In this document: positions 1 to 64,000 of the stretch, one piece after another
How positions within the stretch are numbered: position 1 is the first letter of the stretch
Layout of the letters: every line of letters starts with the position of its first letter
Assembly: GCA_963700595.1 (NCBI GenBank)
Contig: CAVOYE010000016.1
Location: forward strand, 2,732-66,731
Source: an uncultured Chloroflexia bacterium
GTDB lineage: Bacteria > Chloroflexota > Anaerolineae > B4-G1 > SLSP01
Reading direction: 5' to 3'
DNA length: 64,000 bases
Notes under the pieces: model-generated
Databases searched by the model: none
The model's input: only the letters and a program-made list of their open reading frames with translations
Told to the model about the DNA's origin: nothing
Made by a program: the position numbers and the translations under genes

Positions 1-447
1 AATGCCGGCAGCGCTTTTGTGAATTCCGTTATTGCTTTTCTCTTACACGGCATGCCTGCAGCTGATGCAGTCAACCAAGCTCTGCGTGAGGTTGACATGC
101 CAAAGGATCTATATGATGCCATTTCACAGGCTCCCAGCCAATCGCGTTCAGAATTGCCAAACTCGGGTTGGGTTCGACATACAGTAGAAAGTGCCGTGTG
201 GGGACTCCTGACAACAGATAATTTCGAAAGTGCCGTCACACAAGTGGTCAACCTGGGCAACGATGCGGATACGGCTGGAGCGGTAGTGGGCGCAATGGCA
301 GGCGCAGCCTACGGGTTTAAATCTATTCCTCAACGCTGGCATACCCTATTGAAAGGGGAATTTCCTATCTGCAGCGGAAAGCTGTGGCGTGCAGTTGATT
401 TAATTCAGCTTGCCCTTATCCTGGCGGAGGTTGATACGCAGACATAA
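1..447 (+). CDS. ADP-ribosylglycohydrolase family protein (3' part; 5' end outside window)
   Basis: The frame is open from base 1. The C-terminal region GNDADTAGAVVGAMAGAAYG is typical of the DraG/ARH family metal-binding segment. Stop codon at 445-447. Confidence 0.7.
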   Translation, partial: NAGSAFVNSVIAFLLHGMPAADAVNQALREVDMPKDLYDAISQAPSQSRSELPNSGWVRHTVESAVWGLLTTDNFESAVTQVVNLGNDADTAGAVVGAMAGAAYGFKSIPQRWHTLLKGEFPICSGKLWRAVDLIQLALILAEVDTQT

Positions 448-599
448 CTTTTTTAGATTTATGCTGATTGATGTTTATACGCAGAAACCCTTAGAAATTA
501 GCTTCTACACAGCATACTGGTAACGAATGGCTATGGTAAAACTTAAGCAATAGTGTAAAATTGTAAAGGCACAAAAAAAGCGAAGAAGAGGCGAATTGT

Positions 600-1616
600 A
601 TGTTATTTGAGAACGTGTGTATTGAAGGAATGGGCTATGTTATTCCCGATCGCGTCATTAAAACTTCCTGGATCGAAGAGCAATTGGCTCCCGTCTACAA
701 ACAAGTCGGCGCACCAGCAGGATTTATCGAACGCCTGACCGGGATTAAAGAACACCGGTGGTGGGACGATGGTGTATGGGTGTCCGATGGTGCTGCGATG
801 GCAGGAGAAGAGACCCTTAAGAAAACCAACATAGGGCGAGAAGAAATCCAATGCCTCATCAATGCCTCGGTATGCCGCGATTATATTGAACCCGCAACCG
901 CATCTATCGTACATCACAAGCTCAGGCTGCAGCCCACCGCGATGAGTTTTGATGTTGTAAATGCTTGCCTGGGTTTTCTGAATGGCATGGTCATTGTCGC
1001 TAATATGATAGAATTGGGACAGATTGACACAGGGATGGTCGTCGCCGCTGAAGATCCGAAGGAAGGACAACTTTCGACCATTGAACATATGCTGATAAAT
1101 GCGCCATCTCGCGATGATCTGCGTGATAATTTAGCATCCTTTACTCTTGGCGCAGCTTCCGTTGGCATAATTCTGCGGCACAAATCCAAATCCAAAACGG
1201 GTAAACGTTTGTTAGGTGGAACCACTTTCAGCAACACTGAGAACTGCCAGCTCTGTGTGGCGCAGAGTACCTGGATGCGCACCAAATCCACAGCCCTGCT
1301 GACTGAAGGGGCGAAAGTCGTTGTTAAAGCCTGGGATCATTTCCAGGAGAAATTTGGTTGGACCAATGCGATGGTCGACCGGTTATTCACACACCAGGTC
1401 AGCGAACCGCAGCGCAAAAGCGTTCTTAAAAAACTAAAGTTTGCACCGGGCATAGACTATCCTACTTTGGAATACCTGGGCAATACAGCCTCGGTAGCAG
1501 CACCCATTTCCATGGCGATCGGCATTGACAATGGTGTGGTTCACGATGGGGATAAAGTCGTCCTGTTTGGTGTAGGCAGCGGGATTAACAGCATCGTCCT
1601 CGGCATCCAATGGTAA
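600..1616 (+). CDS. oleA: FabH-like thiolase, OleA-type (head-to-head acyl-CoA condensing enzyme)
   Basis: 338 aa KAS-III/thiolase-fold protein (NACLGF active-site Cys region, C-terminal GVGSG). It is followed directly by oleB, oleC and oleD homologs in canonical order. Confidence 0.75.
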   Translation: MLFENVCIEGMGYVIPDRVIKTSWIEEQLAPVYKQVGAPAGFIERLTGIKEHRWWDDGVWVSDGAAMAGEETLKKTNIGREEIQCLINASVCRDYIEPATASIVHHKLRLQPTAMSFDVVNACLGFLNGMVIVANMIELGQIDTGMVVAAEDPKEGQLSTIEHMLINAPSRDDLRDNLASFTLGAASVGIILRHKSKSKTGKRLLGGTTFSNTENCQLCVAQSTWMRTKSTALLTEGAKVVVKAWDHFQEKFGWTNAMVDRLFTHQVSEPQRKSVLKKLKFAPGIDYPTLEYLGNTASVAAPISMAIGIDNGVVHDGDKVVLFGVGSGINSIVLGIQW

Positions 1617-1644
1617 TGACTAATCCAGTGCTGTAGAAGTAAAG

Positions 1645-2532
1645 ATGAAATCAAGCTACAGGTCGCTTTATCCGTTCAACTCACATTGGTTGGAAATGGA
1701 GGGTAACCGTTTACACTACCTGGATGAAGGACCTCGCGACGGACCCGTCGTTGTCATGAGCCATGGCAATCCAACCTGGTCCTTCTATTACCGCACATTG
1801 ATCCCGGAAATCAGCCAGACATGGCGGGTCATTGTTCCTGATCACATGGGATGCGGGTTATCGGATAAACCACAACATTATACCTATACCCTGGAGCAGC
1901 ATATTCAAAATCTGGAAAAGCTGATTGCCCATCTGGATGTACAGAATGTGCACATGGTGCTTCACGATTGGGGCGGTGGTATCGGTATGGGATACGCAAC
2001 CCGCCATCCAGACAATGTCGCCAGTTTTGTTGTCTTCAACACCGCTGCTTTTTATCTCCCTGCCATTCCTGTCGTACTGAAGCTAGCACGCAGTCCGGGA
2101 CTTGGTGATTTTATGCTGCGGGGACTCAACCTTTTTGCCGGCCTGGCGGTATGGTTAGCGGTCAAAAAGCACCGGAGAATGACGGCGCAAGTCCGCTCTG
2201 GATACCTGGCACCTTATAATTCCTGGCACAACCGCATCGCGATCTTGCGCTTTGTGCAGGATATTCCCATTTCACCAACACACCCCACCCGGGCAACGGT
2301 AGATGCCATTGACACCCGTTTGCACTTGCTGCGAAACCACCCTATGCTTATACTCTGGGGAGAGGGCGATTTTATTTTCACAGTCAGGGATTTCCTGGCT
2401 GGTTGGCAGAAACGCTTTCCTGAAGCTGAAGTTCATATTCTCAAAAACGCAGGACATTATGTTGTCGAAGATGCTTATGAGACCATTCTGCCCTTGATGA
2501 AGAAATTCCTGACGGATGTAATAATTGGGTAA
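1645..2532 (+). CDS. oleB: alpha/beta hydrolase, haloalkane-dehalogenase-like (OleB-type beta-lactone decarboxylase)
   Basis: 295 aa with HGNPTWSFYYR and HDWGGGIG motifs of the HLD-like alpha/beta hydrolases. Lies between the oleA and oleC homologs. Confidence 0.75.
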   Translation: MKSSYRSLYPFNSHWLEMEGNRLHYLDEGPRDGPVVVMSHGNPTWSFYYRTLIPEISQTWRVIVPDHMGCGLSDKPQHYTYTLEQHIQNLEKLIAHLDVQNVHMVLHDWGGGIGMGYATRHPDNVASFVVFNTAAFYLPAIPVVLKLARSPGLGDFMLRGLNLFAGLAVWLAVKKHRRMTAQVRSGYLAPYNSWHNRIAILRFVQDIPISPTHPTRATVDAIDTRLHLLRNHPMLILWGEGDFIFTVRDFLAGWQKRFPEAEVHILKNAGHYVVEDAYETILPLMKKFLTDVIIG

Positions 2533-2677
2533 AAAAATAGCGCATTTCTCCTTCAGATAGCAGGTCAGTAAACAGGTACCCGAAAGACTCATTCCACATA
2601 ATGCATACGTGTATGGATCAGAACAACTATACAATTCGCTAAATAGCCAAACATGTTACATAAGAGATGATACTAAT

Positions 2678-4544
2678 ATGACAGACCGGTACAACATCGC
2701 CAAAGCACTTGCCGACATGGCTACTTCAACCCCCTACCAGCCCGGGGTTGTCTTCCCGGCGGGTCGCGAACCAAACGGTCGCGGGAAAACGACACAGATA
2801 AGTTTTCTGCAACTTAACAGTGAGTGCGATCGATATGCGCATGGATTGTCTGAACTAGGCATATCTATGAACGACCATGTCCTGCTTTTGCTGCATCCCA
2901 CAGCGGAGTTAATCGCAGTTGTCTTCGCATTATGCAAGATAGGCGCTGTGCCGGTACTCATCGACCCCGGTATGGGACGCAAAGCATTCTTACAGTGCGT
3001 TTCAGAGGTAGAAGCTAATGCTTTCATTGGCATCCCTTCTGCACACCTGCTCCGCAGGTTGATGCCCAAAGCCTTTCACACTGTCAAACACAGCATCATT
3101 TCAGGTGGACCCGGGTTCCTTGCAGATATAACATTGAAAAACGTCCGATCTGAGAATTCCGCTGTTTTCCCGATAGCACCAACGACTACAGACAGCAAAG
3201 CCGCCATCGCTTTCACCTCCGGCAGTACAGGCGTGCCCAAAGGTGTGGTCTATCAGCACGGAATGTTTCAAGCCCAGATCAGGCTGCTGCGCGATGCCAT
3301 TGGGATTGAAGCTGGTGAGGTAGACCTGGCTTTGCTCTATGTCTTCGCCCTGTTCAATCCGGCATTGGGTGTAACAACTATTTTTCCGGATATGGACCCT
3401 ACCAAATCCGCTGAAATTAATCCTGCCTACGTTGTGGAATCCATACAGGTTCACGGCGTGACCAATGCTTTTGGTTCCCCAACAATTTGGAAACGCGTTG
3501 CCCCCTATTGCGCTGAAAACGACATTCGTCTGCCCACGTTGAAACGGGTCATCATGGCTGGCGCGCCGGTACCACCCGACTTAATCAGCACCATGTATAA
3601 CCAAGTCCTGGCGCCAGGTGCGAAGGTCATCACGCCATATGGCGCCACCGAAGCTATGCCGTTAACGCTTATAGATGGACATGAGATTCTAGAAAATACG
3701 GCTGCCCTCACCGAAAACGGAAAAGGGATGTGCGTAGGCAAACCCTTGCCAGGTATTACCCTGAAAGTCATAAAAGCCAACGATGAAGCTATCCCCGTAT
3801 GGGATAACAACCTGGAGCTCAATCCCGGTGACATAGGTGAAATTGTTGTCAAAGGTCCGATGGTCACCCAAACCTACCTCAACCGTCCCAGACAAACCGC
3901 ACTGGCAAAAATTACTGAAGGGGATGCGGTTTGGCACCGGATGGGTGATGTTGGATACTTTGATAATCAGGGACGATTGTGGTTTTGTGGACGTAAGAAA
4001 CACCGTGTCTTCACCGAACAGGGCATCCTGTACCCCGTCCAATGCGAGACGATCTTTAACCGCCACCCCGATGTCTTCCGGTCAGCGGTTGTCGGTGTGG
4101 GCAATACCGGTATCTCAGCGTCCCATCCTGATCGTTGAATGCAAAGAAAAACATTACCCCACCAACCTGCTGGACCAACAACGTATGACCAGAGAGTTAT
4201 TGGCACTTGGCGTAGAATACTCGCACACACGTCATATTCAGGACATCCTTTTCTTTGATGGCAGCTTCCCCACTGACGTACGGCATAATGTCAAGATACA
4301 ACGTGAAAAATTAGCTGTATGGGCAGGGGATCAATTGCATCTCCCGCAGTCACCAGACAGCCCACTGAATCGGCGCCAGACTCAAGACTCCGCGACCTCA
4401 TATACCGGAAAGCGCAATTCAGGAATCCTACCCGCCGCACTCGGGGCACTAAGCCTGATGGTGGGCATTGTCGCGTCCGTCGTGTTGCTACGCAAACGGC
4501 GTAAACCCAACAGCGAGACACCTGCTTCAACCGAGATAAAATGA
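2678..4544 (+). pseudogene. oleC: AMP-dependent synthetase/ligase, OleC-type beta-lactone synthetase; apparent +1 frame break at 4112-4115
   Basis: Adenylate-forming motifs FTSGSTGVPKG and YGATE are present. Frame 2 stops at 4138 (..VGVGNTGISASHPDR*). Homology continues in frame 0 (QRPILIVECKEK..NVKIQREKLAVWA) to 4544. The probable start is the ATG at 2678 (MTDRYNIAKAL). The 3' end overlaps the oleD start (ATGA). Confidence 0.75.
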
Positions 4545-5554
4545 AAGCCCTGGTTACGGGAGGTGGTGGGTTCCTGGGGCGCGCAATTGTCGATCAACTG
4601 CTGCAGCGTGGGGACAGGGTTACCGTCTTCGCTCGGGGAGCCTATCCTGACTTAGAGAAAATCGGCGCGCACCTCATTCAAGGTGATATCCGGGATTTAG
4701 GGGCAATCACAACGGCATGTAAGGGAATAGACACGGTTTTCCACGTGGCAGCTAAAGCTGGTTTGTGGGGTGATTGGGACGGTTTCTATAACGTCAACGT
4801 CACTGGCACAGAAAACGTGATCACCGCTTGCCGTACAAACGATGTCCCCCGCCTGATCTACACCAGCTCACCAAGTGTCATCTTCGACGGCAAAGACCAA
4901 TGTGGAGTCGACGAATCCTATCCATACCCCACGCATTATGAGAACGCTTACCCACACACAAAAGCCATGGGAGAACAACGCATCCTGGAAGCAAATGACC
5001 GTAACATCCTCACCACCTCGCTACGCCCCCATCTGATATTTGGACCAGGTGACAACCACCTGATTCCCAGCCTGTTAGCACGTGCGCGTGAGGGTAAAGT
5101 ACCGCAGATCGGAGATGGAACCAATAAGGTAGATTTGACTTACGTCGAGGATGCTGCTCGGGCGCATCTGCTGGCAGCGGATGCACTTCATCCTGATTCA
5201 CCAGTCGCCGGGTCAACCTACTTTATCAGCCAGGATGCGCCGGTAGTCTTGTGGTCGTGGATAAACAATTTACTTTCTGCTTTAGAAATCCAACCTATCC
5301 GCATGAAGCTCCCTCTCTGGCTGGCAAGGGCTGCCGGCGCATGTCTGGTAGCTGTGCACCACGGTTTTCATCTGCGTGGTGAACCTCGCATCACACCTTT
5401 TCTGGCAAGCGAATTAGCACAGAACCATTATTATGATATCACCCGTGCTAAAACGGATTTCGGCTACTCTCCGACTCTGACGATGTCGCAAGCTACACAT
5501 AAAACCATCACCTGGTTAAAAACCAGGAACGGTGCTGGATTCAACGGCTATTAG
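4541..5554 (+). CDS. oleD: NAD(P)-dependent 3-beta-hydroxysteroid dehydrogenase/epimerase family reductase (OleD-type)
   Basis: 337 aa with the Rossmann motif VTGGGGFLG and a YxxxK segment (YPHTK). Last gene of the ole arrangement. Confidence 0.75.
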   Translation: MKALVTGGGGFLGRAIVDQLLQRGDRVTVFARGAYPDLEKIGAHLIQGDIRDLGAITTACKGIDTVFHVAAKAGLWGDWDGFYNVNVTGTENVITACRTNDVPRLIYTSSPSVIFDGKDQCGVDESYPYPTHYENAYPHTKAMGEQRILEANDRNILTTSLRPHLIFGPGDNHLIPSLLARAREGKVPQIGDGTNKVDLTYVEDAARAHLLAADALHPDSPVAGSTYFISQDAPVVLWSWINNLLSALEIQPIRMKLPLWLARAAGACLVAVHHGFHLRGEPRITPFLASELAQNHYYDITRAKTDFGYSPTLTMSQATHKTITWLKTRNGAGFNGY

Positions 5555-5798
5555 TTGACATCCCTATGGTATTGCCTACAATATTCTTGTTTGCTTTGCC
5601 TATGTTCAAAATTATTCTAAACAGGATATCAGAAGGTGGTAAACGTCCCTAATGCGTCCTAGCAAAACCGATTGCAGCGGAGAGGAATCATCCACTCCCA
5701 GTTCTATACAGGTGAGTCATCTTGATAGGTATACCGTGCACCGTTTGTCCCTGAATCGAGGTTATCTCTGACATAATCTCAAATGCTTGTCTAAACTA

Positions 5799-5836
5799 AA
5801 CAGGGCTACAGCGTGTGTTGTAGCCCTGTTTGTTTG
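5799..5836 (+). terminator. intrinsic-terminator-like hairpin inside the mgtE leader (candidate attenuator)
   Basis: A perfect 12-bp stem (aacagggctaca 5799-5810 / tgtagccctgtt 5819-5830) with an 8-nt loop, followed by tgtttg. It lies 67 nt upstream of the mgtE ATG and 245 nt downstream of the oleD stop. Confidence 0.5.
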
Positions 5837-5902
5837 CCGGTAGCATACATAATACAACAGGGCAATTCTAAACTATTTAAACATTATCGTAAGGAGAGCG
5901 CT

Positions 5903-7267
5903 ATGAGCAACCAGGAAATACCACGCGACGAGTGGGTTGACATGCTCTATACCCGTATCAATGAACTTATTGATCCGGGAGAAGTTCGCAAAGCTCAAAT
6001 CATATTACAAGCCTTATCCCCTGTTGAGCAGGCTGATATTTTCAGTGACCTGTCAGAAGATGAGCAAAAACAAATTATCCGAGGTTTACCCATCGAGGAC
6101 GTCGCGGATATCCTGGAAAAACTGGAGGATGAAGAAGCGACTGAGATAGCTCATTGGCTCTCACCAGAACGCCTGGCAGATATCCTGGATGAGATGGAGC
6201 CGGATGAAGCCGCAGACTTACTGGGTGACATGGATTCCAGGGAAGCGGTGCAGGTCTTGAACCTGATGGAATCCTTTGAAGAAATAAGCCCCCTCCTTTT
6301 ACACCCGGACGAGACTGCTGGTGGTCTGATGACATCGGAATATCTCGCACTGGGCGGTCAGATGTGGGCTAACCGGGCAGTCGAGGCAATACGCCAATGG
6401 GATACGGACCGTGATTTCCTTTATTATTTTGTGGTCGATAAAGATGGCGTCCTGATCGGTATTGTAAGCTTGTTGCGGTTACTGAAAGCTGGCGAGAAAG
6501 TAACTATCGACACTTTAATGAATCGAAATTATATCACAGCGACTACGGATGCGGACCAGGAAGAATGCGCGCAATTGATGAGCCGTTATGACCTCACAGC
6601 CCTGCCGGTTGTTGACGAAGGCAACCATTTGGTGGGTGTAATCACGATTGATGATATTATCGATGTGTTGGAAGATGAAGCGACTGAAGATATCCAGCGC
6701 TTGGGTGGTTCTGTCCCACTGGATAAACCCTATCTTTTGACTTCTGCTTGGGAAGTTACCCGCAGGCGCATTGGGTGGTTATTGATGCTTTTTCTTACTG
6801 GGATGTTTACCAGCAACGTCCTTGAATTCTTTTCCGGGACATTAGAAAAAATGGTAACTTTGTCATTTTTCATTCCACTACTTATCGGTACTGGGGGTAA
6901 TGCTGGTTCGCAGACAACATCCACCATCATCCGGGCACTGGGTGTTGGTGAAGTTGAAAGGAAAGATATCTGGAAAGTCCTCTGGCATGAATTGCAGGTA
7001 GGGTTATTACTCGGGACCCTGGTGGGGGTCGCCGGATTTCTCCGTGCATGGACTTTTGATGGCAATATGTTATTGGGGATAACAATAGGGCTTGCAGTTG
7101 GTATTATAGTTTTTTGGTCCAGTTCGGTTGGTTCGATTCTCCCATTATTCGCCTCACTTATTGGTGCAGATCCCGCATTGATTTCCGGTCCCTTAATGAG
7201 CACGCTGGTTGATGCGACGGGTTTGTTTATCTACCTGTCTGTTGCTCGGTGGATTCTGAGAGTATAA
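5903..7267 (+). CDS. mgtE: magnesium transporter MgtE
   Basis: Acidic N-domain, tandem CBS domains and a C-terminal MgtE membrane domain (GGNAGSQT). ATG at 5903 is preceded by aaggagag. Confidence 0.9.
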   Translation: MSNQEIPRDEWVDMLYTRINELIDPGEVRKAQIILQALSPVEQADIFSDLSEDEQKQIIRGLPIEDVADILEKLEDEEATEIAHWLSPERLADILDEMEPDEAADLLGDMDSREAVQVLNLMESFEEISPLLLHPDETAGGLMTSEYLALGGQMWANRAVEAIRQWDTDRDFLYYFVVDKDGVLIGIVSLLRLLKAGEKVTIDTLMNRNYITATTDADQEECAQLMSRYDLTALPVVDEGNHLVGVITIDDIIDVLEDEATEDIQRLGGSVPLDKPYLLTSAWEVTRRRIGWLLMLFLTGMFTSNVLEFFSGTLEKMVTLSFFIPLLIGTGGNAGSQTTSTIIRALGVGEVERKDIWKVLWHELQVGLLLGTLVGVAGFLRAWTFDGNMLLGITIGLAVGIIVFWSSSVGSILPLFASLIGADPALISGPLMSTLVDATGLFIYLSVARWILRV

Positions 7268-7281
7268 CCTGGGTAGATTTT

Positions 7282-9851
7282 ATGCTAAAAAAATGGTTAA
7301 CCGAAATAAAAGGTTACTTAAACCTTATCAGTGTCAGAGCAGCAGGTGATGCAGCTGTTTACACAGTGGTCAAGCCGATTGATGAAATAACGTGGAATAA
7401 AAATGGGACAAAGCGTAAAGCCATATCCAGAATAGCTGCGTTGGCACACACCCTTATACCTTCATCGACCGGTATGAACCTTCACTGGCAGACACCCGGT
7501 CAAGTAAAGGCAATTACTATAACAGAACGCGGTGGGGTATTCACTTCTGAAAATGGATGGCTTGAAGTCGTTTTTTATGATAGTGATATCGTAGAAGTTC
7601 ATCACAGCCAAAATGCCCCACCCTACCGGAACACATCCTACGCCGTAACTAAAACGGTTGACGCTTGGCAATGTCCGGTGATAGCCCATAGTCAACTGGC
7701 AGATGCCTTTGTTTTTATCACAGAAGACTTGATCGTGCTTGTTCGACTGGCTGAAACGTATGTCATAATCGCAGATGCGCACAGCACACCTTTACGCGTG
7801 GATATTGATATGGGATACGCACGAGATGGTTCAGTAAGACACCGTACTGTACTTGGTCGCTCTGAGCGCATCTATGGTTTAGGGGAACGCGCGACAGCTT
7901 TGAACCGCCGGGGACGCAGCCATATCCTTTGGAACACCGATCCAAAAGGCTACCAGGTTGGGGATGACCCACTCTATCTCAATATTCCGGTTTATATCGC
8001 AATGCGAGAACAGGATGGGCACCCGACGCCTGCCTTTTTAGTCTTTTATGATAACCCTGCCTATGCCACCTTTGATCTTGGTGAATCCGCACATAATGTT
8101 GCCAGCCACCACTTTGCGGATGGGGAACTTCGTTACTTTTTTATCGCTGGTTCAATTCCGCACCTTATTAGTCGATACACAGAATTGACGGGTCGTCACA
8201 ACCTTGTGCCGTTATGGATGCTGGGTTACCATCAAAGCCGCTGGTCATATGATTCTGAACAACGCCTCCGTACGTTAGCCGGTGATTTCTTGAAGCACAA
8301 CGTCCCGTGTGACGCGTTCTACCTTGATATCGACGTGATGGAAGATTTTAAGGTTTTCACATACGACAAAAGGCGATTTCCAAATCTTCCCGAACTGGCA
8401 AATGATTTGAAAAACCAGGGCATAAAACTCGTCAGCATTGTCGATCCCGGAATTAAAAAGGATACAACTTTTGACCTGTATCGCAGCGGACTGGAAAATC
8501 ACCTTTTTTGTACAAAACCCGATGGGCAAGTATATTATGCGCCGGTATGGGGTGGACAAAGCGCATTTCCAGACTTCACACTGGCTGCGGTACGGGCATG
8601 GTGGGGCGCACAATACCAACGCCTGAGCGAAAAAGGGATCACCGGTTTCTGGATTGATATGAACGAACCCGCTGCGTTTCTGATGTTTGGGGACCCGACA
8701 TTACCCGGCTTCGTTCGCCACGGTTTGGAAGGGAGAAAGGGCAACCATGATGAAGTCCATAATGTCTACGGATTGCTTATGGCGCAAGCCACCTGGGAAG
8801 GCTTGCGTATGCTGCAGGAGGATAAACGCCCTGTCATCATCACCCGATCCGGGTGGGCAGGTGTCCAACGCTACGCCACATCATGGACCGGCGATAATCA
8901 GAGCACTTGGTCATCCCTCAAACTGAGTATAGCCATGGTCATCAATCTGGGGCTTTCAGGTGTGGGGTTTACCGGTGCGGATATTGGAGGGTTTACCGGC
9001 GAACCCGATGGTGAATTATTTACCCGTTGGACCCAGATGGCAGTCTTCATGCCGTTTTTCCGCTCGCATACAGCAAAAGGTTATCCTGATCAGGAACCGT
9101 GGACGTATGGCGAACCCTTTCTCAGCATCGTCAGGCGATTCATCGAACTGCGTTACGAACTGCTGCCTTATCTCTATACTGCGGTGTGGCAGATGCATAC
9201 ATTTGGCTGGCCGGTTGTGCGCCCTTTATGGTGGGATGGCGATAACGCATCGACCTTACATGAAGCAGACGACGCATTTTTGTGCGGTGACAAGCTGCTG
9301 ATTGCGCCCGTCACTTCGCCCAACACCACGGAACGGTTTGTGGTCCTCCCAGCAGGAGCCTGGTACAACTTCTGGGATAACACAGTTTATACCGGCAACC
9401 AAACCATACAATCATACGCACCAGTGGAAATCATGCCAATTTTCGTACGTGCAGGCACAGTCCTGACCCGGGGGGAAATTGGCGCAAGTGTGGAACAGCG
9501 TGCTGACAAAGTTTTTACGGTTGAGTCTATATCCCTTATTGGATACAGGATCTGTCCACGACCCACCTGTATGAAGATGCCGGCGACGGATTCGCTTACC
9601 TGAACGGTGAATACTGCCGCAGTATTTTCACCATGGTAAGATACAATGAAAAACTTACTATAACATGGCAGCGCTATGGCGATTACGTTCCCGAATACGA
9701 ACATATCGAACTCACCATGAACGGTATCCAGAGAATCCCTCGTTCGATCCTCGTAGATGGTGTCGAATTCCGGATCATAGCAGCGGACCCGATCAGAAAG
9801 ACTGCACTGGCAGGTATACCGATTTTCGATTTGCTGGAAATACAATTATAA
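7282..9851 (+). pseudogene. glycoside hydrolase family 31 alpha-glucosidase; apparent frame break near 9519-9527
   Basis: GH31 signatures GFWIDMNEP and SWTGDN are present. The main frame ends at 9603. The conserved C-terminal beta-sandwich (..THLYEDAGDGFAYLNGEY..LTITW..) continues in another frame from about 9525 to the stop at 9851. Confidence 0.8.
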
Positions 9852-9866
9852 AAGTGAGTGTACTTT

Positions 9867-10475
9867 ATGATGCATGACAAACCGATAGCGATCAAAAATG
9901 GCTGGCAGCAGATTCAGACTGAGGTTAAATACAAACACCGCATGTTTGATATGCGAAAGGACCGGGTCAGGTTGCCAAACGGTACGGTCCATGACTTCAC
10001 TTATATTAAAAAACCGCCGGCGGTATTCGTGCTGCCGGTGACGCTTGCGCACGAATTAGTCCTGATCCGGCAATTCCGGTATGTTCCGGATATGTGGTTA
10101 TGGGAGATTCCAGCAGGTGGCAGCGATGACTTTGAGGGACAGGACTACAAAGCCCTTGTGCAGCGCGAATTGTTTGAGGAAATTGGTGGTCACGCGCAGG
10201 AAATTCTATCACTGGGCAAGATTTGGGGCGCCGCCGGAATTCTGGATCAAATCCTGAATGTGTATTTGGCCCTGGATGTGCGCCTTGAGCACGAGAATCA
10301 TCCTGAAAGCACTGAAGTGATTGAAGTCAAAGCCTTTCCAATCCAAAAAGCTCTGGATATTCTACGCCTGGGTCCAACCGATGCCCTGGCAGGCTATATT
10401 GCATTGAAACATGAAAAACTCCTTATGGACATCGCACAAGGATCATTCGAATCACAGAATGTCTCTACATATTGA
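9867..10475 (+). CDS. NUDIX hydrolase (ADP-ribose pyrophosphatase-like)
   Basis: Nudix box GGSDDFEGQDYKALVQRELFEEIG. Start placed at the ATG at 9867. Confidence 0.75.
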   Translation: MMHDKPIAIKNGWQQIQTEVKYKHRMFDMRKDRVRLPNGTVHDFTYIKKPPAVFVLPVTLAHELVLIRQFRYVPDMWLWEIPAGGSDDFEGQDYKALVQRELFEEIGGHAQEILSLGKIWGAAGILDQILNVYLALDVRLEHENHPESTEVIEVKAFPIQKALDILRLGPTDALAGYIALKHEKLLMDIAQGSFESQNVSTY

Positions 10476-10657
10476 AAAATAATGAGTGGGAAGCTTTGTA
10501 TACTGTAAATGAGGCACATTGACAGCCCGCATTCGCCTATATTTACATATCATTATATCATAGCGTTCATCAAGCCTGCCATTGCGTTAGCGCCTGCTGA
10601 TGCAATCAGATTGCCTGATTATTAAATTGGTTTACGTACTATCATCGGGAGGGACAG

Positions 10658-11095
10658 ATGGTTAAAAGGTTAAGCGTCATAGATGCAGATCGCTGCGTGG
10701 GCTGCCAGGCTTGTATGTTCGCATGCACGCGCCGCACGGGCTACGGTGGTTTGGACGCTTCCTGCATCCACGTCCATTCTGCCGGTGGTTTCCGCAAAGG
10801 ATTTGTCGTGATTGTATGCCGGGCGTGCCCGGATCCCCCGTGCGCCCGGGTATGTCCAACTGATGCATTGGTGCCCAGGGAAGGGGGAGGCGTTCACTTC
10901 CGCTCCAATCTTTGCATTGGCTGCCATAATTGTGAGGATGCTTGTCCTTTCGGCGCTGTATTGTGGGATATTTCACAGGATAAACCCCGTATCTGTGTCT
11001 ATTGCGGTTACTGCGCCGATTACTGTCCTTATGAAGTCATCGCCCTGGAAGATGTGGCTATGCATAGCATTCAACAAAGTGAAATGGAGTCATAG
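10658..11095 (+). CDS. 4Fe-4S dicluster ferredoxin-domain protein (AOR-associated)
   Basis: Several CxxCxxCxxxCP motifs. RBS gggaggg upstream. Only 3 nt separate it from the AOR gene. Confidence 0.8.
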   Translation: MVKRLSVIDADRCVGCQACMFACTRRTGYGGLDASCIHVHSAGGFRKGFVVIVCRACPDPPCARVCPTDALVPREGGGVHFRSNLCIGCHNCEDACPFGAVLWDISQDKPRICVYCGYCADYCPYEVIALEDVAMHSIQQSEMES

Positions 11096-11098
11096 ACA

Positions 11099-12866
11099 AT
11101 GTTAAAAGATGACCCTCTGCACCGCATTCTGTTCATCGATTTAACCCGCCGGCGATTTCACGTAGAATCGCGCAGCGAGCTTTTTGACACATATTTGGGC
11201 GGCGCTGGCGTCGGCATCAAGCTGCTGAACGAGTTATGCCCACCCGGCGCCGATCCATTAGGTCCGGAAAATCCAATTATCTTTACAGTAGGTCCACTGA
11301 CCGGTTTGTATCCCCTTGCATCCAAAACAGTCGCCATGTTCAAATCACCTCTCAACAACGAATTGGGCGAGAGCCATGCCGGCGGGCGCAGCGCCATCGC
11401 GATTCGAATGGCTGGATACGGCGCAATTGTCATCCAGGGCGCCAGTGAGATGCCTATTTATCTGTCCATTGACGGCGACCACGTCAATTTCAGAGATGCA
11501 TCCGCCCTATGGGGAACGCGCAGCAGCTACACCACAGGCTCGGTTCTGCAAAAACGTGAATCAGGCAGTGGGATGCGCACAATTATGCGCATTGGAAAAG
11601 CCGGTGAGCAACAGGTCCGCTATGCCTGTGTTATTACTGAAACGTACCGGCATTTTGGCAGGTTAGGTCTGGGCGCGGTGTTTGGCAGTAAACATCTCAA
11701 AGCCATTGTGGTTGGCGGAAAACGCAACTTACCGGTGGCAGACCGGAAAGCTTACCGGCAATCTTATGATGCGATTTTCAAGGCAGCGACGCAATCCCCA
11801 TTGATGAAAAAATACCACGAACTGGGCACACCCATAAATGTCATTCCGCTTGACGCAATTGGAGGACTCCCGACGCGAAATCTGCAATCCGGACACTTCG
11901 AAGGTGCCGAATCGATATCCGGTGAACGCCTGGCAGCGGATTTCCTGGGCAGAAGGGTGGCTTGTGCCCATTGCCCGGTTGCGTGCATTCACCTCGCTGC
12001 GCTCAGGATCCCCTACCCTAATGATCCCTATTTCTACAAAACCCTGATGTTAGGTTATGATCACGAACCCATTTTCGCTACCGGCAGTATGCTGGGACTT
12101 ACCGATGTCAGCGGTATGCTGCAAGTGATGGATGAAATCGAAATACAGGGTCTGGATGTGATGAGTGCCGGTGTTGCGCTGGCATGGGCTACGGAAGCCC
12201 TGGAGCGCGGAATCCTATCACCTGCGGATACAGATGGTGTCCAGCTTCAATTCGGGCAGTATCAACCTTATGTAGAGGCGGTTAAAAGAATCGTCAGCCA
12301 ACCCACAGAATTTTACGCAGCACTGGCACGCGGCTCAGAATACGCGTCTTCGATTTACGGTGGTGCTGATTATGCACTGACCTTTGGCGGTAATGAAATG
12401 CCGGGTTATCACACCGGACCAGGCTGCCATCTGGGTTACCTGACAGGCGCCCGGCACAGCCATCTAGACAGTGCCGGGTACAGCCTTGATCAGAATGCAG
12501 CAAAAACAGGAGCTGTTCTGACGCCGGAAGGGGTCGCAGATAGCCTCTTCCAGGAAGAGCAGTGGCGTCAGGTGCTGACCAGTTTGGTCGTCTGTTTGTT
12601 TGCCCGCGGCGTCTATAAAGCTGAGACCATCCTGGAAACACTACACGTTGCCGGATATCCATGGGAGGCAGGTGACCTGGACCGTCTGGGGATTGAGACG
12701 CTGCGTAATAAATATAAATTCAAAGCAAAGAGAGGGATTTAACCTGGTCGATATACGCATACCAGCCCGGATTCTGGAAACCCCTGCACCCTACAGAGCG
12801 TTCGACGAACCTTTCCTGCGCAAAGCATTAGCCCATTACGCCGAGGAATTAGCACTCAAACCCTGA
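11099..12866 (+). pseudogene. aldehyde:ferredoxin oxidoreductase (tungsten/pterin AOR family); apparent frame break near 12722-12735
   Basis: AOR N-domain (ILFIDLT..GGAGVGIKLL..GPLTG) and a central/C domain. The frame stops at 12742 (..KFKAKRGI*). The conserved tail (EGFNLVDIRIPARILETP..) continues in frame 0 to 12866. Confidence 0.8.
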
Positions 12867-12887
12867 TTCTAAAGGCCATTTCGCCTA

Positions 12888-14157
12888 TCAGGCAATATAA
12901 GGTACGGTTTGCGGACCTTCAGGCAAAATCGCAATACGCGCTGCCGGATTACGTAGCAACAAATCTGCCAGCGTGTCCTCTACAGACAGACATGGTTCAA
13001 CCAGGGCATGCCTGAGTTCATCAGCGCTTAACCCATCCGCATACACGTGCACATGGGCTTTCGTCTGAATCTGGGCTTGAATCTGGGCTTCCCACTGATC
13101 ATGGCAACGGAAACCCGGGGCGTTGATCGTATTCAATAAGTCTTCAGCAGAATGCGCCTCGTGCAACAGGCGCGCATATTCACCATGGGTGGGTAAACCA
13201 TCCCAGCATTCCGCAACAACGATAATATCACCCCCGGGTTTGACAATCTGGGCAGCGGCAGACATGCCTTTTACCGCCTGGTAAAGGTTCAAATCCAAAG
13301 GGTATCCGCTATTGGATGTAATAACGATATCATAGGGCTGGTCCACAGGCTGCATGACTTTCTCACGCATAAATTCTACAGCTGCTTGATGGGCTGCAAG
13401 TAATTCCCCGGCAAATACACCGGTAATTTCATGGTCTTTATTCAAGGTCACATTCAAAATAAATGTCGGATCTGTAGCCATGGCGATATCGCGGATCTCT
13501 TCCCACAAGGGATTTCCCTCTGTGACCGCCCATGTTGCCAGTGGATCTGAGAGCAGCGTGGCGCCGTGGTTATCCATAATGGATTCGATATCAGCAATAC
13601 CCGGCAGAACCGCTTTGGGCCCACCACTGAAACCGGCAAAAAAATGCGGTTCTACAAATCCCGTCAGGATGCGTTTATTGGCTTCCATATAATGCCGGTT
13701 TACGCGCACCATCCGTCCCGCTTTGTTTTCTCCTACCTCGACGAGATCATCCGCCCATGCATCATGCTGCACAATGGTGTAACGGCGCACGATGTCCGGT
13801 GTCAACATCCGTTCCAAGCTCTTCTGTGGACTGCGCCCGGTGGGTGCCAAGGGCATTGATCAGACAGATGTGCTGGTCCGGCACACCTATAGATTGTAAT
13901 GATTCCAATAGAATCGGAATGACACGATCATTCGGCATAGGTCGGGTTATGTCGCTGAAGACAATCGCGACCGTATCTGTCGCAGAGACAAGCTCCGGGA
14001 GCGGGGCTCCTGCCAGGGGTGCATAGAGCGCTGCTTTAACAGCCTCAGATTCATTCCTGAGTCCTGCGACAAATTGGGGTTCAATCACCGTCACCGCCAT
14101 GCCATCCGGCACATCAATCCACAATCCCTCACGACCATATGCCATTTTAAGCCGCAT
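12888..14157 (-). pseudogene. larA: nickel-pincer-dependent lactate racemase family protein (LarA-like); apparent frame break near 13814-13819
   Basis: The N-terminal ORF (..INALGTHR..) and the C-terminal ORF (..PHFFAGFSGGPKAV..) are consecutive parts of one LarA-like protein. They are joined by a 1-nt shift in cttggaacgg (minus-strand reading). Confidence 0.75.
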
Positions 14158-14258
14158 CGTTACTCCCTGCTACAGAATATATGCAAATAGATTACTTCTG
14201 TGAAATAGAAGAAATGGACTGCTGGCAAGACTCCGGTGTACCGATGAGACGGCACCGT

Positions 14259-15458
14259 TTATCTAAGCAGTAAGTGACGCCATTTTGGGTTATCTTCAAT
14301 AAAGGACGGGCGATTTTTACTTTTAAATCTGCCGTATACGGCTTTTTCTGCTGCCACCATCCAACCCTGGTGAGGTCCTTTAATTGTCGCGAGATCAGCC
14401 ATCCTGCGGTGCAGCCAGGTAGGTTTTTTCGTCCACGGGCAGGCAGCCATACAAACACCACAGTCGGTGCCAACAGCGTGCCAATAGCGGTAACATTTTT
14501 CTGCGTCCAGTTTCCAACGTTTTGTGCCGTTGACTTCGATCCTCTCACCTTTGGGAATCGCGCCTATGGGACATAGCTCTGCACAGATTCTGCATTTTTC
14601 ACAGAAGGATTGCACACCTATATCAACAGGCTGGTCGTGCTCAAGATCCATATTGGTCGTCACAATTGCTAATCGTAACCCAAGACCAAGTTCTTTGGTA
14701 AGCAAAAAACCCGCGCGTGATAGTTCGCCCATCCCGCAATCCACAGCTACCGGCACGCACTGGACGAGGTAATTCCCATCATAATGCGCACGGGAGGAAA
14801 AACCCAGCATACGCACGTATTGCGCCAACTGCACAGCCACCCATGCGCCAGTTGCGTAACCTTTGGCAGTCGCGAGCAAGACCGGGAAATCCGGTGCATG
14901 CTGAATAAGGTCGTGATCCATCCGAAACCCCATGGCAATGGCATGTGTGTGATGCGTTAAATCGATGGGTTTCCCAACCTGTCCGGATGCTGCGCGCCCG
15001 ATGTGCGAATAGACCCATTCCTGGCGCAGCGGTCCAATCCGTACCAAATCCGCGCCCATGAATCTGGCTAAAGTTTTGATTTTTTGAGCAGCCCTGTACG
15101 GGATTATGCTGGTCCCAGGCTCGTTTTTCGCATTTTCCGCGCTGCCAAAGTGTCGAAGGGATTGGATAGCTGCAAACTGGGCGTCCATCATAGGACTGTC
15201 AATATCGCCTGTTCTGCCAAGACCCGGCATACGGTTCGTTTTTATATCGATATCGAGCCATTCCGGATGTTGCGCATAATATTCCTGAAAGCCAGAGCTG
15301 CCTTCGCCTGAGACACGATATAAATCGCTGCGAGCGAAGACAATATCGCGCTCATCAACCTGTCGTATTTCCCCCACGATATCCTGGCAATAGGTTGGTT
15401 GAGCAACCGTCCGAGGTCCCGGTTTGAACTGTGAGAAGAAAGATTGGAAGTCATCCAT
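14259..15458 (-). CDS. reductive-dehalogenase-family (RdhA-like) Fe-S protein, no Tat signal
   Basis: C-terminal CEKCRICAELCP plus CYRYWHAVGTDCGVCMAACPW, the two-cluster pattern of the RdhA/QueG clade. The N-terminus lacks a twin-arginine motif. No rdhB-like anchor gene is adjacent. Confidence 0.55.
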   Translation of the reverse strand: MDDFQSFFSQFKPGPRTVAQPTYCQDIVGEIRQVDERDIVFARSDLYRVSGEGSSGFQEYYAQHPEWLDIDIKTNRMPGLGRTGDIDSPMMDAQFAAIQSLRHFGSAENAKNEPGTSIIPYRAAQKIKTLARFMGADLVRIGPLRQEWVYSHIGRAASGQVGKPIDLTHHTHAIAMGFRMDHDLIQHAPDFPVLLATAKGYATGAWVAVQLAQYVRMLGFSSRAHYDGNYLVQCVPVAVDCGMGELSRAGFLLTKELGLGLRLAIVTTNMDLEHDQPVDIGVQSFCEKCRICAELCPIGAIPKGERIEVNGTKRWKLDAEKCYRYWHAVGTDCGVCMAACPWTKKPTWLHRRMADLATIKGPHQGWMVAAEKAVYGRFKSKNRPSFIEDNPKWRHLLLR

Positions 15459-15485
15459 CAGATTTCCATCACCGCATCGTGCTGC

Positions 15486-16373
15486 TTAATCAACATCGGT
15501 TTTATTCTTGAGCTGTGCAACCATAATATCCAGTGTTTCATCCAATGAAGGAAAGGGTGAAGTGTCCTCAGGAACTCGGTCAGCCAATTGCGTCTCACCC
15601 ATTAACCGGTATATTTCAGCCGCTCCTGCCAGCATATTCGGCTGGATGCCAACGACGGTAAAAGTCTTGTCCATTTCTTCCATTTCACCCACAAATCGCC
15701 TGGATTTGACAGCGACCCGTGTCACGCCGCGCTCCATACTTTCGAATCTGTTTCCCATCCTGAACTCTTCAAAGAGGGCATCCGAGACACCCAAAGCCCG
15801 GGCGGCAGACATAAGCGTCAGATACAATGCGGTCGATCCCTTGGTTGATGCGGCAAAGCACATTTTCAGAGAAGAAGCGTCCCCCACCCTTTCACTGAGA
15901 TGCAGGATATTAAGCCCACGCGCATTGAGAAAGTCGATTTGCTGCGTGTCTGAACCGGATACGTAGATCCGCGGCGTATAATCACCCCTGGGGGGTCCAC
16001 CGATTATACAAGCATCGAGGAAAACACCTCCAGCATCCGAGATGATCTGCCCAACCTCAACGGCGGTTTGCGGCGCGATGGCATTACAGTCAACATAGAG
16101 CACGTTGGCTTGAGTTCTCGCTAAAGCCTGGGCAACCATAACTGCAGCAGCTTTGGCAGCTGCCGGAACAAGGATAGACAGCACGATATCCGCCTGGTTG
16201 ACCAGCGCATCATAGGTCGGAACAGCTTCAATGCGCGCGGCTTTTGCCAGATCGCGCGTCCGCTCACTGCGCCCATCTGAACAGTAGATGACGCGCAAAC
16301 CCTTCTCAACTAACCGTCTGCCTACACCGTGTCCCATATCACCGGGACTGAGGATGCCAATTGTCTTATTCAT
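15486..16373 (-). CDS. NAD(P)-binding dehydrogenase (6-phosphogluconate/3-hydroxyisobutyrate dehydrogenase-like fold)
   Basis: N-terminal Rossmann segment IGILSPGDMGHGVG. 295 aa, a length typical of this family. Confidence 0.65.
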   Translation of the reverse strand: MNKTIGILSPGDMGHGVGRRLVEKGLRVIYCSDGRSERTRDLAKAARIEAVPTYDALVNQADIVLSILVPAAAKAAAVMVAQALARTQANVLYVDCNAIAPQTAVEVGQIISDAGGVFLDACIIGGPPRGDYTPRIYVSGSDTQQIDFLNARGLNILHLSERVGDASSLKMCFAASTKGSTALYLTLMSAARALGVSDALFEEFRMGNRFESMERGVTRVAVKSRRFVGEMEEMDKTFTVVGIQPNMLAGAAEIYRLMGETQLADRVPEDTSPFPSLDETLDIMVAQLKNKTDVD

Positions 16374-16429
16374 CTGGTAATCTCCATGCTGAATTCGTTT
16401 GGATTTGATAACAAATTATGATGCGCTTG

Positions 16430-17446
16430 TTATGCTTGAAGGCGCGCTTTCATCCACGGGTTAGCATTGTGAAAATCTGATACTGCATTCCCAGGATGGA
16501 CCAGAGCGTCAAATAAAGGACGATCCGCGTCATCGAGAGATCGATCAACAATGGCCAGGGCATCGTCCAGGTGCGCCATAGTTCGCGGTCCTATGATCGG
16601 TGCTGTGATACCCGGTTGGTCCTTGCACCATAGATACGCAAGTTGCGCAGTATTCATACCCCGCTCTTCCGCCATCTTTTTAACAGCTGTCGCCACCTCC
16701 AGCGCTTGATGGTTGATGCGCCTTAATATCGGCGCCCAACCTACGGCAGCACGTGTACCGGTCGGGTATTGATCGCCGCCTTCCATATCAAGCGTGTACT
16801 TGCCGGAAAGGATGCCGCCGGCAAGCGGTGACCAGGGCAGAATCGCTAATCCATGCTTCATCGCCAGGGGAATAAGTTCGTTCTCAGCACGACGATCCAG
16901 TAGATTATAGGGCGGTTGCTCACTAATGAGTCGCGCAAGGCCCAATCGCTCACTTGTCGCTATGGACTCCATCACCATCCATGCTGCATGATTGGAGGCA
17001 CCAATGTACCTGACTTTACCTGCGCGCACCAAATCATCGAGGGCTCGCAACGTCTCATCCTGAGGAATGAAAAGATCCGGACGGTGAAGTTGGTACAGAT
17101 CGATATGGTCCGTCTGCAAGCGCCGCAAAGAATCCTCACACGCTTTCATAATATGGTATCTTGAAATACCTGCTTCGTTGACGCCACTGCCCATACGTCC
17201 ATGGACCTTTGTCGCTAAAACAATCTGGTCTCGCAAACCATTTTCAGCCAGCGCTTTACCGACAACGATCTCACTTTGGCCCCGACTGTAGGCGTCAGCG
17301 GTGTCGATGAAGTTTATGCCACTGTCGATGGCTTTATTTATGATAGCAACTGATGTCGATTCATCTGTACGGTCACCAAAATTCATGGTTCCCAGACAAA
17401 TCGGTGACACTTTCACACCCGTTCTTCCTAAATATCTATATTCCAT
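16430..17446 (-). CDS. aldo/keto reductase (paralog 1)
   Basis: MEYRYLGRTGVKVSPICLGTMNFG and the DTADAY motif. 338 aa. Confidence 0.85.
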   Translation of the reverse strand: MEYRYLGRTGVKVSPICLGTMNFGDRTDESTSVAIINKAIDSGINFIDTADAYSRGQSEIVVGKALAENGLRDQIVLATKVHGRMGSGVNEAGISRYHIMKACEDSLRRLQTDHIDLYQLHRPDLFIPQDETLRALDDLVRAGKVRYIGASNHAAWMVMESIATSERLGLARLISEQPPYNLLDRRAENELIPLAMKHGLAILPWSPLAGGILSGKYTLDMEGGDQYPTGTRAAVGWAPILRRINHQALEVATAVKKMAEERGMNTAQLAYLWCKDQPGITAPIIGPRTMAHLDDALAIVDRSLDDADRPLFDALVHPGNAVSDFHNANPWMKARLQA

Positions 17447-17500
17447 GTGTTAACTCCTTGTCGTTGTTAGATTCCTGTCTCATTTCCCGTCCAGTTTGCT

Positions 17501-18517
17501 TCAATCCTGGATTCGGGCTTTCATCCAGGGGTTACTATTATGAAAATCCGAAACGGCATTACCCGGATGCACCAGTGCATCGAAAAGAGGGCGGTCCGCA
17601 TCATCCAGCTTTTTATCAAGGACTGCCAGGGCGTCATCCAGGTGCTGCATTGTACGCGGACCAATGATCGGTGCGGTGATCGCTGGTTGATCCTTGCACC
17701 ATAGTGTGGCGAACTGTGCAGCATTCATACCCCGTTCCACTGCCATTTTGTTCACTTCCGCAGCCACTTCAAGCCCTTTACGCGTAATCCGCAATTGGAA
17801 CGGCGCCCAACCTGAATTCGCTCGCGTGCCATCAGGATACGCATTTTTATCAAGCATGTCCAGCGTGTACTTACCGGTCAGGATGCCCCCTGCCAAAGGG
17901 GACCACGGCAGAATTGCCAACCCATATTTCTGCGCCATTGGAATTAACTCGTTCTCAATTCGGCGGTCCAGAAGATTATACGGGGGCTGTTCACTGATAT
18001 AACGCGATATGGCCAATCTCTCACTGATCCCAATGGATTCCATCACCATCCATGCCGGATGTGTAGAGCTTCCGATATACCGTACTTTTCCTGATCGCAC
18101 CAAATCGTCGAACGCGCGCAGCGTCTCATCCTGCGGTAAAATAAGATCAGGACGGTGCAGCTGGTACAGATCGATATGGTCAGTCTGCAAACGGCGCAAT
18201 GAATTCTCGCACGCCTTGATGATATGGTACCGAGAGTTGCCTTCATCGTTGACGCCCTGCCCCATCCTGCCATGGACCTTGGTTGCCAGCACGATCTGTT
18301 CCCGTTTGCCGTTTTCAGCCAGTGCTTTCCCGACGATGACTTCGCTCTGCCCGTTGTTATAAACATTCGCCGTATCGATGAAATTAATGCCTGAATCCAT
18401 GGCTTTGTTGATAATGGCAAAGGATGTCGCCTCATCTGTTGGACCGCCAAAATTCATCGCGCCCAAACACAGCGGGGACACCATCACACCTGTTCTTCCT
18501 AAAGATCGATATTCCAT
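17501..18517 (-). CDS. aldo/keto reductase (paralog 2)
   Basis: Also 338 aa and collinear with paralog 1. By eye about three quarters of residues are identical. Confidence 0.85.
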   Translation of the reverse strand: MEYRSLGRTGVMVSPLCLGAMNFGGPTDEATSFAIINKAMDSGINFIDTANVYNNGQSEVIVGKALAENGKREQIVLATKVHGRMGQGVNDEGNSRYHIIKACENSLRRLQTDHIDLYQLHRPDLILPQDETLRAFDDLVRSGKVRYIGSSTHPAWMVMESIGISERLAISRYISEQPPYNLLDRRIENELIPMAQKYGLAILPWSPLAGGILTGKYTLDMLDKNAYPDGTRANSGWAPFQLRITRKGLEVAAEVNKMAVERGMNAAQFATLWCKDQPAITAPIIGPRTMQHLDDALAVLDKKLDDADRPLFDALVHPGNAVSDFHNSNPWMKARIQD

Positions 18518-18529
18518 TTTTAACTCCTT

Positions 18530-18820
18530 TTATTTATCTGCTGTTGACCGTGTCGCCGAGATATTATTCAGAGTGGGCGTGGGGGTCCGTGTCGCGACTT
18601 GTGCCAATATGCAATCACAAATCCGTATTCTGAGTGTAGGGGTTGGTGTAAGAAAATTCAAACGCCAAATACTTTCTGACATCAAGCTTTGGGTTGGGTT
18701 TTCTGTTGTTAAAATTTCAGGACCAGACCAGACTAAATTCACCACACTGACAGCGCATATCAGACCAATAACAAACCACAACCACTTCCTTTGATCCTTT
18801 TGCTGCTTACCGAACCTCAT
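18530..18820 (-). CDS. hypothetical small membrane protein (weak call)
   Basis: ATG with a GGAG about 9 nt upstream and one clear N-terminal TM helix (WLWFVIGLICAVSVVNLVW). The tail is low-complexity (TPTPTL twice) and is encoded by a DNA direct repeat, so it may not be real. Confidence 0.25.
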   Translation of the reverse strand: MRFGKQQKDQRKWLWFVIGLICAVSVVNLVWSGPEILTTENPTQSLMSESIWRLNFLTPTPTLRIRICDCILAQVATRTPTPTLNNISATRSTADK

Positions 18821-18890
18821 TATACAGACTCCAACTATCCCACACTATTAACTTTCTGCCCTAAGTATACAACAGATCGCAATCTGATAT

Positions 18891-20337
18891 TTACCGCGCA
18901 CCCTCCACGTTCGATCTGCTACGACCCGCATCCTTTAACTTCAGGAGCATTTGGGTCATCTGCTCCACAATGTCCTGCCTATCCAGCCACAGGTTACGTG
19001 TTTCCGCAAAATCATCCTCCATATCGTAGAGCTGCCCGGCAGGACCACCGGTGACCGCTTCCAAACTGACAGGTTCAGTAAATCCTCCGGAACCCAATCC
19101 AAGAATCAGCTTCCACTTCCCCTGCCGGATTGAGAACATACCATCACCAGAATGATGGATGATGGATTCACGACCAGGCGTGTCAGTGTTACCCCCAATC
19201 AGGACTGGCAGCATACTGATACTATCTTCTGCAGCATTATCCGGGATCGGATAATCCAGCAATTTGCGCAACAGTCGCCATAAAATCCACAAGGCACACC
19301 GGTTTGGCGCTTTCAGACCCCGCCGGTATAAAACCTGGCCATCGGGCAACGAAGGGTTCACGGTGTCCCCCATCCCAAATATCCGCTTTTTGTCCGCGGA
19401 ATGGACCGTTAGCCCGATGCCCATAATCCTCTCCATTAGCACAGGTCGCGCGCGCGCCATTATCACTGGTGACGATAAGCAGCGTATTCTCCGTCAGACC
19501 CAGACGGTCCAGCGCATCCACAACCTGCCCAACAATCCAATCAAATAGGACAACCATATCCCCGCGGTCACCCGCCTGACTCTTGTCAATAACAAAATCA
19601 GGTCTGATATCACATGGTCGGTGGGGTGACGCTGTGGGCAGATAGAGAAAGAAAGGTTGGTCCGGATGCGCTGCGTGTTGTTCTTCTATAAAAGAAACTG
19701 CTTTGTTCGCAAAAGTGATATCAACTTCTTCGTCACGCCAATCTTTGGTCATCATACCACGCCGCTGCTGGTTATAATAGGGCTGTTTTTCCTGTTCAGG
19801 AATACCAACAGTGTGATCGTTTTCAATGAAACAGTACGGCGGCATATCCAGTGAACCCGCAATCCCAAAGAAATAATCAAATCCTAGCGTTACTGGTCCG
19901 CGTTCAATCGGCAAGCTGTAATCCACATCGAATCCATCCAGACTCCACGTCGGGGCGTCAAACGCGGTCAAGGATTCACCGGTATCCTCCTTGAGAGGCC
20001 AATCCAGACCCAGGTGCCATTTCCCGATTGCGGCAGTAGCATAACCCTGCGATTTAAGCAGCGATGCCACAGTCAGTCTTTCCGGCTCGATAAGCGGTTT
20101 GCCAAATCCCCCCAAAACCCACCGCTTCAGTGTAGAGCGCCAGCAATAACGTCCGGTCATCACTGAATATCGACTTGGCGTGCAAACAGCGGAGGAGCTA
20201 TGCGCATCGGTCAGGCGCATGCCTTCAGCAGCAATCCGGTCCACATTGGGGGTGGGTATTTTTGTGGCGCCAAAACAACCCAGGTCGCCATAGCCCATAT
20301 CATCCGCAAAAATAAAAACGATGTTCGGTTTAGCCAT
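18891..20337 (-). pseudogene. Cys-type sulfatase (arylsulfatase family); apparent frame break near 19255-19262
   Basis: N-terminal ADDMGYGDLGCFG and the formylglycine motif CTPSR. The first ORF stops at 19237 (..ATVAQIAGLSDPG*). The conserved C-terminal part (DYPIPDNAAEDSISMLPVL..) continues in another frame to 18891. Confidence 0.8.
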
Positions 20338-20403
20338 TTTCTCACCTCATAGTGTGATACTCAAATTGAACGTCAGATTTAACGATGAAAAAATCACAAG
20401 CAA

Positions 20404-20437
20404 TAATGGAATATGGATGATCATCCATATTCCATTA
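20404..20437. repeat. 34-nt perfect palindrome between the lactonase and sulfatase genes
   Basis: taatggaatatggatga|tcatccatattccatta, with no loop and no mismatch. Confidence 0.9.
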
Positions 20438-20487
20438 CTGCTCAGGGCATCCGGCGCGTGCTGCTGCTGCGCCAAGGTTCAGATGAT

Positions 20488-21573
20488 TCAATCACTCAGC
20501 AGTATAAACTTCAAACAAACAGGTTTTGGGACACTGATTTCTATCCCGGTCGGCGTTAATGCCCCGGTATCGGCATCGAGCGTAAATACGACGACGTTGT
20601 TGGAATCCTGATTTGCCGCCAGAAGGTATCGTCCAGTGGGGTCAATAGCAAAGTTGCGGGGTGTCTTCCCACCCGTCGGCGTGTGGGCAATATACGTCAA
20701 CAAACCGCTTTCAGGATCAATCGCATAGGTCACGATGCTGTCGTGCCCCCGGTTCGATCCATAAAGGAATTTCCCGGTGGGCTCGATATGGATGTCTGCA
20801 GTCGAATTTCTGCCCTCCCAACCCGCCGGTAAGGAAGGAACTGTCTGCAACGTCTGCAAATCACCGGTAACATTGTCAACAGCGAAAGCCGTAATGGTAT
20901 TGCCCATTTCGTTGATCAAATAAGCAAATTTCTTATTGGGATGGAAGGTAAAATGCCGCGGACCTGATCCAGGCGCAACTGTGACGAAAGGGACAACGTT
21001 GGGTTCAAGCGTTCCATTAACCAGATCCAACTTGTAAATCATGAGTTTATCCATTCCCAGGTCAGCGACATAAGCCAATTTGTTATCCGGATTTAGGTTA
21101 AACGAGTGGGCATGCGGTCCCTCCTGGCGTCTTGGATTGGGTCCGGAGCCTTCATGCTGGACTTTGGCGGTCGCCGGCGCCAATGTGCCATCTTCCATAA
21201 TGGGGTAAGCTGCCACAGAACCGCTGCTGTAATTCGCAAGATAGACCATCTTACCCGTCTGATCTACGGAAACATGACAGGGAGACATACCCCACGAGGG
21301 CTGCTGGTTGAGGAATGTTAAATCCCCGCTTTGGGGGTCAATGCTGTAGGCGGATATTGCCCCAGATCTTTCACCCTCAAAAGAGGATACTTCGTTAACG
21401 GCATATAGATATTTCTTGCTGGGATGAACAGCTAAAAAGGATGGATTAGCGCCGCCCTCCGCTGTACTGCGGTAGGTTAACGTTCCATCTTCGTTATTGA
21501 AATAGTAGACTACGACGCCCTGTTCCGGACTCTGTGTATAACCGCCGATGTATAGAACTGTTTTTGATGCCAT
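20488..21573 (-). CDS. lactonase, 7-bladed beta-propeller (6-phosphogluconolactonase/COG2706-like)
   Basis: Repeated propeller blades and family-typical segments (GPRHFTFHP, YLANYSSGSV). ATG at 21573 is preceded by aggagg. The longer TTG-initiated ORF reaching 21756 is less likely. Confidence 0.75.
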   Translation of the reverse strand: MASKTVLYIGGYTQSPEQGVVVYYFNNEDGTLTYRSTAEGGANPSFLAVHPSKKYLYAVNEVSSFEGERSGAISAYSIDPQSGDLTFLNQQPSWGMSPCHVSVDQTGKMVYLANYSSGSVAAYPIMEDGTLAPATAKVQHEGSGPNPRRQEGPHAHSFNLNPDNKLAYVADLGMDKLMIYKLDLVNGTLEPNVVPFVTVAPGSGPRHFTFHPNKKFAYLINEMGNTITAFAVDNVTGDLQTLQTVPSLPAGWEGRNSTADIHIEPTGKFLYGSNRGHDSIVTYAIDPESGLLTYIAHTPTGGKTPRNFAIDPTGRYLLAANQDSNNVVVFTLDADTGALTPTGIEISVPKPVCLKFILLSD

Positions 21574-21899
21574 TGTATTCCTCCTGATTTGCGTAATTTC
21601 TTCCAGAATTCCTGTGGATGCTGTGCTGGTAGGACGGACATCCGTGGACAAAGCCTTTCTTCCCCACGAAATGATGACCCAGATAGCGGCTATGATTAAG
21701 GCGCATAACGCTACCTTGTAAACAACGTGAAAATTTAAGCCTGAGGGCTTAGCCAAGTTAGCGGTCCGTGATCTCTTCTGCTGGCATAGGCCTTATTATA
21801 ACGCATGACTGACCTTCAGGTGCCGATCAAACGCGTGTCTTCATAAACAGGGATGAAGTTAAAAAACCTGACAATGAAGCTTGTTTTTGAACATCAATG

Positions 21900-22832
21900 T
21901 TATGTACTGCAAGATATCAGGCTATTGGCAACTTCAGTAACAGCCTGGACATCGACTTCGCTGCGCTTTTCAGGAAAGGAGAACGGCGCTATCCACCAGT
22001 TTTCAATAAAACTCGCCTGCGCTCCCGGTTCAAGAATTTCCATAGGACCGATGGGTTCAAGTTCACATACAAAATCCTTGAAATACCACAATGAAATCGT
22101 AATTCCCGCCATCTCGTTATAGACACGGTCAGGATACGTAGGAAACCCTTTGACCAGCATTAAATCGTTGGGCATCAAGTAAGCAAACCAGCCAACATAA
22201 GCGTCAATCCCGAGTTTGGGCCTGGCAGGGGTATCCCACATCACAAGAAAATCGTCATCGACGGTGATATGTGGATCATCCGGTTGGTAATCCATTACCG
22301 GTCCCGGTCCATACATAATGTATTTTTTGGGAAACCGGCTGTACGGCGAAAGCGGTACCACACATATCCCATGCCCTTTGCCAAAAGTGCGGCTCCAATG
22401 ACAGGTGCGTACTTCGTGATCAGAGATATTCTTGATGACCTGTTTGCATGCCAGGTGAGAAGAATCCGGCGCAAGAGCAAAGTGACGCTCCAACTGCAGA
22501 CCCGAGTCAACATCTGCAACGCTGGTCATCCGTGCACTACCGCTGCTGGTTATATCCGCAGTCCAGGCGCCATACCACAGTTGCGGATGCGCTGGAAAAG
22601 TATTTTCAGGTCCAATATCAAAGCGCCCCCCGGAGGGACCCATGCGGGGCTTTTCCCCCGCCTGATATGTCCACCCATCCTGCCGGGGATCAAGGGCAAG
22701 GATATTTTCGCCTTTATAGGCATATTCCAGAACTCTTCCGCCAAAGTGGTGGCCTAAAACCACACGCGTGTCCGCATTCTCCAGATAAACACAATCCGTA
22801 TATCCGGCATAATCGATCAGTCCGCTTGCCAT
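21900..22832 (-). CDS. hypothetical protein (beta-rich; function unassigned)
   Basis: 310-aa ORF. ATG at 22832 is preceded by aggagg. I recognise no catalytic motif. Confidence 0.6.
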   Translation of the reverse strand: MASGLIDYAGYTDCVYLENADTRVVLGHHFGGRVLEYAYKGENILALDPRQDGWTYQAGEKPRMGPSGGRFDIGPENTFPAHPQLWYGAWTADITSSGSARMTSVADVDSGLQLERHFALAPDSSHLACKQVIKNISDHEVRTCHWSRTFGKGHGICVVPLSPYSRFPKKYIMYGPGPVMDYQPDDPHITVDDDFLVMWDTPARPKLGIDAYVGWFAYLMPNDLMLVKGFPTYPDRVYNEMAGITISLWYFKDFVCELEPIGPMEILEPGAQASFIENWWIAPFSFPEKRSEVDVQAVTEVANSLISCST

Positions 22833-22965
22833 ATTGACCTCCTGAGGCTCCTTTGTTTGTGCCCAAGTAAAGGATAGTACAATCCGTAGAAAAACCAAAT
22901 CATGATTTTCATAAGCTTTGAAACACCCGTATAATATCTAAACATTTCATACAGGGAAGCAGTTA

Positions 22966-24427
22966 ATGGCAGACAACTTCGATTTGATTGTCGTGGGCGC
23001 CGGGAGCGGCGGGATAGGCACCGCACTTGCTGCAGCGCGGATGGGCAGCAACGTCCTGCTCATCGAGAAATCAGGTGTGCTGGGCGGCACTGCCGTTCTC
23101 TCCGGAGTCAGTGTCTGGGAGATGGGGGTAGGCGGTACAGGTATCCCCTTTGATATTTACCGGCGGTTGAAACCAATCCCGGATGCGATAGGCATTTATT
23201 CGTTTGGCAGGCACTGCCTTTGGCCTGGCGCAGATGAGCGCTCAACCTTACCCCGGCGGTGAATCGATCATCGACCCGCAGCGCCAATATCCGGACAGCC
23301 TCCGGCGTTACGGCGCCCGTTCTATGCGGGAAGATGAAAGCTTTGTCCGCGCCCAATGGCACGGCGTACCCTTTGAACCGATGATTTACACCCGCGTCGT
23401 TGAAGAAATGCTGTATGAAACCGGGCACTGCGCCGTCCTGAAAAACACCCATGTGCAAAACGTCGAAGGTGAGAACGGCATTGTCACAGCGTTAAGTCTT
23501 GCTGACGGGTCCAGCTTCACGGCGCAAACGGTGGTTGATGCGACGGGGGATGCCGCGATCGCACGCATGAGTGGTGCGGAAACCCTTTTCGGTCAGGAAT
23601 CACGATCAGCTTTCAATGAACCTGATGCGCCACTTGAAAAAACCAACCATCTCAATGGGGCGACGCTCATTTACCGCGTGACACCGCGCCCCACCCCAAG
23701 AATTGATAAGTCTCCCTTTACGCTGCAGAATACGTGCTGGTGGTCTGAGCAGTTCCCGGTTGCCAGCATCACCCACTTCCCGTGCGGTGATCTGCATGTC
23801 AATATGCTGCCCACGATGTCCGGGATTGAAGTTATGGAGATGGGTCCGGATAAAGCCTACCGCGAATGCCAGCGCAGGATCTATGCCCATTGGCGCTATC
23901 TCCAGAATTATGATGAAGCCTTTCGCTATTACCAGATGCAGTGGATAGCGCCTCAACTGGGATTGCGGGAAACCTGGCGGATCCAGAGTGAATATATACT
24001 CACCGAGAACGACCTGCTGGCTGGATTATCAGGACAGAAACACACGGATATCATCACCATCGCCGACCACGCGATGGATACGCATGGTCAAAATACGGGG
24101 CGCGCCGGATGCGGAGAACTTCGCGAACCCTACGGCATTCCTTACCGCTGTTTGATCCCCAAAGGGATGCGGAATCTGTTGGTGGCTTGCCGGGCGTCGG
24201 GTTTCAGCTCACTGGCAGCATCCAGCGCCCGTCTATCGCGCACGATGCTGCAGTTGGGACAGGCTGCCGGCACAGCGGCAGCCCTGGCACAAAAGCGCAG
24301 CATACCAGCGTCTGAAGTGCCACCAGAACAGCTCCGGGAAGCGCTTCGCAGACAGCACGTGCAATTGGAGCATCCGATGCCGGATGCATTATTAACTTAT
24401 CTGACTGAGCAGGAAACAGCGGATTAA
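22966..24427 (+). pseudogene. FAD-dependent oxidoreductase; apparent frame break between about 23215 and 23260
   Basis: N-terminal dinucleotide fold DLIVVGAGSGGIGTALAAA. That ORF stops at 23262. A 407-aa continuation in another frame, overlapping from 23204, carries the rest of the protein. Confidence 0.7.
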
Positions 24428-24542
24428 GAGCAGGCTTGTGCCCACATCTATGAAATGCGCACGCTACCCACTATGGATGATGACATATTAACATAGCTCC
24501 GATGCTGAGAAAGTAACCTAGCGGGTACAAGGGTTCGTTTCG

Positions 24543-24800
24543 TTTTGGTGGAAAATACAAGATATCACCCATAAATAATACGAACGGCAAGGTAGGTGGC
24601 GGTGCGGTACAACTTTGGTTTAGCTGTCCACGTAGCTTCCCGCACCGCCACTTTTAAAAATGGGGTATCCAGTTTGGCTGCGCCAAACTGGATACCCCAA
24701 AGAAAAAAGCGGCGCGAAAGTCTTCATGGGAAAAGCTGGGTGATTATTTTGCGCCGTATCTGGCATCGCCCCCAGGATTGAGACCCCATCTTGGGGTTTT
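24543..24800 (+). repeat. structured non-coding repeat, copy X (candidate small RNA or cis-regulatory element)
   Basis: 5' module gttttggtggaaaa..atcacccataaa..gtggcggtgcgg. Hairpin 1: 24596-24607 pairs with 24640-24651, 32-nt loop. Hairpin 2: 24661-24677 pairs with 24683-24699, loop ctgcg. A third aaaaaagcggcgcg segment follows. A small terminator-like hairpin plus tttt lies at 24783-24800. Homologous to copy Y. Confidence 0.6.
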
Positions 24801-24959
24801 GCCTGAATCGCACCCGGGGACGTGGCACATTTTATTATCACGGCACTCTGATATAATATTGACATCGAGATGGTTCACCATCGAAACGCTGTGATTCCCG
24901 GACAAAATATACTTGTCTGATCATAACTGGTCCATTTATGATCATTATTATGTCTACAG

Positions 24960-27200
24960 GTGGCAAACGTGACCCAAAGTCCAACAACTGAAGCTTCCTT
25001 AACGGCAGTCCAACCCGGTCAGACAAATGCAAGCCTGCCTTCTCCATCACAAAAAGAGAACGTCTTCAACGATCAGGTTAACCAATGGTTGGCTTTTATC
25101 GCCGAACTATGCCTCCGCCCGGTCCAAATCATCAGAAACTACAAAATATCGAGCGTCAAACCGGATCTGATTGCCGGCTTGACCGTCGCTGTTATCGCGC
25201 TGCCTCAAGCTATGGCGTATGCCTTGATCGCGGAGCTGCCACCCCAGACAGGACTCTATGCCACCATCGTCGGCGCCATTATTGGCGCGTTGTGGGGTTC
25301 ATCCAGTCATCTTCAAACCGGCGCGACAAATACAGCAAGCCTCCTGGTGCTTTCAGCCCTCCTGGCTGTCGTAACGCCGGGTTCTTCTGAATATCTGGTA
25401 GCTGCCGGATTGATGGCAGTACTCATTGGGGTCTTTAAAATTATCATGTCGTTTGCCCGTTTGGGCGTGATGGTCAATTTCGTGTCCGATGCCGTCGTCA
25501 CCGGCTTTACCGCAGGCGCTGGCATACTGATCGCGATTAACCAGCTCCGCCATCTTCTCCGTTTGCCTATTGCCTCCTCACCCACGCTCTGGGGAACGAT
25601 CCCGGCAGTCATATCCCATATCACAGAGCTGCACGCTATCAGCCTATTTCTCGGTTTGGCGACAATTGCCCTGATTTTCATTTTCCGTCAATGGTCCCGA
25701 AAATTGCCGGGACCTCTCCTGGCAATGGTTTTAGCTGCCGCTTGCGTTGTTCTCCTGGGCCTTGACAGTCAAGGCGTCAATGTTGTTGGAGAGCTACCGC
25801 GGGGACTCCCCCCATTTGTCGCTTTACCGGTTTTTGATTTTCCGCTGGTCAGCAAATTAATCGCCGGCTCACTCGCGGTCGCGGCGATTGGTTTAATTGA
25901 ACCGATCTCCATTGCCCGGAGCATCTCCGCACGCTCAGGAGAGCATCTTGACAGCAACCAGGAATTCTTTGGTCAAGGGTTAGCCAGCATTGTCAGCGGG
26001 TTCTTTTCCGGGTATGCCGTCTCGGGCTCATTCACGCGGTCAGCGATAAATTATGAAGCAGGCGCAAAAACAGCATTTGCCAGCATCTTCTGCAGTATTT
26101 TTCTGCTTTTGGCGATGATTGTTTTTGCCCCGTTTGCTGCGTATATCCCGCAAGCAGCATTGGCTGGCGTACTCATGGTTACAGCCTACAGCCTGGTGGA
26201 TGTTCAAGGGATGCGTCATATCTGGCGCAGCAGTATCAATGACCGGATCATCATGGTCATCTCATTCCTGGCAACTTTGATTCTACCGCTGGAATATGCG
26301 GTTCTGACCGGCATTGCCTACTCGATCATGGCCTACTTGCAGAAAACAAGCACCCCGCGCGTCCGCGTTGTGCTGCCCAGCGATGATTTTCGATATTTTA
26401 CACCGCGTCCCACCATGCCCTCCTGCATGCAGTTGGGTGTTGTGGAAATCCTGGGTGATTTATATTTTGGTGCTGTCAGCCACATTGAACAACGTATTCA
26501 GGAGAATCTTCGTGAAAACCCCAGCCAAAGGTTTCTGCTGCTGCGGATGTATCCAGTTGAGAACTGCGATATCAGCGGGATCCACACGCTCGAAAATATT
26601 GTCAACCTCTATCGCGAACGCGGTGGTGATGTATTTTTCGTTCATGTACAAAAGCAGATTCGCGAACTGATGCAAAGCTCCGGCTTTTACACTAACGTTG
26701 GCGCTGATCACTTCCTGGATCCTGATGAAGCAGTCAACTTTCTCTTCCACAAGGTTCTCAATCCTGCAATCTGTATCTATGAATGCCCGGAGCGTGTTTT
26801 TATATACTGCCAGAATTTGCCAAAACGTCTGGATTTAGCATGTCCGGAAGAAATGTTATTTACCGACCCAACTGATGTAAAAACTTTAAGCCCCGTCGAT
26901 TTATGGCAGGAGATGCACACCATACACCCCCCGCATATTATTGACATCCGGGAACCCCGAGAATATAAACAAGCCCATATCCCCAATGCTGAACGGGTTG
27001 ATTACACGAGTATTCTTGAGGGTCTTATTTCACTACCGCGCGACCGCCGCATTGTCCTGGTGTGTCAAGGCGGCAGACGCAGCACCTGGGCAGCCCGGAA
27101 ATTGATAGAGCAGGGGTATCATGATGTCCGTGTCCTGGATGGCGGTATGCTCGCCTGGGAAAGTGCGAAACTCCTCCAGGCTGTCGAATTAACACAATGA
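24960..27200 (+). CDS. SulP-family anion transporter with C-terminal STAS and rhodanese domains
   Basis: SulP membrane core (PQAMAYALIAELPP), a STAS domain (VVEILGDLYFGAV) and a terminal rhodanese domain with the active-site loop CQGGRRS. GTG start assumed. Confidence 0.85.
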   Translation: MANVTQSPTTEASLTAVQPGQTNASLPSPSQKENVFNDQVNQWLAFIAELCLRPVQIIRNYKISSVKPDLIAGLTVAVIALPQAMAYALIAELPPQTGLYATIVGAIIGALWGSSSHLQTGATNTASLLVLSALLAVVTPGSSEYLVAAGLMAVLIGVFKIIMSFARLGVMVNFVSDAVVTGFTAGAGILIAINQLRHLLRLPIASSPTLWGTIPAVISHITELHAISLFLGLATIALIFIFRQWSRKLPGPLLAMVLAAACVVLLGLDSQGVNVVGELPRGLPPFVALPVFDFPLVSKLIAGSLAVAAIGLIEPISIARSISARSGEHLDSNQEFFGQGLASIVSGFFSGYAVSGSFTRSAINYEAGAKTAFASIFCSIFLLLAMIVFAPFAAYIPQAALAGVLMVTAYSLVDVQGMRHIWRSSINDRIIMVISFLATLILPLEYAVLTGIAYSIMAYLQKTSTPRVRVVLPSDDFRYFTPRPTMPSCMQLGVVEILGDLYFGAVSHIEQRIQENLRENPSQRFLLLRMYPVENCDISGIHTLENIVNLYRERGGDVFFVHVQKQIRELMQSSGFYTNVGADHFLDPDEAVNFLFHKVLNPAICIYECPERVFIYCQNLPKRLDLACPEEMLFTDPTDVKTLSPVDLWQEMHTIHPPHIIDIREPREYKQAHIPNAERVDYTSILEGLISLPRDRRIVLVCQGGRRSTWAARKLIEQGYHDVRVLDGGMLAWESAKLLQAVELTQ

Positions 27201-27241
27201 AATAGTTCAGTTTTTGACTGCAGTGGTTTGGGAGAGGAAAT

Positions 27242-28213
27242 ATGTCAGAATTACCGTATAACAACCTGGGTTTGGACCTGGTTCGGGCAACAGAATCCGC
27301 CGCGCTATCCGCAGGGCGATGGATGGGCAAAGGGCAGCCCGAAGAAGCAGACAAGATAGCTTCCCATGCGATGGAAGATGCCCTGAATAACATCAATATC
27401 AACGGGCGGATCGTTTTCAGCGAACAGGATAAGCTGCGTGAAAGTGACCGGTTACACCCCGGACAGCTTACCGGAACCGGGCGCGGTCCGGAGATGGATC
27501 TCGTGGTCGACCCCATTGATGGGCGCATGCTGCTGGCAAGCGGACATCCGGATGCCATTTCCGTCGCTGCAGCAGCGCCGCGCAACGCCTTCTGGTCTGT
27601 ACCCCCAGCCGTTTATATGGAGAAAATCGTCGTAGGACCGGAAGTCAGGGATGCCCTGGTCCCGGAATGCCTGTCGGCGCCGGCGGCATGGACCCTGGCC
27701 CTCGTCGCCCGGGCGACAGGAAAGGCTGTCAGTGATCTCATCGTTTTTTTGCTCAACCGGCAGCGGCATATGGATCTCATACGAGAAATCCGCGCGACCG
27801 GCGCGCGGGTGATGCAGCGTTCTGACGGTGATGTTGTCGGGGCGTTGAAAACAGTCTTACCTTCGGGCGGCGTCGACCTGCTGATGGGTGTCGGCAACTT
27901 CCCGGAGGGGCTGATGGTTGCGTGTGCTGTTAAAGCCGCCAATGGCGGCATGTTGGGCAGGCTGTCACCGCAAAGCCAGGGAGAACGCGAAGCCATCGAA
28001 GCTGCAGGATTCAACACACGCGACATCCTGACCGCAAACGACCTGGTCAACAGCGATAAAGTCTTTTTCTCGGTTACCGGCGTTACTGATGGGTCGCTCC
28101 TCGCAGGTATCCATTACCGGGGAGATCGCGCAAGTTCGAATTCACTGATTATGCGGGGCGAGACCCACACACGGCGCACCATTCACGCGGAGCATCTCCT
28201 GGGCATGGAATGA
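27242..28213 (+). CDS. glpX: class II fructose-1,6-bisphosphatase
   Basis: GlpX-type sequence throughout (LVRATESAALSAGRWMGKG, VVDPIDG). Confidence 0.85.
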   Translation: MSELPYNNLGLDLVRATESAALSAGRWMGKGQPEEADKIASHAMEDALNNININGRIVFSEQDKLRESDRLHPGQLTGTGRGPEMDLVVDPIDGRMLLASGHPDAISVAAAAPRNAFWSVPPAVYMEKIVVGPEVRDALVPECLSAPAAWTLALVARATGKAVSDLIVFLLNRQRHMDLIREIRATGARVMQRSDGDVVGALKTVLPSGGVDLLMGVGNFPEGLMVACAVKAANGGMLGRLSPQSQGEREAIEAAGFNTRDILTANDLVNSDKVFFSVTGVTDGSLLAGIHYRGDRASSNSLIMRGETHTRRTIHAEHLLGME

Positions 28214-28217
28214 GTTT

Positions 28218-28650
28218 CTACATCTGATCGCGGATATCGCTCATCCTGCGCAGAATGGCAGTGATATGGGCATTTTCCATCATGCTTGCTAAATGCCCTT
28301 CGACGAAGCGGTCGTTGCGGAGATGGGTGGTGAGTAATCGCCGCAGCGTTAGTAAATCTGCCTGTTGCAGTGCTTCCGGATCAGCTATGTAGCGCTGCGC
28401 TTCTTCCTGCCACTCCCCCCAGTTAAACACATAGACCATGTCCTGATTCGATAAAGTTCCTGAATAAATGCGATAACTTGATCGTTGTAGGCATAAAAGG
28501 GGAACTGCCCCTCCGGCATATGCCATTCGCCAAAGACGTAACCGGGTTGGGAAAAGATGGGCAGATAACGCAGGACGGCATCGAGCTGTTCCGGTCCGAT
28601 TTCTGGTGGTTCCTCTGTATCAGGCAAATGACGCCTCTTTCCTGCATGAA
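28218..28650 (-). pseudogene. small conserved hypothetical protein; apparent frame break near 28449-28451; start uncertain
   Basis: Two overlapping ORFs join by a 1-nt shift into one plausible protein: ..LRYLPIFSQPGYVFGEWHMPEGQFPFYAYNDQVIAFIQELY followed by NQDMVYVFNWGEWQEEAQRYIADPE..DRFVEGHL.. Confidence 0.45.
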
Positions 28651-29119
28651 ATGGAATTATGGGTAAGTATAGGTCATGGTAGTGTAGACGCAACCGGGAT
28701 GCGCCGCAGGGGTGCCTGTCACATTTTTGCATACAGCTGAACACAGGATCTACGTTCGTTTACAAATCATTCTGTAGTCTAGGGCTCCCCTGTACTCAGG
28801 GGCTGTGCCCGTTCTGCTTGTAATGCCATCTGATTATGTCTATTATCTATCGCGGAACGCCCACGAGGGGCTATGCTACAAGCGTCATTTGTGCAGGCTG
28901 TTTGCATCCGTCGCACCTTTACGGAATAGCGGTGGACACCCGCACCGCTTCAGGGACTCAACCCTTTTATTTAGAACGGATGCTATTACACCGTAATATG
29001 GCAGTTTTTCCCGCAATGGGGTACAATACGGACCAAAACCGGAAAGAGCGTGATTCACAGTCGCCCATACAGATTTGAGGCAGGCTGAGCCAGCAAAAAC
29101 GCTCCAAGGAGATTGACGG

Positions 29120-30422
29120 ATGCGTAATCAACCCGTTCCACGGGCATTTCATATTATGACCAAACCCCGCGGGCCCATATGCAACCTGCGGTGCGACTAC
29201 TGCTATTACCTGCCCAAAGCCAAGCTATATCCGGAAAGCAGTTTCGTGATGACGGATGAAGTGCTGGAAAGTTTTACCCGGCAGTATATCGAAGCGCAGC
29301 ACGTTCCCGAGGTCACCTTTGGCTGGCAAGGGGGAGAACCCCTCCTGATGGGCCTTGAATTCTACGAGCGCGCCATCGCCATGCAGGAAAAATACACCCC
29401 GCCAGGGGTAAAGGTCATCAATACGCTGCAGACAAACGGAACGCTGATCGATGACGACTGGGCAGCTTTCTTCCACGACCACAACTTCCTCATCGGTTTG
29501 AGCCTGGACGGACCCCAGGCTATGCACGATGCTTTCCGCGTCGATGCCGGCGGGCAACCCACCTGGGAAAAAGTGATGCGCGGGCACGACCTGCTGCAGA
29601 AGCACGGCGCGGAGTTTAATATTCTCTGTACCGTGCACAGCGCCAATGCCCCCCACCCGGTTGAGGTTTACCGCTTCTTCAGAGACGACGTGCAGGCGGA
29701 ATTTATGCAGTTTATCCCCATTGTCCGCCGGGATAACGATACCGGGCACCAGCAGGGGGGCGACCTGACCCACCATTCCGTCACCGGAAAACAGTACGGC
29801 GATTTCCTGATCGGGGTGTTCGACGAATGGGTCCGGCACGATGTCGGCAAGGTCTTTGTCCAGATTTTTGATGTGGCGCTGGCAGCCTGGGTGGGACAGC
29901 GTCCCGGGTCTCTGCGTTTTTGAGCCGACATGCGGTCTGGGATTAGCCATGGAGCACAACGGCGACCTTTACGCTTGCGACCACTACGTGGAACCCCAAT
30001 ATCTGCTGGGGAATATTATGGAAACACCGCTTATCGACTTGGTCGCATCGGAAGAACAGCGCACATTCGGTCAGAACAAGCTGACCCAGCTTCCGCAGCA
30101 GTGCATTGACTGCGAGGTGCGCTTTATCTGCAACGGCGGGTGCCCCAAGAACCGCATCCTGGTCACCGGCGATGGCGAACCCGCGCTCAATCACCTGTGC
30201 ACGGGCTACAAATCGTTCTTTATGCATGTGGACCGCCCGATGCGGATGATGGTCAACGAGCTGCGGCAGCGCCGCGCACCGGCGAATGTGATGCAGATCA
30301 TCAACGGAGAAGACGAAGCGCTGGAAAAAGCCTTCGCCTCCGCGGGGCGCAACGACCCGTGCCCGTGCGGCAGCGGGAAGAAGTTCAAGCTGTGCCACGG
30401 CAGAACCCCACGGGGAGTTTGA
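29120..30422 (+). pseudogene. anaerobic sulfatase-maturating enzyme (radical SAM/SPASM) with C-terminal SEC-C motif; apparent frame break near 29906-29911
   Basis: Radical SAM motif CNLRCDYC. Downstream Cys clusters (CGLGLAMEHNGDLYACDH, CIDCEVRFICNGGCPKNR) lie in the second frame. The tail is CPCGSGKKFKLCHG. RBS aaggag upstream. Confidence 0.8.
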
Positions 30423-30434
30423 CGGTTGAGATCG

Positions 30435-30492
30435 CCCGACTATTGTTTCCGGAGGACTATTGTTTTTTTGAAAGAGAGAAACAATAGTCGGG
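30435..30492. terminator. long hairpin 3' of the anSME gene with an internal duplicated arm
   Basis: cccgactattgttt (30435-30448) pairs with aaacaatagtcggg (30479-30492). The loop holds a second gactattgttt (30455-30465) followed by ttttttt. Confidence 0.5.
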
Positions 30493-31118
30493 GCTCTATC
30501 CCAGCACCGCACCTTCATTTACGATCACTTTAATTTTCCTGTTACAGAATAGGATTCTACCGCATGGCATGCCGGAGTCTTCTAGTGAATGCCATATGCA
30601 CGACACCGTAAAGTGCTACCTGCCAATGCAGGAATGCCAAAAGATTCCACCAATGATAACGTATATTGGGCTGCCTACACCTTCATGGTAGAACATGTTT
30701 TCTCATTTTCAAGGGGCGAGGTAGGGTGGTGTAACATAAATTCTGTGATTTTACGAAAGAGATAAAGTGGAGTTGAAATAGGTACCGACTTATTAATGTG
30801 TCGATATTGATCACGGGTAAAATTACAACGTTTTAATGTTAAGTACTAAAAGCTATCTGCCCACCAGGATTCGAGCCTGTAACCGATCGGACCTGGGTTC
30901 CAGTCCCCGGCGGCTACAAAAATGACTAATAAGAATGTTAGCATTTGTTCCTCGGTTCTGAAATTTCGGTTTAACTAATCGCATTGTGCGATCTGGCCTA
31001 TGTCATCAATGAAGTCTTAAGGCAAAATTTCGGCCAATTTGATTTCAAATGCTATCTAGTTAGCTCATCTACTGCAGCAGATTACAATGTAGTCAGCGAA
31101 GAGTGTGAAAGGGTTGCG

Positions 31119-31874
31119 CTATATCCTTTTATGTATGAAGCTGCCCACATTGTCCCAATATGCGTTATTCCAAGCGAAACTTGGTTGATATGTTACGACA
31201 AACAACGTTTTGCCTTTCTGAGTAAAGTATATGAGTTTCCCTTTGTATATCTCATATCTGTGGTTTGAGTTGAATTTAATTCCCACAATTTGTTCCCAAA
31301 TCTGCATATACTCAGCAGACCATCCGTAAAACAGTACAAGCTTTGGATAATGGGTTGATATCCGTGCCTTCAGAGACTCAATGCGTGTTCGTTTGAGTGT
31401 TCTCTTATATATTTCACGGCTATGCAATATGTTTAGGTCTGTCCACTTATTGTAGTGCCACGCATTTGCCGAGGGTGATGGAAGCGGGAATATATCAATC
31501 AAACAATTACTAGAGTCCTGACGTCCCCAACTTTTTGACTGGTGTGCCTTCAAGTCTTTAGCCGTATAGACTTTGTATGGGTTTTTACTATTGAGATATA
31601 CACGAATCAACTTTGCCCAAGTCCTCTGAAGTCTAATGTTCCCTTCAAAAAACCTTTCGTATTCGTAACCAGGAATACCTTGATGATATTCATAGTTGTC
31701 GACTAATTCTTTTACGCCAAGCGCCTTCCAACTCCTCAGTCGTTTCGACACCTCGTCAATTTCGTTGCCCCCACCTTCCTCCATAGCAACGAACCAGAAA
31801 TCTGATTCGTATTGGCCAAAGCCCCAGAAGTTCTGAAGGCGATTTCGAAGTATTTCTTTGTCAAGTAGTTGCAT
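31119..31874 (-). CDS. hypothetical protein in AT-richer region
   Basis: 251-aa ORF with lower GC than its surroundings. The segments FVAMEEGGG and FPLPSPSANAW are faintly reminiscent of UDG-superfamily motifs, but this is unverified. Confidence 0.5.
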   Translation of the reverse strand: MQLLDKEILRNRLQNFWGFGQYESDFWFVAMEEGGGNEIDEVSKRLRSWKALGVKELVDNYEYHQGIPGYEYERFFEGNIRLQRTWAKLIRVYLNSKNPYKVYTAKDLKAHQSKSWGRQDSSNCLIDIFPLPSPSANAWHYNKWTDLNILHSREIYKRTLKRTRIESLKARISTHYPKLVLFYGWSAEYMQIWEQIVGIKFNSNHRYEIYKGKLIYFTQKGKTLFVVTYQPSFAWNNAYWDNVGSFIHKRI

Positions 31875-32318
31875 AGTTTCTCCTTGCTGCCAGCCAGATT
31901 AGAATAAGCAATCATACTTGTATTCCATTAATACCACAATTCTCCCCGTCAACGGTAATTTAAAATTAATGAGGTACGATCTGTTTCTATGTCAGGAGCT
32001 CGTAACCAAATGGTTTGGGGGCCAAATCCTATTCGGCGACAAAACAGGGGTAAATAATGGGTAGAAGTGTGACAAATTGAGGTGAACGCGGCATAAAAAG
32101 CGTTGAAATATACACGTAAGAAGGCCCTACAGGATGCGGTGGTTGGCACAGTGTGCCTCCCATGCCTGAAATCGACCGGTTATCAGTCTCATTCCAGACT
32201 ATACACACCGACTATTTATGTAAGTCGGTTCGAAATAGAGAAAAATGTGATATTACCTGGATGACAGGTAGTTGCGCTGCAGGGACGGGAGTGAAAGCCT
32301 CCGCTGCTCATGCTCGGT

Positions 32319-32443
32319 CGGCGGCGCGTTCGGCGAACGCGCCCTACCGACGTTAACCTGCGCGGAGATAGCGACTAAGCGGTATGGAAAGCCGGTCACG
32401 ACTACAAACAGGATACTTCTAGAGAAACGGACTAGAGTTGGCA
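32319..32443. repeat. hairpin-containing non-coding repeat, copy A
   Basis: 125 nt, about 90 percent identical to copy B. Starts with the 9-bp-stem hairpin ggcgcgttc-ggc-gaacgcgcc (32323-32343). Confidence 0.85.
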
Positions 32444-32815
32444 CAACCTGTGCGAGGTACGAGACCCTTCGACTGCGTCCCGCAAAGGCGGCGGGACTCC
32501 GCTCAGGGTGACGAGGAATCTCGATTTTTGTGCGTTTCTGCAAGACCAGGTGGTAGATCGGCGCATATATGCGCAGGCTGCGCTACTAATTAACAACATT
32601 TATAATGAGCATAATACAATATATAAACAAGTAAAAATGCAGACGTGTCAGTGTAAAATGCTCAGAGTTAATTCGCGTTTTAACGGCGGCCCCGCCGCCG
32701 TCGGTTACTCGGGATGACAGGTTTGTTAGGGTGGTGGTTTGGTTTGCGTACCATACTGTCGGAATAAATACTTACTTTCACAAGTCTCTATTACATACAC
32801 GATACCTGGTTTCAG

Positions 32816-32955
32816 ATGGCTGTATGCAATACCGGCGGCGCGTTCGGCGAACGCGCCCTACCGAGGTTAACCTGCGCGAAGATAGCGACTTAGCGGTATG
32901 GAAAGCCGGTCACTACTACAAACAGGATATTCGAGAGAACGGTCAAGAGTTGGCA
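32816..32955. repeat. hairpin-containing non-coding repeat, copy B
   Basis: Collinear with copy A from 32833. Shares a further 17 nt upstream (atggctgtatgcaatac) with partial copy C. Confidence 0.85.
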
Positions 32956-32999
32956 GTATCAGGAAGTGTGCCAGATATAAACAGCTTCTCTATTCGTTC

Positions 33000-33043
33000 A
33001 TGGCTGTATGCAATACCGGCGGCGCGTTCGGCGAACGCGCCCT
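33000..33043. repeat. hairpin-containing non-coding repeat, partial copy C
   Basis: atggctgtatgcaataccggcggcgcgttcggcgaacgcgccct is identical to the first 44 nt of copy B and then diverges. Confidence 0.85.
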
Positions 33044-33072
33044 CCCAGAGAGCGGGGAAGGTACGGTGAAGT

Positions 33073-33108
33073 TATAAAAACGGGGCAAGGTGTGGACCTT
33101 GCCCCGTT
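33073..33108 (-). terminator. rho-independent terminator of the E1/E2 operon
   Basis: 12-bp GC-rich stem (33079-33090 / 33097-33108) with a 6-nt loop. On the minus strand it is followed by a tttttat tract, 56 nt after the E2 stop. Confidence 0.75.
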
Positions 33109-33163
33109 GAAATCCTCAGAAAATCTGTTTATATAAAAAGCACCGGTGCTGATAGCATCAACT

Positions 33164-34544
33164 TTACGCCAGCAGCAGGTAGGGTTCCTCGATCAGTTTC
33201 TTGATGTACTGCAGGAAACGCGCACCAGGCGCGCCATCGACCAGGCGGTGATCGACCGTCAGGCTTAACCACATCATCTTGCGAATGGCGATTTCACCCT
33301 TATAGACGGCGGGAACAGGTTTGATCCTGCCGACACCCAGAATCGCGGTCTCGGGGAAGTTGATGATCGGTGTAAAGGCATCGATGTCCATCATGCCCAT
33401 GTTGGAAATGGTGAAGGTGCCGTTGGTCAACTCGTCGGGGAGCGACTTTCCGGCGCGACCCCGCGCGACCAGATCACGCATCTCGCGGGAGATATCGAGC
33501 AGTCCCTTCTGATCCACATTCTGGATATTGGGGACCATCAATCCGCGATCCGTATCGATCGCCAAACCGATATTGATCTCGGCAAGTTCGACAATGGTGG
33601 AGCCCACCAACCGCGCATTGACGTACGGGAACGCGCGCAAGGCTTTGGCGACCACTTTGAAGAGCAGGTCATTGTAGCCCAGGTTAAAGCCCAGTTCATC
33701 GGCAAGGCTGGCTTTGAGCTGCTCGCGGAGGGCGACAAAGTCCGTCGCATCGACCTCCATGGTCGAGTGTGACCGGTGCGGTTTCCATATGGCTCTGGTG
33801 CATCCGCTGGGCGATGATACCCCGAATGCCGCTGAGCGGCGTTTCTTTCAAGGCGGGCTGCGCTGGGGCAGGCGCCGCAACCACAGGTTGGGCTGCTGCC
33901 ACAGGCAGCAGGTGCAGCTTCTGGAACGGCAACCGATGCCTGGACATCGCCTTTCGTGATCCGTCCCTGCGGACCGGTGCCGGCAACTGTCCGCAAATCC
34001 ACACCTAACTGCTCCGCGACACGCTGGGCAACCGGCGTCGCTTTGGGCGCTGACGCCATATAAGCCACGACATCTTTCTCAACGATGCGTCCCTCGGGAC
34101 CGCTGCCTGCCACCATGGACAGGGTAACGCCCTTATCCGCTGCCAGTTTCCGGGCGCGGGGAGAGACAAAAATACGACCGCCTGAGGCTGCCTGTGCATC
34201 CGAAACGGGCTGCTCCGCAGCAGCTGCCGGAGCGTCTGCTGCGTTACGGCTTCCGCAGCAGTCACGGGGGCTGCGCCAGAGGACACCTCGTCCAGCGGTT
34301 CGTCGGCGGTCCTGGTGATGTACGCCACAACAGTCAAAACATTGAGCAGTTCCCCTGCTTCAAAGAGGATTTTTCGCAGGAAACCTTTCCGGGTCGCTTC
34401 GACATCGAGGACGGCTTTATCGGTTTCAACGGTAAATAATACGTCACCGCGTTCAACCTGGTCACCTTCGGCTTTTAACCATTCGACGATACGTCCTTCT
34501 TCTACGGTTTGCCCTAATTTGGGCAGTATCACTTCATAAGCCAT
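33164..34544 (-). pseudogene. 2-oxoacid dehydrogenase E2 (dihydrolipoamide acyltransferase); three apparent frame breaks (about 34250, 33910, 33765)
   Basis: The lipoyl domain (TVETDKAV), two peripheral-subunit-binding domains (IFVSPRARKLAADKGV..; ATPVAQRVAEQLGV..) and the catalytic domain (..SLTVDHRLVDGA) lie in four different frames but in the correct order. Confidence 0.8.
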
Positions 34545-34554
34545 GCCATCCTCC

Positions 34555-36613
34555 TTATATAATCGCGCGAATCGCGTCGCAAATGCGTTCTACATTGGGA
34601 ATATCAGCGTCTTCCAGGGATTCACTCATGGGTATCGGCACATCGTGCGCAGCCACACGCACGACAGGCGCATCCAGCCAGTCAAACAGTTCTTCCTGTA
34701 TTATAGCAGCGACTTCACTGATAAAGGAGCCCGTGCGATAGGCTTCGGTCACGCCAATGACCCTGTCCGGTCTTTTTCACCGATGTGGAGATCGTCTCCA
34801 TATCCAGGGGTTTCAAGGTGCGAAGGTCAATAACTTCCACACTGATACCCTCTTTTGCCAGTATCTCCGCCGCTTCCAATGCCCGGAGGACCATGCGCGA
34901 ATAGGTGATAACCGTGACATCCGTCCCCTCACGTTTCACATCGGCAACACCGTAAGGAATCACATAGTCTTCATCCGGAACGTTGCCGGAATTGCCGTAA
35001 AGCATTTTGTGCTCAATAAACATCACTGGATTATCATCGCGGATCGCAGCCTTTAACAAGCCTTTGGCATCAAAGGGCGTGCTGGGCATCACGACATAAA
35101 TTCCGGGGAAGTGGGTCCACAGGGCTTCCAAACTCTGGGAGTGATGGGCGGCGATAGAGCGCCCCGCCCCACCCTCGGTGCGGACGACCATCGGGACTTT
35201 TGTTTTCCCACCGAACATATAGCGGTTTTTCGCACCCTGGTTGGCGATTTGGTCCATCGCCAGCGGTGTGAAGTCGACGTACATAATTTCGGAAATGGGG
35301 CGCAGTCCAGCCATTGCCGCGCCGACTGCAGCACCGCCGATGGTCGCCTCAGAGATGGGGGTATCACGCACACGCTCTCCGCCAAATTCATCGAAGAGCC
35401 CGCGGGTAGCCCCGTAGGCGCCGCCATACAAACCAACATCCTCACCCATGATGAAGACCTTGTCATCGCGCAGCATCTCTTCGCGCATCGCTTCCTGCAA
35501 AGCCTGGCGGTAAAGGATTTTACGTGTTCCGGGTCCGCCCTGCTTGCACAATTCGCGCAGTTCCCTTTCCTTCTGGTAATCGGCTTCAGTCCACATGAAC
35601 GGCGTGTAGACATAGAGTTCCAAATCCGCAGGATCCGGCATAGGAGAATTCAAAGCGAAATCGGTCGCTGCCTCAATGGAGGTCTCGACCTGCTGTTCAA
35701 GCGCATCAATCTCTTCTTCAGTCGCCATACCTTTGGCAACCAGAAGCGCTGCGAAATTCGGAATCGGGTCGCGCCCTTTCCATTCCGCTTCCTCTTCCTT
35801 GGTGCGGTAAGCGCGCGGGTCTGAACGTGAGTGCCCGTACCAGCGATATGTTTTCGCTTCAATAAGGTAGGGACCATTCCCGGCACGGGCGTGATCAATA
35901 GCGTCAACCACCGCATCACGCACATCCAAAACATCCATCCCATCCACGATTGTATTGGGGATGCCGTAGGCATCACCGCGGGTCGCGATATCGCACGTGG
36001 CGCATGCCTTTTCAATGGGGACAGACATACCGTATTTATTATTTTCGACAATGAAAACGACCGGTAACTGCCATAAGGCAGACAGGTTCAGGGCTTCATG
36101 GAAATTGCCGGTTTGCGCGGCGCCGTCACCGAAGAAGCACAAGACAACACGCCCGGTGCCTTTCATCTGTTCCGCCAGAGCGGCTCCGGCAGCCACCGGC
36201 AAATTACCGCCGACGATACCCGTCGCCCCAAGGTTCCCATTTTCAACATCCGCAATATGCATCGAACCACCGCGACCACCACAATAGCCTGTGGCGCGCC
36301 CGCACAGTTCCGCCAACATCTTGTTATAGTGGGTCTGATGGGCTTCTTCAGTTTTTGCCAACACCGCACCACGCGCGTAACAGTGCCCATGACCACGGTG
36401 CGTGCTGGTAATCAGGTCATCTTCACGCAGCGCCGACATCGCGCCAACCGCGACAGCCTCTTCACCGGCGTACAGGTGAGAAGCACCCTTGATGACATTG
36501 CGCCCCAGCAAATCATAAACCTGGTCCTCAAACATTCTGATTTCCCACATATGGCGCAACATTTTCAGGCTGTTTTCCTTGCCCAACTCTTGAAGCATTT
36601 TATCCTGGTCCAT
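34555..36613 (-). pseudogene. 2-oxoacid dehydrogenase E1, fused alpha-beta subunits; apparent frame break near 34762-34770
   Basis: Alpha part with the TPP motif GDGAAQTGNFHEALN..ENNKYG. The beta part (FIMGEDVGLYGGAYG..) follows in the same ORF. The last approx 65 aa (VIGVTEAYRTGSF..) are in another frame. Confidence 0.8.
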
Positions 36614-36729
36614 TACTTCTCCTTTTGCTTAGAATAGCGATTCGATATACCAACCCATGCAAAACCAGTTAGATTCTATACTTTTACAGAATAACAAAAA
36701 CTGAACCCTTCAGCATTGAAATCCGCGTC

Positions 36730-37491
36730 TTAAACCAGACTGACTTGAATGCCCAACGCTTGAACGGCTTCTACCATATCAGGGGGCGCACCCACATCCG
36801 TGATAATGACATTCACATCGCTTAACGCGGCGTACGATGCCACACCTTCACGTCCCCATTTCGTGCCATCCAGGACAACAACGACCTGACGGCACATCGC
36901 CACCAGAGGGCGTTTAACCGCAGCTTCGGTAGCGGTAACATCGGTGAGTCCTACCGACAGCGACAATCCATAAGCCCCGAAAAAGCCCCAGGCAATATTA
37001 TACCGCTTAAGCAGCGTCAAGCCCAACGGATCCGATAGTGAGACCGTATCAGGATGCAGTGTACCACCGGGCATCACAACGGCAATATTGGGCGCGTTCA
37101 GCATCTCTTGCGCGATAACCAGGCTGTTGGTCACGACGGTTAAATCACGAAGCTGCTTGATAAAAGGGGTAATGGTCAGGGCGGTGCTGCTGCTATCGAG
37201 AAAGATGGCTTCACCTTCGGAAATCAGGTGGCTGGCGACTTCGCCAATGCGCTGCTTTTCGACTTGCTGCTGCTGGCGCCGCCGGTTCAACGAGAGTTCG
37301 TAGATGCTGTTAACGGGAGGTATCGCGCCGCCGTAGGTCCGGACAACCAACGCGCTATCGGCTAACGCCTGCAGATCCGCACGGATGGTGACATCAGAAA
37401 CGTTGAAGCGCTCACTCAACTCGGTGACAGAAGCGCGTCCCTGTTCGACGACGAATTTCAAAATCTCTTGACGGCGTTCTTCCAGAAACAA
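36730..37491 (-). CDS. DeoR-family transcriptional regulator
   Basis: N-terminal HTH (ERRQEILKFVVEQGRASVTELSERFNVSDVTIRADL) and a C-terminal DeoR sugar-phosphate sensor domain. TTG start. Confidence 0.85.
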   Translation of the reverse strand: MFLEERRQEILKFVVEQGRASVTELSERFNVSDVTIRADLQALADSALVVRTYGGAIPPVNSIYELSLNRRRQQQQVEKQRIGEVASHLISEGEAIFLDSSSTALTITPFIKQLRDLTVVTNSLVIAQEMLNAPNIAVVMPGGTLHPDTVSLSDPLGLTLLKRYNIAWGFFGAYGLSLSVGLTDVTATEAAVKRPLVAMCRQVVVVLDGTKWGREGVASYAALSDVNVIITDVGAPPDMVEAVQALGIQVSLV

Positions 37492-37588
37492 GTTATTTCC
37501 ATTTACTTTCGATTTCTTTCATTGTATAATAAATCATAAGCGATGTCAAGCAGTTTTCGACGATATATGACCAAATGAGTCGGGTTCA

Positions 37589-37660
37589 GTTTGGTGAAAT
37601 ATGCAGGTGATCACCCATAAACATTACAATAGAAACGGGAAGATAGGTGGCGGGGCGGGA
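37589..37660 (+). repeat. truncated copy Z of the structured repeat (5' module only)
   Basis: gtttggtgaaatatgcaggtgatcacccataaacattacaatagaaacgggaagataggtggcggggcggga aligns with the 5' module of copy X. No hairpin partner follows. Confidence 0.6.
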
Positions 37661-37722
37661 TCTTTTATTTTATTGCAGCTTGATGTAAAATCACAGGACA
37701 CTCGACAGAATGGAGAGAAACT

Positions 37723-38508
37723 ATGCAAATAGAGCTTGAACAACTTGTTAGCATGTCCACCACACTGGGTAATCCTGCTCATGACTATGTTATCCTGGGT
37801 GAAGGGAATACGTCGACACTGATGGGTGACGGCACATTCTGGGTCAAAGCCAGCGGATTCCAACTCCCCACCATACGGCGGCAAGGATTCGTGCGCGTGT
37901 CCATGGCAAAAGCGCTGGCAATCCTGGATGAAACAAACCTCAGCGATGGTGAAATAAAAACCCGTTTACTGGAAGCCAAAGTTGCTCCATTAACCGGCAA
38001 GGAACCCGCGCCAGATGATGGGATACGCCCGTCCACAGAGACCGTCTTCCACGCGATATGCCTGAACCTGGAAGGTGTGAATTTCGTGGGACACACGCAC
38101 CCAACCGCGATCAATGCATTGACCTGCTCAAACTATTTCGAGGAGGCGGTGGCGGGACGGTTGTTTCCCGATGAGATTGTGATGTGCGGCGCAGCCCCTG
38201 TCACCGTACCCTATATTGATCCGGGCATTCCCTTAGCCCGGGAAATCCGCGCGCGCATCGTGGCTTATATCCAACAATATAACGACGTTCCCAAGGTCAT
38301 CCTGATGCAAAACCACGGACTGGTTGTCCTGGGAAGCAGTGCAGAGCAGGTGCTCAACACCACCGCGATGATGGTAAAAACAGCACGGGTCATTCTGGGC
38401 ACATACGCGCTGGGCGGACCGCACTTCCTGACGGATGAAAACGTCGCGCGCATCCATTCACGCCCGGATGAAGCTTACCGCCGCAAACTTCTCGGTGGGA
38501 TGGGTTAA
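37723..38508 (+). CDS. class II aldolase/adducin-family protein
   Basis: 261 aa with GEGNTS and the metal-ligand segment FVGHTHPTAINAL. Confidence 0.75.
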   Translation: MQIELEQLVSMSTTLGNPAHDYVILGEGNTSTLMGDGTFWVKASGFQLPTIRRQGFVRVSMAKALAILDETNLSDGEIKTRLLEAKVAPLTGKEPAPDDGIRPSTETVFHAICLNLEGVNFVGHTHPTAINALTCSNYFEEAVAGRLFPDEIVMCGAAPVTVPYIDPGIPLAREIRARIVAYIQQYNDVPKVILMQNHGLVVLGSSAEQVLNTTAMMVKTARVILGTYALGGPHFLTDENVARIHSRPDEAYRRKLLGGMG

Positions 38509-38579
38509 TCTCTCTCACCACATTTAGCACTTTCTACAACAGCACATTCGCTGACATCTTCAGCCACAAAGGGAATAAA

Positions 38580-39323
38580 ATGAAAATAAGAAAAAAATAC
38601 AAAAAACAGGTCAAGCAATTTGTCCAGGTGTGCCACCGCCTGGCGAAAAACATGTACGTGACCGGATACGGAGGTAACCTGGCATGGCGCGTTGATGACG
38701 ATGTAGTCCTGATCACACCCACCCAGATGAACAAAGGGGATATCAAACGCCGGGATGTCGTTTTCATCAACCTGAAAGGCGTTGTCGTGGACGGAACCCA
38801 CCGCCCAACGGGTGAAATGCCCATGTATCTCAAATTCTTTAATGAGCGCCCGGACATTGTCTCAGTCGTCCACTGCCACCCACCCCACGTGTGCGCCATG
38901 GCGATCAGCAGCGCCAAGAACTGGTTGATGCGCCCACTGTACCCGGAATCGACGACCGAACTTGGACCGGTACCGGTGGTCCCCTACGCGCAACCCCTTA
39001 CCGAGAAACTGGCCGATAAATTCACGCCTTTTATGCAAAAATACAACAGCTTCATCATGGAAAACCACGGTTTGGTCACGATGAGCCGCGGTGATATTTT
39101 ATGGACGGTCCTGAACACCGAAGTGCTGGAAGCAACCGCGCAATCCATCACCCTCGCCCTTATGACCGGGGGAATCAAGGAACTGACAAAACAGGATGTC
39201 GTGGACCTGGGACAGGTAATGAAACAACGCGACCTGCCCCTTTTTGGCGCACCGGGTGTAAACACATCCCTGGAAGATTTATTCTTCGATGACGCCAATG
39301 CTGCATCAGAATCACAAGTTTAG
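38580..39323 (+). CDS. class II aldolase/adducin-family protein (fuculose-1-phosphate aldolase-like)
   Basis: 247 aa with GGNLAWR and VVHCHPPHVCAMA motifs. Confidence 0.75.
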   Translation: MKIRKKYKKQVKQFVQVCHRLAKNMYVTGYGGNLAWRVDDDVVLITPTQMNKGDIKRRDVVFINLKGVVVDGTHRPTGEMPMYLKFFNERPDIVSVVHCHPPHVCAMAISSAKNWLMRPLYPESTTELGPVPVVPYAQPLTEKLADKFTPFMQKYNSFIMENHGLVTMSRGDILWTVLNTEVLEATAQSITLALMTGGIKELTKQDVVDLGQVMKQRDLPLFGAPGVNTSLEDLFFDDANAASESQV

Positions 39324-39333
39324 CGAGGTTAAA

Positions 39334-40402
39334 ATGACAGAGCAAAAATCGATGCGCGTCTCCAAACTTTATGGCATCCGGGATCTACGCCTGGAAACAG
39401 GCGCTGTGCCCACCCCGGGACCGGGTGAAGTGCTGTTGAAAATTGCATCCGTGGGAACCTGCGGTTCGGATGTGCATTATTATCTCGAAGGCGGGATTGG
39501 CGACGCGATCGTCAAAGACCCCATCACCATGGGCCATGAATTCTCAGCCTGGATTGCCGAAACAGGTAAAGGGGTTGAGGATCTGGAAATTGGGCAACTT
39601 GTCGCTGTGGAGCCAGCTATCCCATGCGGCACATGCGAGTCCTGCCTCCATGGACACCCCAACCTGTGTCCCACCGTGCGCTTCTGCGGCACCCCACCGA
39701 TTGATGGCGTCTTCGCAGAATATGCGGTTATGCCTGCAGAAAACTGCTTCGTCCTGCCTGACGGTTTCTCGCCAGAAGACGGAGCGCTCCTGGAACCCCT
39801 GGGGATCGCCATTCATACGGTTGACCTGGCACATCTCAAGGTGGGACAGACGGTGGCTATCCTCGGTGCGGGACCCATAGGGTTGATGACTGCTGCGGTG
39901 GCAAAAGCCGCCGGCGCAGGGCAGATCATCATGTCGGAACCGATCAAGAGCAGGCGTGATTTTGCCTTGAGCTACTGTGCGGATATGGTCCTTAATCCGG
40001 AAGAAGATAGACATCGTATCCGCCATTATGGATGCCACCAACGGGCGGGGGGTCGATGTGGCGTTTGAAGCTGCCGGAGCAGAAGATACACCCGATCAGG
40101 CAGCGTATGTGACCCGCCCCGGCGGCAAAGTTGTGGTCGTCGGGATTCCATCGGAAGATCACATGCTGATGACCGCCTCTGTTATCCGGCGCAAGGGCCT
40201 GACCATCAAACTGGTACGGCGTATGAAACACACGTACCCACGGGCGATACGGATGGTCCAGACAGGTTTGGTGGATATCAAACCGTTAGCAACGCATCGA
40301 TTTCCACTGGAAAATATCAGAGACGCTTTTGAGATGGTCGCGGAGCACAGCGACGGCGTTTTAAGAGCGATGATCAACATCGGAGCAGAAGGCATACAAT
40401 GA
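39334..40402 (+). pseudogene. zinc-dependent polyol/sorbitol dehydrogenase (MDR family); apparent frame break near 40008-40011
   Basis: GTCGSDVHYY, GHEFSA and the structural-zinc motif CGTCESCLHGHPNLC. The first frame stops at 40068. The C-terminal third (DIVSAIMDATNGRGVDVAFEAAG..) lies in the frame that ends at 40402. Confidence 0.8.
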
Positions 40403-41556
40403 ACAACAGAGAACGTGTACGCGCGATTTTACATTATGAGGATTACGACCGGATGCCCATCGTCCACTTTGGGTATTGGCGGGAAACACTGGACAAATGG
40501 GCACTCGAAGGGCACATCACTCAAGCGCAAGCCGCAGCCTGGGGAGATGGGAACCCCACAGATGCGGATATCGCCAGGAAACTGGGCTTTGATCTTAACT
40601 GGAGCACGTGCTACAGCCCAGACACACGCCTGCGACCAGCTTTTAAGCGCGAACTCATAGAAACTTTCCCGGACGGGTCCAGGCACGTGATGAATGAAGA
40701 AGGGACCATTATCCTCGAAAAAGACAATGCGATATCGATTCCAAAGGAGATCAAGCACCTTCTGACCAACCGCCAGTCCTGGGAAGACCTTTACCTGCCC
40801 AAACTCAGTTTCGACAGCGAACGCATCACCCGCGCCGCTGTGAATGTCAACGGGAAAATGGTGCGCTTTGATCAAGGCGGCGCTGATTATTTGATCAAAG
40901 GGGAATGGGATAATCCATACGGGATCCATATCGGTAGCTTGTTTGGGGTTATCAGAAACTGGCTCGGAATCGTAGGGCTGTCCTACCTGATGGTCGACGA
41001 CCCCGACCTGCTCATCGAGATCATCGACACCGTTGGCGACCTATGCTACCAATGCACAAAGACCACCCTGGAAATGGTGGGCGCGCATTTTGACTTCGCC
41101 CATTTCTGGGAAGACATTTCATTCAAGAGCGGACCCCTGATCAGCCCCCATTACTTCAGTCAGCATGTCGGACCGCACTACAAGCGTATCACCGAACTGG
41201 TGAACAGCTACGGGATTGATATCGTATCGCTCGACAGTGACGGCAAAATCGACAAGTTAATCCCAACCTGGTTTGGCAACGGCGTGAACACCATGTTCCC
41301 CATTGAAGTCGGCACATGGGGATCAAGCATCGGACCCTGGCGGGAGCAGTACGGCACAGGGCTGCGGGGCGTGGGCGGTATGAACAAAGTCATTTTCAGC
41401 AGGGACACCAAAGCGATCGACGCCGAGATTGAACGCATCAAAGCCCTGGTTGATCTGGGGGGATATATTCCCTGCCCCGATCACAGAATAGCACCGGATG
41501 GGAAATGGGAGAACGTGCAATATTATTGCGAGAAGATGCACCAGGTTTTTGGGTGA
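40399..41556 (+). CDS. uroporphyrinogen-decarboxylase (URO-D)-like family protein
   Basis: 385 aa. N-terminal RERVRAILHYEDYDRMPI and C-terminal GGYIPCPDH segments resemble the URO-D/MtaA-like superfamily. Its start overlaps the stop of the previous gene. Confidence 0.55.
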   Translation: MNNRERVRAILHYEDYDRMPIVHFGYWRETLDKWALEGHITQAQAAAWGDGNPTDADIARKLGFDLNWSTCYSPDTRLRPAFKRELIETFPDGSRHVMNEEGTIILEKDNAISIPKEIKHLLTNRQSWEDLYLPKLSFDSERITRAAVNVNGKMVRFDQGGADYLIKGEWDNPYGIHIGSLFGVIRNWLGIVGLSYLMVDDPDLLIEIIDTVGDLCYQCTKTTLEMVGAHFDFAHFWEDISFKSGPLISPHYFSQHVGPHYKRITELVNSYGIDIVSLDSDGKIDKLIPTWFGNGVNTMFPIEVGTWGSSIGPWREQYGTGLRGVGGMNKVIFSRDTKAIDAEIERIKALVDLGGYIPCPDHRIAPDGKWENVQYYCEKMHQVFG

Positions 41557-41561
41557 GATCG

Positions 41562-42644
41562 ATGATGAATACGGATGTTATGCGGCAGCTTGTGGCTGAA
41601 GCAGAATCAGGTGATAAAGCGATGCCCACCGCCCGGGCTGCTGCCAGGCTGTGGAGTTATGATGATAGCACGCTTGAAGACTTCCGCTACAGCGCAAACG
41701 CGATATACACATTCCGCCAGCATGGCATCCGGCGTTTTATGCGGCTTACATGGGAAGGTGACAAAGCTGTTGAGCACATTGCGGCCGAACTGGATTACCT
41801 TGCATACCTGGCTGAACGCCAATTTCCGGTCGTGCAGCCTGTACTGTCAAACCAGGGACGGCGGATTGAGACGATATCCAGTCCCTATGCAAACTTTTAC
41901 GCTGTGACCTTTACCGCTGCCGGGGGTGCATACAAGCAGGTTGAAACGCTAACCGTCGATGAAATCGAGACATGGGGGGCGATGCTGGGACGATTGCACG
42001 TCTTGTCAGAAGGTTTCCACCCTCGTGCAGAACATCAGCGTCCAGCCTGGACCGATGTTATGGCGCAATACGAAGATTGGGTTCCTGAGAGCGAAACGGT
42101 TGTCAGCCAATATCTGAACGAGGCGCGTGCATGGCTGGCAACGCTGCCCAATGAACAAACCAGCTACGGATTAATCCATTGGGATTTTGAGCCCGATAAT
42201 CTGACATGGAGCCCCACGGGGAACGAAGTTTTTGACTTTGATGACGCAGCCTATTTCTGGTATGCGGCGGACATTGCCTTCGCGCTGGACGATGTCCTGG
42301 ATCAATCCGCTGACTCGGCGCGCGCAATTATTCAGAATTTTTTAAAAGGCTACCGGCGCCAGCGCGAACTGGCGTCTGTGTGGGTTGATTCACTGCCCTT
42401 CTTCGTCAGACTGATGCGCGTCATGAAAACCGCCCGTGTTTTTCATGCTTTTGCCGGCACGCATGCCGAACTGGACCCGCCCTGGTTAGCCACATTACGG
42501 GAAAGGCTTATGCATACCTGTAAGGCGCAACAGCAAGACTACAGGCAGCCTTTTCTGGCTCCCCTTTCGGCAGCTGAACATGAGATATGGGGAACCCTTG
42601 TTCACGTAAACACGTTATTTCAGAAAACCAGTATCTCGTTTTAG
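41562..42644 (+). CDS. phosphotransferase (APH/choline-kinase fold) family protein
   Basis: Catalytic loop LIHWDFEPDNL followed by FDFDDA (Brenner/DxD-type motifs of small-molecule kinases). ATG at 41562, just after the upstream stop. Confidence 0.65.
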   Translation: MMNTDVMRQLVAEAESGDKAMPTARAAARLWSYDDSTLEDFRYSANAIYTFRQHGIRRFMRLTWEGDKAVEHIAAELDYLAYLAERQFPVVQPVLSNQGRRIETISSPYANFYAVTFTAAGGAYKQVETLTVDEIETWGAMLGRLHVLSEGFHPRAEHQRPAWTDVMAQYEDWVPESETVVSQYLNEARAWLATLPNEQTSYGLIHWDFEPDNLTWSPTGNEVFDFDDAAYFWYAADIAFALDDVLDQSADSARAIIQNFLKGYRRQRELASVWVDSLPFFVRLMRVMKTARVFHAFAGTHAELDPPWLATLRERLMHTCKAQQQDYRQPFLAPLSAAEHEIWGTLVHVNTLFQKTSISF

Positions 42645-42731
42645 AACTACTGGAAGTCGGTCTTAAAAATAGCGCTTTGTTAAAGTGATTCTTGAAAAAA
42701 CCAGGCAGCAGGCTAGCGTATATTGTGGGAT

Positions 42732-42759
42732 GGATTCCCGCGTGCGCGGGAATGACAAA
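42732..42759. repeat. 28-nt palindromic-core repeat, copy 1
   Basis: ggattcccgcgtgcgcgggaatgacaaa. The core ttcccgcg-tg-cgcgggaa is self-complementary. Confidence 0.9.
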
Positions 42760-42861
42760 TCTAGTTTAGCGATAAGAGTCCTGATGAATTGTGTTGAATG
42801 TTTTGCCAATATTCAGTTTATCAGAACAATAGAGTCGGCACGCATAAAAATGTATAAAGAG

Positions 42862-42889
42862 GGATTCCCGCGTGCGCGGGAATGACAAA
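42862..42889. repeat. 28-nt palindromic-core repeat, copy 2
   Basis: Identical 28-mer, 102 nt downstream of copy 1. Confidence 0.9.
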
Positions 42890-42970
42890 ACGACCAATTT
42901 GAAATGTGACCTGACGTTTTATGGTCTATTACTATCAGATATGCCTTTACAATCTACCAGCAGGTGAGAT

Positions 42971-44332
42971 ATGGATATAGAAGATAAAATACACGCTTTG
43001 GAAGAACAATTAAATGATTTCTCAGCAGAAAAACGCAGCGCAGCCCTTTCAAGTTTATTGACGCTGGCGAAACAAGAAACCCTCGAATGCAGTCCGGAGA
43101 TGGAAGTCGCCAATATGCACTCCCATACCTTTTTCTCGTATAACGGCTATGATTACTCACCTTCGGCTCTTGCCTGGTTGGCAAAGCGGCAGGGATACAA
43201 ACTGATGGGGATCGTAGATTTTGATGTTTTAGATGGCGTGGACGAATTCCTCACAGCTTGTGACGCTGTTGGTGTTCGCGGCACAGCAGGTATGGAAACC
43301 CGGGTATTCCTGCCGGAGTTTGCCAGCCGTGAAATCAATTCACCCGGGGAACCGGGTATTTTTTACCATATGGGGATTGGCTTTGTAAGCAGTCTGGTCC
43401 CAGATACGGAACCGGAAGCCGGGGCAATCCTGGCAGATATGCGCACACGCGCTTACCGGCGGAACCGCGATGTCGTACAGCGCGTCAACGCTTATCTGGA
43501 ACCGCTCAAAATTGACTATGACACCGATGTGCTCCCGTTAACACCCAGCGGAAACGCGACCGAACGCCATATATGCGCGGCTTATGTCGCAGCAGCTAAC
43601 GCGCAGACCCCTGATCCTGTGAGATTCTGGGCGGATAAATTAACGACAGGATCGGATGGCATCGCAGCGATTATCAACGATGGACCGGCAATCCAGAACC
43701 TTGTCCGGTCAAAGCTTATGAAGCGCGGGGGGGCAGGCTATGTGCAGCCCGGACCTGAAACCTTCCCGGCAATTGACGATGTGAATAAGGTCATCACAGC
43801 ATGCGGCGCGCTGCCCTGCGCGACCTGGCTCGATGGCACCAGCGCGGGTGAAAGCGCAGAAGAAGAACTGCTCAACCTGCTGATTGGCAAAGGGATTGTT
43901 GCCTTCAACATCGTTCCTGACCGGAACTGGAATATCAAGAATCCACAAGAGAAATCCGAAAAACTGGAACAGCTTTACAGGGTTGTTGACCTGGCGCGTA
44001 GTCTGGATTTGCCGATCAATGTGGGCACGGAAATGAACGCATTCGGGAAAAAGACCATCGATGATTTTAACGCCCCAGAACTTGCTCCGGTGCGCGATGC
44101 CTTTATGCATGGCGCCTACTTCATCTATGGGCATACGGCGATGCAGCGCGGCGCAGGGATGGGCTATCAAAGCCAATGGACGCAGCAATACCTTCCATCC
44201 AGAGCTGAACGCAACGATTTCTACACGCAAGTGGGACGCCTGGTCAATCCCGGCAAAGAGTCCCTGAGGAACCTTGGGAATCTATCCGGAAAACTCACGC
44301 CATCTCAGGTTCTATCCCATATCAGCGGTTAA
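42971..44332 (+). CDS. PHP-domain (polymerase/histidinol-phosphatase-like) metal-dependent phosphoesterase family protein
   Basis: ANMHSHTFFSYNGYDYSP and a GIVDFD segment near the N-terminus. 453 aa. Confidence 0.5.
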   Translation: MDIEDKIHALEEQLNDFSAEKRSAALSSLLTLAKQETLECSPEMEVANMHSHTFFSYNGYDYSPSALAWLAKRQGYKLMGIVDFDVLDGVDEFLTACDAVGVRGTAGMETRVFLPEFASREINSPGEPGIFYHMGIGFVSSLVPDTEPEAGAILADMRTRAYRRNRDVVQRVNAYLEPLKIDYDTDVLPLTPSGNATERHICAAYVAAANAQTPDPVRFWADKLTTGSDGIAAIINDGPAIQNLVRSKLMKRGGAGYVQPGPETFPAIDDVNKVITACGALPCATWLDGTSAGESAEEELLNLLIGKGIVAFNIVPDRNWNIKNPQEKSEKLEQLYRVVDLARSLDLPINVGTEMNAFGKKTIDDFNAPELAPVRDAFMHGAYFIYGHTAMQRGAGMGYQSQWTQQYLPSRAERNDFYTQVGRLVNPGKESLRNLGNLSGKLTPSQVLSHISG

Positions 44333-44365
44333 CCATAACGCACACAACGCAATAAAGGAAAAAAG

Positions 44366-44953
44366 ATGAAAAAGTCACGCGGTGCTAAAACAATTGTCTA
44401 CCCGACACCGGTTTTTATCGTGGGCACCTATGCTACAGACGGCAAACCCAATGCGATGGCGGTCGCCTGGGGCGGCATATGCTGTTCGCGCCCTCCATGC
44501 GTCTCCATATCGGTGCGAAAAGCAACGTATACCTACGGTAACCTGATGCAGCGTCGCGCCTTTACCGTCAATATTCCTGGGGAAAAACATGTGAAATACG
44601 CCGATTATTTTGGGCTTGTTTCGGGTCGAAATGTTGACAAGTTTGCCATAACAGGCCTTACGCCCGTCAAATCCGACCTGGTCGATGCCCCCTATATTGA
44701 CGAATTTCCTCTGAACCTGGCATGTAAAGTATTGGAAGTTCACGAGATTGGACTGCACACTCTGTTCGTTGGTGAAATTATGGATGTTTTGGCAGATGAA
44801 AGCGTCTATAAAGCTGATGAAAAACTCGACATACGGAAAGTCATGCCCGTTATCTGGGCGCCGGATGATGGGGGTTATTACGGCATCGGACAGTATCTGG
44901 GTGAAAGTTTTAACATCGGCAATGAAATAACGAGCGAATCCGAAAAGCATTAA
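44366..44953 (+). CDS. flavin reductase-like (FMN-binding split-barrel) protein
   Basis: 195 aa. The PNAMAVAWGG..ISVRK pattern is typical of the flavin reductase domain. Confidence 0.65.
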   Translation: MKKSRGAKTIVYPTPVFIVGTYATDGKPNAMAVAWGGICCSRPPCVSISVRKATYTYGNLMQRRAFTVNIPGEKHVKYADYFGLVSGRNVDKFAITGLTPVKSDLVDAPYIDEFPLNLACKVLEVHEIGLHTLFVGEIMDVLADESVYKADEKLDIRKVMPVIWAPDDGGYYGIGQYLGESFNIGNEITSESEKH

Positions 44954-45033
44954 GTGGCAAATTGCTCAGGGTTGGTCAAAGCAATGGATAATACAGTGGA
45001 GCGCACAGCTTGATAAACAACGCGCCAGTATTT

Positions 45034-46128
45034 ATGGAATTGACAACAAATCTGGATGTAGAGGCATTCTGGGAAGAAAATACCCGCTGCCTGGCGTTCA
45101 CGACGCAAAAACCACGCTGCTCGATGAGTTTCTCGCCAGACGATCATTGGATATTTCAATTTGTCGATGTCCCATCTACGCTGCGATACTACCAGGACAG
45201 AGCTTATCGTGACGCACTGCATCAGCATGTTAACGAGATCACCCTTCGCGAGGTTGGAATAGCATTTTTCGAAGAACATACCTGGGAATATGCACCGAAA
45301 CGCATCGAAAATTTATTCGGGTGTGAATTTACATATCATGAAGGGAGCACACCCTGGTTAACGCCGGTGACTGAAGATCCGGAAGCTTTCTCAGATATAT
45401 TAGACAATGCTGAGGCAACCGATCTTGCATCCTGGTGTTTACCACAGGAATTTATCTCAGAATGGAACACCAGGGAATCCAACGGGATGGAACGCCCAAG
45501 ATTAGGAACCGGCAGCCGGGGACCGGCGACCATCATAACGTCTGTCCTTCGACCGGAAACAGCCCTGCTCTGGATGTATGATCACCCAGCACTCATGCGC
45601 CGCTTCAGCGACCTGTTGGCGGAAAAAATGGTAGCGCTCAACCGCATACTCAGACAATTCAGCGGCACTATGATGGATGGCTGGTGGATTACTGATGACA
45701 ACTGCGCATTATTCAACCGCAAACTCTATAAAGACTATTGTTATCCGGTTTTGGAGGCTGTGCTTGAAGCCTTCGCTCCAGGAAACGCACCACGATACCA
45801 ACACTCGGACAGCGCAATGGGTCATTTGCTGGATCTGCAATATGCCCTGGGTATCCGGTCTGTCAATTATGGACCCGAAGTGGATGCAGCACATATTCGG
45901 AAAGCTATGCCAGAGGCCCTGATTAATGGGCAAATGCCGCCTCTGATGCTGCGCAATGCGCGTCCTGAGGTCATCAAACAGCGGATTATCTCTGATTTTG
46001 AAAAAGCCGGGCAGTCAGGTGGCCTTAACATAACAACAGCAGGCTCATTGGCGGCTGGAACAGGTGTTGGCAGAATGCGCTGGATGATGCAGGTCGTGCA
46101 AGACCACTGCAGGTATGGCGAAAACTGA
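45034..46128 (+). CDS. URO-D-like family protein (second copy, divergent)
   Basis: About 365 aa of the same general fold class as 40399-41556, but with low similarity to it. An alternative TTG start exists at 45010. Confidence 0.45.
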   Translation: MELTTNLDVEAFWEENTRCLAFTTQKPRCSMSFSPDDHWIFQFVDVPSTLRYYQDRAYRDALHQHVNEITLREVGIAFFEEHTWEYAPKRIENLFGCEFTYHEGSTPWLTPVTEDPEAFSDILDNAEATDLASWCLPQEFISEWNTRESNGMERPRLGTGSRGPATIITSVLRPETALLWMYDHPALMRRFSDLLAEKMVALNRILRQFSGTMMDGWWITDDNCALFNRKLYKDYCYPVLEAVLEAFAPGNAPRYQHSDSAMGHLLDLQYALGIRSVNYGPEVDAAHIRKAMPEALINGQMPPLMLRNARPEVIKQRIISDFEKAGQSGGLNITTAGSLAAGTGVGRMRWMMQVVQDHCRYGEN

Positions 46129-46190
46129 TATTGATATGATCAAACATTGTTTGCATTAAATTCATTTCTGATAACTAAAGGAGAACTCAC

Positions 46191-47951
46191 GTGGAAGATA
46201 AATATGAAGTCTACAAAAGAGCAACTGCACCGCTGCCGGAAAAGAACCGGATATGGCCGCTGTATGGCGCGGGATTTGAAAGTCTGGGGGTCAATGGACA
46301 ACCTATCGAAGTGCCAATGCCCACTTACGGAGATAACGAGCTTCTTGTCCGGCACGATGCGGTAGGGCACTGCTTCTCAGATATTAAGGTGATCCGCGCC
46401 GGACAAACGCATCCGCGTATCTATCGTGATATGGCTGTTGATCCCATCGTATTGGGTCATGAGGTGAGTATCACAGTGGTTGGTGTTGGCAAAAAGCTCA
46501 GCGATCAATACAGAATTGGCGATCGATTCATTGTGCAGGCAGACATTTTTGTGAATGGTGTGGGTTATGCCTATGGTTACGAGATCCAGGGGGGCTTATC
46601 CGATTACGCGGTCATCGACCAACGCGTGTTGAACGGCGACCACGGAAATTATCTGATCCCCATGCTCGATGAAAAAACCGGTTACGCCGAAGCCGCCCTA
46701 ACAGAACCCTGGGCATGCGTCGTAGCCGCTTATCAACTGCGCTACCGGTCGCAGATCCGGAATGGTGGGACGCTATGGATCATCGGGACCGGGGACTCTC
46801 ATGCAGAATACACGATCAGCGCCGGCTTTGATGAACAGTCACATCCCGCCACATTGCTGCTGACACACGTACCCGCACAATTTGATGGCTGGCTGCGGGC
46901 GCGCGCCGCCGAATTGGGCATAGAAGTGCTCAATGTTCCAACCCTTCCTGAGAATGTTGAGACGGACGACTCACCCGCTTCCCCCGCAGAAACAACCGGC
47001 ACCGGGAAAGGTATCGACGATATCATCATTCTGGGCGCCGACGCAGAGCTTGTCGAAAAAGCCAGCCCGAATTTAGCCAGTTATGGTGTGCTGGCTGTTA
47101 TCGCTGACAAACCTATGGAACGCAAAGTTAATCTGGATGTTGGTCGTATCCACTATAACAGGTGGCTCTATATCGGCAGTCAATCAACCGACATCTCAAG
47201 CGCTTACAGCGATGTGGCAACCCGCTCCACCTTAAAACCAGCAGGCATCAGCTGGTTTGTCGGCGCCGGTGGTCCTATGGGTAGAATGCACGTCCAACGG
47301 GCTATACAGTCCCCAGAAAATCCCAAAGTGATTGTGTGCACCGATATCAGCGACCAGCGCCTGGAAGACCTGAAAGAGAGCTTCAAAGAAGAGGCTATGG
47401 AGAAGGGCATCGACTTTGTCTGCCTTAATCCCACCAACAAGGACGAATACCAGGCGGAAATGGACATTTTGAAAACAAAAGGGTTCGATGATATCATCAT
47501 TCTGGCGCCTGTTCCCGCCGTCATCGCTGACGCGGCGACGTATTTAGGTCCTAAAGGCGTGATGAATATCTTCGCAGGCGTCCCCCGGGGTAAAACCGCC
47601 GGTATTGACCTGACGGGGATCTATATGGACGGGACCAGAGTCATCGGTCACTCAGCCTCCACCATAGAAAACATGCGCTTTATGCTGGAGCTGGCGGAAA
47701 CCGGGCAGCTCTCACCCAACCGGTCTGTAGCTGCAATCGGCTCACTTGATGCCTCGCTGGACGGCCTGCAGGCAGTGGCAACCACTAAATACCCCGGTAA
47801 AGTGGTCATCTACCCCCACATCAAACACCTGCCCATCACACCGCTGGCGGATCTGAAGGACACATTGCCCACAGTCTATGCCAAACTCAAGAACGGACGT
47901 GAGTGGACCACAGAAGCCGAAAGAGAATTATTGCGGGTCATGCTTGAATAA
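46191..47951 (+). CDS. MDR-superfamily zinc dehydrogenase with a large internal insertion
   Basis: GroES-like N-domain with GHCFSD and GHEVS. The Rossmann motif GAGGPMG appears only about 170 aa after TEPWAC. GTG start preceded by aaaggag. Confidence 0.65.
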   Translation: MEDKYEVYKRATAPLPEKNRIWPLYGAGFESLGVNGQPIEVPMPTYGDNELLVRHDAVGHCFSDIKVIRAGQTHPRIYRDMAVDPIVLGHEVSITVVGVGKKLSDQYRIGDRFIVQADIFVNGVGYAYGYEIQGGLSDYAVIDQRVLNGDHGNYLIPMLDEKTGYAEAALTEPWACVVAAYQLRYRSQIRNGGTLWIIGTGDSHAEYTISAGFDEQSHPATLLLTHVPAQFDGWLRARAAELGIEVLNVPTLPENVETDDSPASPAETTGTGKGIDDIIILGADAELVEKASPNLASYGVLAVIADKPMERKVNLDVGRIHYNRWLYIGSQSTDISSAYSDVATRSTLKPAGISWFVGAGGPMGRMHVQRAIQSPENPKVIVCTDISDQRLEDLKESFKEEAMEKGIDFVCLNPTNKDEYQAEMDILKTKGFDDIIILAPVPAVIADAATYLGPKGVMNIFAGVPRGKTAGIDLTGIYMDGTRVIGHSASTIENMRFMLELAETGQLSPNRSVAAIGSLDASLDGLQAVATTKYPGKVVIYPHIKHLPITPLADLKDTLPTVYAKLKNGREWTTEAERELLRVMLE

Positions 47952-47984
47952 GCGTGCACAATAACACATACTGTGGAGGCTTCA

Positions 47985-49175
47985 ATGCTGCCTGAATCCC
48001 ATGAGACCCTGCCCCCACCTCTGATGACCTCAGAGGTGGGATCGTTCGCGCAGAGCACGATTATCGAGCGGAAACCCGAGATCATCAGACGGGTTATCGC
48101 GGACAACGCATATCCGGCAGATATCGTTGAAGCCCTGCACCGCTTTGCCCTTGAAATCGCCTCAGAGCCAATCACACAGTTGGAAGAAATTACAGAAGAC
48201 AGCGCATTATGGAACGCCCAGGTTGCACAGTATACAGGCAAAAGCTGGCTGGAGATACCGTGGTATTTTGCAGAAACGTACTTTTATCGCCGGCTCCTGG
48301 AAATCGTGGGTTATATGCGTCCTGGACCCATGTATGCGCTTGACCCATTCCTGCCACAAAAAATTACGCAGGAAAAGGCAGCGATAGAACAGCTGCAATC
48401 CAACTGGCAAGCGATCGAAGAGACCCCTGCCTCTGAGCGGTTTACATACCTGCTCCACGCCTCTCTCTGGGGAAACCGGGCAGACCTCAGTAATTTTACA
48501 GTAAAAGAGACGGCGCAGCAGGGAAGCGACACCCATAACCTGCGCCAGCACATTATCATCGACCACACACAAGCCGTTCGCAGGACCCTTGCTGCGGGTG
48601 TAAACAAAGTCATGTTTATCAACGACAATGTGGGGGCGGACAGCTTATGGGATTTGCTGTTAGCAGATTTCCTGCTGGAGCAGCGTTGGGTACAAAGCAT
48701 CGTGTTTCACCTAAAAAACCGTCCTTTTTTCGTCTCAGACGCGATGCCCACAGACATCATGCGGGTCATTGAAAAACTACGCACGAGCCCGGAACCTTTG
48801 CATTCTGTGGGAAACCGGTTGCCAGAATGGCTGGTGTTGGGCAAACTTCAATTAGAAGCTGACCCCTTCTGGACCAGCTTTAAGACGTTCCACGCCCTGC
48901 CCGCACCGGTGCATGATCAACTTTCTGAAGCGAATCTCATCATTCTCAAGGGTGATGTCAATTACCGTCGCTTACTGGACGACCGACATTGGGCACCGGC
49001 AACGAAAGTGGAAACCATAACGGCGCAATTTCCAAAGCCGTTTTTAATCATCCGGACGTTAAAAGGCGAAATTATCGCCGGATTAGCACCGGGTCAAGCC
49101 GAAAAAATTAGCGTACAGGACCCAGCGTGGCTGATTAACGGCAAACGCGGTCTAATACAATTGGTCACAGCATAA
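47985..49175 (+). CDS. DUF89/ARMT1-like damage-control phosphatase family protein
   Basis: WGNRADLS and ILKGDVNYRRL motifs. ATG at 47985 follows ggagg. Confidence 0.7.
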   Translation: MLPESHETLPPPLMTSEVGSFAQSTIIERKPEIIRRVIADNAYPADIVEALHRFALEIASEPITQLEEITEDSALWNAQVAQYTGKSWLEIPWYFAETYFYRRLLEIVGYMRPGPMYALDPFLPQKITQEKAAIEQLQSNWQAIEETPASERFTYLLHASLWGNRADLSNFTVKETAQQGSDTHNLRQHIIIDHTQAVRRTLAAGVNKVMFINDNVGADSLWDLLLADFLLEQRWVQSIVFHLKNRPFFVSDAMPTDIMRVIEKLRTSPEPLHSVGNRLPEWLVLGKLQLEADPFWTSFKTFHALPAPVHDQLSEANLIILKGDVNYRRLLDDRHWAPATKVETITAQFPKPFLIIRTLKGEIIAGLAPGQAEKISVQDPAWLINGKRGLIQLVTA

Positions 49176-49198
49176 ACAACCATAACATAGGGGGATAT

Positions 49199-49990
49199 AT
49201 GGGTAAAGTCTTTCAGGATAAAGTGGCACTGGTAACCGGCGGCGCGCAGGGATTGGGAGCGGCGATCTGCAAGCGACTGGCGCAAGAAGGCGCGCATGTG
49301 GTGGTCGCGGATCTCAATTTACCGGGCGCAGAGATGACCTCAGGAGAGATCATCTCTGATCTGGACCGCAAAAGCCTAGCGGTAAAAGTTGATGTCACCG
49401 ACGAAACCCAGGTCGCTGCCATGGTCGACCGGACCATTGACGCATTTGGCAAAGTGGATATCGTCGTATCCAACGCAGGGGTTCTGATCGCAGATTCGAT
49501 TGAACAATTCCCGGCAGAGAAATGGCGATTAGTGATGAATGTGAACCTGTTTGGATATTTCCTGGTCGCCAAACACGCTGCCCGGGTGATGATTCCACAG
49601 AAAAGTGGCGTCATCGTCCAAATCAACTCAAAATCAGGGAAAAAGGGCAGCTACAAAAGTTCCGCCTACGCGGCATCCAAATTCGGCGGAATCGGATTGA
49701 CCCAGAGCCTCGCCCTGGAGCTGGCTGAACACAATATCCGCGTGAACTCCATTTGTCCGGGCAACCTATTAGATTCACCTTTGTGGACGGATTCCTTATA
49801 CAAACAATATGCGATCAAATGGGGCATCACGGAAGAGGAAGTGCGTCAGAAATATATTGACCAGGTGCCCATGAAACGGGGATGCACTTACGAGGACATC
49901 ACCAATACCCTGGTGTTCCTGGCATCAGATCAAGCCAGTTATATGACGGGACAGGCAATCAATGTCACCGGCGGGCAGGAGATGCGCTAG
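49199..49990 (+). CDS. short-chain dehydrogenase/reductase (sorbitol-6-phosphate dehydrogenase-like)
   Basis: TGGAQGLG, NAG, and S..YxxSK (SSAYAASK) motifs. Confidence 0.85.
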   Translation: MGKVFQDKVALVTGGAQGLGAAICKRLAQEGAHVVVADLNLPGAEMTSGEIISDLDRKSLAVKVDVTDETQVAAMVDRTIDAFGKVDIVVSNAGVLIADSIEQFPAEKWRLVMNVNLFGYFLVAKHAARVMIPQKSGVIVQINSKSGKKGSYKSSAYAASKFGGIGLTQSLALELAEHNIRVNSICPGNLLDSPLWTDSLYKQYAIKWGITEEEVRQKYIDQVPMKRGCTYEDITNTLVFLASDQASYMTGQAINVTGGQEMR

Positions 49991-50023
49991 TTCATAAGTT
50001 TTGGGTACAAAGGGAGTTTTCAC

Positions 50024-50365
50024 ATGTTAGAAAATCAACTGACAGTTGTCTGGAGCAGTGCAGATCCGGCAGTCGCGCACAAAGTGTGCTTTATGTATAC
50101 CCACAACGCAAAACGGCGCGGGTGGTTTGAAAATGTCACACTGGTCATCTGGGGTCCCTCTGCTGAATTGACGGTGCGGGACACCGCCATACAGGATGCC
50201 ATCAAGGCTATGGTCGCCGATGGTGTTGTGGTCGAAGCGTGTAAAGCATGTTCGGATTCTTACGGCGCTTCGGAGGCGCTGACAGCGCTGGGTGTGGATG
50301 TGAAATATATGGGGGTTCCGCTGACCCAATACCTGAAGGAAGGCTCCAAAGTCCTGACGTTTTAG
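50024..50365 (+). CDS. DsrE/DsrF-like small protein
   Basis: 113 aa with an alpha/beta pattern and a conserved Cys pair (EACKACSD). The family call is tentative. Confidence 0.4.
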   Translation: MLENQLTVVWSSADPAVAHKVCFMYTHNAKRRGWFENVTLVIWGPSAELTVRDTAIQDAIKAMVADGVVVEACKACSDSYGASEALTALGVDVKYMGVPLTQYLKEGSKVLTF

Positions 50366-50382
50366 CGGTGTCTTCGAGAGGC

Positions 50383-50410
50383 AATCCCACATGAAGGTCA
50401 GTGTGGGATT
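50383..50410 (+). terminator. hairpin at the end of the 13-gene array
   Basis: aatcccaca / tgtgggatt, a 9-bp stem with a 10-nt loop, 18 nt after the stop. There is no clear T-tract. Confidence 0.35.
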
Positions 50411-50536
50411 ACCTCACTGACCGTTTATCTGGATGGAATTTGACAAGCTGATTGCACGGCTTTACAGTTTTGTGTTGCGATACTCAGAATTTCTATATGA
50501 AGATAATTTACAAAGTCCTAATACAGGGAACACGAA

Positions 50537-51529
50537 ATGACTTATAAACCAGATGGCAAATTCCGAAAATTCCAGGGTGAAGCTGATTATGAGATTATAC
50601 GTTCAATATATATCGCATGCTCAAAGGCTGATCAAACAGATGAAACAGCTACACTTGATGGAATCAGGAATTGGTGCGCTACCACGGAACGTTTCGACCC
50701 CCGATATGACTTACTGTTCGCATTGGACACAAAACGAGAGCAGTCAAACACAGAAATTGGCTTCAGCCGCGTAAGCTGGTATACAGGAAAAGAAGAGACT
50801 CGACTCTACACCCAAACAAGCTACTTGCTGCCGGAATACAGGGGGCAAGGTGTGTGGTCCGAAATGGTCAGGGAAAGTGAGACCAGATTGCAGGAGATTG
50901 CGAGCCGTCATCCACCTGCCACAAAGCGTTATTTTCAGGCCTGGGCAACAGAAAGCCAGATAGATTGGATAAACGTGCTGGAAAACGCGGGGTATCAAGC
51001 CGTACGGCACTTTCACAATATGCTGTACACCTTGAACAGCATTCCAGTTCGAGAAATGCCCAAGGGGTTGGATGTGCGCCCGGCTCAAAAAGAACACTAC
51101 CGCAGCATCTGGGAAGCACAAAAAGAAGTACAGGCAGAACTCTTTGAGTACGTCGCAGAGCATTGGCGCGATGACAACTACAATGCCTGGTTGAATGACC
51201 GGTCCCACACGCCGGAATTGTGGCAAGTTGCATGGGACGGAGATCAGGTCGCAGGCATGATCCTGCCACGGATAAGCGAAGCAGAAAATCACGAGACAGG
51301 TCGTAAAAAAGGTTATGCAGAGCATGTTTTCGTCCGGAAACCCTGGCGTAAACGCGGTCTGGCTGGCGCACTGATGGCTCAAAGCCTGCAAACACTCAAA
51401 ATGCACGGCATGGATGAGGTAGAATTAGGTGTCGATACAGAAAACGACAGCCATGCGTTTGCATTTTACGAGAGGATGGGATTCCAAACATTCAGTACAG
51501 ATATCTGGTTCCGCAAACCGATGCAGTAA
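50537..51529 (+). CDS. GNAT-family N-acetyltransferase (two-domain)
   Basis: Acetyl-CoA-binding segment VRKPWRKRGLAGALM in the C-terminal half and a weaker GNAT repeat (YRGQGVWSEM) in the N-terminal half. Confidence 0.7.
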   Translation: MTYKPDGKFRKFQGEADYEIIRSIYIACSKADQTDETATLDGIRNWCATTERFDPRYDLLFALDTKREQSNTEIGFSRVSWYTGKEETRLYTQTSYLLPEYRGQGVWSEMVRESETRLQEIASRHPPATKRYFQAWATESQIDWINVLENAGYQAVRHFHNMLYTLNSIPVREMPKGLDVRPAQKEHYRSIWEAQKEVQAELFEYVAEHWRDDNYNAWLNDRSHTPELWQVAWDGDQVAGMILPRISEAENHETGRKKGYAEHVFVRKPWRKRGLAGALMAQSLQTLKMHGMDEVELGVDTENDSHAFAFYERMGFQTFSTDIWFRKPMQ

Positions 51530-51875
51530 GGGCAGTTAGCAGGTACAGGATATCTCGCGCGCAAAAATCCAGTATACAGTACGGCAAAAATATAAATACC
51601 TGTATACACGCACTTGCCCGATTTTTGTCGCTCGCACCAGGCTATACAGAGAGTCAACTGTAAATTAGGTTCCCCTTTTTTATTGATTGGTTCATCATAA
51701 TGCACTACATTTTACCTTTGATGTATGTGGATATAATTGTTTTGAGTCTAATTTCAATTTATCTTGGTATGGGTCTGATGATGTACTGCGACGATGAAAT
51801 GGGCGTCAAGGTTGCTATGCGTATGTGCATCGCCTCGTTCGCCATCGTGTTTCGCTTCTCTTAATATGAAAGGTT

Positions 51876-52508
51876 GTGACTTTGACACGGAATGATGCTG
51901 TTTTGTTGGTGGGCCCTACCGGGGCCGGGAAGACACCGCTGGGTGACGCGTTGGCGGAATCAGGCGTGGGGACCAGGCGTTGCCTCCATTTCGATTTCGG
52001 GGCAAACTTGCGACGGATCGCTGCCGGAAGCGATGTACCGGACACATTCGACAAGGATGATCTGTGTATCGTCAAGCAGGTACTGACCGCGGGGGTATTG
52101 CTGGAGGACGAATCGTTTCACATCGCCAGGAAGATCCTGTGTGGATTTTTACAGGACATGGCTGTAGCTGACAATGACCTGCTCATCCTCAACGGCTTAC
52201 CGCGTCATGTTGGACAGGCTCGTGATACTGACCGACTTGTGAATATGCGTGCCATCCTGTCTTTGGAATGCACCCCGGATATCGTGCGCGCCCGAATCAA
52301 CCTCAATACGGGAGGTGATCGGACCGACCGTCCAGACGATTCACTGGAGGAGATCCGGACAAAGCTCAAGACCTTTCAGGAACGGACACGCCCGTTACTT
52401 CAATACTATGCAAACAAAGGCATCCCTGTGCACCATCTGATCGTCGGCATGGAGACGACTCCCGCCCAAATGCTGGATATGGCGGTCAGCGTCTTGTCAG
52501 TGAAGTAG
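51876..52508 (+). CDS. P-loop nucleoside/nucleotide kinase-like protein
   Basis: Walker A VGPTGAGKTP. 210 aa. GTG start. Confidence 0.55.
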   Translation: MTLTRNDAVLLVGPTGAGKTPLGDALAESGVGTRRCLHFDFGANLRRIAAGSDVPDTFDKDDLCIVKQVLTAGVLLEDESFHIARKILCGFLQDMAVADNDLLILNGLPRHVGQARDTDRLVNMRAILSLECTPDIVRARINLNTGGDRTDRPDDSLEEIRTKLKTFQERTRPLLQYYANKGIPVHHLIVGMETTPAQMLDMAVSVLSVK

Positions 52509-52690
52509 ACGCAGCACAGCCCAACAAGCGCTGCATCGAATCCCGTCGCTTGCACCGATAGTCATATGTTTTAAGGCAACAAAGAGATCTCTAAAAATAG
52601 AGGTTTATTTATGATTTAGGTACGCTTTTTGTGGATCACGATGGGCTCTAAACCCTCGCAAATTTCCCAAACGATGGAAGAGGACGACCA

Positions 52691-53605
52691 TCAACCCACA
52701 CCCACAAGAATCAGACCAATGGAGATCACGGCGATACCGACGAGTTTGGGCCGGTAACTTGCCTCCTGATGCAACTTCAACCCCAGCACAGCCCCAATCG
52801 GGATACTTAACTGTCGGAATGCTGCCACATAACTCACGTTGCGGACATACGCCATTGATGCCAGCACCAGACCATATGTCGCCAGGATGATGACGCCGGT
52901 CAGCATACCAGAACGCAGAAGTTGGCGGTTGTGCACCAGGGCGGTAAACCGCTGCCGTTCAGTCTGGTTCATCAGCGTGGCAAGTCCCAGTGGAACGATA
53001 GTGCTGAGCGTCTCAAGCGCAATAAAAAGGAGTGTGATGCGCGTGTTACTCAGGGAGAGACCGGCGACTGCACGCAGTTGACGTAAAGCGGTATCGTCGA
53101 TCAAAGTGTAGGCTGTAGTACCGGCAGCAGCAACGACTGCCATCAGGTAGACGATGTCGGAGTAATCGCGCCACCTCAGGCGGTGGAAGTATGGCATCGG
53201 TAGAATGATGCAGCCAACACTGATAAGCAACATACCCAAAAGGCTGACGTGACCAATTTCTCCACCTGAATTCACCAACATACTGATCACAGCTACCGCC
53301 AGAACGGGCAAAGCCCGTGCCAACGGATACGCCAGTGACATGTCACCGTGCTGGTAAGCACCGGCAAGCCCAAAATAGTAAACAGTCTGTGCTCCACCGG
53401 TCATGACAATCAGTCCCCACACAAACGGTGGTACGAGCGGTAACGTATGCCAGTTGGCAATCAACAACGGCAAGACCACCAGCGCGGCACTAACGGTAGC
53501 AATAAAGTAAAACGCCAGCGTCGGGCTGCGCCGTTTGGAGACAGAATTCCACAATGCATGCATAAACGCTGACGTGATGATTAACAGGACGGATATCCAA
53601 CTCAT
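52691..53605 (-). CDS. EamA/DMT-family transporter
   Basis: 304 aa with about ten hydrophobic helices in a two-fold EamA-like arrangement. Confidence 0.75.
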   Translation of the reverse strand: MSWISVLLIITSAFMHALWNSVSKRRSPTLAFYFIATVSAALVVLPLLIANWHTLPLVPPFVWGLIVMTGGAQTVYYFGLAGAYQHGDMSLAYPLARALPVLAVAVISMLVNSGGEIGHVSLLGMLLISVGCIILPMPYFHRLRWRDYSDIVYLMAVVAAAGTTAYTLIDDTALRQLRAVAGLSLSNTRITLLFIALETLSTIVPLGLATLMNQTERQRFTALVHNRQLLRSGMLTGVIILATYGLVLASMAYVRNVSYVAAFRQLSIPIGAVLGLKLHQEASYRPKLVGIAVISIGLILVGVG

Positions 53606-54005
53606 AGGCTGCCAATTTTAGCACCAACTGGCTGAAAGAGAATCTCAATGCGGTACATTTGATTGGGTGATCCCAATGCTATGGTTTGGATGAAACACAA
53701 TAACCTTTATACACGCGCTTTCACGTATCCTGTCGCTCCCGCCAAGCCTATGAATTTTATTTTGCTCTCAGCAGGCCTACAGTCTTTTCTTAGTGGTGAT
53801 GACGATCCCGCGATATCAACCTATCGGTGAACGGGTGAAAGCAGTTTGTCGTGATGATATGGTGTGTGAATATGGGCGGTTTTATGTCTTGGATAATTCT
53901 GGGAGTTAAGTAATATCTATACGTACGAATCAAATACATAAGTGACAAAACACATGCCTGAAATCAAGAAAATAGGCACCGTATTGGTGCAATCCGGAGG
54001 GCGAT

Positions 54006-55697
54006 ATGAAGCAAAGTCATTTTGGATCCCTGGTGTCTGACGAATCCATTGGACGCCACACGTCCTGGAAGGCCGAGGAGACGTTCCTGACCAAACGACC
54101 GGACCTGGGCACGGCGTGGATTGTCGATCTCAAGGGAACGTCAACAGCTGAGAGGCTGTTTATGCGGACGCTACAGGGTACGATCAACCGCACTGAAGCG
54201 CGACTGTATCTCGTTAATTCAGACAATGCGCAATTTGTTGAAGCGGAGCGCTTCTGGATCGAAGAATACGAGAGTCGGGGATGGATCAACGTCGGGGGGT
54301 ACCTGAGCTTTACCGAGGCTGTGGAAAAGTACGGTTCTGAGGTCACCGGTTTTGTGGTGGCGACCGAGGCAGAACCGTGGACCATCCATGCTGCAACCGT
54401 CGTCGCGACGCTGCAGAACGGTGTGGTAGCTCCGGATTCTGTGGCAGAAGGACTTCGAGACGCCGGCTGGCGGGAACTGGACGACGTTCGTGGTCAGTGG
54501 CCGGATGCTGTCACTGCTTACCAGGCAACCATGGAGAAGTACAGAACCGATCTTGCCTATCCTGGACTTGCACTTCTGAGACACACCGAGAATCTCTGGG
54601 ACTTCATTGTGCAGCAGGAGATTATGCCCGTCTTTACAAGGCCAAAACATGACACCTGGGATGGTGTGGCTGCAATTATGGATTCCTACCCTGGTGGGCA
54701 TGTTCTTTATGGTTACGTGTCCGACGATACTGTAGAAGAAGAGATAGCGGTAGAGAGAGCTTCCGCCTCAGGCAAATATCTCGTGCCCACCAGCCAGGTC
54801 AGTAACCTGTCGTTCCACGTCGCAGTTCTGGGAAAGTCACCACTCATGCCGCTTGCCGAAAAACGCGAGGAAGCTCTTCCGCAATGCGACGCATCACTGG
54901 TCAACGTGGCCATCGCTATTACAGACGGGGACAACTTACAGGTTCCGATCCTTCAATACCCTCAATCGACGTACTGGAACACCGAAGAGCGCGGTGCACT
55001 CCCCCTTGGCTGGAGTATGGGGGTGAGTTTATCTGTTTTGGCACCGGGAATCTGGGAGTTCTATCGCAGCACGATCAGACCAAACGACGAGATCGTATCC
55101 TTGATGGGTATCGCCTACGTGCATGCATCCACACTCCCTGAGTCGGAAAAATACTACCGGGATACATTTTCCGCGATGGGGGATGCTGGCGTCCATACGC
55201 TTTGGTCCCTGGACAGCTCTTTGACCATCACCGACGAGCCGTTGTGGCAAGTCCTGGAAGGCGCACCCGGCAGGGAAGCCCTACACGGTGTCCTGGTCGG
55301 CTATGGTCCCAGTGTTGACAAGGCGTTCCGCAGAGATACCGGTACACCTGTGCTGATCACCCAGAATGGCTATTCGGAAGATGCTGCCCGTATCAAGGAG
55401 CGTATCGAAGCGATTATGGCGCTGGACCCGTCCGAGCGTGCTCCGGTGAACTTTCTTATGGCTACAAACTGGAATAGCTCTGCCAGAGACTTGTATGAAA
55501 CACTGGGACCTCTGGCTGATAAGGGCGTGCGCTTCCTCACCCCATCGCAGGCCCTGGCATGTATGCCGGATATCAAGGGCATAGCGAAATCAGCAGTTGA
55601 CGCAGAAGCGTCTCCAGGTGCGTGCCTGCCCGTCCGGGCCTCTCGAACAATTTGGCTCGCCGATACTCAGTGCTCCCACACTTGCCGAAATCAGTAA
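54006..55697 (+). CDS. GxGYxYP-like putative glycoside hydrolase family protein (tentative)
   Basis: 563 aa. The N-terminal segment RTLQGTINRTEARLYLV resembles that family. The 3' end may be disturbed by frame breaks (see findings). Confidence 0.45.
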   Translation: MKQSHFGSLVSDESIGRHTSWKAEETFLTKRPDLGTAWIVDLKGTSTAERLFMRTLQGTINRTEARLYLVNSDNAQFVEAERFWIEEYESRGWINVGGYLSFTEAVEKYGSEVTGFVVATEAEPWTIHAATVVATLQNGVVAPDSVAEGLRDAGWRELDDVRGQWPDAVTAYQATMEKYRTDLAYPGLALLRHTENLWDFIVQQEIMPVFTRPKHDTWDGVAAIMDSYPGGHVLYGYVSDDTVEEEIAVERASASGKYLVPTSQVSNLSFHVAVLGKSPLMPLAEKREEALPQCDASLVNVAIAITDGDNLQVPILQYPQSTYWNTEERGALPLGWSMGVSLSVLAPGIWEFYRSTIRPNDEIVSLMGIAYVHASTLPESEKYYRDTFSAMGDAGVHTLWSLDSSLTITDEPLWQVLEGAPGREALHGVLVGYGPSVDKAFRRDTGTPVLITQNGYSEDAARIKERIEAIMALDPSERAPVNFLMATNWNSSARDLYETLGPLADKGVRFLTPSQALACMPDIKGIAKSAVDAEASPGACLPVRASRTIWLADTQCSHTCRNQ

Positions 55698-55796
55698 GCC
55701 CATCCCGATTCCCATTTCAGTTGCGATCGAGGCGACGAAAGCGATTCACTCCCGGGGGAACCATCGACTACACCGCAGTTCTCAAGATTGACGTGA

Positions 55797-56291
55797 ATGG
55801 CATTGCCCGTGACTTTCTCGCAGAACCGTGTACTTCCTGTAGTTGAAGGCTATGGACTGAGCCAGGAGTTCGCCGAGTACGCCTGGATGAAATTGGTCGC
55901 AACTAACATTTGCGTGGATTTGCCATTACCCCTAGCCACACGTGGTGTCGAAGTTCTCAACTCGGAGTTTAGCGGAATCCAGGCTGCATCGGAGTTCGAC
56001 GACAATTCACTTCGCATTACCCTTGACACCTTTGCGTCTGACTCTCGCGCAGAAAGCCCGTCAGCGGAAGTGTCAGTAAGCTTCACTGCAACGCACGATG
56101 ACAGTGATTCATCGGCTAAGCTTGAAATGGCATCCGAGTCAGTTACACTTGATTTTGTGTTGACCGTGGGAATAGGTGATGAAGACGGACCTCTCGTCGG
56201 TGGCATCAGCGGATCGATGGTATGTTGCGGAGCGAAAAACCTGGCTGCAACCGCTGTGAAACAAGAACCAGGGAAGACGGTCAACACATAG
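55797..56291 (+). CDS. hypothetical protein, or displaced C-terminal part of the preceding gene
   Basis: 164-aa acidic, beta-rich ORF. Short open stretches in the other two frames bridge it to 54006-55697. Confidence 0.35.
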   Translation: MALPVTFSQNRVLPVVEGYGLSQEFAEYAWMKLVATNICVDLPLPLATRGVEVLNSEFSGIQAASEFDDNSLRITLDTFASDSRAESPSAEVSVSFTATHDDSDSSAKLEMASESVTLDFVLTVGIGDEDGPLVGGISGSMVCCGAKNLAATAVKQEPGKTVNT

Positions 56292-56544
56292 CTGTAAATA
56301 GCACGGTGACTGACAACTGCGTTGACGAAGGCTGTACATGTATGGCCAACCTAGAACTTGCTACCTTGATCAGCGTCACCGTCAGTAGCCACCAGGCGCA
56401 TGCTTTGGGGAACAGCGTGGGTAGATTGGGGAATGATCAGCTATAGTCACCGGCTCAACTGAATTCTGTCTGATTCAGTTGAATTATCCGTTATTCACAG
56501 CAGATGCACCCCTTACCACATTTTTCCGCTGCATAATCCGTTAC

Positions 56545-57822
56545 TCAGTGGGTATTATTGCTACTGTTCACGCGGATTGCCGCTACACGGGCGAATAGCG
56601 GCGGGTGAGAATAGCGAAAAACAACAACAAGCGGGTGCGGAAAGAGATTGGAAAGGTTCTTTTCGCTCAATTTAACCAATCCATCTTCCAGCGCCTTGGG
56701 GTGTTTATAAAGCGAAAGCGCGTAGGCATCGGCTTCATACTCGTTGCGACGGGAAAACCAGTTGGCGATGGGAGAAAAGATCAATCCTAGCGGTGAAAGC
56801 AGCAAACCCACCATAAACAAGCCCACCGCCGCCACCGGACCAACCACGCCAGTTTGAACATACAAGTCGTACACCCCAACGCTTTCATAGAGCCAGGGTA
56901 TGTTCAGTAGCGCGGCGACAAGGGCCATCGCCACCACCGAAATCAAAACGCTTGCGACCAGCATCTTGAGTACGTGCCGCTTTTTCCAATGTCCAATTTC
57001 GTGAGCGAGTACAGCTAACAGTTCCTCGTGGGTGTGTTGTGCAATCAAAGTGTCGAACAGGGCGATTCGCCGTGTTTTGCCGATGCCGGTAAAGTAAGCA
57101 TTGGAATGTGTGCTGCGTAGTGAAGCATCGATTTGATACACACCGCTTAATGGAAACGCCGCCCGACGTGCCAGCTCCAGGATTTTGTCACCAAGTTCCT
57201 CATCTTGCAAAGGTTCGAATTTGTTGAACAGAGGCAAGATCAACACCGGAGCGATGTACATCATTAACAACTGAAACAGGCTGAAAAAGAACCAGGCTGG
57301 TAGCCACCACCACGGTCCCAGCCATTCGATCAGCCACAACAGCGCGCCAATCAACGCACCACTCAAAGTGATCGATATCAGCAGCGACTTTACCTGATCC
57401 AGCAGCCAGGTTTTCATAGTGATTGTACTGAACCCAAACTGCTTTTCCACACCAAAACTGGAAGCCAGATCAAAGGGCACGCCGGTCAGATACGAAATCA
57501 AGCCCAAAATAAACAGCCAAAGCAAACCCTGCCACACCGGCGAGACAGCCAGCGATACCGCCCAGTGGGTCAAGGCGGGAAGCAGGCCGGAGAACAAGAT
57601 AATCAATGACACGCAAAGACCCACCAACCCCGAAATGTTCTCCAGGCGCGTCTGTGCTGCTGCATAAGCCACCATCTTGGGAAATTGCGAAAGATCCAAA
57701 CGCTCCATCCACGTGTTAACTGGTGGGTTGGCTGCGTGTCGGCGCAGATTGGCTATATTGAGCATAGACAGCATCGTGGAGATGCTATATTGAAGTAGTA
57801 ACAAAACCGCAAATACCCACAT
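56545..57822 (-). CDS. M48-family zinc metalloprotease (Ste24/CAAX protease-like)
   Basis: HEIGHWKKRH (HExxH) plus multiple TM helices. ATG at 57822 chosen (MWVFAVLLLL..). Confidence 0.85.
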   Translation of the reverse strand: MWVFAVLLLLQYSISTMLSMLNIANLRRHAANPPVNTWMERLDLSQFPKMVAYAAAQTRLENISGLVGLCVSLIILFSGLLPALTHWAVSLAVSPVWQGLLWLFILGLISYLTGVPFDLASSFGVEKQFGFSTITMKTWLLDQVKSLLISITLSGALIGALLWLIEWLGPWWWLPAWFFFSLFQLLMMYIAPVLILPLFNKFEPLQDEELGDKILELARRAAFPLSGVYQIDASLRSTHSNAYFTGIGKTRRIALFDTLIAQHTHEELLAVLAHEIGHWKKRHVLKMLVASVLISVVAMALVAALLNIPWLYESVGVYDLYVQTGVVGPVAAVGLFMVGLLLSPLGLIFSPIANWFSRRNEYEADAYALSLYKHPKALEDGLVKLSEKNLSNLFPHPLVVVFRYSHPPLFARVAAIRVNSSNNTH

Positions 57823-58344
57823 TGTTTTCTTTCCTTTTGCGTTTCGTAGATTGGCGATCTCGACGAACTTGATCATATTATACATTAGGAAATACTGAGA
57901 CTCGAGCAAAAACAATGCATCAACGAAAAATATAATCGAGACAGCGACAGGGGAGATTTGATCTATTTGTCAATAGCTATATGCAGTCAAACTGATCTTC
58001 CCCCGAAAAAATGGACAATAGAATAAGAGAAAATCCAGTTCACTCTAACTGGAGAGACGAATTTGAGCAAGAAGCGACGCTACTTATTCGGTGATTATGT
58101 TAGTCCTGTTGACTTTGGTTGGCCTAGCCGTTGAAATCTTCGTTATCTTGCTGTCCATAAAAACGGGGTAATCTCAGTTTTGCATGCGACCCATATAGCG
58201 ATATAGAGCACTGTACAGAATGCGGCGCTGCTTTTCGCTGCCACCTTCGACACGGATTTGGGCGAGAGCATCTTCCCTCTCCTGCCGCGCTTCATTGATC
58301 AGATGAGCAAAGGGACGGTTACTAATTCGTCATTCTATGCCTCC

Positions 58345-59511
58345 TCACGCATCCCGGAACAGTAACTGCAAGAAGTCATACAGATAATGCCGCCAGTTGA
58401 TCCAGGTGTGTCCACCTGCACTTTCGTGGAATTCGTGCCGGATGCCACGCCGGTTGAAGGCTGCTGAAAGCTTTCGGGCTTGATCCCCAATGATCTGATC
58501 ATTATCTCCCGCAGCAATCCAGAACAACTTTACCTTATCGTTACTCTGGTCAGGATTGGCAAAGAAACAGGCGTTTCTTTCATCAAAATCAGCCTGGACA
58601 CTGGCAAACCCAACGCTGAATACGCCGAAATAGGCAAACTTATCCAGGTTCGATGGGCCGATTCTCAATGTTTCAGCAGCGCCCATGGATAAACCGGCGA
58701 GGGCGCGATGATCACGGTCAGTCTTGACGCGGTAGGTCCTTTCCACCGTCGGGATGATCGTGGATAGCAAATCCTTGGCGAATGTGTCATGCGATTTGAT
58801 AATTGTCTTGATACGCACCGCGACAGCGTCAGGTGAGGTCCAGTCAATACTGGATCCCTGTAAATTGTGTCCGGGAACTTCGATTCTGCCATTCGGCATG
58901 ACAATCAGCATGGGCTCAACCTTATCAACCGCCAACAGATTGTCCATAATAAAACCCGCGCGCCCGATGGTACTCCAGGCTGCGTCATCTTCACCACCAC
59001 CGTGAATGAGGTACAGTACGGGATAATTTTCATTGCTGAAGTCGTATCCCGGCGGCGTATAGATGTGCATCCTTCGCACACTATTCGTAACGAGCGAGTC
59101 ATACCAAGCAATTCGCACATCCCCGTGCGGGACAGATTGCGCATCTGCAAACGCCATTTCTTCACCTGGCACCATGAAGATATTTTCGAGCTTTGAAGAA
59201 CTTTGTTTAATCGTAGGATTTCCGGGATCAATCGTTGGCACACCGTCTACGGTAAGAAGATAAGTGTAGAAATCCGGGACGAGTGGACCTACTGTAATAA
59301 ACCACATCCCCTCTCTATCCTTTTGGAGAGCGCCGTCAGTCCCATATCCATGCGATACCCAGTCCCCTGTAACGGTAACCTCAGTCGCTTTAGGGGCATC
59401 GATACGAAAAGTGACCCGGTTATCAGGTAAGACTTGCGGAGATTTGAACTCATCAGAGCGTGCAGGTGACTGGGTGGCTGTCGCCACGTGGGGCATGTTT
59501 TCATCAGGCAT
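58345..59511 (-). CDS. esterase (putative-esterase/CE1-like alpha/beta hydrolase) with N-terminal Ig-like/CBM48-type domain
   Basis: N-terminal VTFRIDAPKATEVTVTGDW beta-sandwich. Catalytic region LIHGGGEDDAAW and GLSMGA (GxSxG). Confidence 0.75.
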   Translation of the reverse strand: MPDENMPHVATATQSPARSDEFKSPQVLPDNRVTFRIDAPKATEVTVTGDWVSHGYGTDGALQKDREGMWFITVGPLVPDFYTYLLTVDGVPTIDPGNPTIKQSSSKLENIFMVPGEEMAFADAQSVPHGDVRIAWYDSLVTNSVRRMHIYTPPGYDFSNENYPVLYLIHGGGEDDAAWSTIGRAGFIMDNLLAVDKVEPMLIVMPNGRIEVPGHNLQGSSIDWTSPDAVAVRIKTIIKSHDTFAKDLLSTIIPTVERTYRVKTDRDHRALAGLSMGAAETLRIGPSNLDKFAYFGVFSVGFASVQADFDERNACFFANPDQSNDKVKLFWIAAGDNDQIIGDQARKLSAAFNRRGIRHEFHESAGGHTWINWRHYLYDFLQLLFRDA

Positions 59512-59522
59512 TATCCGAACTC

Positions 59523-60368
59523 CTATTTTGTAAGTTCGTGAATCAATTCAGGATCGTATCCCAGTTTGTTTCTGCCTTTGAGTACCATGATTTGATCCGG
59601 ACGACCAGGTCCCCACGGGCTGGGCACTATAACAGGGCTGTAAGTCCCGTTGAGAAGCTGGTAGCAAAGATCGATCGCATCAGGCAGGCAATCGTCCCCC
59701 AGAGGTGCTCCCAACGGGCGATAATCATGATGCCCATTGTAGATGCCGTCATAGCGGTCTCCCATATCCCGCATCCGCTCCAGATATTTCACGGCGACTT
59801 CTATGCTCATACGGCGAATTCCCAGGTTGTAATTCAATGCATCACCGCAGAACAGGGAGCGGGTGTTTTCGTCGAGGAAAATCATCTCGCCCGGGGAGTG
59901 ACCAAAACACTCGTACGCAGTCACAATACGACCACCAAGATCAAATTGCTGACCATCGACCAAATGGTGGATGACGGGCATGGGTTCGTCAGGACCGGGT
60001 TCCCGCAAATCAACCATCAGGTCATAGGGATATATGCCTTTCTCGCGCAGGGCGATACGTCTAGTGTCATCCCGGCGGCGCTCAAGATCCTGCGGTATTG
60101 GATGATCTGCGTCGTTTGGGTGTATCCAGATTTCTTCGAACTGCCTTGCGTTACCCGTGTGGTCAACATGGCCATGTGAGATGACCACAACCAGCGGTTT
60201 GTCAGTTATCTTTCTGACTGCGCTCTTGAGATCGCCGATACCCATGCCGCAGTCAATCACCATAGCTTTTTCCTGACCAACCAGCACAAAAATACTGGCG
60301 CAGTCAAACTCGTCAATTTCCCAGGTATCTTTTTTAAACTGCACCATTGGATACAAATCTGTCAACAT
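59523..60368 (-). CDS. MBL-fold metallo-hydrolase
   Basis: SHGHVDHTGN (HxHxDH). Confidence 0.85.
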   Translation of the reverse strand: MLTDLYPMVQFKKDTWEIDEFDCASIFVLVGQEKAMVIDCGMGIGDLKSAVRKITDKPLVVVISHGHVDHTGNARQFEEIWIHPNDADHPIPQDLERRRDDTRRIALREKGIYPYDLMVDLREPGPDEPMPVIHHLVDGQQFDLGGRIVTAYECFGHSPGEMIFLDENTRSLFCGDALNYNLGIRRMSIEVAVKYLERMRDMGDRYDGIYNGHHDYRPLGAPLGDDCLPDAIDLCYQLLNGTYSPVIVPSPWGPGRPDQIMVLKGRNKLGYDPELIHELTK

Positions 60369-60544
60369 TTTGAAGTCTCCTAAATATCTCGAACTGTAAA
60401 TATTTCATAAACAGGTGAAAATTCATATACTTTTCTTGCACTTACAGTTTAATCCATCTCGCGAACCTTGGGAAGCGACAGCCAGAATACGGGTGCGCGT
60501 CACATTTTTGCACAAACCAAATCAGACCAGGAATGAACACCTTC

Positions 60545-60800
60545 CATCAAAAAAATGCGGCGCGGAATGCCTGCTTTTTGCATCCCAAGTTGTCTCCCGC
60601 GCCGCATTTTTAAAAGAGGGATTTGGCGGTTGGCAGCCAACCGCCAAATCCCAATAATTCTGTGGCGGGGTGGGAATCTACCATGCATTCACAAGCGACC
60701 TGTTCCACCCCGCCACAGAATCCTGCTACGGGCAATCCATTTATGTGATGGTAAATTGCAGTGTTTCCACACTGCTTAGCGTTGCGGAAAAGTGACGCAT
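60545..60800 (-). repeat. structured non-coding repeat, copy Y (candidate small RNA or cis-regulatory element)
   Basis: Three long hairpins. First: 60657-60673 pairs with 60705-60721, 31-nt loop. Second: 60618-60633 pairs with 60637-60652, 3-nt loop. Third: 60551-60565 pairs with 60597-60611, 31-nt loop, followed by a U7 run on the minus strand. Read on the minus strand it is collinear with copy X. Confidence 0.6.
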
Positions 60801-61113
60801 CCCCCCAGAATACGATAAAGATCGCAGCCATCAACGTCCCTTGCAGCATCAACGTCACAGGAACCCCCCATGCATCAGCCATAGCACCTGCCGGTATAGT
60901 GCCCAAAGGCATGAAGCCAATCGTCATCAAATACATAGCCATCATACGCCCGCGATAGGCATTTTCGGTATTCATCTGTACCAGGGTTTGGCTGGAGATA
61001 ATAATGCCACGCCGGGCTGCACCCACCATTAGCAAGCACAGGAAAGCCAGCACAAAATCGCGAGAATTGGAAAAGCCAACCAGGGAAAGGCTCATTACGA
61101 ATCCACTGACCAA
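60780..61113 (-). pseudogene. 5'-truncated MFS transporter remnant
   Basis: Encodes only the last approx 110 aa (about four TM helices) of an MFS protein and parallels the C-terminus of the adjacent full-length MFS gene. The listed ORF runs on into the hairpin element because no stop intervenes. Confidence 0.5.
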
Positions 61114-61143
61114 CAGAACCTTACCCTAACAACCTGATTGGAG

Positions 61144-62520
61144 TTATGAACTTGCACCGGAAACTGATGGCTCCAATACAGATTCCTGGATGGTTTCACC
61201 AGAAGCAGCATCACTCTCTTGCAAAGCCTTGCTCAGGCGATACTCACGGATGGTAGGTGATACAAAAAAAGCGATCATAGCGATTGCACCAGCCAGCCCG
61301 GCAAAAATGATCGTCATCGTACGCGGACCGAACAAATCTGCGCCAATGCCAGCGATAAACGCCCCCACCGGCATCAACCCGGACCTTAGACTTATGATAC
61401 CCGTCACCCGACCGCGCAACGCGTCGGGAATTGATAGCTGCAGCAGCGTCTGATTGGTCGTCAGAAAGATCATTTCGAAAAACCCCGCCAGTGCCAGGCA
61501 CCCGAGCGCCATCCACAGTTCTGTGCTCAACGCAAAAGCGATCAACGAGAGGCTGAGTAACAACAAGGATAACAGTTGAAGCAACCCCCGGCGGTCCAGT
61601 TTGCCGAGAGAGGCGGAAACAAAACCTCCGACAATGCCTCCAATGCCTATCGCGGAAAGGAGCGCGCCCAGGGTATCCGGACCTCCGGAAAAGATGTCCT
61701 TGGCATAGATTGGCGTCAGTGCATTGAAATTGGGAATGATGAGAAGGGGCAGCAGCCAGTTCATCAACATGAATGCCAGGGTTGCAGGTTGTGAGACAAC
61801 ATACTGCCATCCTTCTTTGAAACTGCCCCGTGTCCTGACTTTCGTTGCACCATGTTGCTCTTCCGGTAATTTGAGCTTGACGACGGTCAGGATAACGAGT
61901 GCATAGGCAACGGCTTGCACGAAAAAATTTCCGGCAGGACCTAACCATAGAATCAGAAAACCACCGATTGCCGGTCCCAAAGAACGCATAACTGCCCAAC
62001 CAGTTTGCACAAGCGCTACAGCGCTGGGCGATTGCGAGCGCGGTACAATTGAAAATACGACCGTTTGACGCAGTGGTATGCTGACAGCTTGAGCAATACC
62101 CCCCAGAAGGCTGAAAAGCAACAGAGGCCAAACGACGTTGGGATTCCCCAGCAGGATGAAGCCGAAGCCAAAACTGATGGCGAACAGCCAGAGGCTGGTG
62201 GCATAGAGCAATCCGCGCCGGGGCAAGCGGTCGATAGCCACACCCGCGATGGGCGTCAAACCCACCGTGGCAATAGAACGCACCAGATTGAGCGTTCCCA
62301 ACATAGCACCAGAGGAGGTCATATCGTAAACCAGCCAGCTCAGGGTAACTTGCTGAATCCACTGCGCAGCATTTGAGAACGTTGTACCGGTAAGAAACCA
62401 TGCAAAACTGGGCACTCGGAGCACGGCAAACGCACCATTTTGTTCTGCTGATTCAGGATTGGCTTTTCTTCCGGTGCGTAAATCAGATGTCCTGGTCTTA
62501 TCTTCATTTATGGTTTCCAT
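61144..62520 (-). CDS. MFS transporter
   Basis: About 12 TM helices with an MFS loop motif (DRLPRRGLL). ATG at 62520 avoids overlap with the upstream gene. Confidence 0.85.
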   Translation of the reverse strand: METINEDKTRTSDLRTGRKANPESAEQNGAFAVLRVPSFAWFLTGTTFSNAAQWIQQVTLSWLVYDMTSSGAMLGTLNLVRSIATVGLTPIAGVAIDRLPRRGLLYATSLWLFAISFGFGFILLGNPNVVWPLLLFSLLGGIAQAVSIPLRQTVVFSIVPRSQSPSAVALVQTGWAVMRSLGPAIGGFLILWLGPAGNFFVQAVAYALVILTVVKLKLPEEQHGATKVRTRGSFKEGWQYVVSQPATLAFMLMNWLLPLLIIPNFNALTPIYAKDIFSGGPDTLGALLSAIGIGGIVGGFVSASLGKLDRRGLLQLLSLLLLSLSLIAFALSTELWMALGCLALAGFFEMIFLTTNQTLLQLSIPDALRGRVTGIISLRSGLMPVGAFIAGIGADLFGPRTMTIIFAGLAGAIAMIAFFVSPTIREYRLSKALQESDAASGETIQESVLEPSVSGASS

Positions 62521-62534
62521 AGCAGAGTATTGGG

Positions 62535-63440
62535 TCAAGCCTGAAACGCATTATCAATAAAATCCAGCACCTTATTGATGTTTTCAGATGTATTAAACAG
62601 AGCTTCCCCATGACCGTGTTTGGCATTCAACATGATTTCATAGGTCACACTATCCTGACCATTCGCAGCAGCAAGCTTACAGGCGAAGATAAGGGAACCC
62701 TGATAGGGTACTGTACTATCTGCATTTCCGTGCTGGATTAGCATCGGGGGCAGTCCTTTGCGGACGTAGGTCTCCGGGTTAGCTGCACGAACGACACCAG
62801 GTATCTCTGTAATTTGCTGGCCGAGGATGCATGATTCGGGAGACTCCGGTCCGCTGTGGGCAGATTCTGGAGTCTGCTTAAAACCTGATGCCTCCAGTTG
62901 TTCGTCCATCAGAAGAAAGTCCGTGGGTGGGAACCAGGCGACAACCGCCTGTACTGCTGACGTGTATTCCGCATTGCCCAGTGACGGGTCGTCCAGTTCG
63001 TCGATGCCTTCGGATACCCCGGCCATAAGCGCCAGATACCCTCCGGCAGACCCTCCCCACACAGCAATCTGATCTGAATCGAAGTTGTGTTCTGCGGCTT
63101 TCGCACGAACCCAGCGGATAACGGCTTTCATGTCCTGTACCAACGCCGGGAAGATCGCTTCTCCACTCATACGGTAGTTGATGGACACGACCGCGTAACC
63201 GCGATGCAAGCCTTGCAGCGTTGGCGTGAGTTGCATATCGCGCTTATCACCACCCCGGAACGCCCCACCGTGTACCGATATGATAACCGGGAAAGGACCA
63301 ACACCTTCATCAGGCCAATAAATATCCAGTGCCTGCGCCTTGGAAATGTCAGCATACGCTATGTCGAATTTTTTGCGTTTAATGTAGCCGGTATTGGCTT
63401 TGGGGATGCGGTTGTTGTCAGGCTGTGGACCAGTCTCCAT
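62535..63440 (-). CDS. alpha/beta hydrolase (carboxylesterase/lipase-like)
   Basis: Oxyanion motif HGGAF and nucleophile elbow GGSAGG. Confidence 0.8.
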   Translation of the reverse strand: METGPQPDNNRIPKANTGYIKRKKFDIAYADISKAQALDIYWPDEGVGPFPVIISVHGGAFRGGDKRDMQLTPTLQGLHRGYAVVSINYRMSGEAIFPALVQDMKAVIRWVRAKAAEHNFDSDQIAVWGGSAGGYLALMAGVSEGIDELDDPSLGNAEYTSAVQAVVAWFPPTDFLLMDEQLEASGFKQTPESAHSGPESPESCILGQQITEIPGVVRAANPETYVRKGLPPMLIQHGNADSTVPYQGSLIFACKLAAANGQDSVTYEIMLNAKHGHGEALFNTSENINKVLDFIDNAFQA

Positions 63441-63744
63441 GAATTAACTCCTTGAGAAATGATGAAAGCAGCATTAATCTGTATTCTACGTGTGTATGGA
63501 TGGTGAAGCAATTCACATTGGCGTTCCCCTTGATGAATCGATCGCCAGCAATATTGTGCTGGCATGGCTGAAAAGCAGACAGCTTTCCAGAACCGCCAGA
63601 ACCTTTGTCGATTTTATGCGAAAAAAGCTGGTATAGGGTTGCTGGCGGCGCTACAACGTCAACACCAGTCTGCATTTTGGATTATAATAACTGCAGGTAA
63701 CGACTTCTTATCATGTCCACACTTGAGAATAGAGGAGAAAAGCG

Positions 63745-64000
63745 ATGAAAAAAAATATAGTTATCGTATTGCTGATTTTTACAGTTTTCTTGAGTGCGTG
63801 CGGTCTGAAGTTTGAGCGCAATTCGGATGGGTCGATAGAGATGGAGTTGAGCATGGACGAGGAAACACTCCAAACGAGAATTCAGCAGTCTATCAGAGAT
63901 CCCCTTATCCAGGACTTTAGCGTTGAACTGCAGAACGGTTACACAGTCGTTTCAGGCACGCGAAAAAATGCGCAAAACGACAATCTGGATACTATGCGCT
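63745..64000 (+). CDS. putative lipoprotein (5' part; continues beyond window)
   Basis: Not in the ORF track because it has no stop within the window. The ATG follows agaggag. Signal peptide MKKNIVIVLLIFTVFLSAC carries a lipobox Cys. Confidence 0.65.
   Translation, partial: MKKNIVIVLLIFTVFLSACGLKFERNSDGSIEMELSMDEETLQTRIQQSIRDPLIQDFSVELQNGYTVVSGTRKNAQNDNLDTMR

Follow-up and report, generated by a model that had tools for sequence, protein, structure and literature searches.

A Probable MITE-Like Family of Small, Hairpin-Rich Mobile Repeats in an Uncultured Chloroflexota Lineage

Four related sequences, here called X, Y, Z, and V, probably form a single family of MITE-like, non-autonomous DNA transposons of ∼180–315 bp in an uncultured, Anaerolineae-type lineage of the Chloroflexota; we put the probability of this reading at roughly 80%. 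X, Y, and Z lie in the 64-kb stretch of DNA that was analyzed (hereafter, the window), and V lies in L193, a contig from a relative. The family is new, whereas the kind of element it represents, a small structured mobile repeat, is already known. An earlier note on the window had described X and Y as three-hairpin noncoding elements under selection as RNA, with a 5′ module that might carry promoter or operator activity, and it had named a MITE origin beforehand as something to check. That check gave a positive answer: Y has a target-site duplication and inverted ends, and its site is empty in a close relative. The closest named homologues are found in Anaerolineae metagenome-assembled genomes; the source genome is of the Chloroflexota type and not that of an enterobacterium. 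Table 1 collects the copies and their parts.

Table 1. Coordinates and parts of the copies. Positions refer to the window, except for V.
Copy	Feature	Position	Strand	Description
X	Full element	24531..24815	+	285 nt; left end GGGTTCGTTTCG, right end GAATCGCACCC (reverse complement, GGGTGCGATTCA)
X	5′ module GTGGAAA...ATCACCCATAAA	24548..24575	+	∼75% shared with Z
X	Hairpin 1	24596..24651	+	12-bp core stem GTGGCGGTGCGG/CCGCACCGCCAC; 32-nt loop ending GTAGCTTC
X	Hairpin 2	24661..24699		Perfect 18-bp stem, the central palindrome; T-run on minus strand only
X	Hairpin 3	24709..24757	+	GCGGCGCGAAA/TTTTGCGCCGT, 11 bp, two G-T pairs included
X	Small terminator-like hairpin ACCCCATCTTGGGGTTTT	24783..24800	+	Just inside right end; T-run; no call in terminator scan
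X	Locus			FAD oxidoreductase upstream, SulP-STAS-rhodanese transporter downstream (Pfam)
Y	Full element	60491..60804	-	∼313 nt; left end GGGGATGCGTCACTTTTCCGCAAC, right end GTTTGTGCAAAAATGTGACGCGCACC(C)
Y	Upstream target-site duplication CGTATTCTGG	60805..60814	-	Exact 10-nt repeat, where homology to L071 breaks
Y	Downstream target-site duplication CGTATTCTGG	60482..60491	-	Followed by displaced last 11 codons and stop of MFS-type ORF
Y	Hairpin 1	60662..60716	-	GTGGCGGGGTGG/CCACCCCGCCAC; loop ends GTAGATTC
Y	Hairpin 2	60618..60652	-	Perfect 16-bp stem, then TCTTTT; terminator-like on element strand
Y	Hairpin 3	60550..60611		17-bp stem between A- and T-runs; inverted copy of hairpin-1 module
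Y	Locus			MFS transporter ORFs upstream, MBL-fold hydrolase downstream (Pfam)
Z	5′ fragment	37582..37665 (3′ limit approximate)	+	Left end GGGTTCAG and 5′ module kept, with the left arm of hairpin 1; truncated thereafter
Z	Locus			DeoR regulator upstream (divergent), Class II aldolase downstream (Pfam)
V	Copy in L193	L193 5745-5925		181 nt; single hairpin-1 module with GTAGATTC loop motif as in Y; GGGTG... ends
W	Possible solo right end TGCAAAAATGTGACAGGCACCC	28710..28744	-	34-nt match to Y right end

Results

Insertion Sites and Element Ends

Y occupies a junction that is uninterrupted in L071, the closest relative contig, whose MBL protein is 96% identical to that of the window. The MFS-to-MBL gene order is kept there, and alignment of the junction shows that Y is absent. 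Homology between the window and L071 stops after ...ATCGTATTCTGG and restarts ∼313 nt further on, past a second exact CGTATTCTGG. This sequence flanks Y on both sides as an exact direct repeat of 9–10 bp; the first C of its downstream copy may be part of the end of Y, in which case the duplication is 9 bp long. When Y and one repeat are removed, the interrupted ORF ends in ...IFIVFWLSLPKVREMD and a stop codon, and its L071 counterpart ends in ...IFGTLWLSRTKVRYLD and a stop codon; the two are of equal length, with the stop at the same position. As it now stands, the MFS-type ORF runs into Y for 68 additional codons. The two ends of Y form an imperfect terminal inverted repeat of ∼26 nt (GGGGATGCGTCACTTTTCCGCAAC vs. 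GGGTGCGCGTCACATTTTTGCACAAAC). Together, the 9- to 10-bp duplication, the inverted ends, and the base-precise empty site mark Y as a transposon insertion, the decisive result of the analysis. The ORF that Y struck is itself a C-terminal MFS fragment of ∼100 codons (60805-61113; Pfam MFS_3 profile positions 289-389). Immediately before it, and separated from it by two in-frame stops, comes a complete MFS_3 gene (61144-62538); the fragment is probably the remnant of a tandem paralogue.

X and V also have counterpart loci that lack them, although the relatives concerned, at 73–79% protein identity, are too distant for base-precise reconstruction of the empty sites. X is absent from both L193 and L208, whose FAD proteins are 79% and 73% identical to that of the window. 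The FAD-to-SulP gene order is kept in both, and the spacer between the two genes measures 197 nt in L193, ∼320 nt in L208, and 532 nt in the window. V sits in the DUF4380/FAD divergent spacer of L193, a position that is non-orthologous to those of the window copies, and the corresponding locus in the window is without it. An exact 8-bp repeat, TGCTAACA, flanks V on both sides. No clear target-site duplication accompanies X, whose flanks GGGTACAA and GGGGACGT match at 5/8 positions. Z is a truncated copy, a 5′ fragment in the DeoR/aldolase divergent spacer, and neither a right end nor a target-site duplication is recognizable for it. The inverted ends of X and V are short and imperfect, matching at 9/12 positions. 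All of the recognizable ends (8/8) begin GGG(T/G), and right ends read as the reverse complement begin GGGTGCG in three cases out of four.

In L208, an unrelated hairpin insert, TTCCCGCGAAGGCGGGAA (L208 2170-2230), occupies the FAD–SulP spacer at about the position that X has in the window, which suggests that small elements land in this spacer repeatedly.

Homology among the Copies and Searches for More

By blastn, X and Y show almost no similarity and no significant match, and their global alignment is 54% identical. These figures would suit a reading in which two unrelated clusters of intergenic terminators, X and Y, resemble each other by chance. That reading is almost certainly wrong. A single-sequence nhmmer search of the 64-kb window with X retrieved Y (E = 7.2e-8) and Z (E = 3.1e-7), with no other significant match; module order, end sequences, and the hairpin-1 stem and loop motif are shared; and an independent copy came from another genome, V having been retrieved in L193 (E = 7.7e-7) by a profile built from X, Y, and Z, with V itself not included. 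Thus, the collinearity of X and Y claimed in the earlier note reflects real homology. Against the family profile, Z scores E = 2.2e-13.

The copies turned out to extend further than had been proposed, on the limits given in Table 1. The 5′ module, which had been described as common to all copies, is well shared between X and Z (∼75% over 70 nt), but Y resembles it loosely. Z is a 5′ fragment that retains the left end and the left arm of hairpin 1 in addition to the 5′ module.

Within the window there are two complete copies, X and Y, together with the fragment Z and a possible solo end, W; V is the single copy found in ∼100 kb of sequence from the relatives. No copy was present in further relatives L068-L072 and L204-L210. 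Across genome contigs, the pattern ATCACN{0,2}ATAAAN{15,35}GTGGCGGNGNGG gave 67 matches, at most one per genome, which by our own estimate is about the chance number; the two inspected, in L031 and L058, are unrelated (a coding region and a tRNA gene). Among the matches listed for a GC-rich hairpin-1 pattern in metagenome contigs, all were GC-rich hairpins or coding sequence, and none was X- or Y-like by blastn. Scans of viral contigs with either the right end or hairpin 1 plus its loop motif yielded nothing or chance matches, and no copy came from Escherichia coli genomes or from plasmids. The concatenated six-frame translation of X and Y found no protein homologue, spurious ORFs within other copies included, among 5.8 billion sequences; the stop-free segments of X are not those of Y, and no ORF is conserved.

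The possible solo end, W, matches the right end of Y at 22/24 positions, including an exact run of 14 nt, with an nhmmer E of ∼1–4; it is suggestive of a solo MITE end. The surrounding region was also considered as a full copy or an autonomous element. It has no matching left end or hairpins nearby, and its neighboring ORFs, DUF6508 and radical-SAM, are without a transposase.

In Rfam 15, no family reached its gathering threshold in the window, and an E-value threshold returned nothing but chance miRNA-type hairpin matches; this agrees with the earlier impression that the element does not look like a familiar RNA class. ARAGORN found neither tRNA nor tmRNA in the whole window, and on that result a tRNA-like or att-site origin of GTGGCGG...CCGCCAC was rejected. 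CCGCACCGCCA looks like a tRNA 3′ end, as seen in L058, and this likeness was treated as coincidence.

Flanking Genes and the SulP Promoter

X, Y, Z, and V all lie 58–145 nt upstream of a start codon and on the same strand as the gene, and AT-rich, −10-like motifs occur in the 5′ module. Such placement would be expected of a cis-regulatory leader, promoter, or operator module of the downstream genes. We consider this very improbable. Orthologous genes in the relatives do without the element. Y interrupts an ORF near its 3′ end and is bordered by a target-site duplication. The four downstream genes (SulP, MBL hydrolase, aldolase, and FAD oxidoreductase) are functionally unrelated, and Z and V lie in divergent spacers, where orientation is uninformative. 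The promoter scan called no sigma-70-type promoter in the 5′ module of X or Y; a loose, by-eye resemblance of this module to a sigma-32- or sigma-70-like promoter was set aside, since the scanner made no call.

The SulP gene, moreover, has a conserved promoter and leader of its own. Downstream of X, the window, L193, and L208 have in common a promoter of the extended −10 type, which reads CTGATATAAT or CTGTTATAAT, followed by the conserved SulP leader CACCATCGAAAC..TGTGA..CCCGGAC. Because both are shared downstream of X in all three, the native SulP promoter lies outside X, which adjoins it on its upstream side. The idea that the module acts as promoter or operator thus gives way to the finding that X and Y are insertions at loci that are empty in relatives. 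For the same reason, a location 160–180 nt upstream of a gene, once read as a sign of regulation, becomes a property of the insertion site.

At 24826-24912 of the window, the promoter CTGATATAAT and leader CACCATCGAAACGCTGTGATTCCCGGAC are conserved before the SulP-rhodanese gene of L193 and L208 despite 73–79% protein identity. This segment, which has no Rfam match, may be a cis-regulatory leader of the SulP-rhodanese transporter.

Architecture and Folding

RNAfold predicts three long hairpins in both X (minimum free energy of −109.8 kcal/mol, z = −6.3 vs. shuffles) and Y (−122.1 kcal/mol, z = −11.5), as the earlier note had claimed. Folds of the forward and reverse strands are nearly the same in energy, the forward being slightly more stable (X, −119.5 vs. 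−114.4 kcal/mol; Y, −149.5 vs. −142.9 kcal/mol). When Y is folded as a whole element, its two ends pair together, a typical MITE trait.

Aligned with the reverse complement of the right half of Y, the left half shows 71% identity (score 64; shuffles, −0.3 ± 9.7). A covariance model built solely from hairpin 1 of X, Y, and V, termed R1, matches Y 60550-60610 with 32.9 bits (E = 4e-5) on the opposite strand and 16.8 bits on the element strand. What had been taken for a third arm in Y is, by this model, an inverted copy of the hairpin-1 module. Given this inversion and the identity between the two halves, the full element is a quasi-palindrome in which a central perfect hairpin is flanked by the hairpin-1 module on one side and an inverted hairpin-1-like module on the other, with a spacer and then an end beyond each module. 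Hairpin 1 is the best-conserved module of the family (73.8 bits with R1 in X), and its loop motif GTAGMTTC is conserved at the 3′ end of the loop in X, Y, and V.

In X the T-run after hairpin 2 is on the minus strand, and in Y it is on that of the element, so that hairpin 2 is terminator-like on opposite strands in the two copies; hairpin 3 of Y has A- and T-runs at both sides. From these T-runs and that of the small hairpin at the X end, X and Y each contain terminator-like structures in both directions.

GC-rich hairpins dominate the element, and the tetranucleotide GTAG, a tag of many REPs, is conserved beside the 3′ arm of hairpin 1. Both features recall hairpin-recognized elements of the REP/RAYT or IS200/IS605 type (REPIN, PATE), whose mobility depends on the recognition of DNA hairpins by a Y1 (HUH) transposase. 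For such elements neither a duplication nor inverted ends would be expected, but Y has a 9- to 10-bp and V an 8-bp duplication, and both have inverted-repeat ends. In addition, GTAG here lies inside the loop of a 56-nt hairpin and not at a hairpin base, where REPs have their GTAG or CGTC tag, and the present element is 5–10 times longer than a REP. An origin of this type is accordingly very unlikely.

Stem Covariation

The earlier note held that the stem sequences differ between X and Y yet remain paired, and the counts agree with it. Of 39 comparable pairs, 27 are unchanged, 9 are changed on both sides and still paired, 3 are changed on one side, to or from G-T, and none is broken. Six of the double changes fall in hairpin 2, two in hairpin 1, and one in hairpin 3. 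When V is added to the hairpin-1 alignment, 100% of the cells are paired and two pairs are doubly changed, a double-change count that is not significant by itself for the three sequences, being reached in 52/500 shuffles. Slid controls for the same alignment all drop to 32–72% paired. The non-Watson-Crick pairs in the stems are all G-T on the forward strand of the element (4/4), with no A-C pair among them, which is a weak hint of strand specificity.

Nine compensated pairs with none broken exceed what the neutral decay of a dead transposon would leave, so an additional constraint acts on the hairpins. To this extent the earlier observation of compensatory stem changes is upheld; selection at the level of RNA, by contrast, does not follow from covariation itself. 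The symmetry exists at the DNA level, the fold energies of the two strands are nearly equal, and a known mutational process, templated correction in quasi-palindromes, can also yield perfect stems. The intact hairpins amid drifting sequence may reflect selection on a folded transcript or on single-stranded DNA, or templated correction within palindromes.

Taken further, selection on a transcript would make the family a mobile element with a functional structured RNA as cargo. The 5′ module would then be a promoter for a transcript of ∼150–200 nt that includes hairpin 1 and ends at the hairpin-2 or -3 terminators, and the stems would be kept by selection on the RNA, which might, for example, be an sRNA, bind a protein, or serve the element itself. 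The nine compensatory changes without a broken pair between X and Y speak for it, as does the strong conservation of hairpin 1 and the 3′ motif of its loop in X, Y, and V. The all-forward G-T pairs (p ∼ 0.06 without strand bias, by our own estimate) and the slightly more stable forward-strand folds point the same way. In V, the place of the CATAAA motif is taken by a perfect TATAAT, and in Y the terminator-like hairpins come after hairpin 1 on the same strand. Several observations nevertheless weigh against such a cargo: no sigma-70-type promoter was called in the 5′ module of X or Y, the motif and hairpin 1 are separated by anything from 20 to 37 nt, hairpin 2 of X is terminator-like on the opposite strand, and there is no Rfam match. 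Nearly equal fold energies on both strands also count against it, and hairpin 3 of Y, as an inverted hairpin-1 module, fits a DNA symmetry better than a single oriented transcript. On balance we regard an RNA cargo as unlikely. The fuller proposal, that the element is a mobile noncoding RNA gene with its own promoter, a hairpin RNA (hairpin 1 with its GTAGMTTC loop) under RNA-level selection, and terminators that define the transcript, is slightly more doubtful again; if it were true, the partner of the mobile noncoding RNA might be a host protein or the transposase of the element itself.

Other Features of the Window

Three intervals of the window (22966-24427; 29120-30422; 33164-34544) hold genes that are split here and are single ORFs in L193. 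The FAD oxidoreductase is represented by 98 aa + 407 aa in the window and by 486 aa in L193, the radical-SAM/SPASM/SEC-C protein by 267 + 193 aa and 431 aa, and the 2-oxoacid dehydrogenase E2 by three pieces and 460 aa. These splits are either indel errors of long-read assembly or widespread pseudogenes.

Another repeat family, unrelated to that of X and Y, is found at 32302-33046. Two copies of 97 nt, 96% identical and 514 nt apart, are accompanied by a third, partial copy, and each repeat begins with the palindrome GGCGCGTTCGGCGAACGCGCC. They sit in a 2.7-kb stretch (30423-33163) with almost no long ORFs. The ORFs local to the repeats gave no Pfam signal, nor did any Rfam family score above threshold there; the only weak Rfam match nearby is to COG2827 RNA (33073-33147; 30.3 bits vs. 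a gathering score of 49.1). A decayed transposase was considered for this low-coding stretch and rejected, there being no Pfam signal.

Compared with L193, where the spacer is 195 nt, ∼900 nt are inserted between glpX and the radical-SAM gene (28214-29119). The insert contains a frameshifted DUF6508 gene on the minus strand, with W just upstream of DUF6508. An exact 18-nt string, AACGCCCACGAGGGGCTA, is common to the W region (∼28850-28870) and the DUF4380/FAD spacer of L208, and L208 440-640 has two copies of a GGGCCTTGTG...GAGATATACTG motif. The string and these motifs may represent a further small repeat family, the match being not significant (nhmmer E = 0.27).

Discussion

We propose that X, Y, Z, and V are copies of one MITE-like family that would be mobilized in trans. 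A transposase encoded elsewhere in the genome would recognize the imperfect terminal inverted repeats, whose consensus start is GGGTGCG, and staggered cuts at insertion would give rise to the 8- to 10-bp target-site duplication. The elements keep their hairpins intact while other sequence drifts, to ∼54% identity in the case of X and Y. The full-length form is the quasi-palindrome, and V is a form with one hairpin module. The most likely effect on the host is that every insertion would put a bidirectional intrinsic-terminator block into an intergenic region, as suggested by the several hairpins that precede T-runs in one or both directions. The promoters of the downstream genes are not supplied by the elements.

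The features that define MITEs, which we take from Delihas 2011 (PMC3184786), can be followed through the family. The copies are small (X, 285 nt; Y, ∼313 nt; V, 181 nt), and they contain no transposase or conserved coding capacity. A terminal inverted repeat of ∼26 nt is present in Y, and those of X and V are imperfect and short. Target-site duplications flank Y (CGTATTCTGG) and V (TGCTAACA) and are not recognizable for X and Z. Empty and filled sites are found for Y, which is absent from L071; for X, which is absent from L193 and L208; and for V, which is absent from the window. For a MITE family, this one is unusually divergent, with four or five copies known and 54% identity between X and Y.

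No autonomous element with matching ends was found in the relatives, plasmids, or viral contigs searched, and no transposase domain was found among the ∼30 window ORFs run through Pfam or in the gene tables of the relatives. A duplication of 8–10 bp excludes derivatives of Tn3 (5 bp) and elements of the Correia (TA) and REP/IS200 (none) types. Together with ends that start with GG, it is compatible with insertion-sequence families such as IS1, IS256, ISAs1, or IS5/IS903, which we offer as a lead only.

These results may matter in several ways. First, they remove a false lead, since an apparent new class of gene-associated structured RNA is most probably a small transposable element. Second, they document a MITE-like family for a poorly studied, uncultured lineage of the Chloroflexota, a phylum for which our literature search met no description of a MITE-like element. 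Third, hairpins that stay perfectly paired while the primary sequence drifts provide a test case for distinguishing selection from palindrome-templated correction. Finally, the elements bring strong, bidirectional terminator-like hairpins beside promoters and can change the 3′ ends of genes, so annotation and operon prediction in these metagenome-assembled genomes should allow for them.

It is useful to compare the family with small bacterial repeats that have been described before. Like the bacterial MITEs Nezha of cyanobacteria, Correia/NEMIS of Neisseria, and IMU (PMC3184786), the present elements are shorter than ∼400 bp, have terminal inverted repeats and direct-repeat target duplications, lack a transposase gene, fold very stably with paired ends, occupy empty/filled sites among relatives, and are placed mostly between genes and close to promoters. 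They differ in having no sequence similarity to any element searched and in an interior of discrete hairpin modules, not one long foldback. The copies are far more divergent (54%) than those of recently amplified MITE families, and the duplication is 8–10 bp, as against TA for Correia and 5 bp for IMU.

The bcr1 repeat of the Bacillus cereus group is a mobile repeat with compensatory base-pair changes (PMC3184786), and it is alike in being small, in its short flanking direct repeats, and in its independent stem–loops kept by compensation. However, bcr1 is ∼155 bp long, has 5-bp direct repeats, belongs to the Firmicutes, and is known to be transcribed, whereas the present family has a longer duplication, other ends, and three to four hairpins. 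SPRITE, a terminator-like repeat (PMC3184786), is likewise dispersed, has a terminator-like hairpin as its core, and is thought to act on the transcripts of flanking genes. In contrast to SPRITE, the present copies lie upstream of genes, have several hairpins with terminator features on both strands, and possess clear transposon-type ends and a duplication. REPs and REPINs, mobilized by RAYT, share with the family GC-rich extragenic hairpins, a conserved GTAG nearby, and an arrangement in inverted pairs. Yet REPs are 20–40 nt long and have neither a target-site duplication nor terminal inverted repeats, both of which the present family has.

Follow-up and report, generated by a model that had tools for sequence, protein, structure and literature searches.

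A DeoR-linked operon conserved across Chloroflexota, with a possible role in the catabolism of a 6-deoxyhexose-type sugar

Results

Gene content and integrity of the array

The window, which is the whole 64-kb stretch of DNA that was analysed, carries an array of 12 co-directional genes on the plus strand (Table 1). The intergenic gaps are, in array order, 71, -35, -4, -52, 326, 33, 56, 62, 21, 23 and 33 nt. A sequence-only reading had described 13 co-directional genes; all ORF positions and the common direction were reproduced, but the number is 12, because a 1-nt indel splits the Zn-dehydrogenase gene, which had been counted twice. Profile searches of each product with Pfam and NCBIfam recovered every family assigned in that reading, with scores under the cut-off for UroD1 and the PHP protein, and the divergent DeoR regulator was found again with Pfam.

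Table 1. Features of the array and its upstream flank, in window coordinates (loci are counted among the 49 well-flanked ones)
Feature	Position	Strand	Remarks
E2 dihydrolipoamide acyltransferase	33167-34544	-	Pfam lipoyl, E3-binding and catalytic domains
Fused E1 alpha-beta, PDH-type TPP-dependent 2-oxoacid dehydrogenase	34561-36613	-	Pfam E1_dh, Transket_pyr, Transketolase_C
DeoR-family repressor, RhaR-like	36730-37491	-	Divergent from array; Pfam HTH_DeoR and DeoRC
Control region, three overlapping elements	37496-37549	.	Tandem repeats, conserved block, divergent promoters
AldA, class II (Zn) aldolase	37723-38508	+	Pfam Aldolase_II and NCBIfam
AldB, second class II aldolase-fold enzyme	38580-39323	+	FucA/OtnC/MtnB-like, all scores below cut-off
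Zn polyol/secondary-alcohol dehydrogenase (Tdh/IolM/sorbitol-DH-like)	39289-40402	+	Single split gene
UroD1, divergent URO-D/MtaA-fold TIM barrel	40399-41556	+	Pfam 23.4 bits, just under cut-off
APH-fold small-molecule kinase	41505-42644	+	Pfam APH 70.9 bits
Two copies of a 31-nt hairpin element, APH-PHP spacer	42729-42889	+	Copies at 42729-42759 and 42859-42889
PHP-fold metal-dependent hydrolase, new family, ~450 aa	42971-44332	+	Anchor of the conserved core
Flavin-reductase-like FMN-binding protein	44366-44953	+	Pfam Flavin_Reduct 119.5 bits; 10/49 loci
UroD2, second URO-D-fold protein	45010-46128	+	Pfam 53.6 bits; 11/49 loci
Long Zn-MDR dehydrogenase, 586 aa	46191-47951	+	SorE/YggP-type group
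DUF89/ARMT1 metal-dependent sugar-phosphate phosphatase	47973-49175	+	Pfam 207 bits; 12/49 loci
SrlD-like SDR	49199-49990	+	NCBIfam PRK12384 (sorbitol-6-P dehydrogenase) 380.7 bits, cut-off 307
Small DsrE-like protein, final array gene	50024-50365	+	Pfam DsrE 27.3 bits

The Zn-dehydrogenase gene is read as two ORFs (39289-40068 and 39977-40402) owing to one extra base at 40008, and its true start is probably at about 39334. Upstream of the array, the E1 gene contains a single frameshift near 34766-34776, in a T5 run, and matches its counterpart in locus L004 with 76% identity once the frame is changed. The E2 gene contains at least three assembly frameshifts; the intact L004 E2 (457 aa) aligns over three frames by tblastn, with 67-78% identity. 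At least five frame changes fall within about 7 kb of the window, as would be expected of a decaying, non-functional locus. This reading is scarcely credible and largely refuted already. The base at 40008 is missing from an independent short-read contig of a sediment metatranscriptome, and a short-read contig is 1 nt shorter at 34766. The remaining 11 array genes are free of frame breaks. In L091, the closest relative, the 12 genes recur in identical order and none is broken; its Zn-dehydrogenase has 351 aa, and its E2 (460 aa) is also intact. Runs of the T5 type are judged to be a context prone to assembly indels. As the short-read contigs, one of them metatranscriptomic, remove the frameshifts, the genes are intact in the population and expressed.

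The start of the APH-fold kinase probably lies near 41562 rather than 41505, judging from the 348-aa orthologue of L091. The largest gap had been noted to hold a pair of 28-nt repeats. The pair is present, but each copy measures 31 nt and is a hairpin, and the two agree at 30 of 31 bases. This element does not occur in the orthologous spacer of L091 or L092, and an exact 25-mer of it recurs between unrelated flanks in over 120 metagenome contigs. The copies are regarded as insertions into the APH-PHP spacer.

Regulator and control region

The DeoR protein of the window is 60-63% identical to those of window-type loci, 43-48% to those of rhamnose-type loci (such as L029), and 28% to that of the Deinococcus deserti rha cluster. 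Next to its gene, a tandem TTTCCA-N5-TTTCGA-N4-TTTCAT spans positions 37496-37522, with TTTCGA-type repeats spaced by 10-11 bp. This tandem is unique within the 64 kb on both strands (mean of 0.17 in shuffled sequence). It overlaps a conserved block, CTTTCGATTTCTTTCA, at 37506-37521, which is kept in L091 and L004 and is carried by eight distinct loci, mostly at the start of DeoR. Two divergent sigma-70-like candidate promoters, at 37502-37530 on the plus strand and 37549-37521 on the minus strand, are the two top-ranking sites of promoter type over 15 kb. Read on the opposite strand, TTTCGA becomes TCGAAA, the Chloroflexus RhaR half-site, which was demonstrated by EMSA to be the RhaR site in Chloroflexus aurantiacus (PMC3870299). 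The repeats are operator-like, and constitute a candidate DeoR site.

A constant core of uncharacterised families

The array is a real operon that is conserved across the phylum Chloroflexota. Its arrangement is far beyond chance, and the neighbourhood was found again in dozens of independent genomes. The possibility that the gene set recurs nowhere else, raised in the sequence-only reading, is set aside because of this conservation, and its members do not fall neatly into separate, already characterised pathways. The conserved unit is wider than the array as first delimited (37723-50365), since it takes in the PDH-like E1/E2 genes upstream of DeoR. The constant core consists of a class II aldolase (40 of the 49 well-flanked loci), the PHP-fold metallohydrolase, the long Zn-MDR and the SrlD-like SDR (42 loci for either dehydrogenase). 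The most constant enzymes of the operon are members of uncharacterised families.

The PHP protein scores 23 bits with Pfam, under the cut-off, and its fold was confirmed by an AF2 model (pLDDT 86) and Foldseek. The nearest folds are those of the TrpH/Cv1693 pAp phosphatase (2yb1) and RNase AM (9etk), with 13-19% identity. There are more than 6700 homologues; the best 120 listed share 60-82% identity, and the named ones are all 'hypothetical'. At least 577 species genomes, almost all of them from Chloroflexota, encode relatives. Residues H50, H52, D83, D85, E109, H200, D288, E354 and H388 are invariant.

The long MDR has a second, degenerate Rossmann-like segment inserted. Its catalytic Zn is bound by C61, H90, E91 and E172, all of them invariant; the structural-Zn lobe is absent. 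The closest annotated proteins are a long MDR of Deinococcus sp. AJ005 (34% identity), followed by E. coli yggP and Klebsiella/Serratia sorE (27-29%); several family members bear the JGI label 'L-sorbose 1-phosphate reductase'. The best PDB match of the SDR is the sorbitol-6-P dehydrogenase of Erwinia (5o3z, 250 bits, the runner-up reaching 163). An MtlD-like dehydrogenase is encoded in relatives (318 bits, cut-off 356).

The PDH-like fused E1 and E2 often accompany this core. In 22 of the 49 well-flanked loci, the PHP gene has E1 no more than 10 kb away. The arrangements are of three kinds, and the E1 proteins linked to the core belong to two divergent lineages (76-80% and about 32% identity). 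The intact E1 orthologue of L004 matches the NCBIfam models of both PDH E1 alpha and beta.

Aldolases and other enzymes of the array

The Aldolase_II profile matches twice in the array, with 78 and 123 bits. In family searches, AldA matches best to the aldolase half of RhaEW-type enzymes, which are bifunctional; both RhaEW activities were validated in Chloroflexus and Bacillus (PMC3870299). The Zn ligands (HxH plus a third His), the GN(T/S)S phosphate loop and the acid/base Glu can be recognised in the AldA sequence. Members of its family turn up in 48 of the 85 gene maps, which comprise the window and 84 loci. In several loci (L023, L053, L065, L078, L084), AldB occupies the place of AldA just ahead of the PHP gene; the two occur together only in the window and L091.

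The array had been likened to MtnK/MtnB chemistry on 5-deoxy or 5-thio pentoses. Such a salvage pathway, or a 'DHAP shunt' acting on 5-deoxy- or 5-methylthio-pentoses, would fit an APH-fold kinase encoded beside class II aldolase-fold proteins and alcohol dehydrogenases, and AldB matches MtnB weakly. Its 60.6 bits are, however, far under the MtnB cut-off of 137; the kinase matches no MtnK model, the best being homoserine kinase (58 bits, cut-off 271), and the MtnA isomerase and phosphorylase are absent. The kinase is also missing from almost all related loci, being found only in the window, L091/L092 and, with 45% identity, L008; it is a lineage-specific addition. The analogy is not supported, and this assignment is highly improbable.

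The Zn-dehydrogenase gene is present in 21 of the 49 well-flanked loci. UroD1 belongs to a highly conserved, uncharacterised family, the top homologues listed being 63-86% identical. It has no NCBIfam match and no PDB match by profile search; with an AF2 model of pLDDT 69, the top Foldseek hits are MtaA (4ay8/4ay7) and URO-D (2eja), with E values of about 1e-6. Orthologues of the DsrE-like gene directly follow the SDR gene in L004, L075 and L091, and are further downstream in L011 and L027.

Association with deoxysugar genes

The neighbourhood is modular. Elsewhere, the core shares operons with L-rhamnose genes (the mutarotase RhaM, RhaA, RhaB, GH106 and a sugar ABC transporter), with L-fucose genes (FucI and GH95), and also with a lyxose/mannose-type isomerase and a PfkB kinase. 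RhaA of these relatives reaches 696 bits with PF06134. The operons that encode RhaA, RhaM and the transporter also hold a rhamnulokinase-like FGGY kinase, with 502 bits for TIGR02627. Locus L029 is one 19-kb operon, DeoR-RhaM-ABC-RhaA-AldA-RhaB-PHP-MDR-SDR-MtlD-like-E1-E2. FucI is encoded in L062. The UroD1 gene adjoins that of the rhamnosidase GH106 in L090, and is three genes away from that of the fucosidase-family GH95 in L008. Every RhaA locus carries AldA or AldB, in many cases in an unbroken run with RhaA and RhaB; the de novo ORF families of these loci yielded no further aldolase family. The lack of isomerase and transporter genes in the array of the window, noted previously, was confirmed; RhaA, RhaB, RhaM, FucI and the sugar ABC transporter are absent from the entire 64 kb, so that the substrate would not be simply L-rhamnose or L-fucose.

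With an SDR above the sorbitol-6-P dehydrogenase cut-off, further MtlD-like and SorE-like matches, and DUF89 belonging to a sugar-phosphate phosphatase family, the operon could be an ordinary funnel of ketose or hexitol phosphates (sorbose, sorbitol or mannitol type) towards fructose-6-P, next to rhamnose and fucose genes without functional reason. This is improbable. In the sorbose, sorbitol and mannitol pathways, the phosphorylated substrates come from a PTS, and there are no PTS components in the loci examined. The core is found inside rha operons, between rhaB and E1/E2, rather than alongside; an aldolase is present in most loci, and the repeats of the control region resemble the RhaR site.

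The two phosphatases of window-type loci, and the missing kinase in many loci, could instead be explained by biosynthesis: the aldolase would join DHAP and an aldehyde, the dehydrogenases would adjust the product, and PHP or DUF89 would free a polyol or rare sugar serving as osmolyte or electron sink. Mannitol-making pairs of MtlD-type dehydrogenase and phosphatase are known (NCBIfam NF046057). Operons holding a DeoR repressor, ABC importers, isomerases, kinases and glycosidases speak against this very unlikely role, and the linkage with PDH-like E1/E2 suggests that carbon leaves the pathway rather than being released as a product.

Discussion

The catabolism of a phosphorylated sugar or polyol under DeoR control, proposed in the sequence-only reading, is supported. 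The array has about an even chance of being the local form of a catabolic operon that occurs throughout Chloroflexota and serves to degrade a 6-deoxyhexose-type sugar resembling rhamnose or fucose, or a polyol or substituted form of it. The RhaR-like DeoR would repress the array from the overlapping divergent promoters. An entry module would yield a ketose 1-phosphate, which AldA, for which its paralogue AldB may substitute, would cleave to DHAP and a lactaldehyde-type C3 aldehyde. From there, the PHP metallohydrolase, the SorE/YggP-like long Zn-MDR and the SrlD-like SDR (with the MtlD-like dehydrogenase added in relatives), together with the adjacent E1/E2, would take the rest of the carbon to pyruvate and acetyl-CoA by NAD-linked oxidations. 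The rha operon of D. deserti ends with LutABC (lactate to pyruvate), downstream of RhaEW and the rhamnulokinase. Phosphorylated intermediates may be hydrolysed by DUF89, and perhaps by PHP. An accessory part would fall to UroD1, UroD2, the flavin reductase and the DsrE-like protein, which may strip a substituent such as a methyl group.

Several observations count against this explanation. AldA shares just 28% identity with the RhaE domain of D. deserti RhaEW. The SDR shares 38% identity with the RhaW domain, and sorbitol-6-P dehydrogenase is much closer. The nearest characterised kin of the long MDR, SDR and MtlD-like enzymes act on hexitol and ketose phosphates, not on C3 compounds. A route from lactaldehyde to acetyl-CoA offers no obvious job for a phosphohydrolase. 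In L043, L046, L074 and L083, both aldolase and kinase are absent although PHP-MDR-SDR-E1/E2 are kept. An E3 gene was not seen in those loci whose gene tables were read.

A rival explanation is a non-aldolytic route, which would be new and would copy the logic of the L-sorbose pathway. The SorE-like long MDR would reduce a 6-deoxy-L-ketose 1-phosphate at C2, and the SrlD-like SDR or the MtlD-like enzyme would re-oxidize C5, generating a 1-deoxy-ketohexose 6-phosphate. Like acetoin dehydrogenase, E1/E2 would then cleave this alpha-hydroxy methyl ketone into acetyl-CoA and a tetrose 4-phosphate, to be dephosphorylated or epimerized by PHP and/or the aldolase-fold proteins. The long MDR and SDR genes are neighbours nearly everywhere, and their closest characterised kin, sorE/yggP and SrlD, are two consecutive enzymes of the sorbose pathway; the score of the MtlD-like enzyme, the linkage of E1/E2 to the core in several arrangements with two E1 lineages, and the loci that lack an aldolase, among them L062 with FucI and kinases, point the same way. 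As L-rhamnulose-1-P and L-fuculose-1-P differ at C4 alone, on chemical grounds the same tetrose would arise from both. This route is nevertheless rather unlikely. An aldolase with its catalytic residues is encoded in every RhaA locus, E1 and E2 score like ordinary PDH components, and a reaction of this kind has no known precedent. In Deinococcus sp. AJ005, the long-MDR homologue is accompanied by an SDR and an FGGY kinase, without E1/E2 or PHP genes.

According to the aldolytic explanation, which is preferred, the operon would combine swappable entry modules with a constant, uncharacterised lower module. Entry would be provided elsewhere by RhaM/RhaA/RhaB, by FucI with FGGY kinases, or by the lyxose/mannose-type isomerase with the PfkB kinase. 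In the window, this part would be played by the Zn polyol dehydrogenase, UroD1 and the APH-fold kinase.

Gene content and integrity of the array

The array is a tight run of open reading frames, with intergenic gaps of −52 to 71 nt and a single exception of 326 nt. Profile matches (Pfam/NCBIfam) to its products reproduced all the family calls of the sequence-only reading. That reading had counted 13 genes; there are actually 12, the Zn-dependent dehydrogenase being one gene split by one extra base. The ARMT1-like domain of the DUF89 protein is confirmed by its family score and a phosphatase activity is predicted; an exact-sequence look-up of this protein gave no match. No isomerase was found in the array, as had been noted, and tblastn detected none of RhaA, RhaB, RhaM, an MtlD-like gene or a sugar ABC transporter within the 64-kb window. 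Scans of the window for tRNAs and Rfam families gave no hit.

Features of the array and its surroundings (window numbering; flanking genes in the order sulfatase, permease, hydrolase)
Feature	Position	Strand	Remark
Sulfatase	19237-20337	−	flank
SulP-STAS-rhodanese sulfate permease	24960-27200	+	flank
GlpX-type fructose-1,6-bisphosphatase	27242-28213	+	upstream of E2/E1
E2	33167-34544		PDH-like
E1	34561-36613		PDH-like, fused; frame change near 34766-34776
DeoR regulator	36730-37491		divergent from array
TTTCCA-N5-TTTCGA-N4-TTTCAT	37496-37522		at DeoR start
Array (whole run)	37723-50365	+	12 genes
AldA	37723-38508	+	class II aldolase-fold
AldB	38580-39323	+	class II aldolase-fold
Zn-dependent MDR dehydrogenase		+	one gene, split; frame break at 40008
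UroD1	40399-41556	+	weak URO-D-like match
APH-fold kinase		+	between UroD1 and PHP
Hairpin, first copy	42729-42759		−15.6 kcal/mol
Hairpin, second copy	42859-42889		−14.3 kcal/mol
PHP-domain protein	42971-44332	+	weak profile match (Pfam score 23, under cut-off 26.4)
Flavin-reductase-like protein		+	after PHP
UroD2		+	second URO-D-like protein; 53.6 bits on PF01208
Long MDR		+	586 aa
DUF89/ARMT1 phosphatase (predicted)		+	PF01937 207.4 bits, cut-off 25
SDR		+	NCBIfam PRK12384 (sorbitol-6-phosphate dehydrogenase) 380.7 bits, cut-off 307
Small DsrE-like protein		+	last in array order
EamA-family membrane protein	52691-53605	−	TIGR03340 150 bits, below cut-off 288
GxGYxYP putative glycoside hydrolase	54006-55697	+	flank

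With intact orthologues as tblastn queries, frame changes were located in three genes: one in the Zn-dehydrogenase, one in the fused E1, inside a T5 run, and at least three in E2. Sequence near-identical to the window was found in marine and freshwater sediment metagenomes, and short-read contigs aligned on the window have one base fewer at 40008 (a metatranscriptome contig) and one fewer at 34766. In L091, the closest related locus, which comes from a short-read assembly and encodes a PHP protein 82% identical to that of the window, E2, E1, DeoR and the 12 genes are all intact. As the short-read contigs lack the extra bases and L091 is intact, the indels of the window most likely arose during assembly or, at most, are confined to a single strain. 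On the evidence of the reads, decay of the locus into pseudogenes was rejected. Since the assembly appears to carry indel errors, other genes of the window may be affected too.

Within the 326-nt gap is a 31-nt hairpin in two copies, the unit of 28-31 nt being (C)TGGATTCCCGCGTGCGCGGGAATGAC(G). The L091 spacer measures 156 nt and is devoid of the hairpin. More than 120 metagenome contigs, from many habitats and with unrelated flanks, contain the exact 25-mer of the hairpin, which reaches extreme depth in sediment runs. The hairpin is a dispersed REP- or MITE-like insertion, outside the conserved design of the operon. A CRISPR array was rejected, as copies are mostly single per contig and their spacings vary (11, 37-39, 99 nt).

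A constant module with variable partners

The sequence-only reading had treated the genes as one array, and their order is the same in L091, with the core recurring in many loci. Homologues of the PHP-like protein number more than 6700, the best 120 listed being 60-82% identical; among these 120, nearly all those with a named source come from Anaerolineae/Chloroflexi and are annotated as 'hypothetical'. The protein forms a discrete family of 183 clusters (50% identity level) at E 1e-30 or better, and a pattern scan with one genome per species found its relatives encoded in at least 577 genomes.

Gene families were defined by de novo clustering of all ORFs from 84 loci, and co-occurrence was counted in the 49 loci having enough flank. 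PHP, long MDR and SDR form the most tightly linked unit, usually with an aldolase ahead: the long MDR and the SDR are each present in 42 of the 49 loci, and AldA or AldB in 40. Less constant are E1 (22/49), the Zn-dehydrogenase (21/49), the MtlD-like dehydrogenase (19/49) and UroD1 (18/49), followed by DUF89 (12/49), UroD2 (11/49) and the flavin reductase (10/49).

Several arrangements are distinguished. Type A is exemplified by L029, a single 19-kb operon DeoR-RhaM-ABC-RhaA-AldA-RhaB-PHP-MDR-SDR-MtlD-like-E1-E2; in this type, PF06134 matches RhaA at 696 bits, and the rhamnulokinase model matches the kinase at 502 bits. Type B, that of the window, has DeoR-(lyxose/mannose-isomerase-like)-(PfkB kinase)-(MtlD-like)-E1-E2 on one side, divergent from AldA-ZnADH-UroD1-PHP-(FlavR-UroD2)-MDR-DUF89-SDR on the facing side. 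The window, L091 and another related locus, L004, lack the isomerase, PfkB and MtlD-like genes, and AldB and the APH kinase were gained in the window and L091. Type C reads DeoR-E2-long E1 (816 aa)-xylose-isomerase-like TIM barrel-PHP-MDR-SDR-MtlD-like, with neither aldolase nor kinase. A variant operon like Type C is found in L043, L046, L074 and L083 (about 4800-15400 in each). Its long fused E1 of 816-825 aa is about 32% identical to the window E1, and the xylose-isomerase-like TIM barrel lies between E1 and PHP in the first three; in L043, DeoR precedes E2 and the MtlD-like gene is on the opposite strand. This variant, too, is devoid of aldolase and kinase.

L062 reads LacI-xylulokinase-FucI-rhamnulokinase-like kinase-PHP-SDR; its opposite strand carries the long MDR and an MtlD-like gene. 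In L090, a UroD1 homologue adjoins a GH106 rhamnosidase, together with PHP, long MDR and SDR. L008 (7130-15805) holds UroD1, an APH kinase and PHP, then genes for a hydrolase of the fucosidase family GH95, a sugar-1-P nucleotidyltransferase and an aldo-keto reductase, and has no long MDR and no SDR. PHP can therefore work in another context, possibly a salvage-type one.

The GlpX-type gene upstream of E2/E1 is shared by the window and L004 (1-632 in the latter), and synteny therefore reaches beyond the array. A sulfatase, a sulfate permease and a putative glycoside hydrolase flank the window array, and the UroD1 homologues of two further loci (L088 and L089) likewise adjoin a sulfatase; these flanks hint at the use of sulfated, deoxyhexose-rich glycans. 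The EamA gene, matched by TIGR03340 ('phosphonate utilisation associated') below its cut-off, is not conserved beside the array in the other loci compared.

Putative regulation

In the DeoR-AldA spacer, the two highest-ranking sigma-70-like sites within 15 kb form overlapping divergent promoters. At the DeoR start, three TTTCGA-like hexamers are spaced by 10-11 bp, a tandem found once in the window, compared with a mean of 0.17 in shuffles. TTTCGA is the reverse complement of TCGAAA, the RhaR half-site of Chloroflexus aurantiacus, where the DeoR-type RhaR binds four tandem copies and is released by L-rhamnulose (PMC3870299). The window has three sites vs four in the published operator. The block CTTTCGATTNCTTTCA is kept in L091 and L004, and was found in 8 distinct loci, mostly at the DeoR start; in most related loci this shorter conserved block alone is detectable. 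A strict scan for three TTTCGA hexamers with at least 16 of 18 matches returned nothing, the window site having 15 of 18. A RhaR-like repressor would control an operon for a deoxyhexose-type sugar.

PHP and URO-D-like proteins

As single-sequence queries against the PDB, the PHP protein, UroD1 and UroD2 returned no useful match. The AlphaFold2 model of the PHP protein (pLDDT 86) supports the superfamily fold, a predicted PHP (β/α)7 barrel with His, Asp and Glu metal ligands. Foldseek matched it to 2yb1, 3o0f and 9etk with a probability of 1.0 (E about 1e-7), the nearest folds being the TrpH/Cv1693 pAp phosphatase and RNase AM, a 5'-3' exoribonuclease. As in this branch, the N-terminal HxH, the Asp/Glu residues and the later His metal ligands are kept, and H50, H52, D83/D85, E109, H200 and H388 are invariant. 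In contrast to it, identity is 13-19%, about 150 residues are added as a helical insert and a C-terminal extension, and the C-terminal DxH seems replaced by ExN. Its location within sugar operons makes a nucleotide substrate unlikely.

The UroD1 model (pLDDT 69) has the TIM-barrel fold of the MtaA/URO-D superfamily according to Foldseek (MtaA 4ay8/4ay7, URO-D 2eja, E about 1e-6), and UroD2 matches the Pfam model; a profile search of the PDB gave no sequence match for UroD1. Unlike MtaA and URO-D, with which it shares 11-15% identity, UroD1 lacks the HxC...C zinc motif and has instead the invariant residues H235, E238, D239, C359, D361 and H362. Its context is glycan or sugar catabolism, with no corrinoid protein or activase nearby; no B12-binding domain protein was found in the array or in the Pfam-annotated loci.

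Aldolases and dehydrogenases

The best matches of AldA are the aldolase halves of RhaEW-type bifunctional enzymes, and its metal and phosphate-loop residues are kept; it is 28% identical to Deinococcus deserti RhaEW. The SDR is 38% identical to the RhaW half of the same enzyme. It scores higher against SrlD, with the sorbitol-6-P 2-dehydrogenase feature present by family score, 250 bits against the Erwinia sorbitol-6-P dehydrogenase 5o3z and about half of the residues identical to the latter, as judged by eye on the printed alignment.

The long MDR retains the catalytic Zn ligands, has no structural-Zn lobe and contains a second, degenerate Rossmann-like segment. No NCBIfam model reached its cut-off. 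The closest annotated relatives are a full-length homologue from Deinococcus sp. AJ005, E. coli yggP and sorE (L-sorbose-1-P reductase), and the JGI names of several members accord with sorE-type relatives; identity to annotated sorE/yggP is 27-29%, in an alignment of two pieces around the insert. The AJ005 homologue (34% identity) is encoded on plasmid p380k (L214, 11192-15946) of a cultured strain, in an operon SDR-long MDR-FGGY kinase-GntR that faces a mannose-6-P isomerase, an AGE epimerase, a ROK kinase and a sugar ABC transporter. This operon offers an experimental handle on the family.

E1 and E2 are PDH-like at the level of family models: the β half of the fused E1 reaches the PDH E1-β subfamily cut-off (415 vs 321), whereas the α half is just under the PDH cut-off (380 vs 394) and E2 is below its own (364 vs 445). 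No E3 gene was noted in the gene tables read.

Comparison with known pathways

The L-rhamnose regulon of Chloroflexales comprises the bifunctional RhaEW and the DeoR-type RhaR (Rodionova et al. 2013, PMC3870299). The array resembles it in a putative DeoR repressor, in operator-like tandem hexamer repeats (TCGAAA, here TTTCGA-like) and in distant homologues of both RhaEW halves, a class II aldolase for RhaE and an SDR for RhaW; related Chloroflexota loci carry RhaM, RhaA, RhaB and ABC genes. In contrast to the regulon, aldolase and SDR are separate genes with two uncharacterised ones, PHP and the long MDR, between them. By tblastn, RhaA/RhaI and RhaB have no homologue in the 64-kb window, whereas related loci, L029 for example, have RhaA and RhaB; RhaM and the transporter are missing from the window as well. 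In their place stand a Zn polyol dehydrogenase, URO-D-like proteins, an APH kinase, a DUF89 protein, a flavin reductase and a DsrE-like protein, and PDH-like E1/E2 are attached to the array. The locus would act like an RhaEW-type rhamnose regulon, yet is not a member of it: its constant part consists of several uncharacterised families, and its aldolase and SDR are split and distant from RhaEW.

The plasmid rha cluster of D. deserti (L093; RhaM, DeoR, RhaI, RhaEW, RhaB, LutABC) follows a common logic of regulator, isomerase, kinase, aldolase and dehydrogenase, then enzymes converting the C3 product to pyruvate. The final step differs, LutABC being used in D. deserti, whereas the Chloroflexota loci have PHP, the long MDR, sometimes the MtlD-like enzyme, and E1/E2 in its place.

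The MtnK/MtnB-type chemistry proposed in the sequence-only reading fails the family tests. The APH kinase gave no match to an MtnK model, its hits being limited to the models of homoserine kinase, SrkA and thiamine kinase, with scores far short of the cut-offs; on TIGR03328, AldB and AldA reach 60.6 and 27.1 for a cut-off of 137, and there is no MtnA isomerase in the array. The tetronate pathway (OtnK, OtnC, OtnI) was likewise discarded, with AldB at 106 vs 250 on NF043034 and no DUF1537 kinase. No paper was found on these protein families in this sugar-operon/Anaerolineae context.

Proposed route

The loci are conserved and modular, with recurrent linkages and operator-like repeats. For the catalytic steps, we infer that a variable entry module would yield a ketose 1-phosphate. 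In the window, the Zn-dehydrogenase would probably oxidise a polyol or modified sugar, UroD1 perform some step and the APH kinase phosphorylate. The class II aldolase would then split the ketose 1-phosphate into DHAP and a lactaldehyde-type aldehyde, and the constant module with E1/E2 would carry the remainder to acetyl-CoA. The D. deserti cluster, where LutABC ends the operon after RhaEW and rhamnulokinase, offers an analogy for this end step.

The main alternative is a non-aldolytic route, in which a sorbose-pathway-like redox isomerisation would precede an acetoin-dehydrogenase-like cleavage. It is proposed because ketose or hexitol phosphates are the substrates of all the characterised enzymes nearest to the MDR, the SDR and the MtlD-like enzyme, the aldolase is absent from some loci, and E1/E2 stays attached to the core in three different arrangements. 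The adjacent MDR-SDR pair does recall the L-sorbose pathway (SorE, SorD/SrlD). The array differs from that pathway in the insert of about 180 aa in the MDR and in the partners of array-type loci, which are deoxyhexose genes, aldolase, PHP and E1/E2; no component of a PTS, the system that provides the phosphorylated substrate in that pathway, was found in the window array or any related locus examined. We consider this alternative unlikely. Its fuller version is equally unlikely: PHP, long MDR and SDR (with the MtlD-like enzyme in relatives) and a dedicated E1/E2 would form an undescribed 6-deoxyhexose route, where the ketose 1-phosphate would become a 1-deoxy-ketose 6-phosphate by reduction and re-oxidation, and a lipoyl/TPP dehydrogenase would release acetyl-CoA and a tetrose phosphate. 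PHP would then process sugar phosphates and the URO-D-like proteins would modify sugars, both as new enzymes, the latter for example as corrinoid-independent demethylases. If true, no lactaldehyde or propanediol would be lost.

Sediments, digesters and sludge harbour Anaerolineae and related bacteria as abundant degraders of carbohydrates, few of which are cultured. With PHP relatives in at least 577 species genomes, the operon is one of the sugar loci more widely spread in these bacteria, and metagenomes contain thousands of homologues of each core protein. The most constant and most conserved proteins, the PHP-like hydrolase, the long MDR and UroD1, whose nearest listed homologues are 60-90% identical, have no characterised member; working out the module would give functions to several large 'hypothetical' families. 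Rhamnose and fucose are frequent constituents of pectin and of algal glycans of the ulvan and fucoidan type. Such work would also show how the lactaldehyde half of these sugars is disposed of in these bacteria other than by the known FucO, AldA, Lut and microcompartment routes, and might reveal a new TPP- and lipoyl-dependent sugar cleavage.
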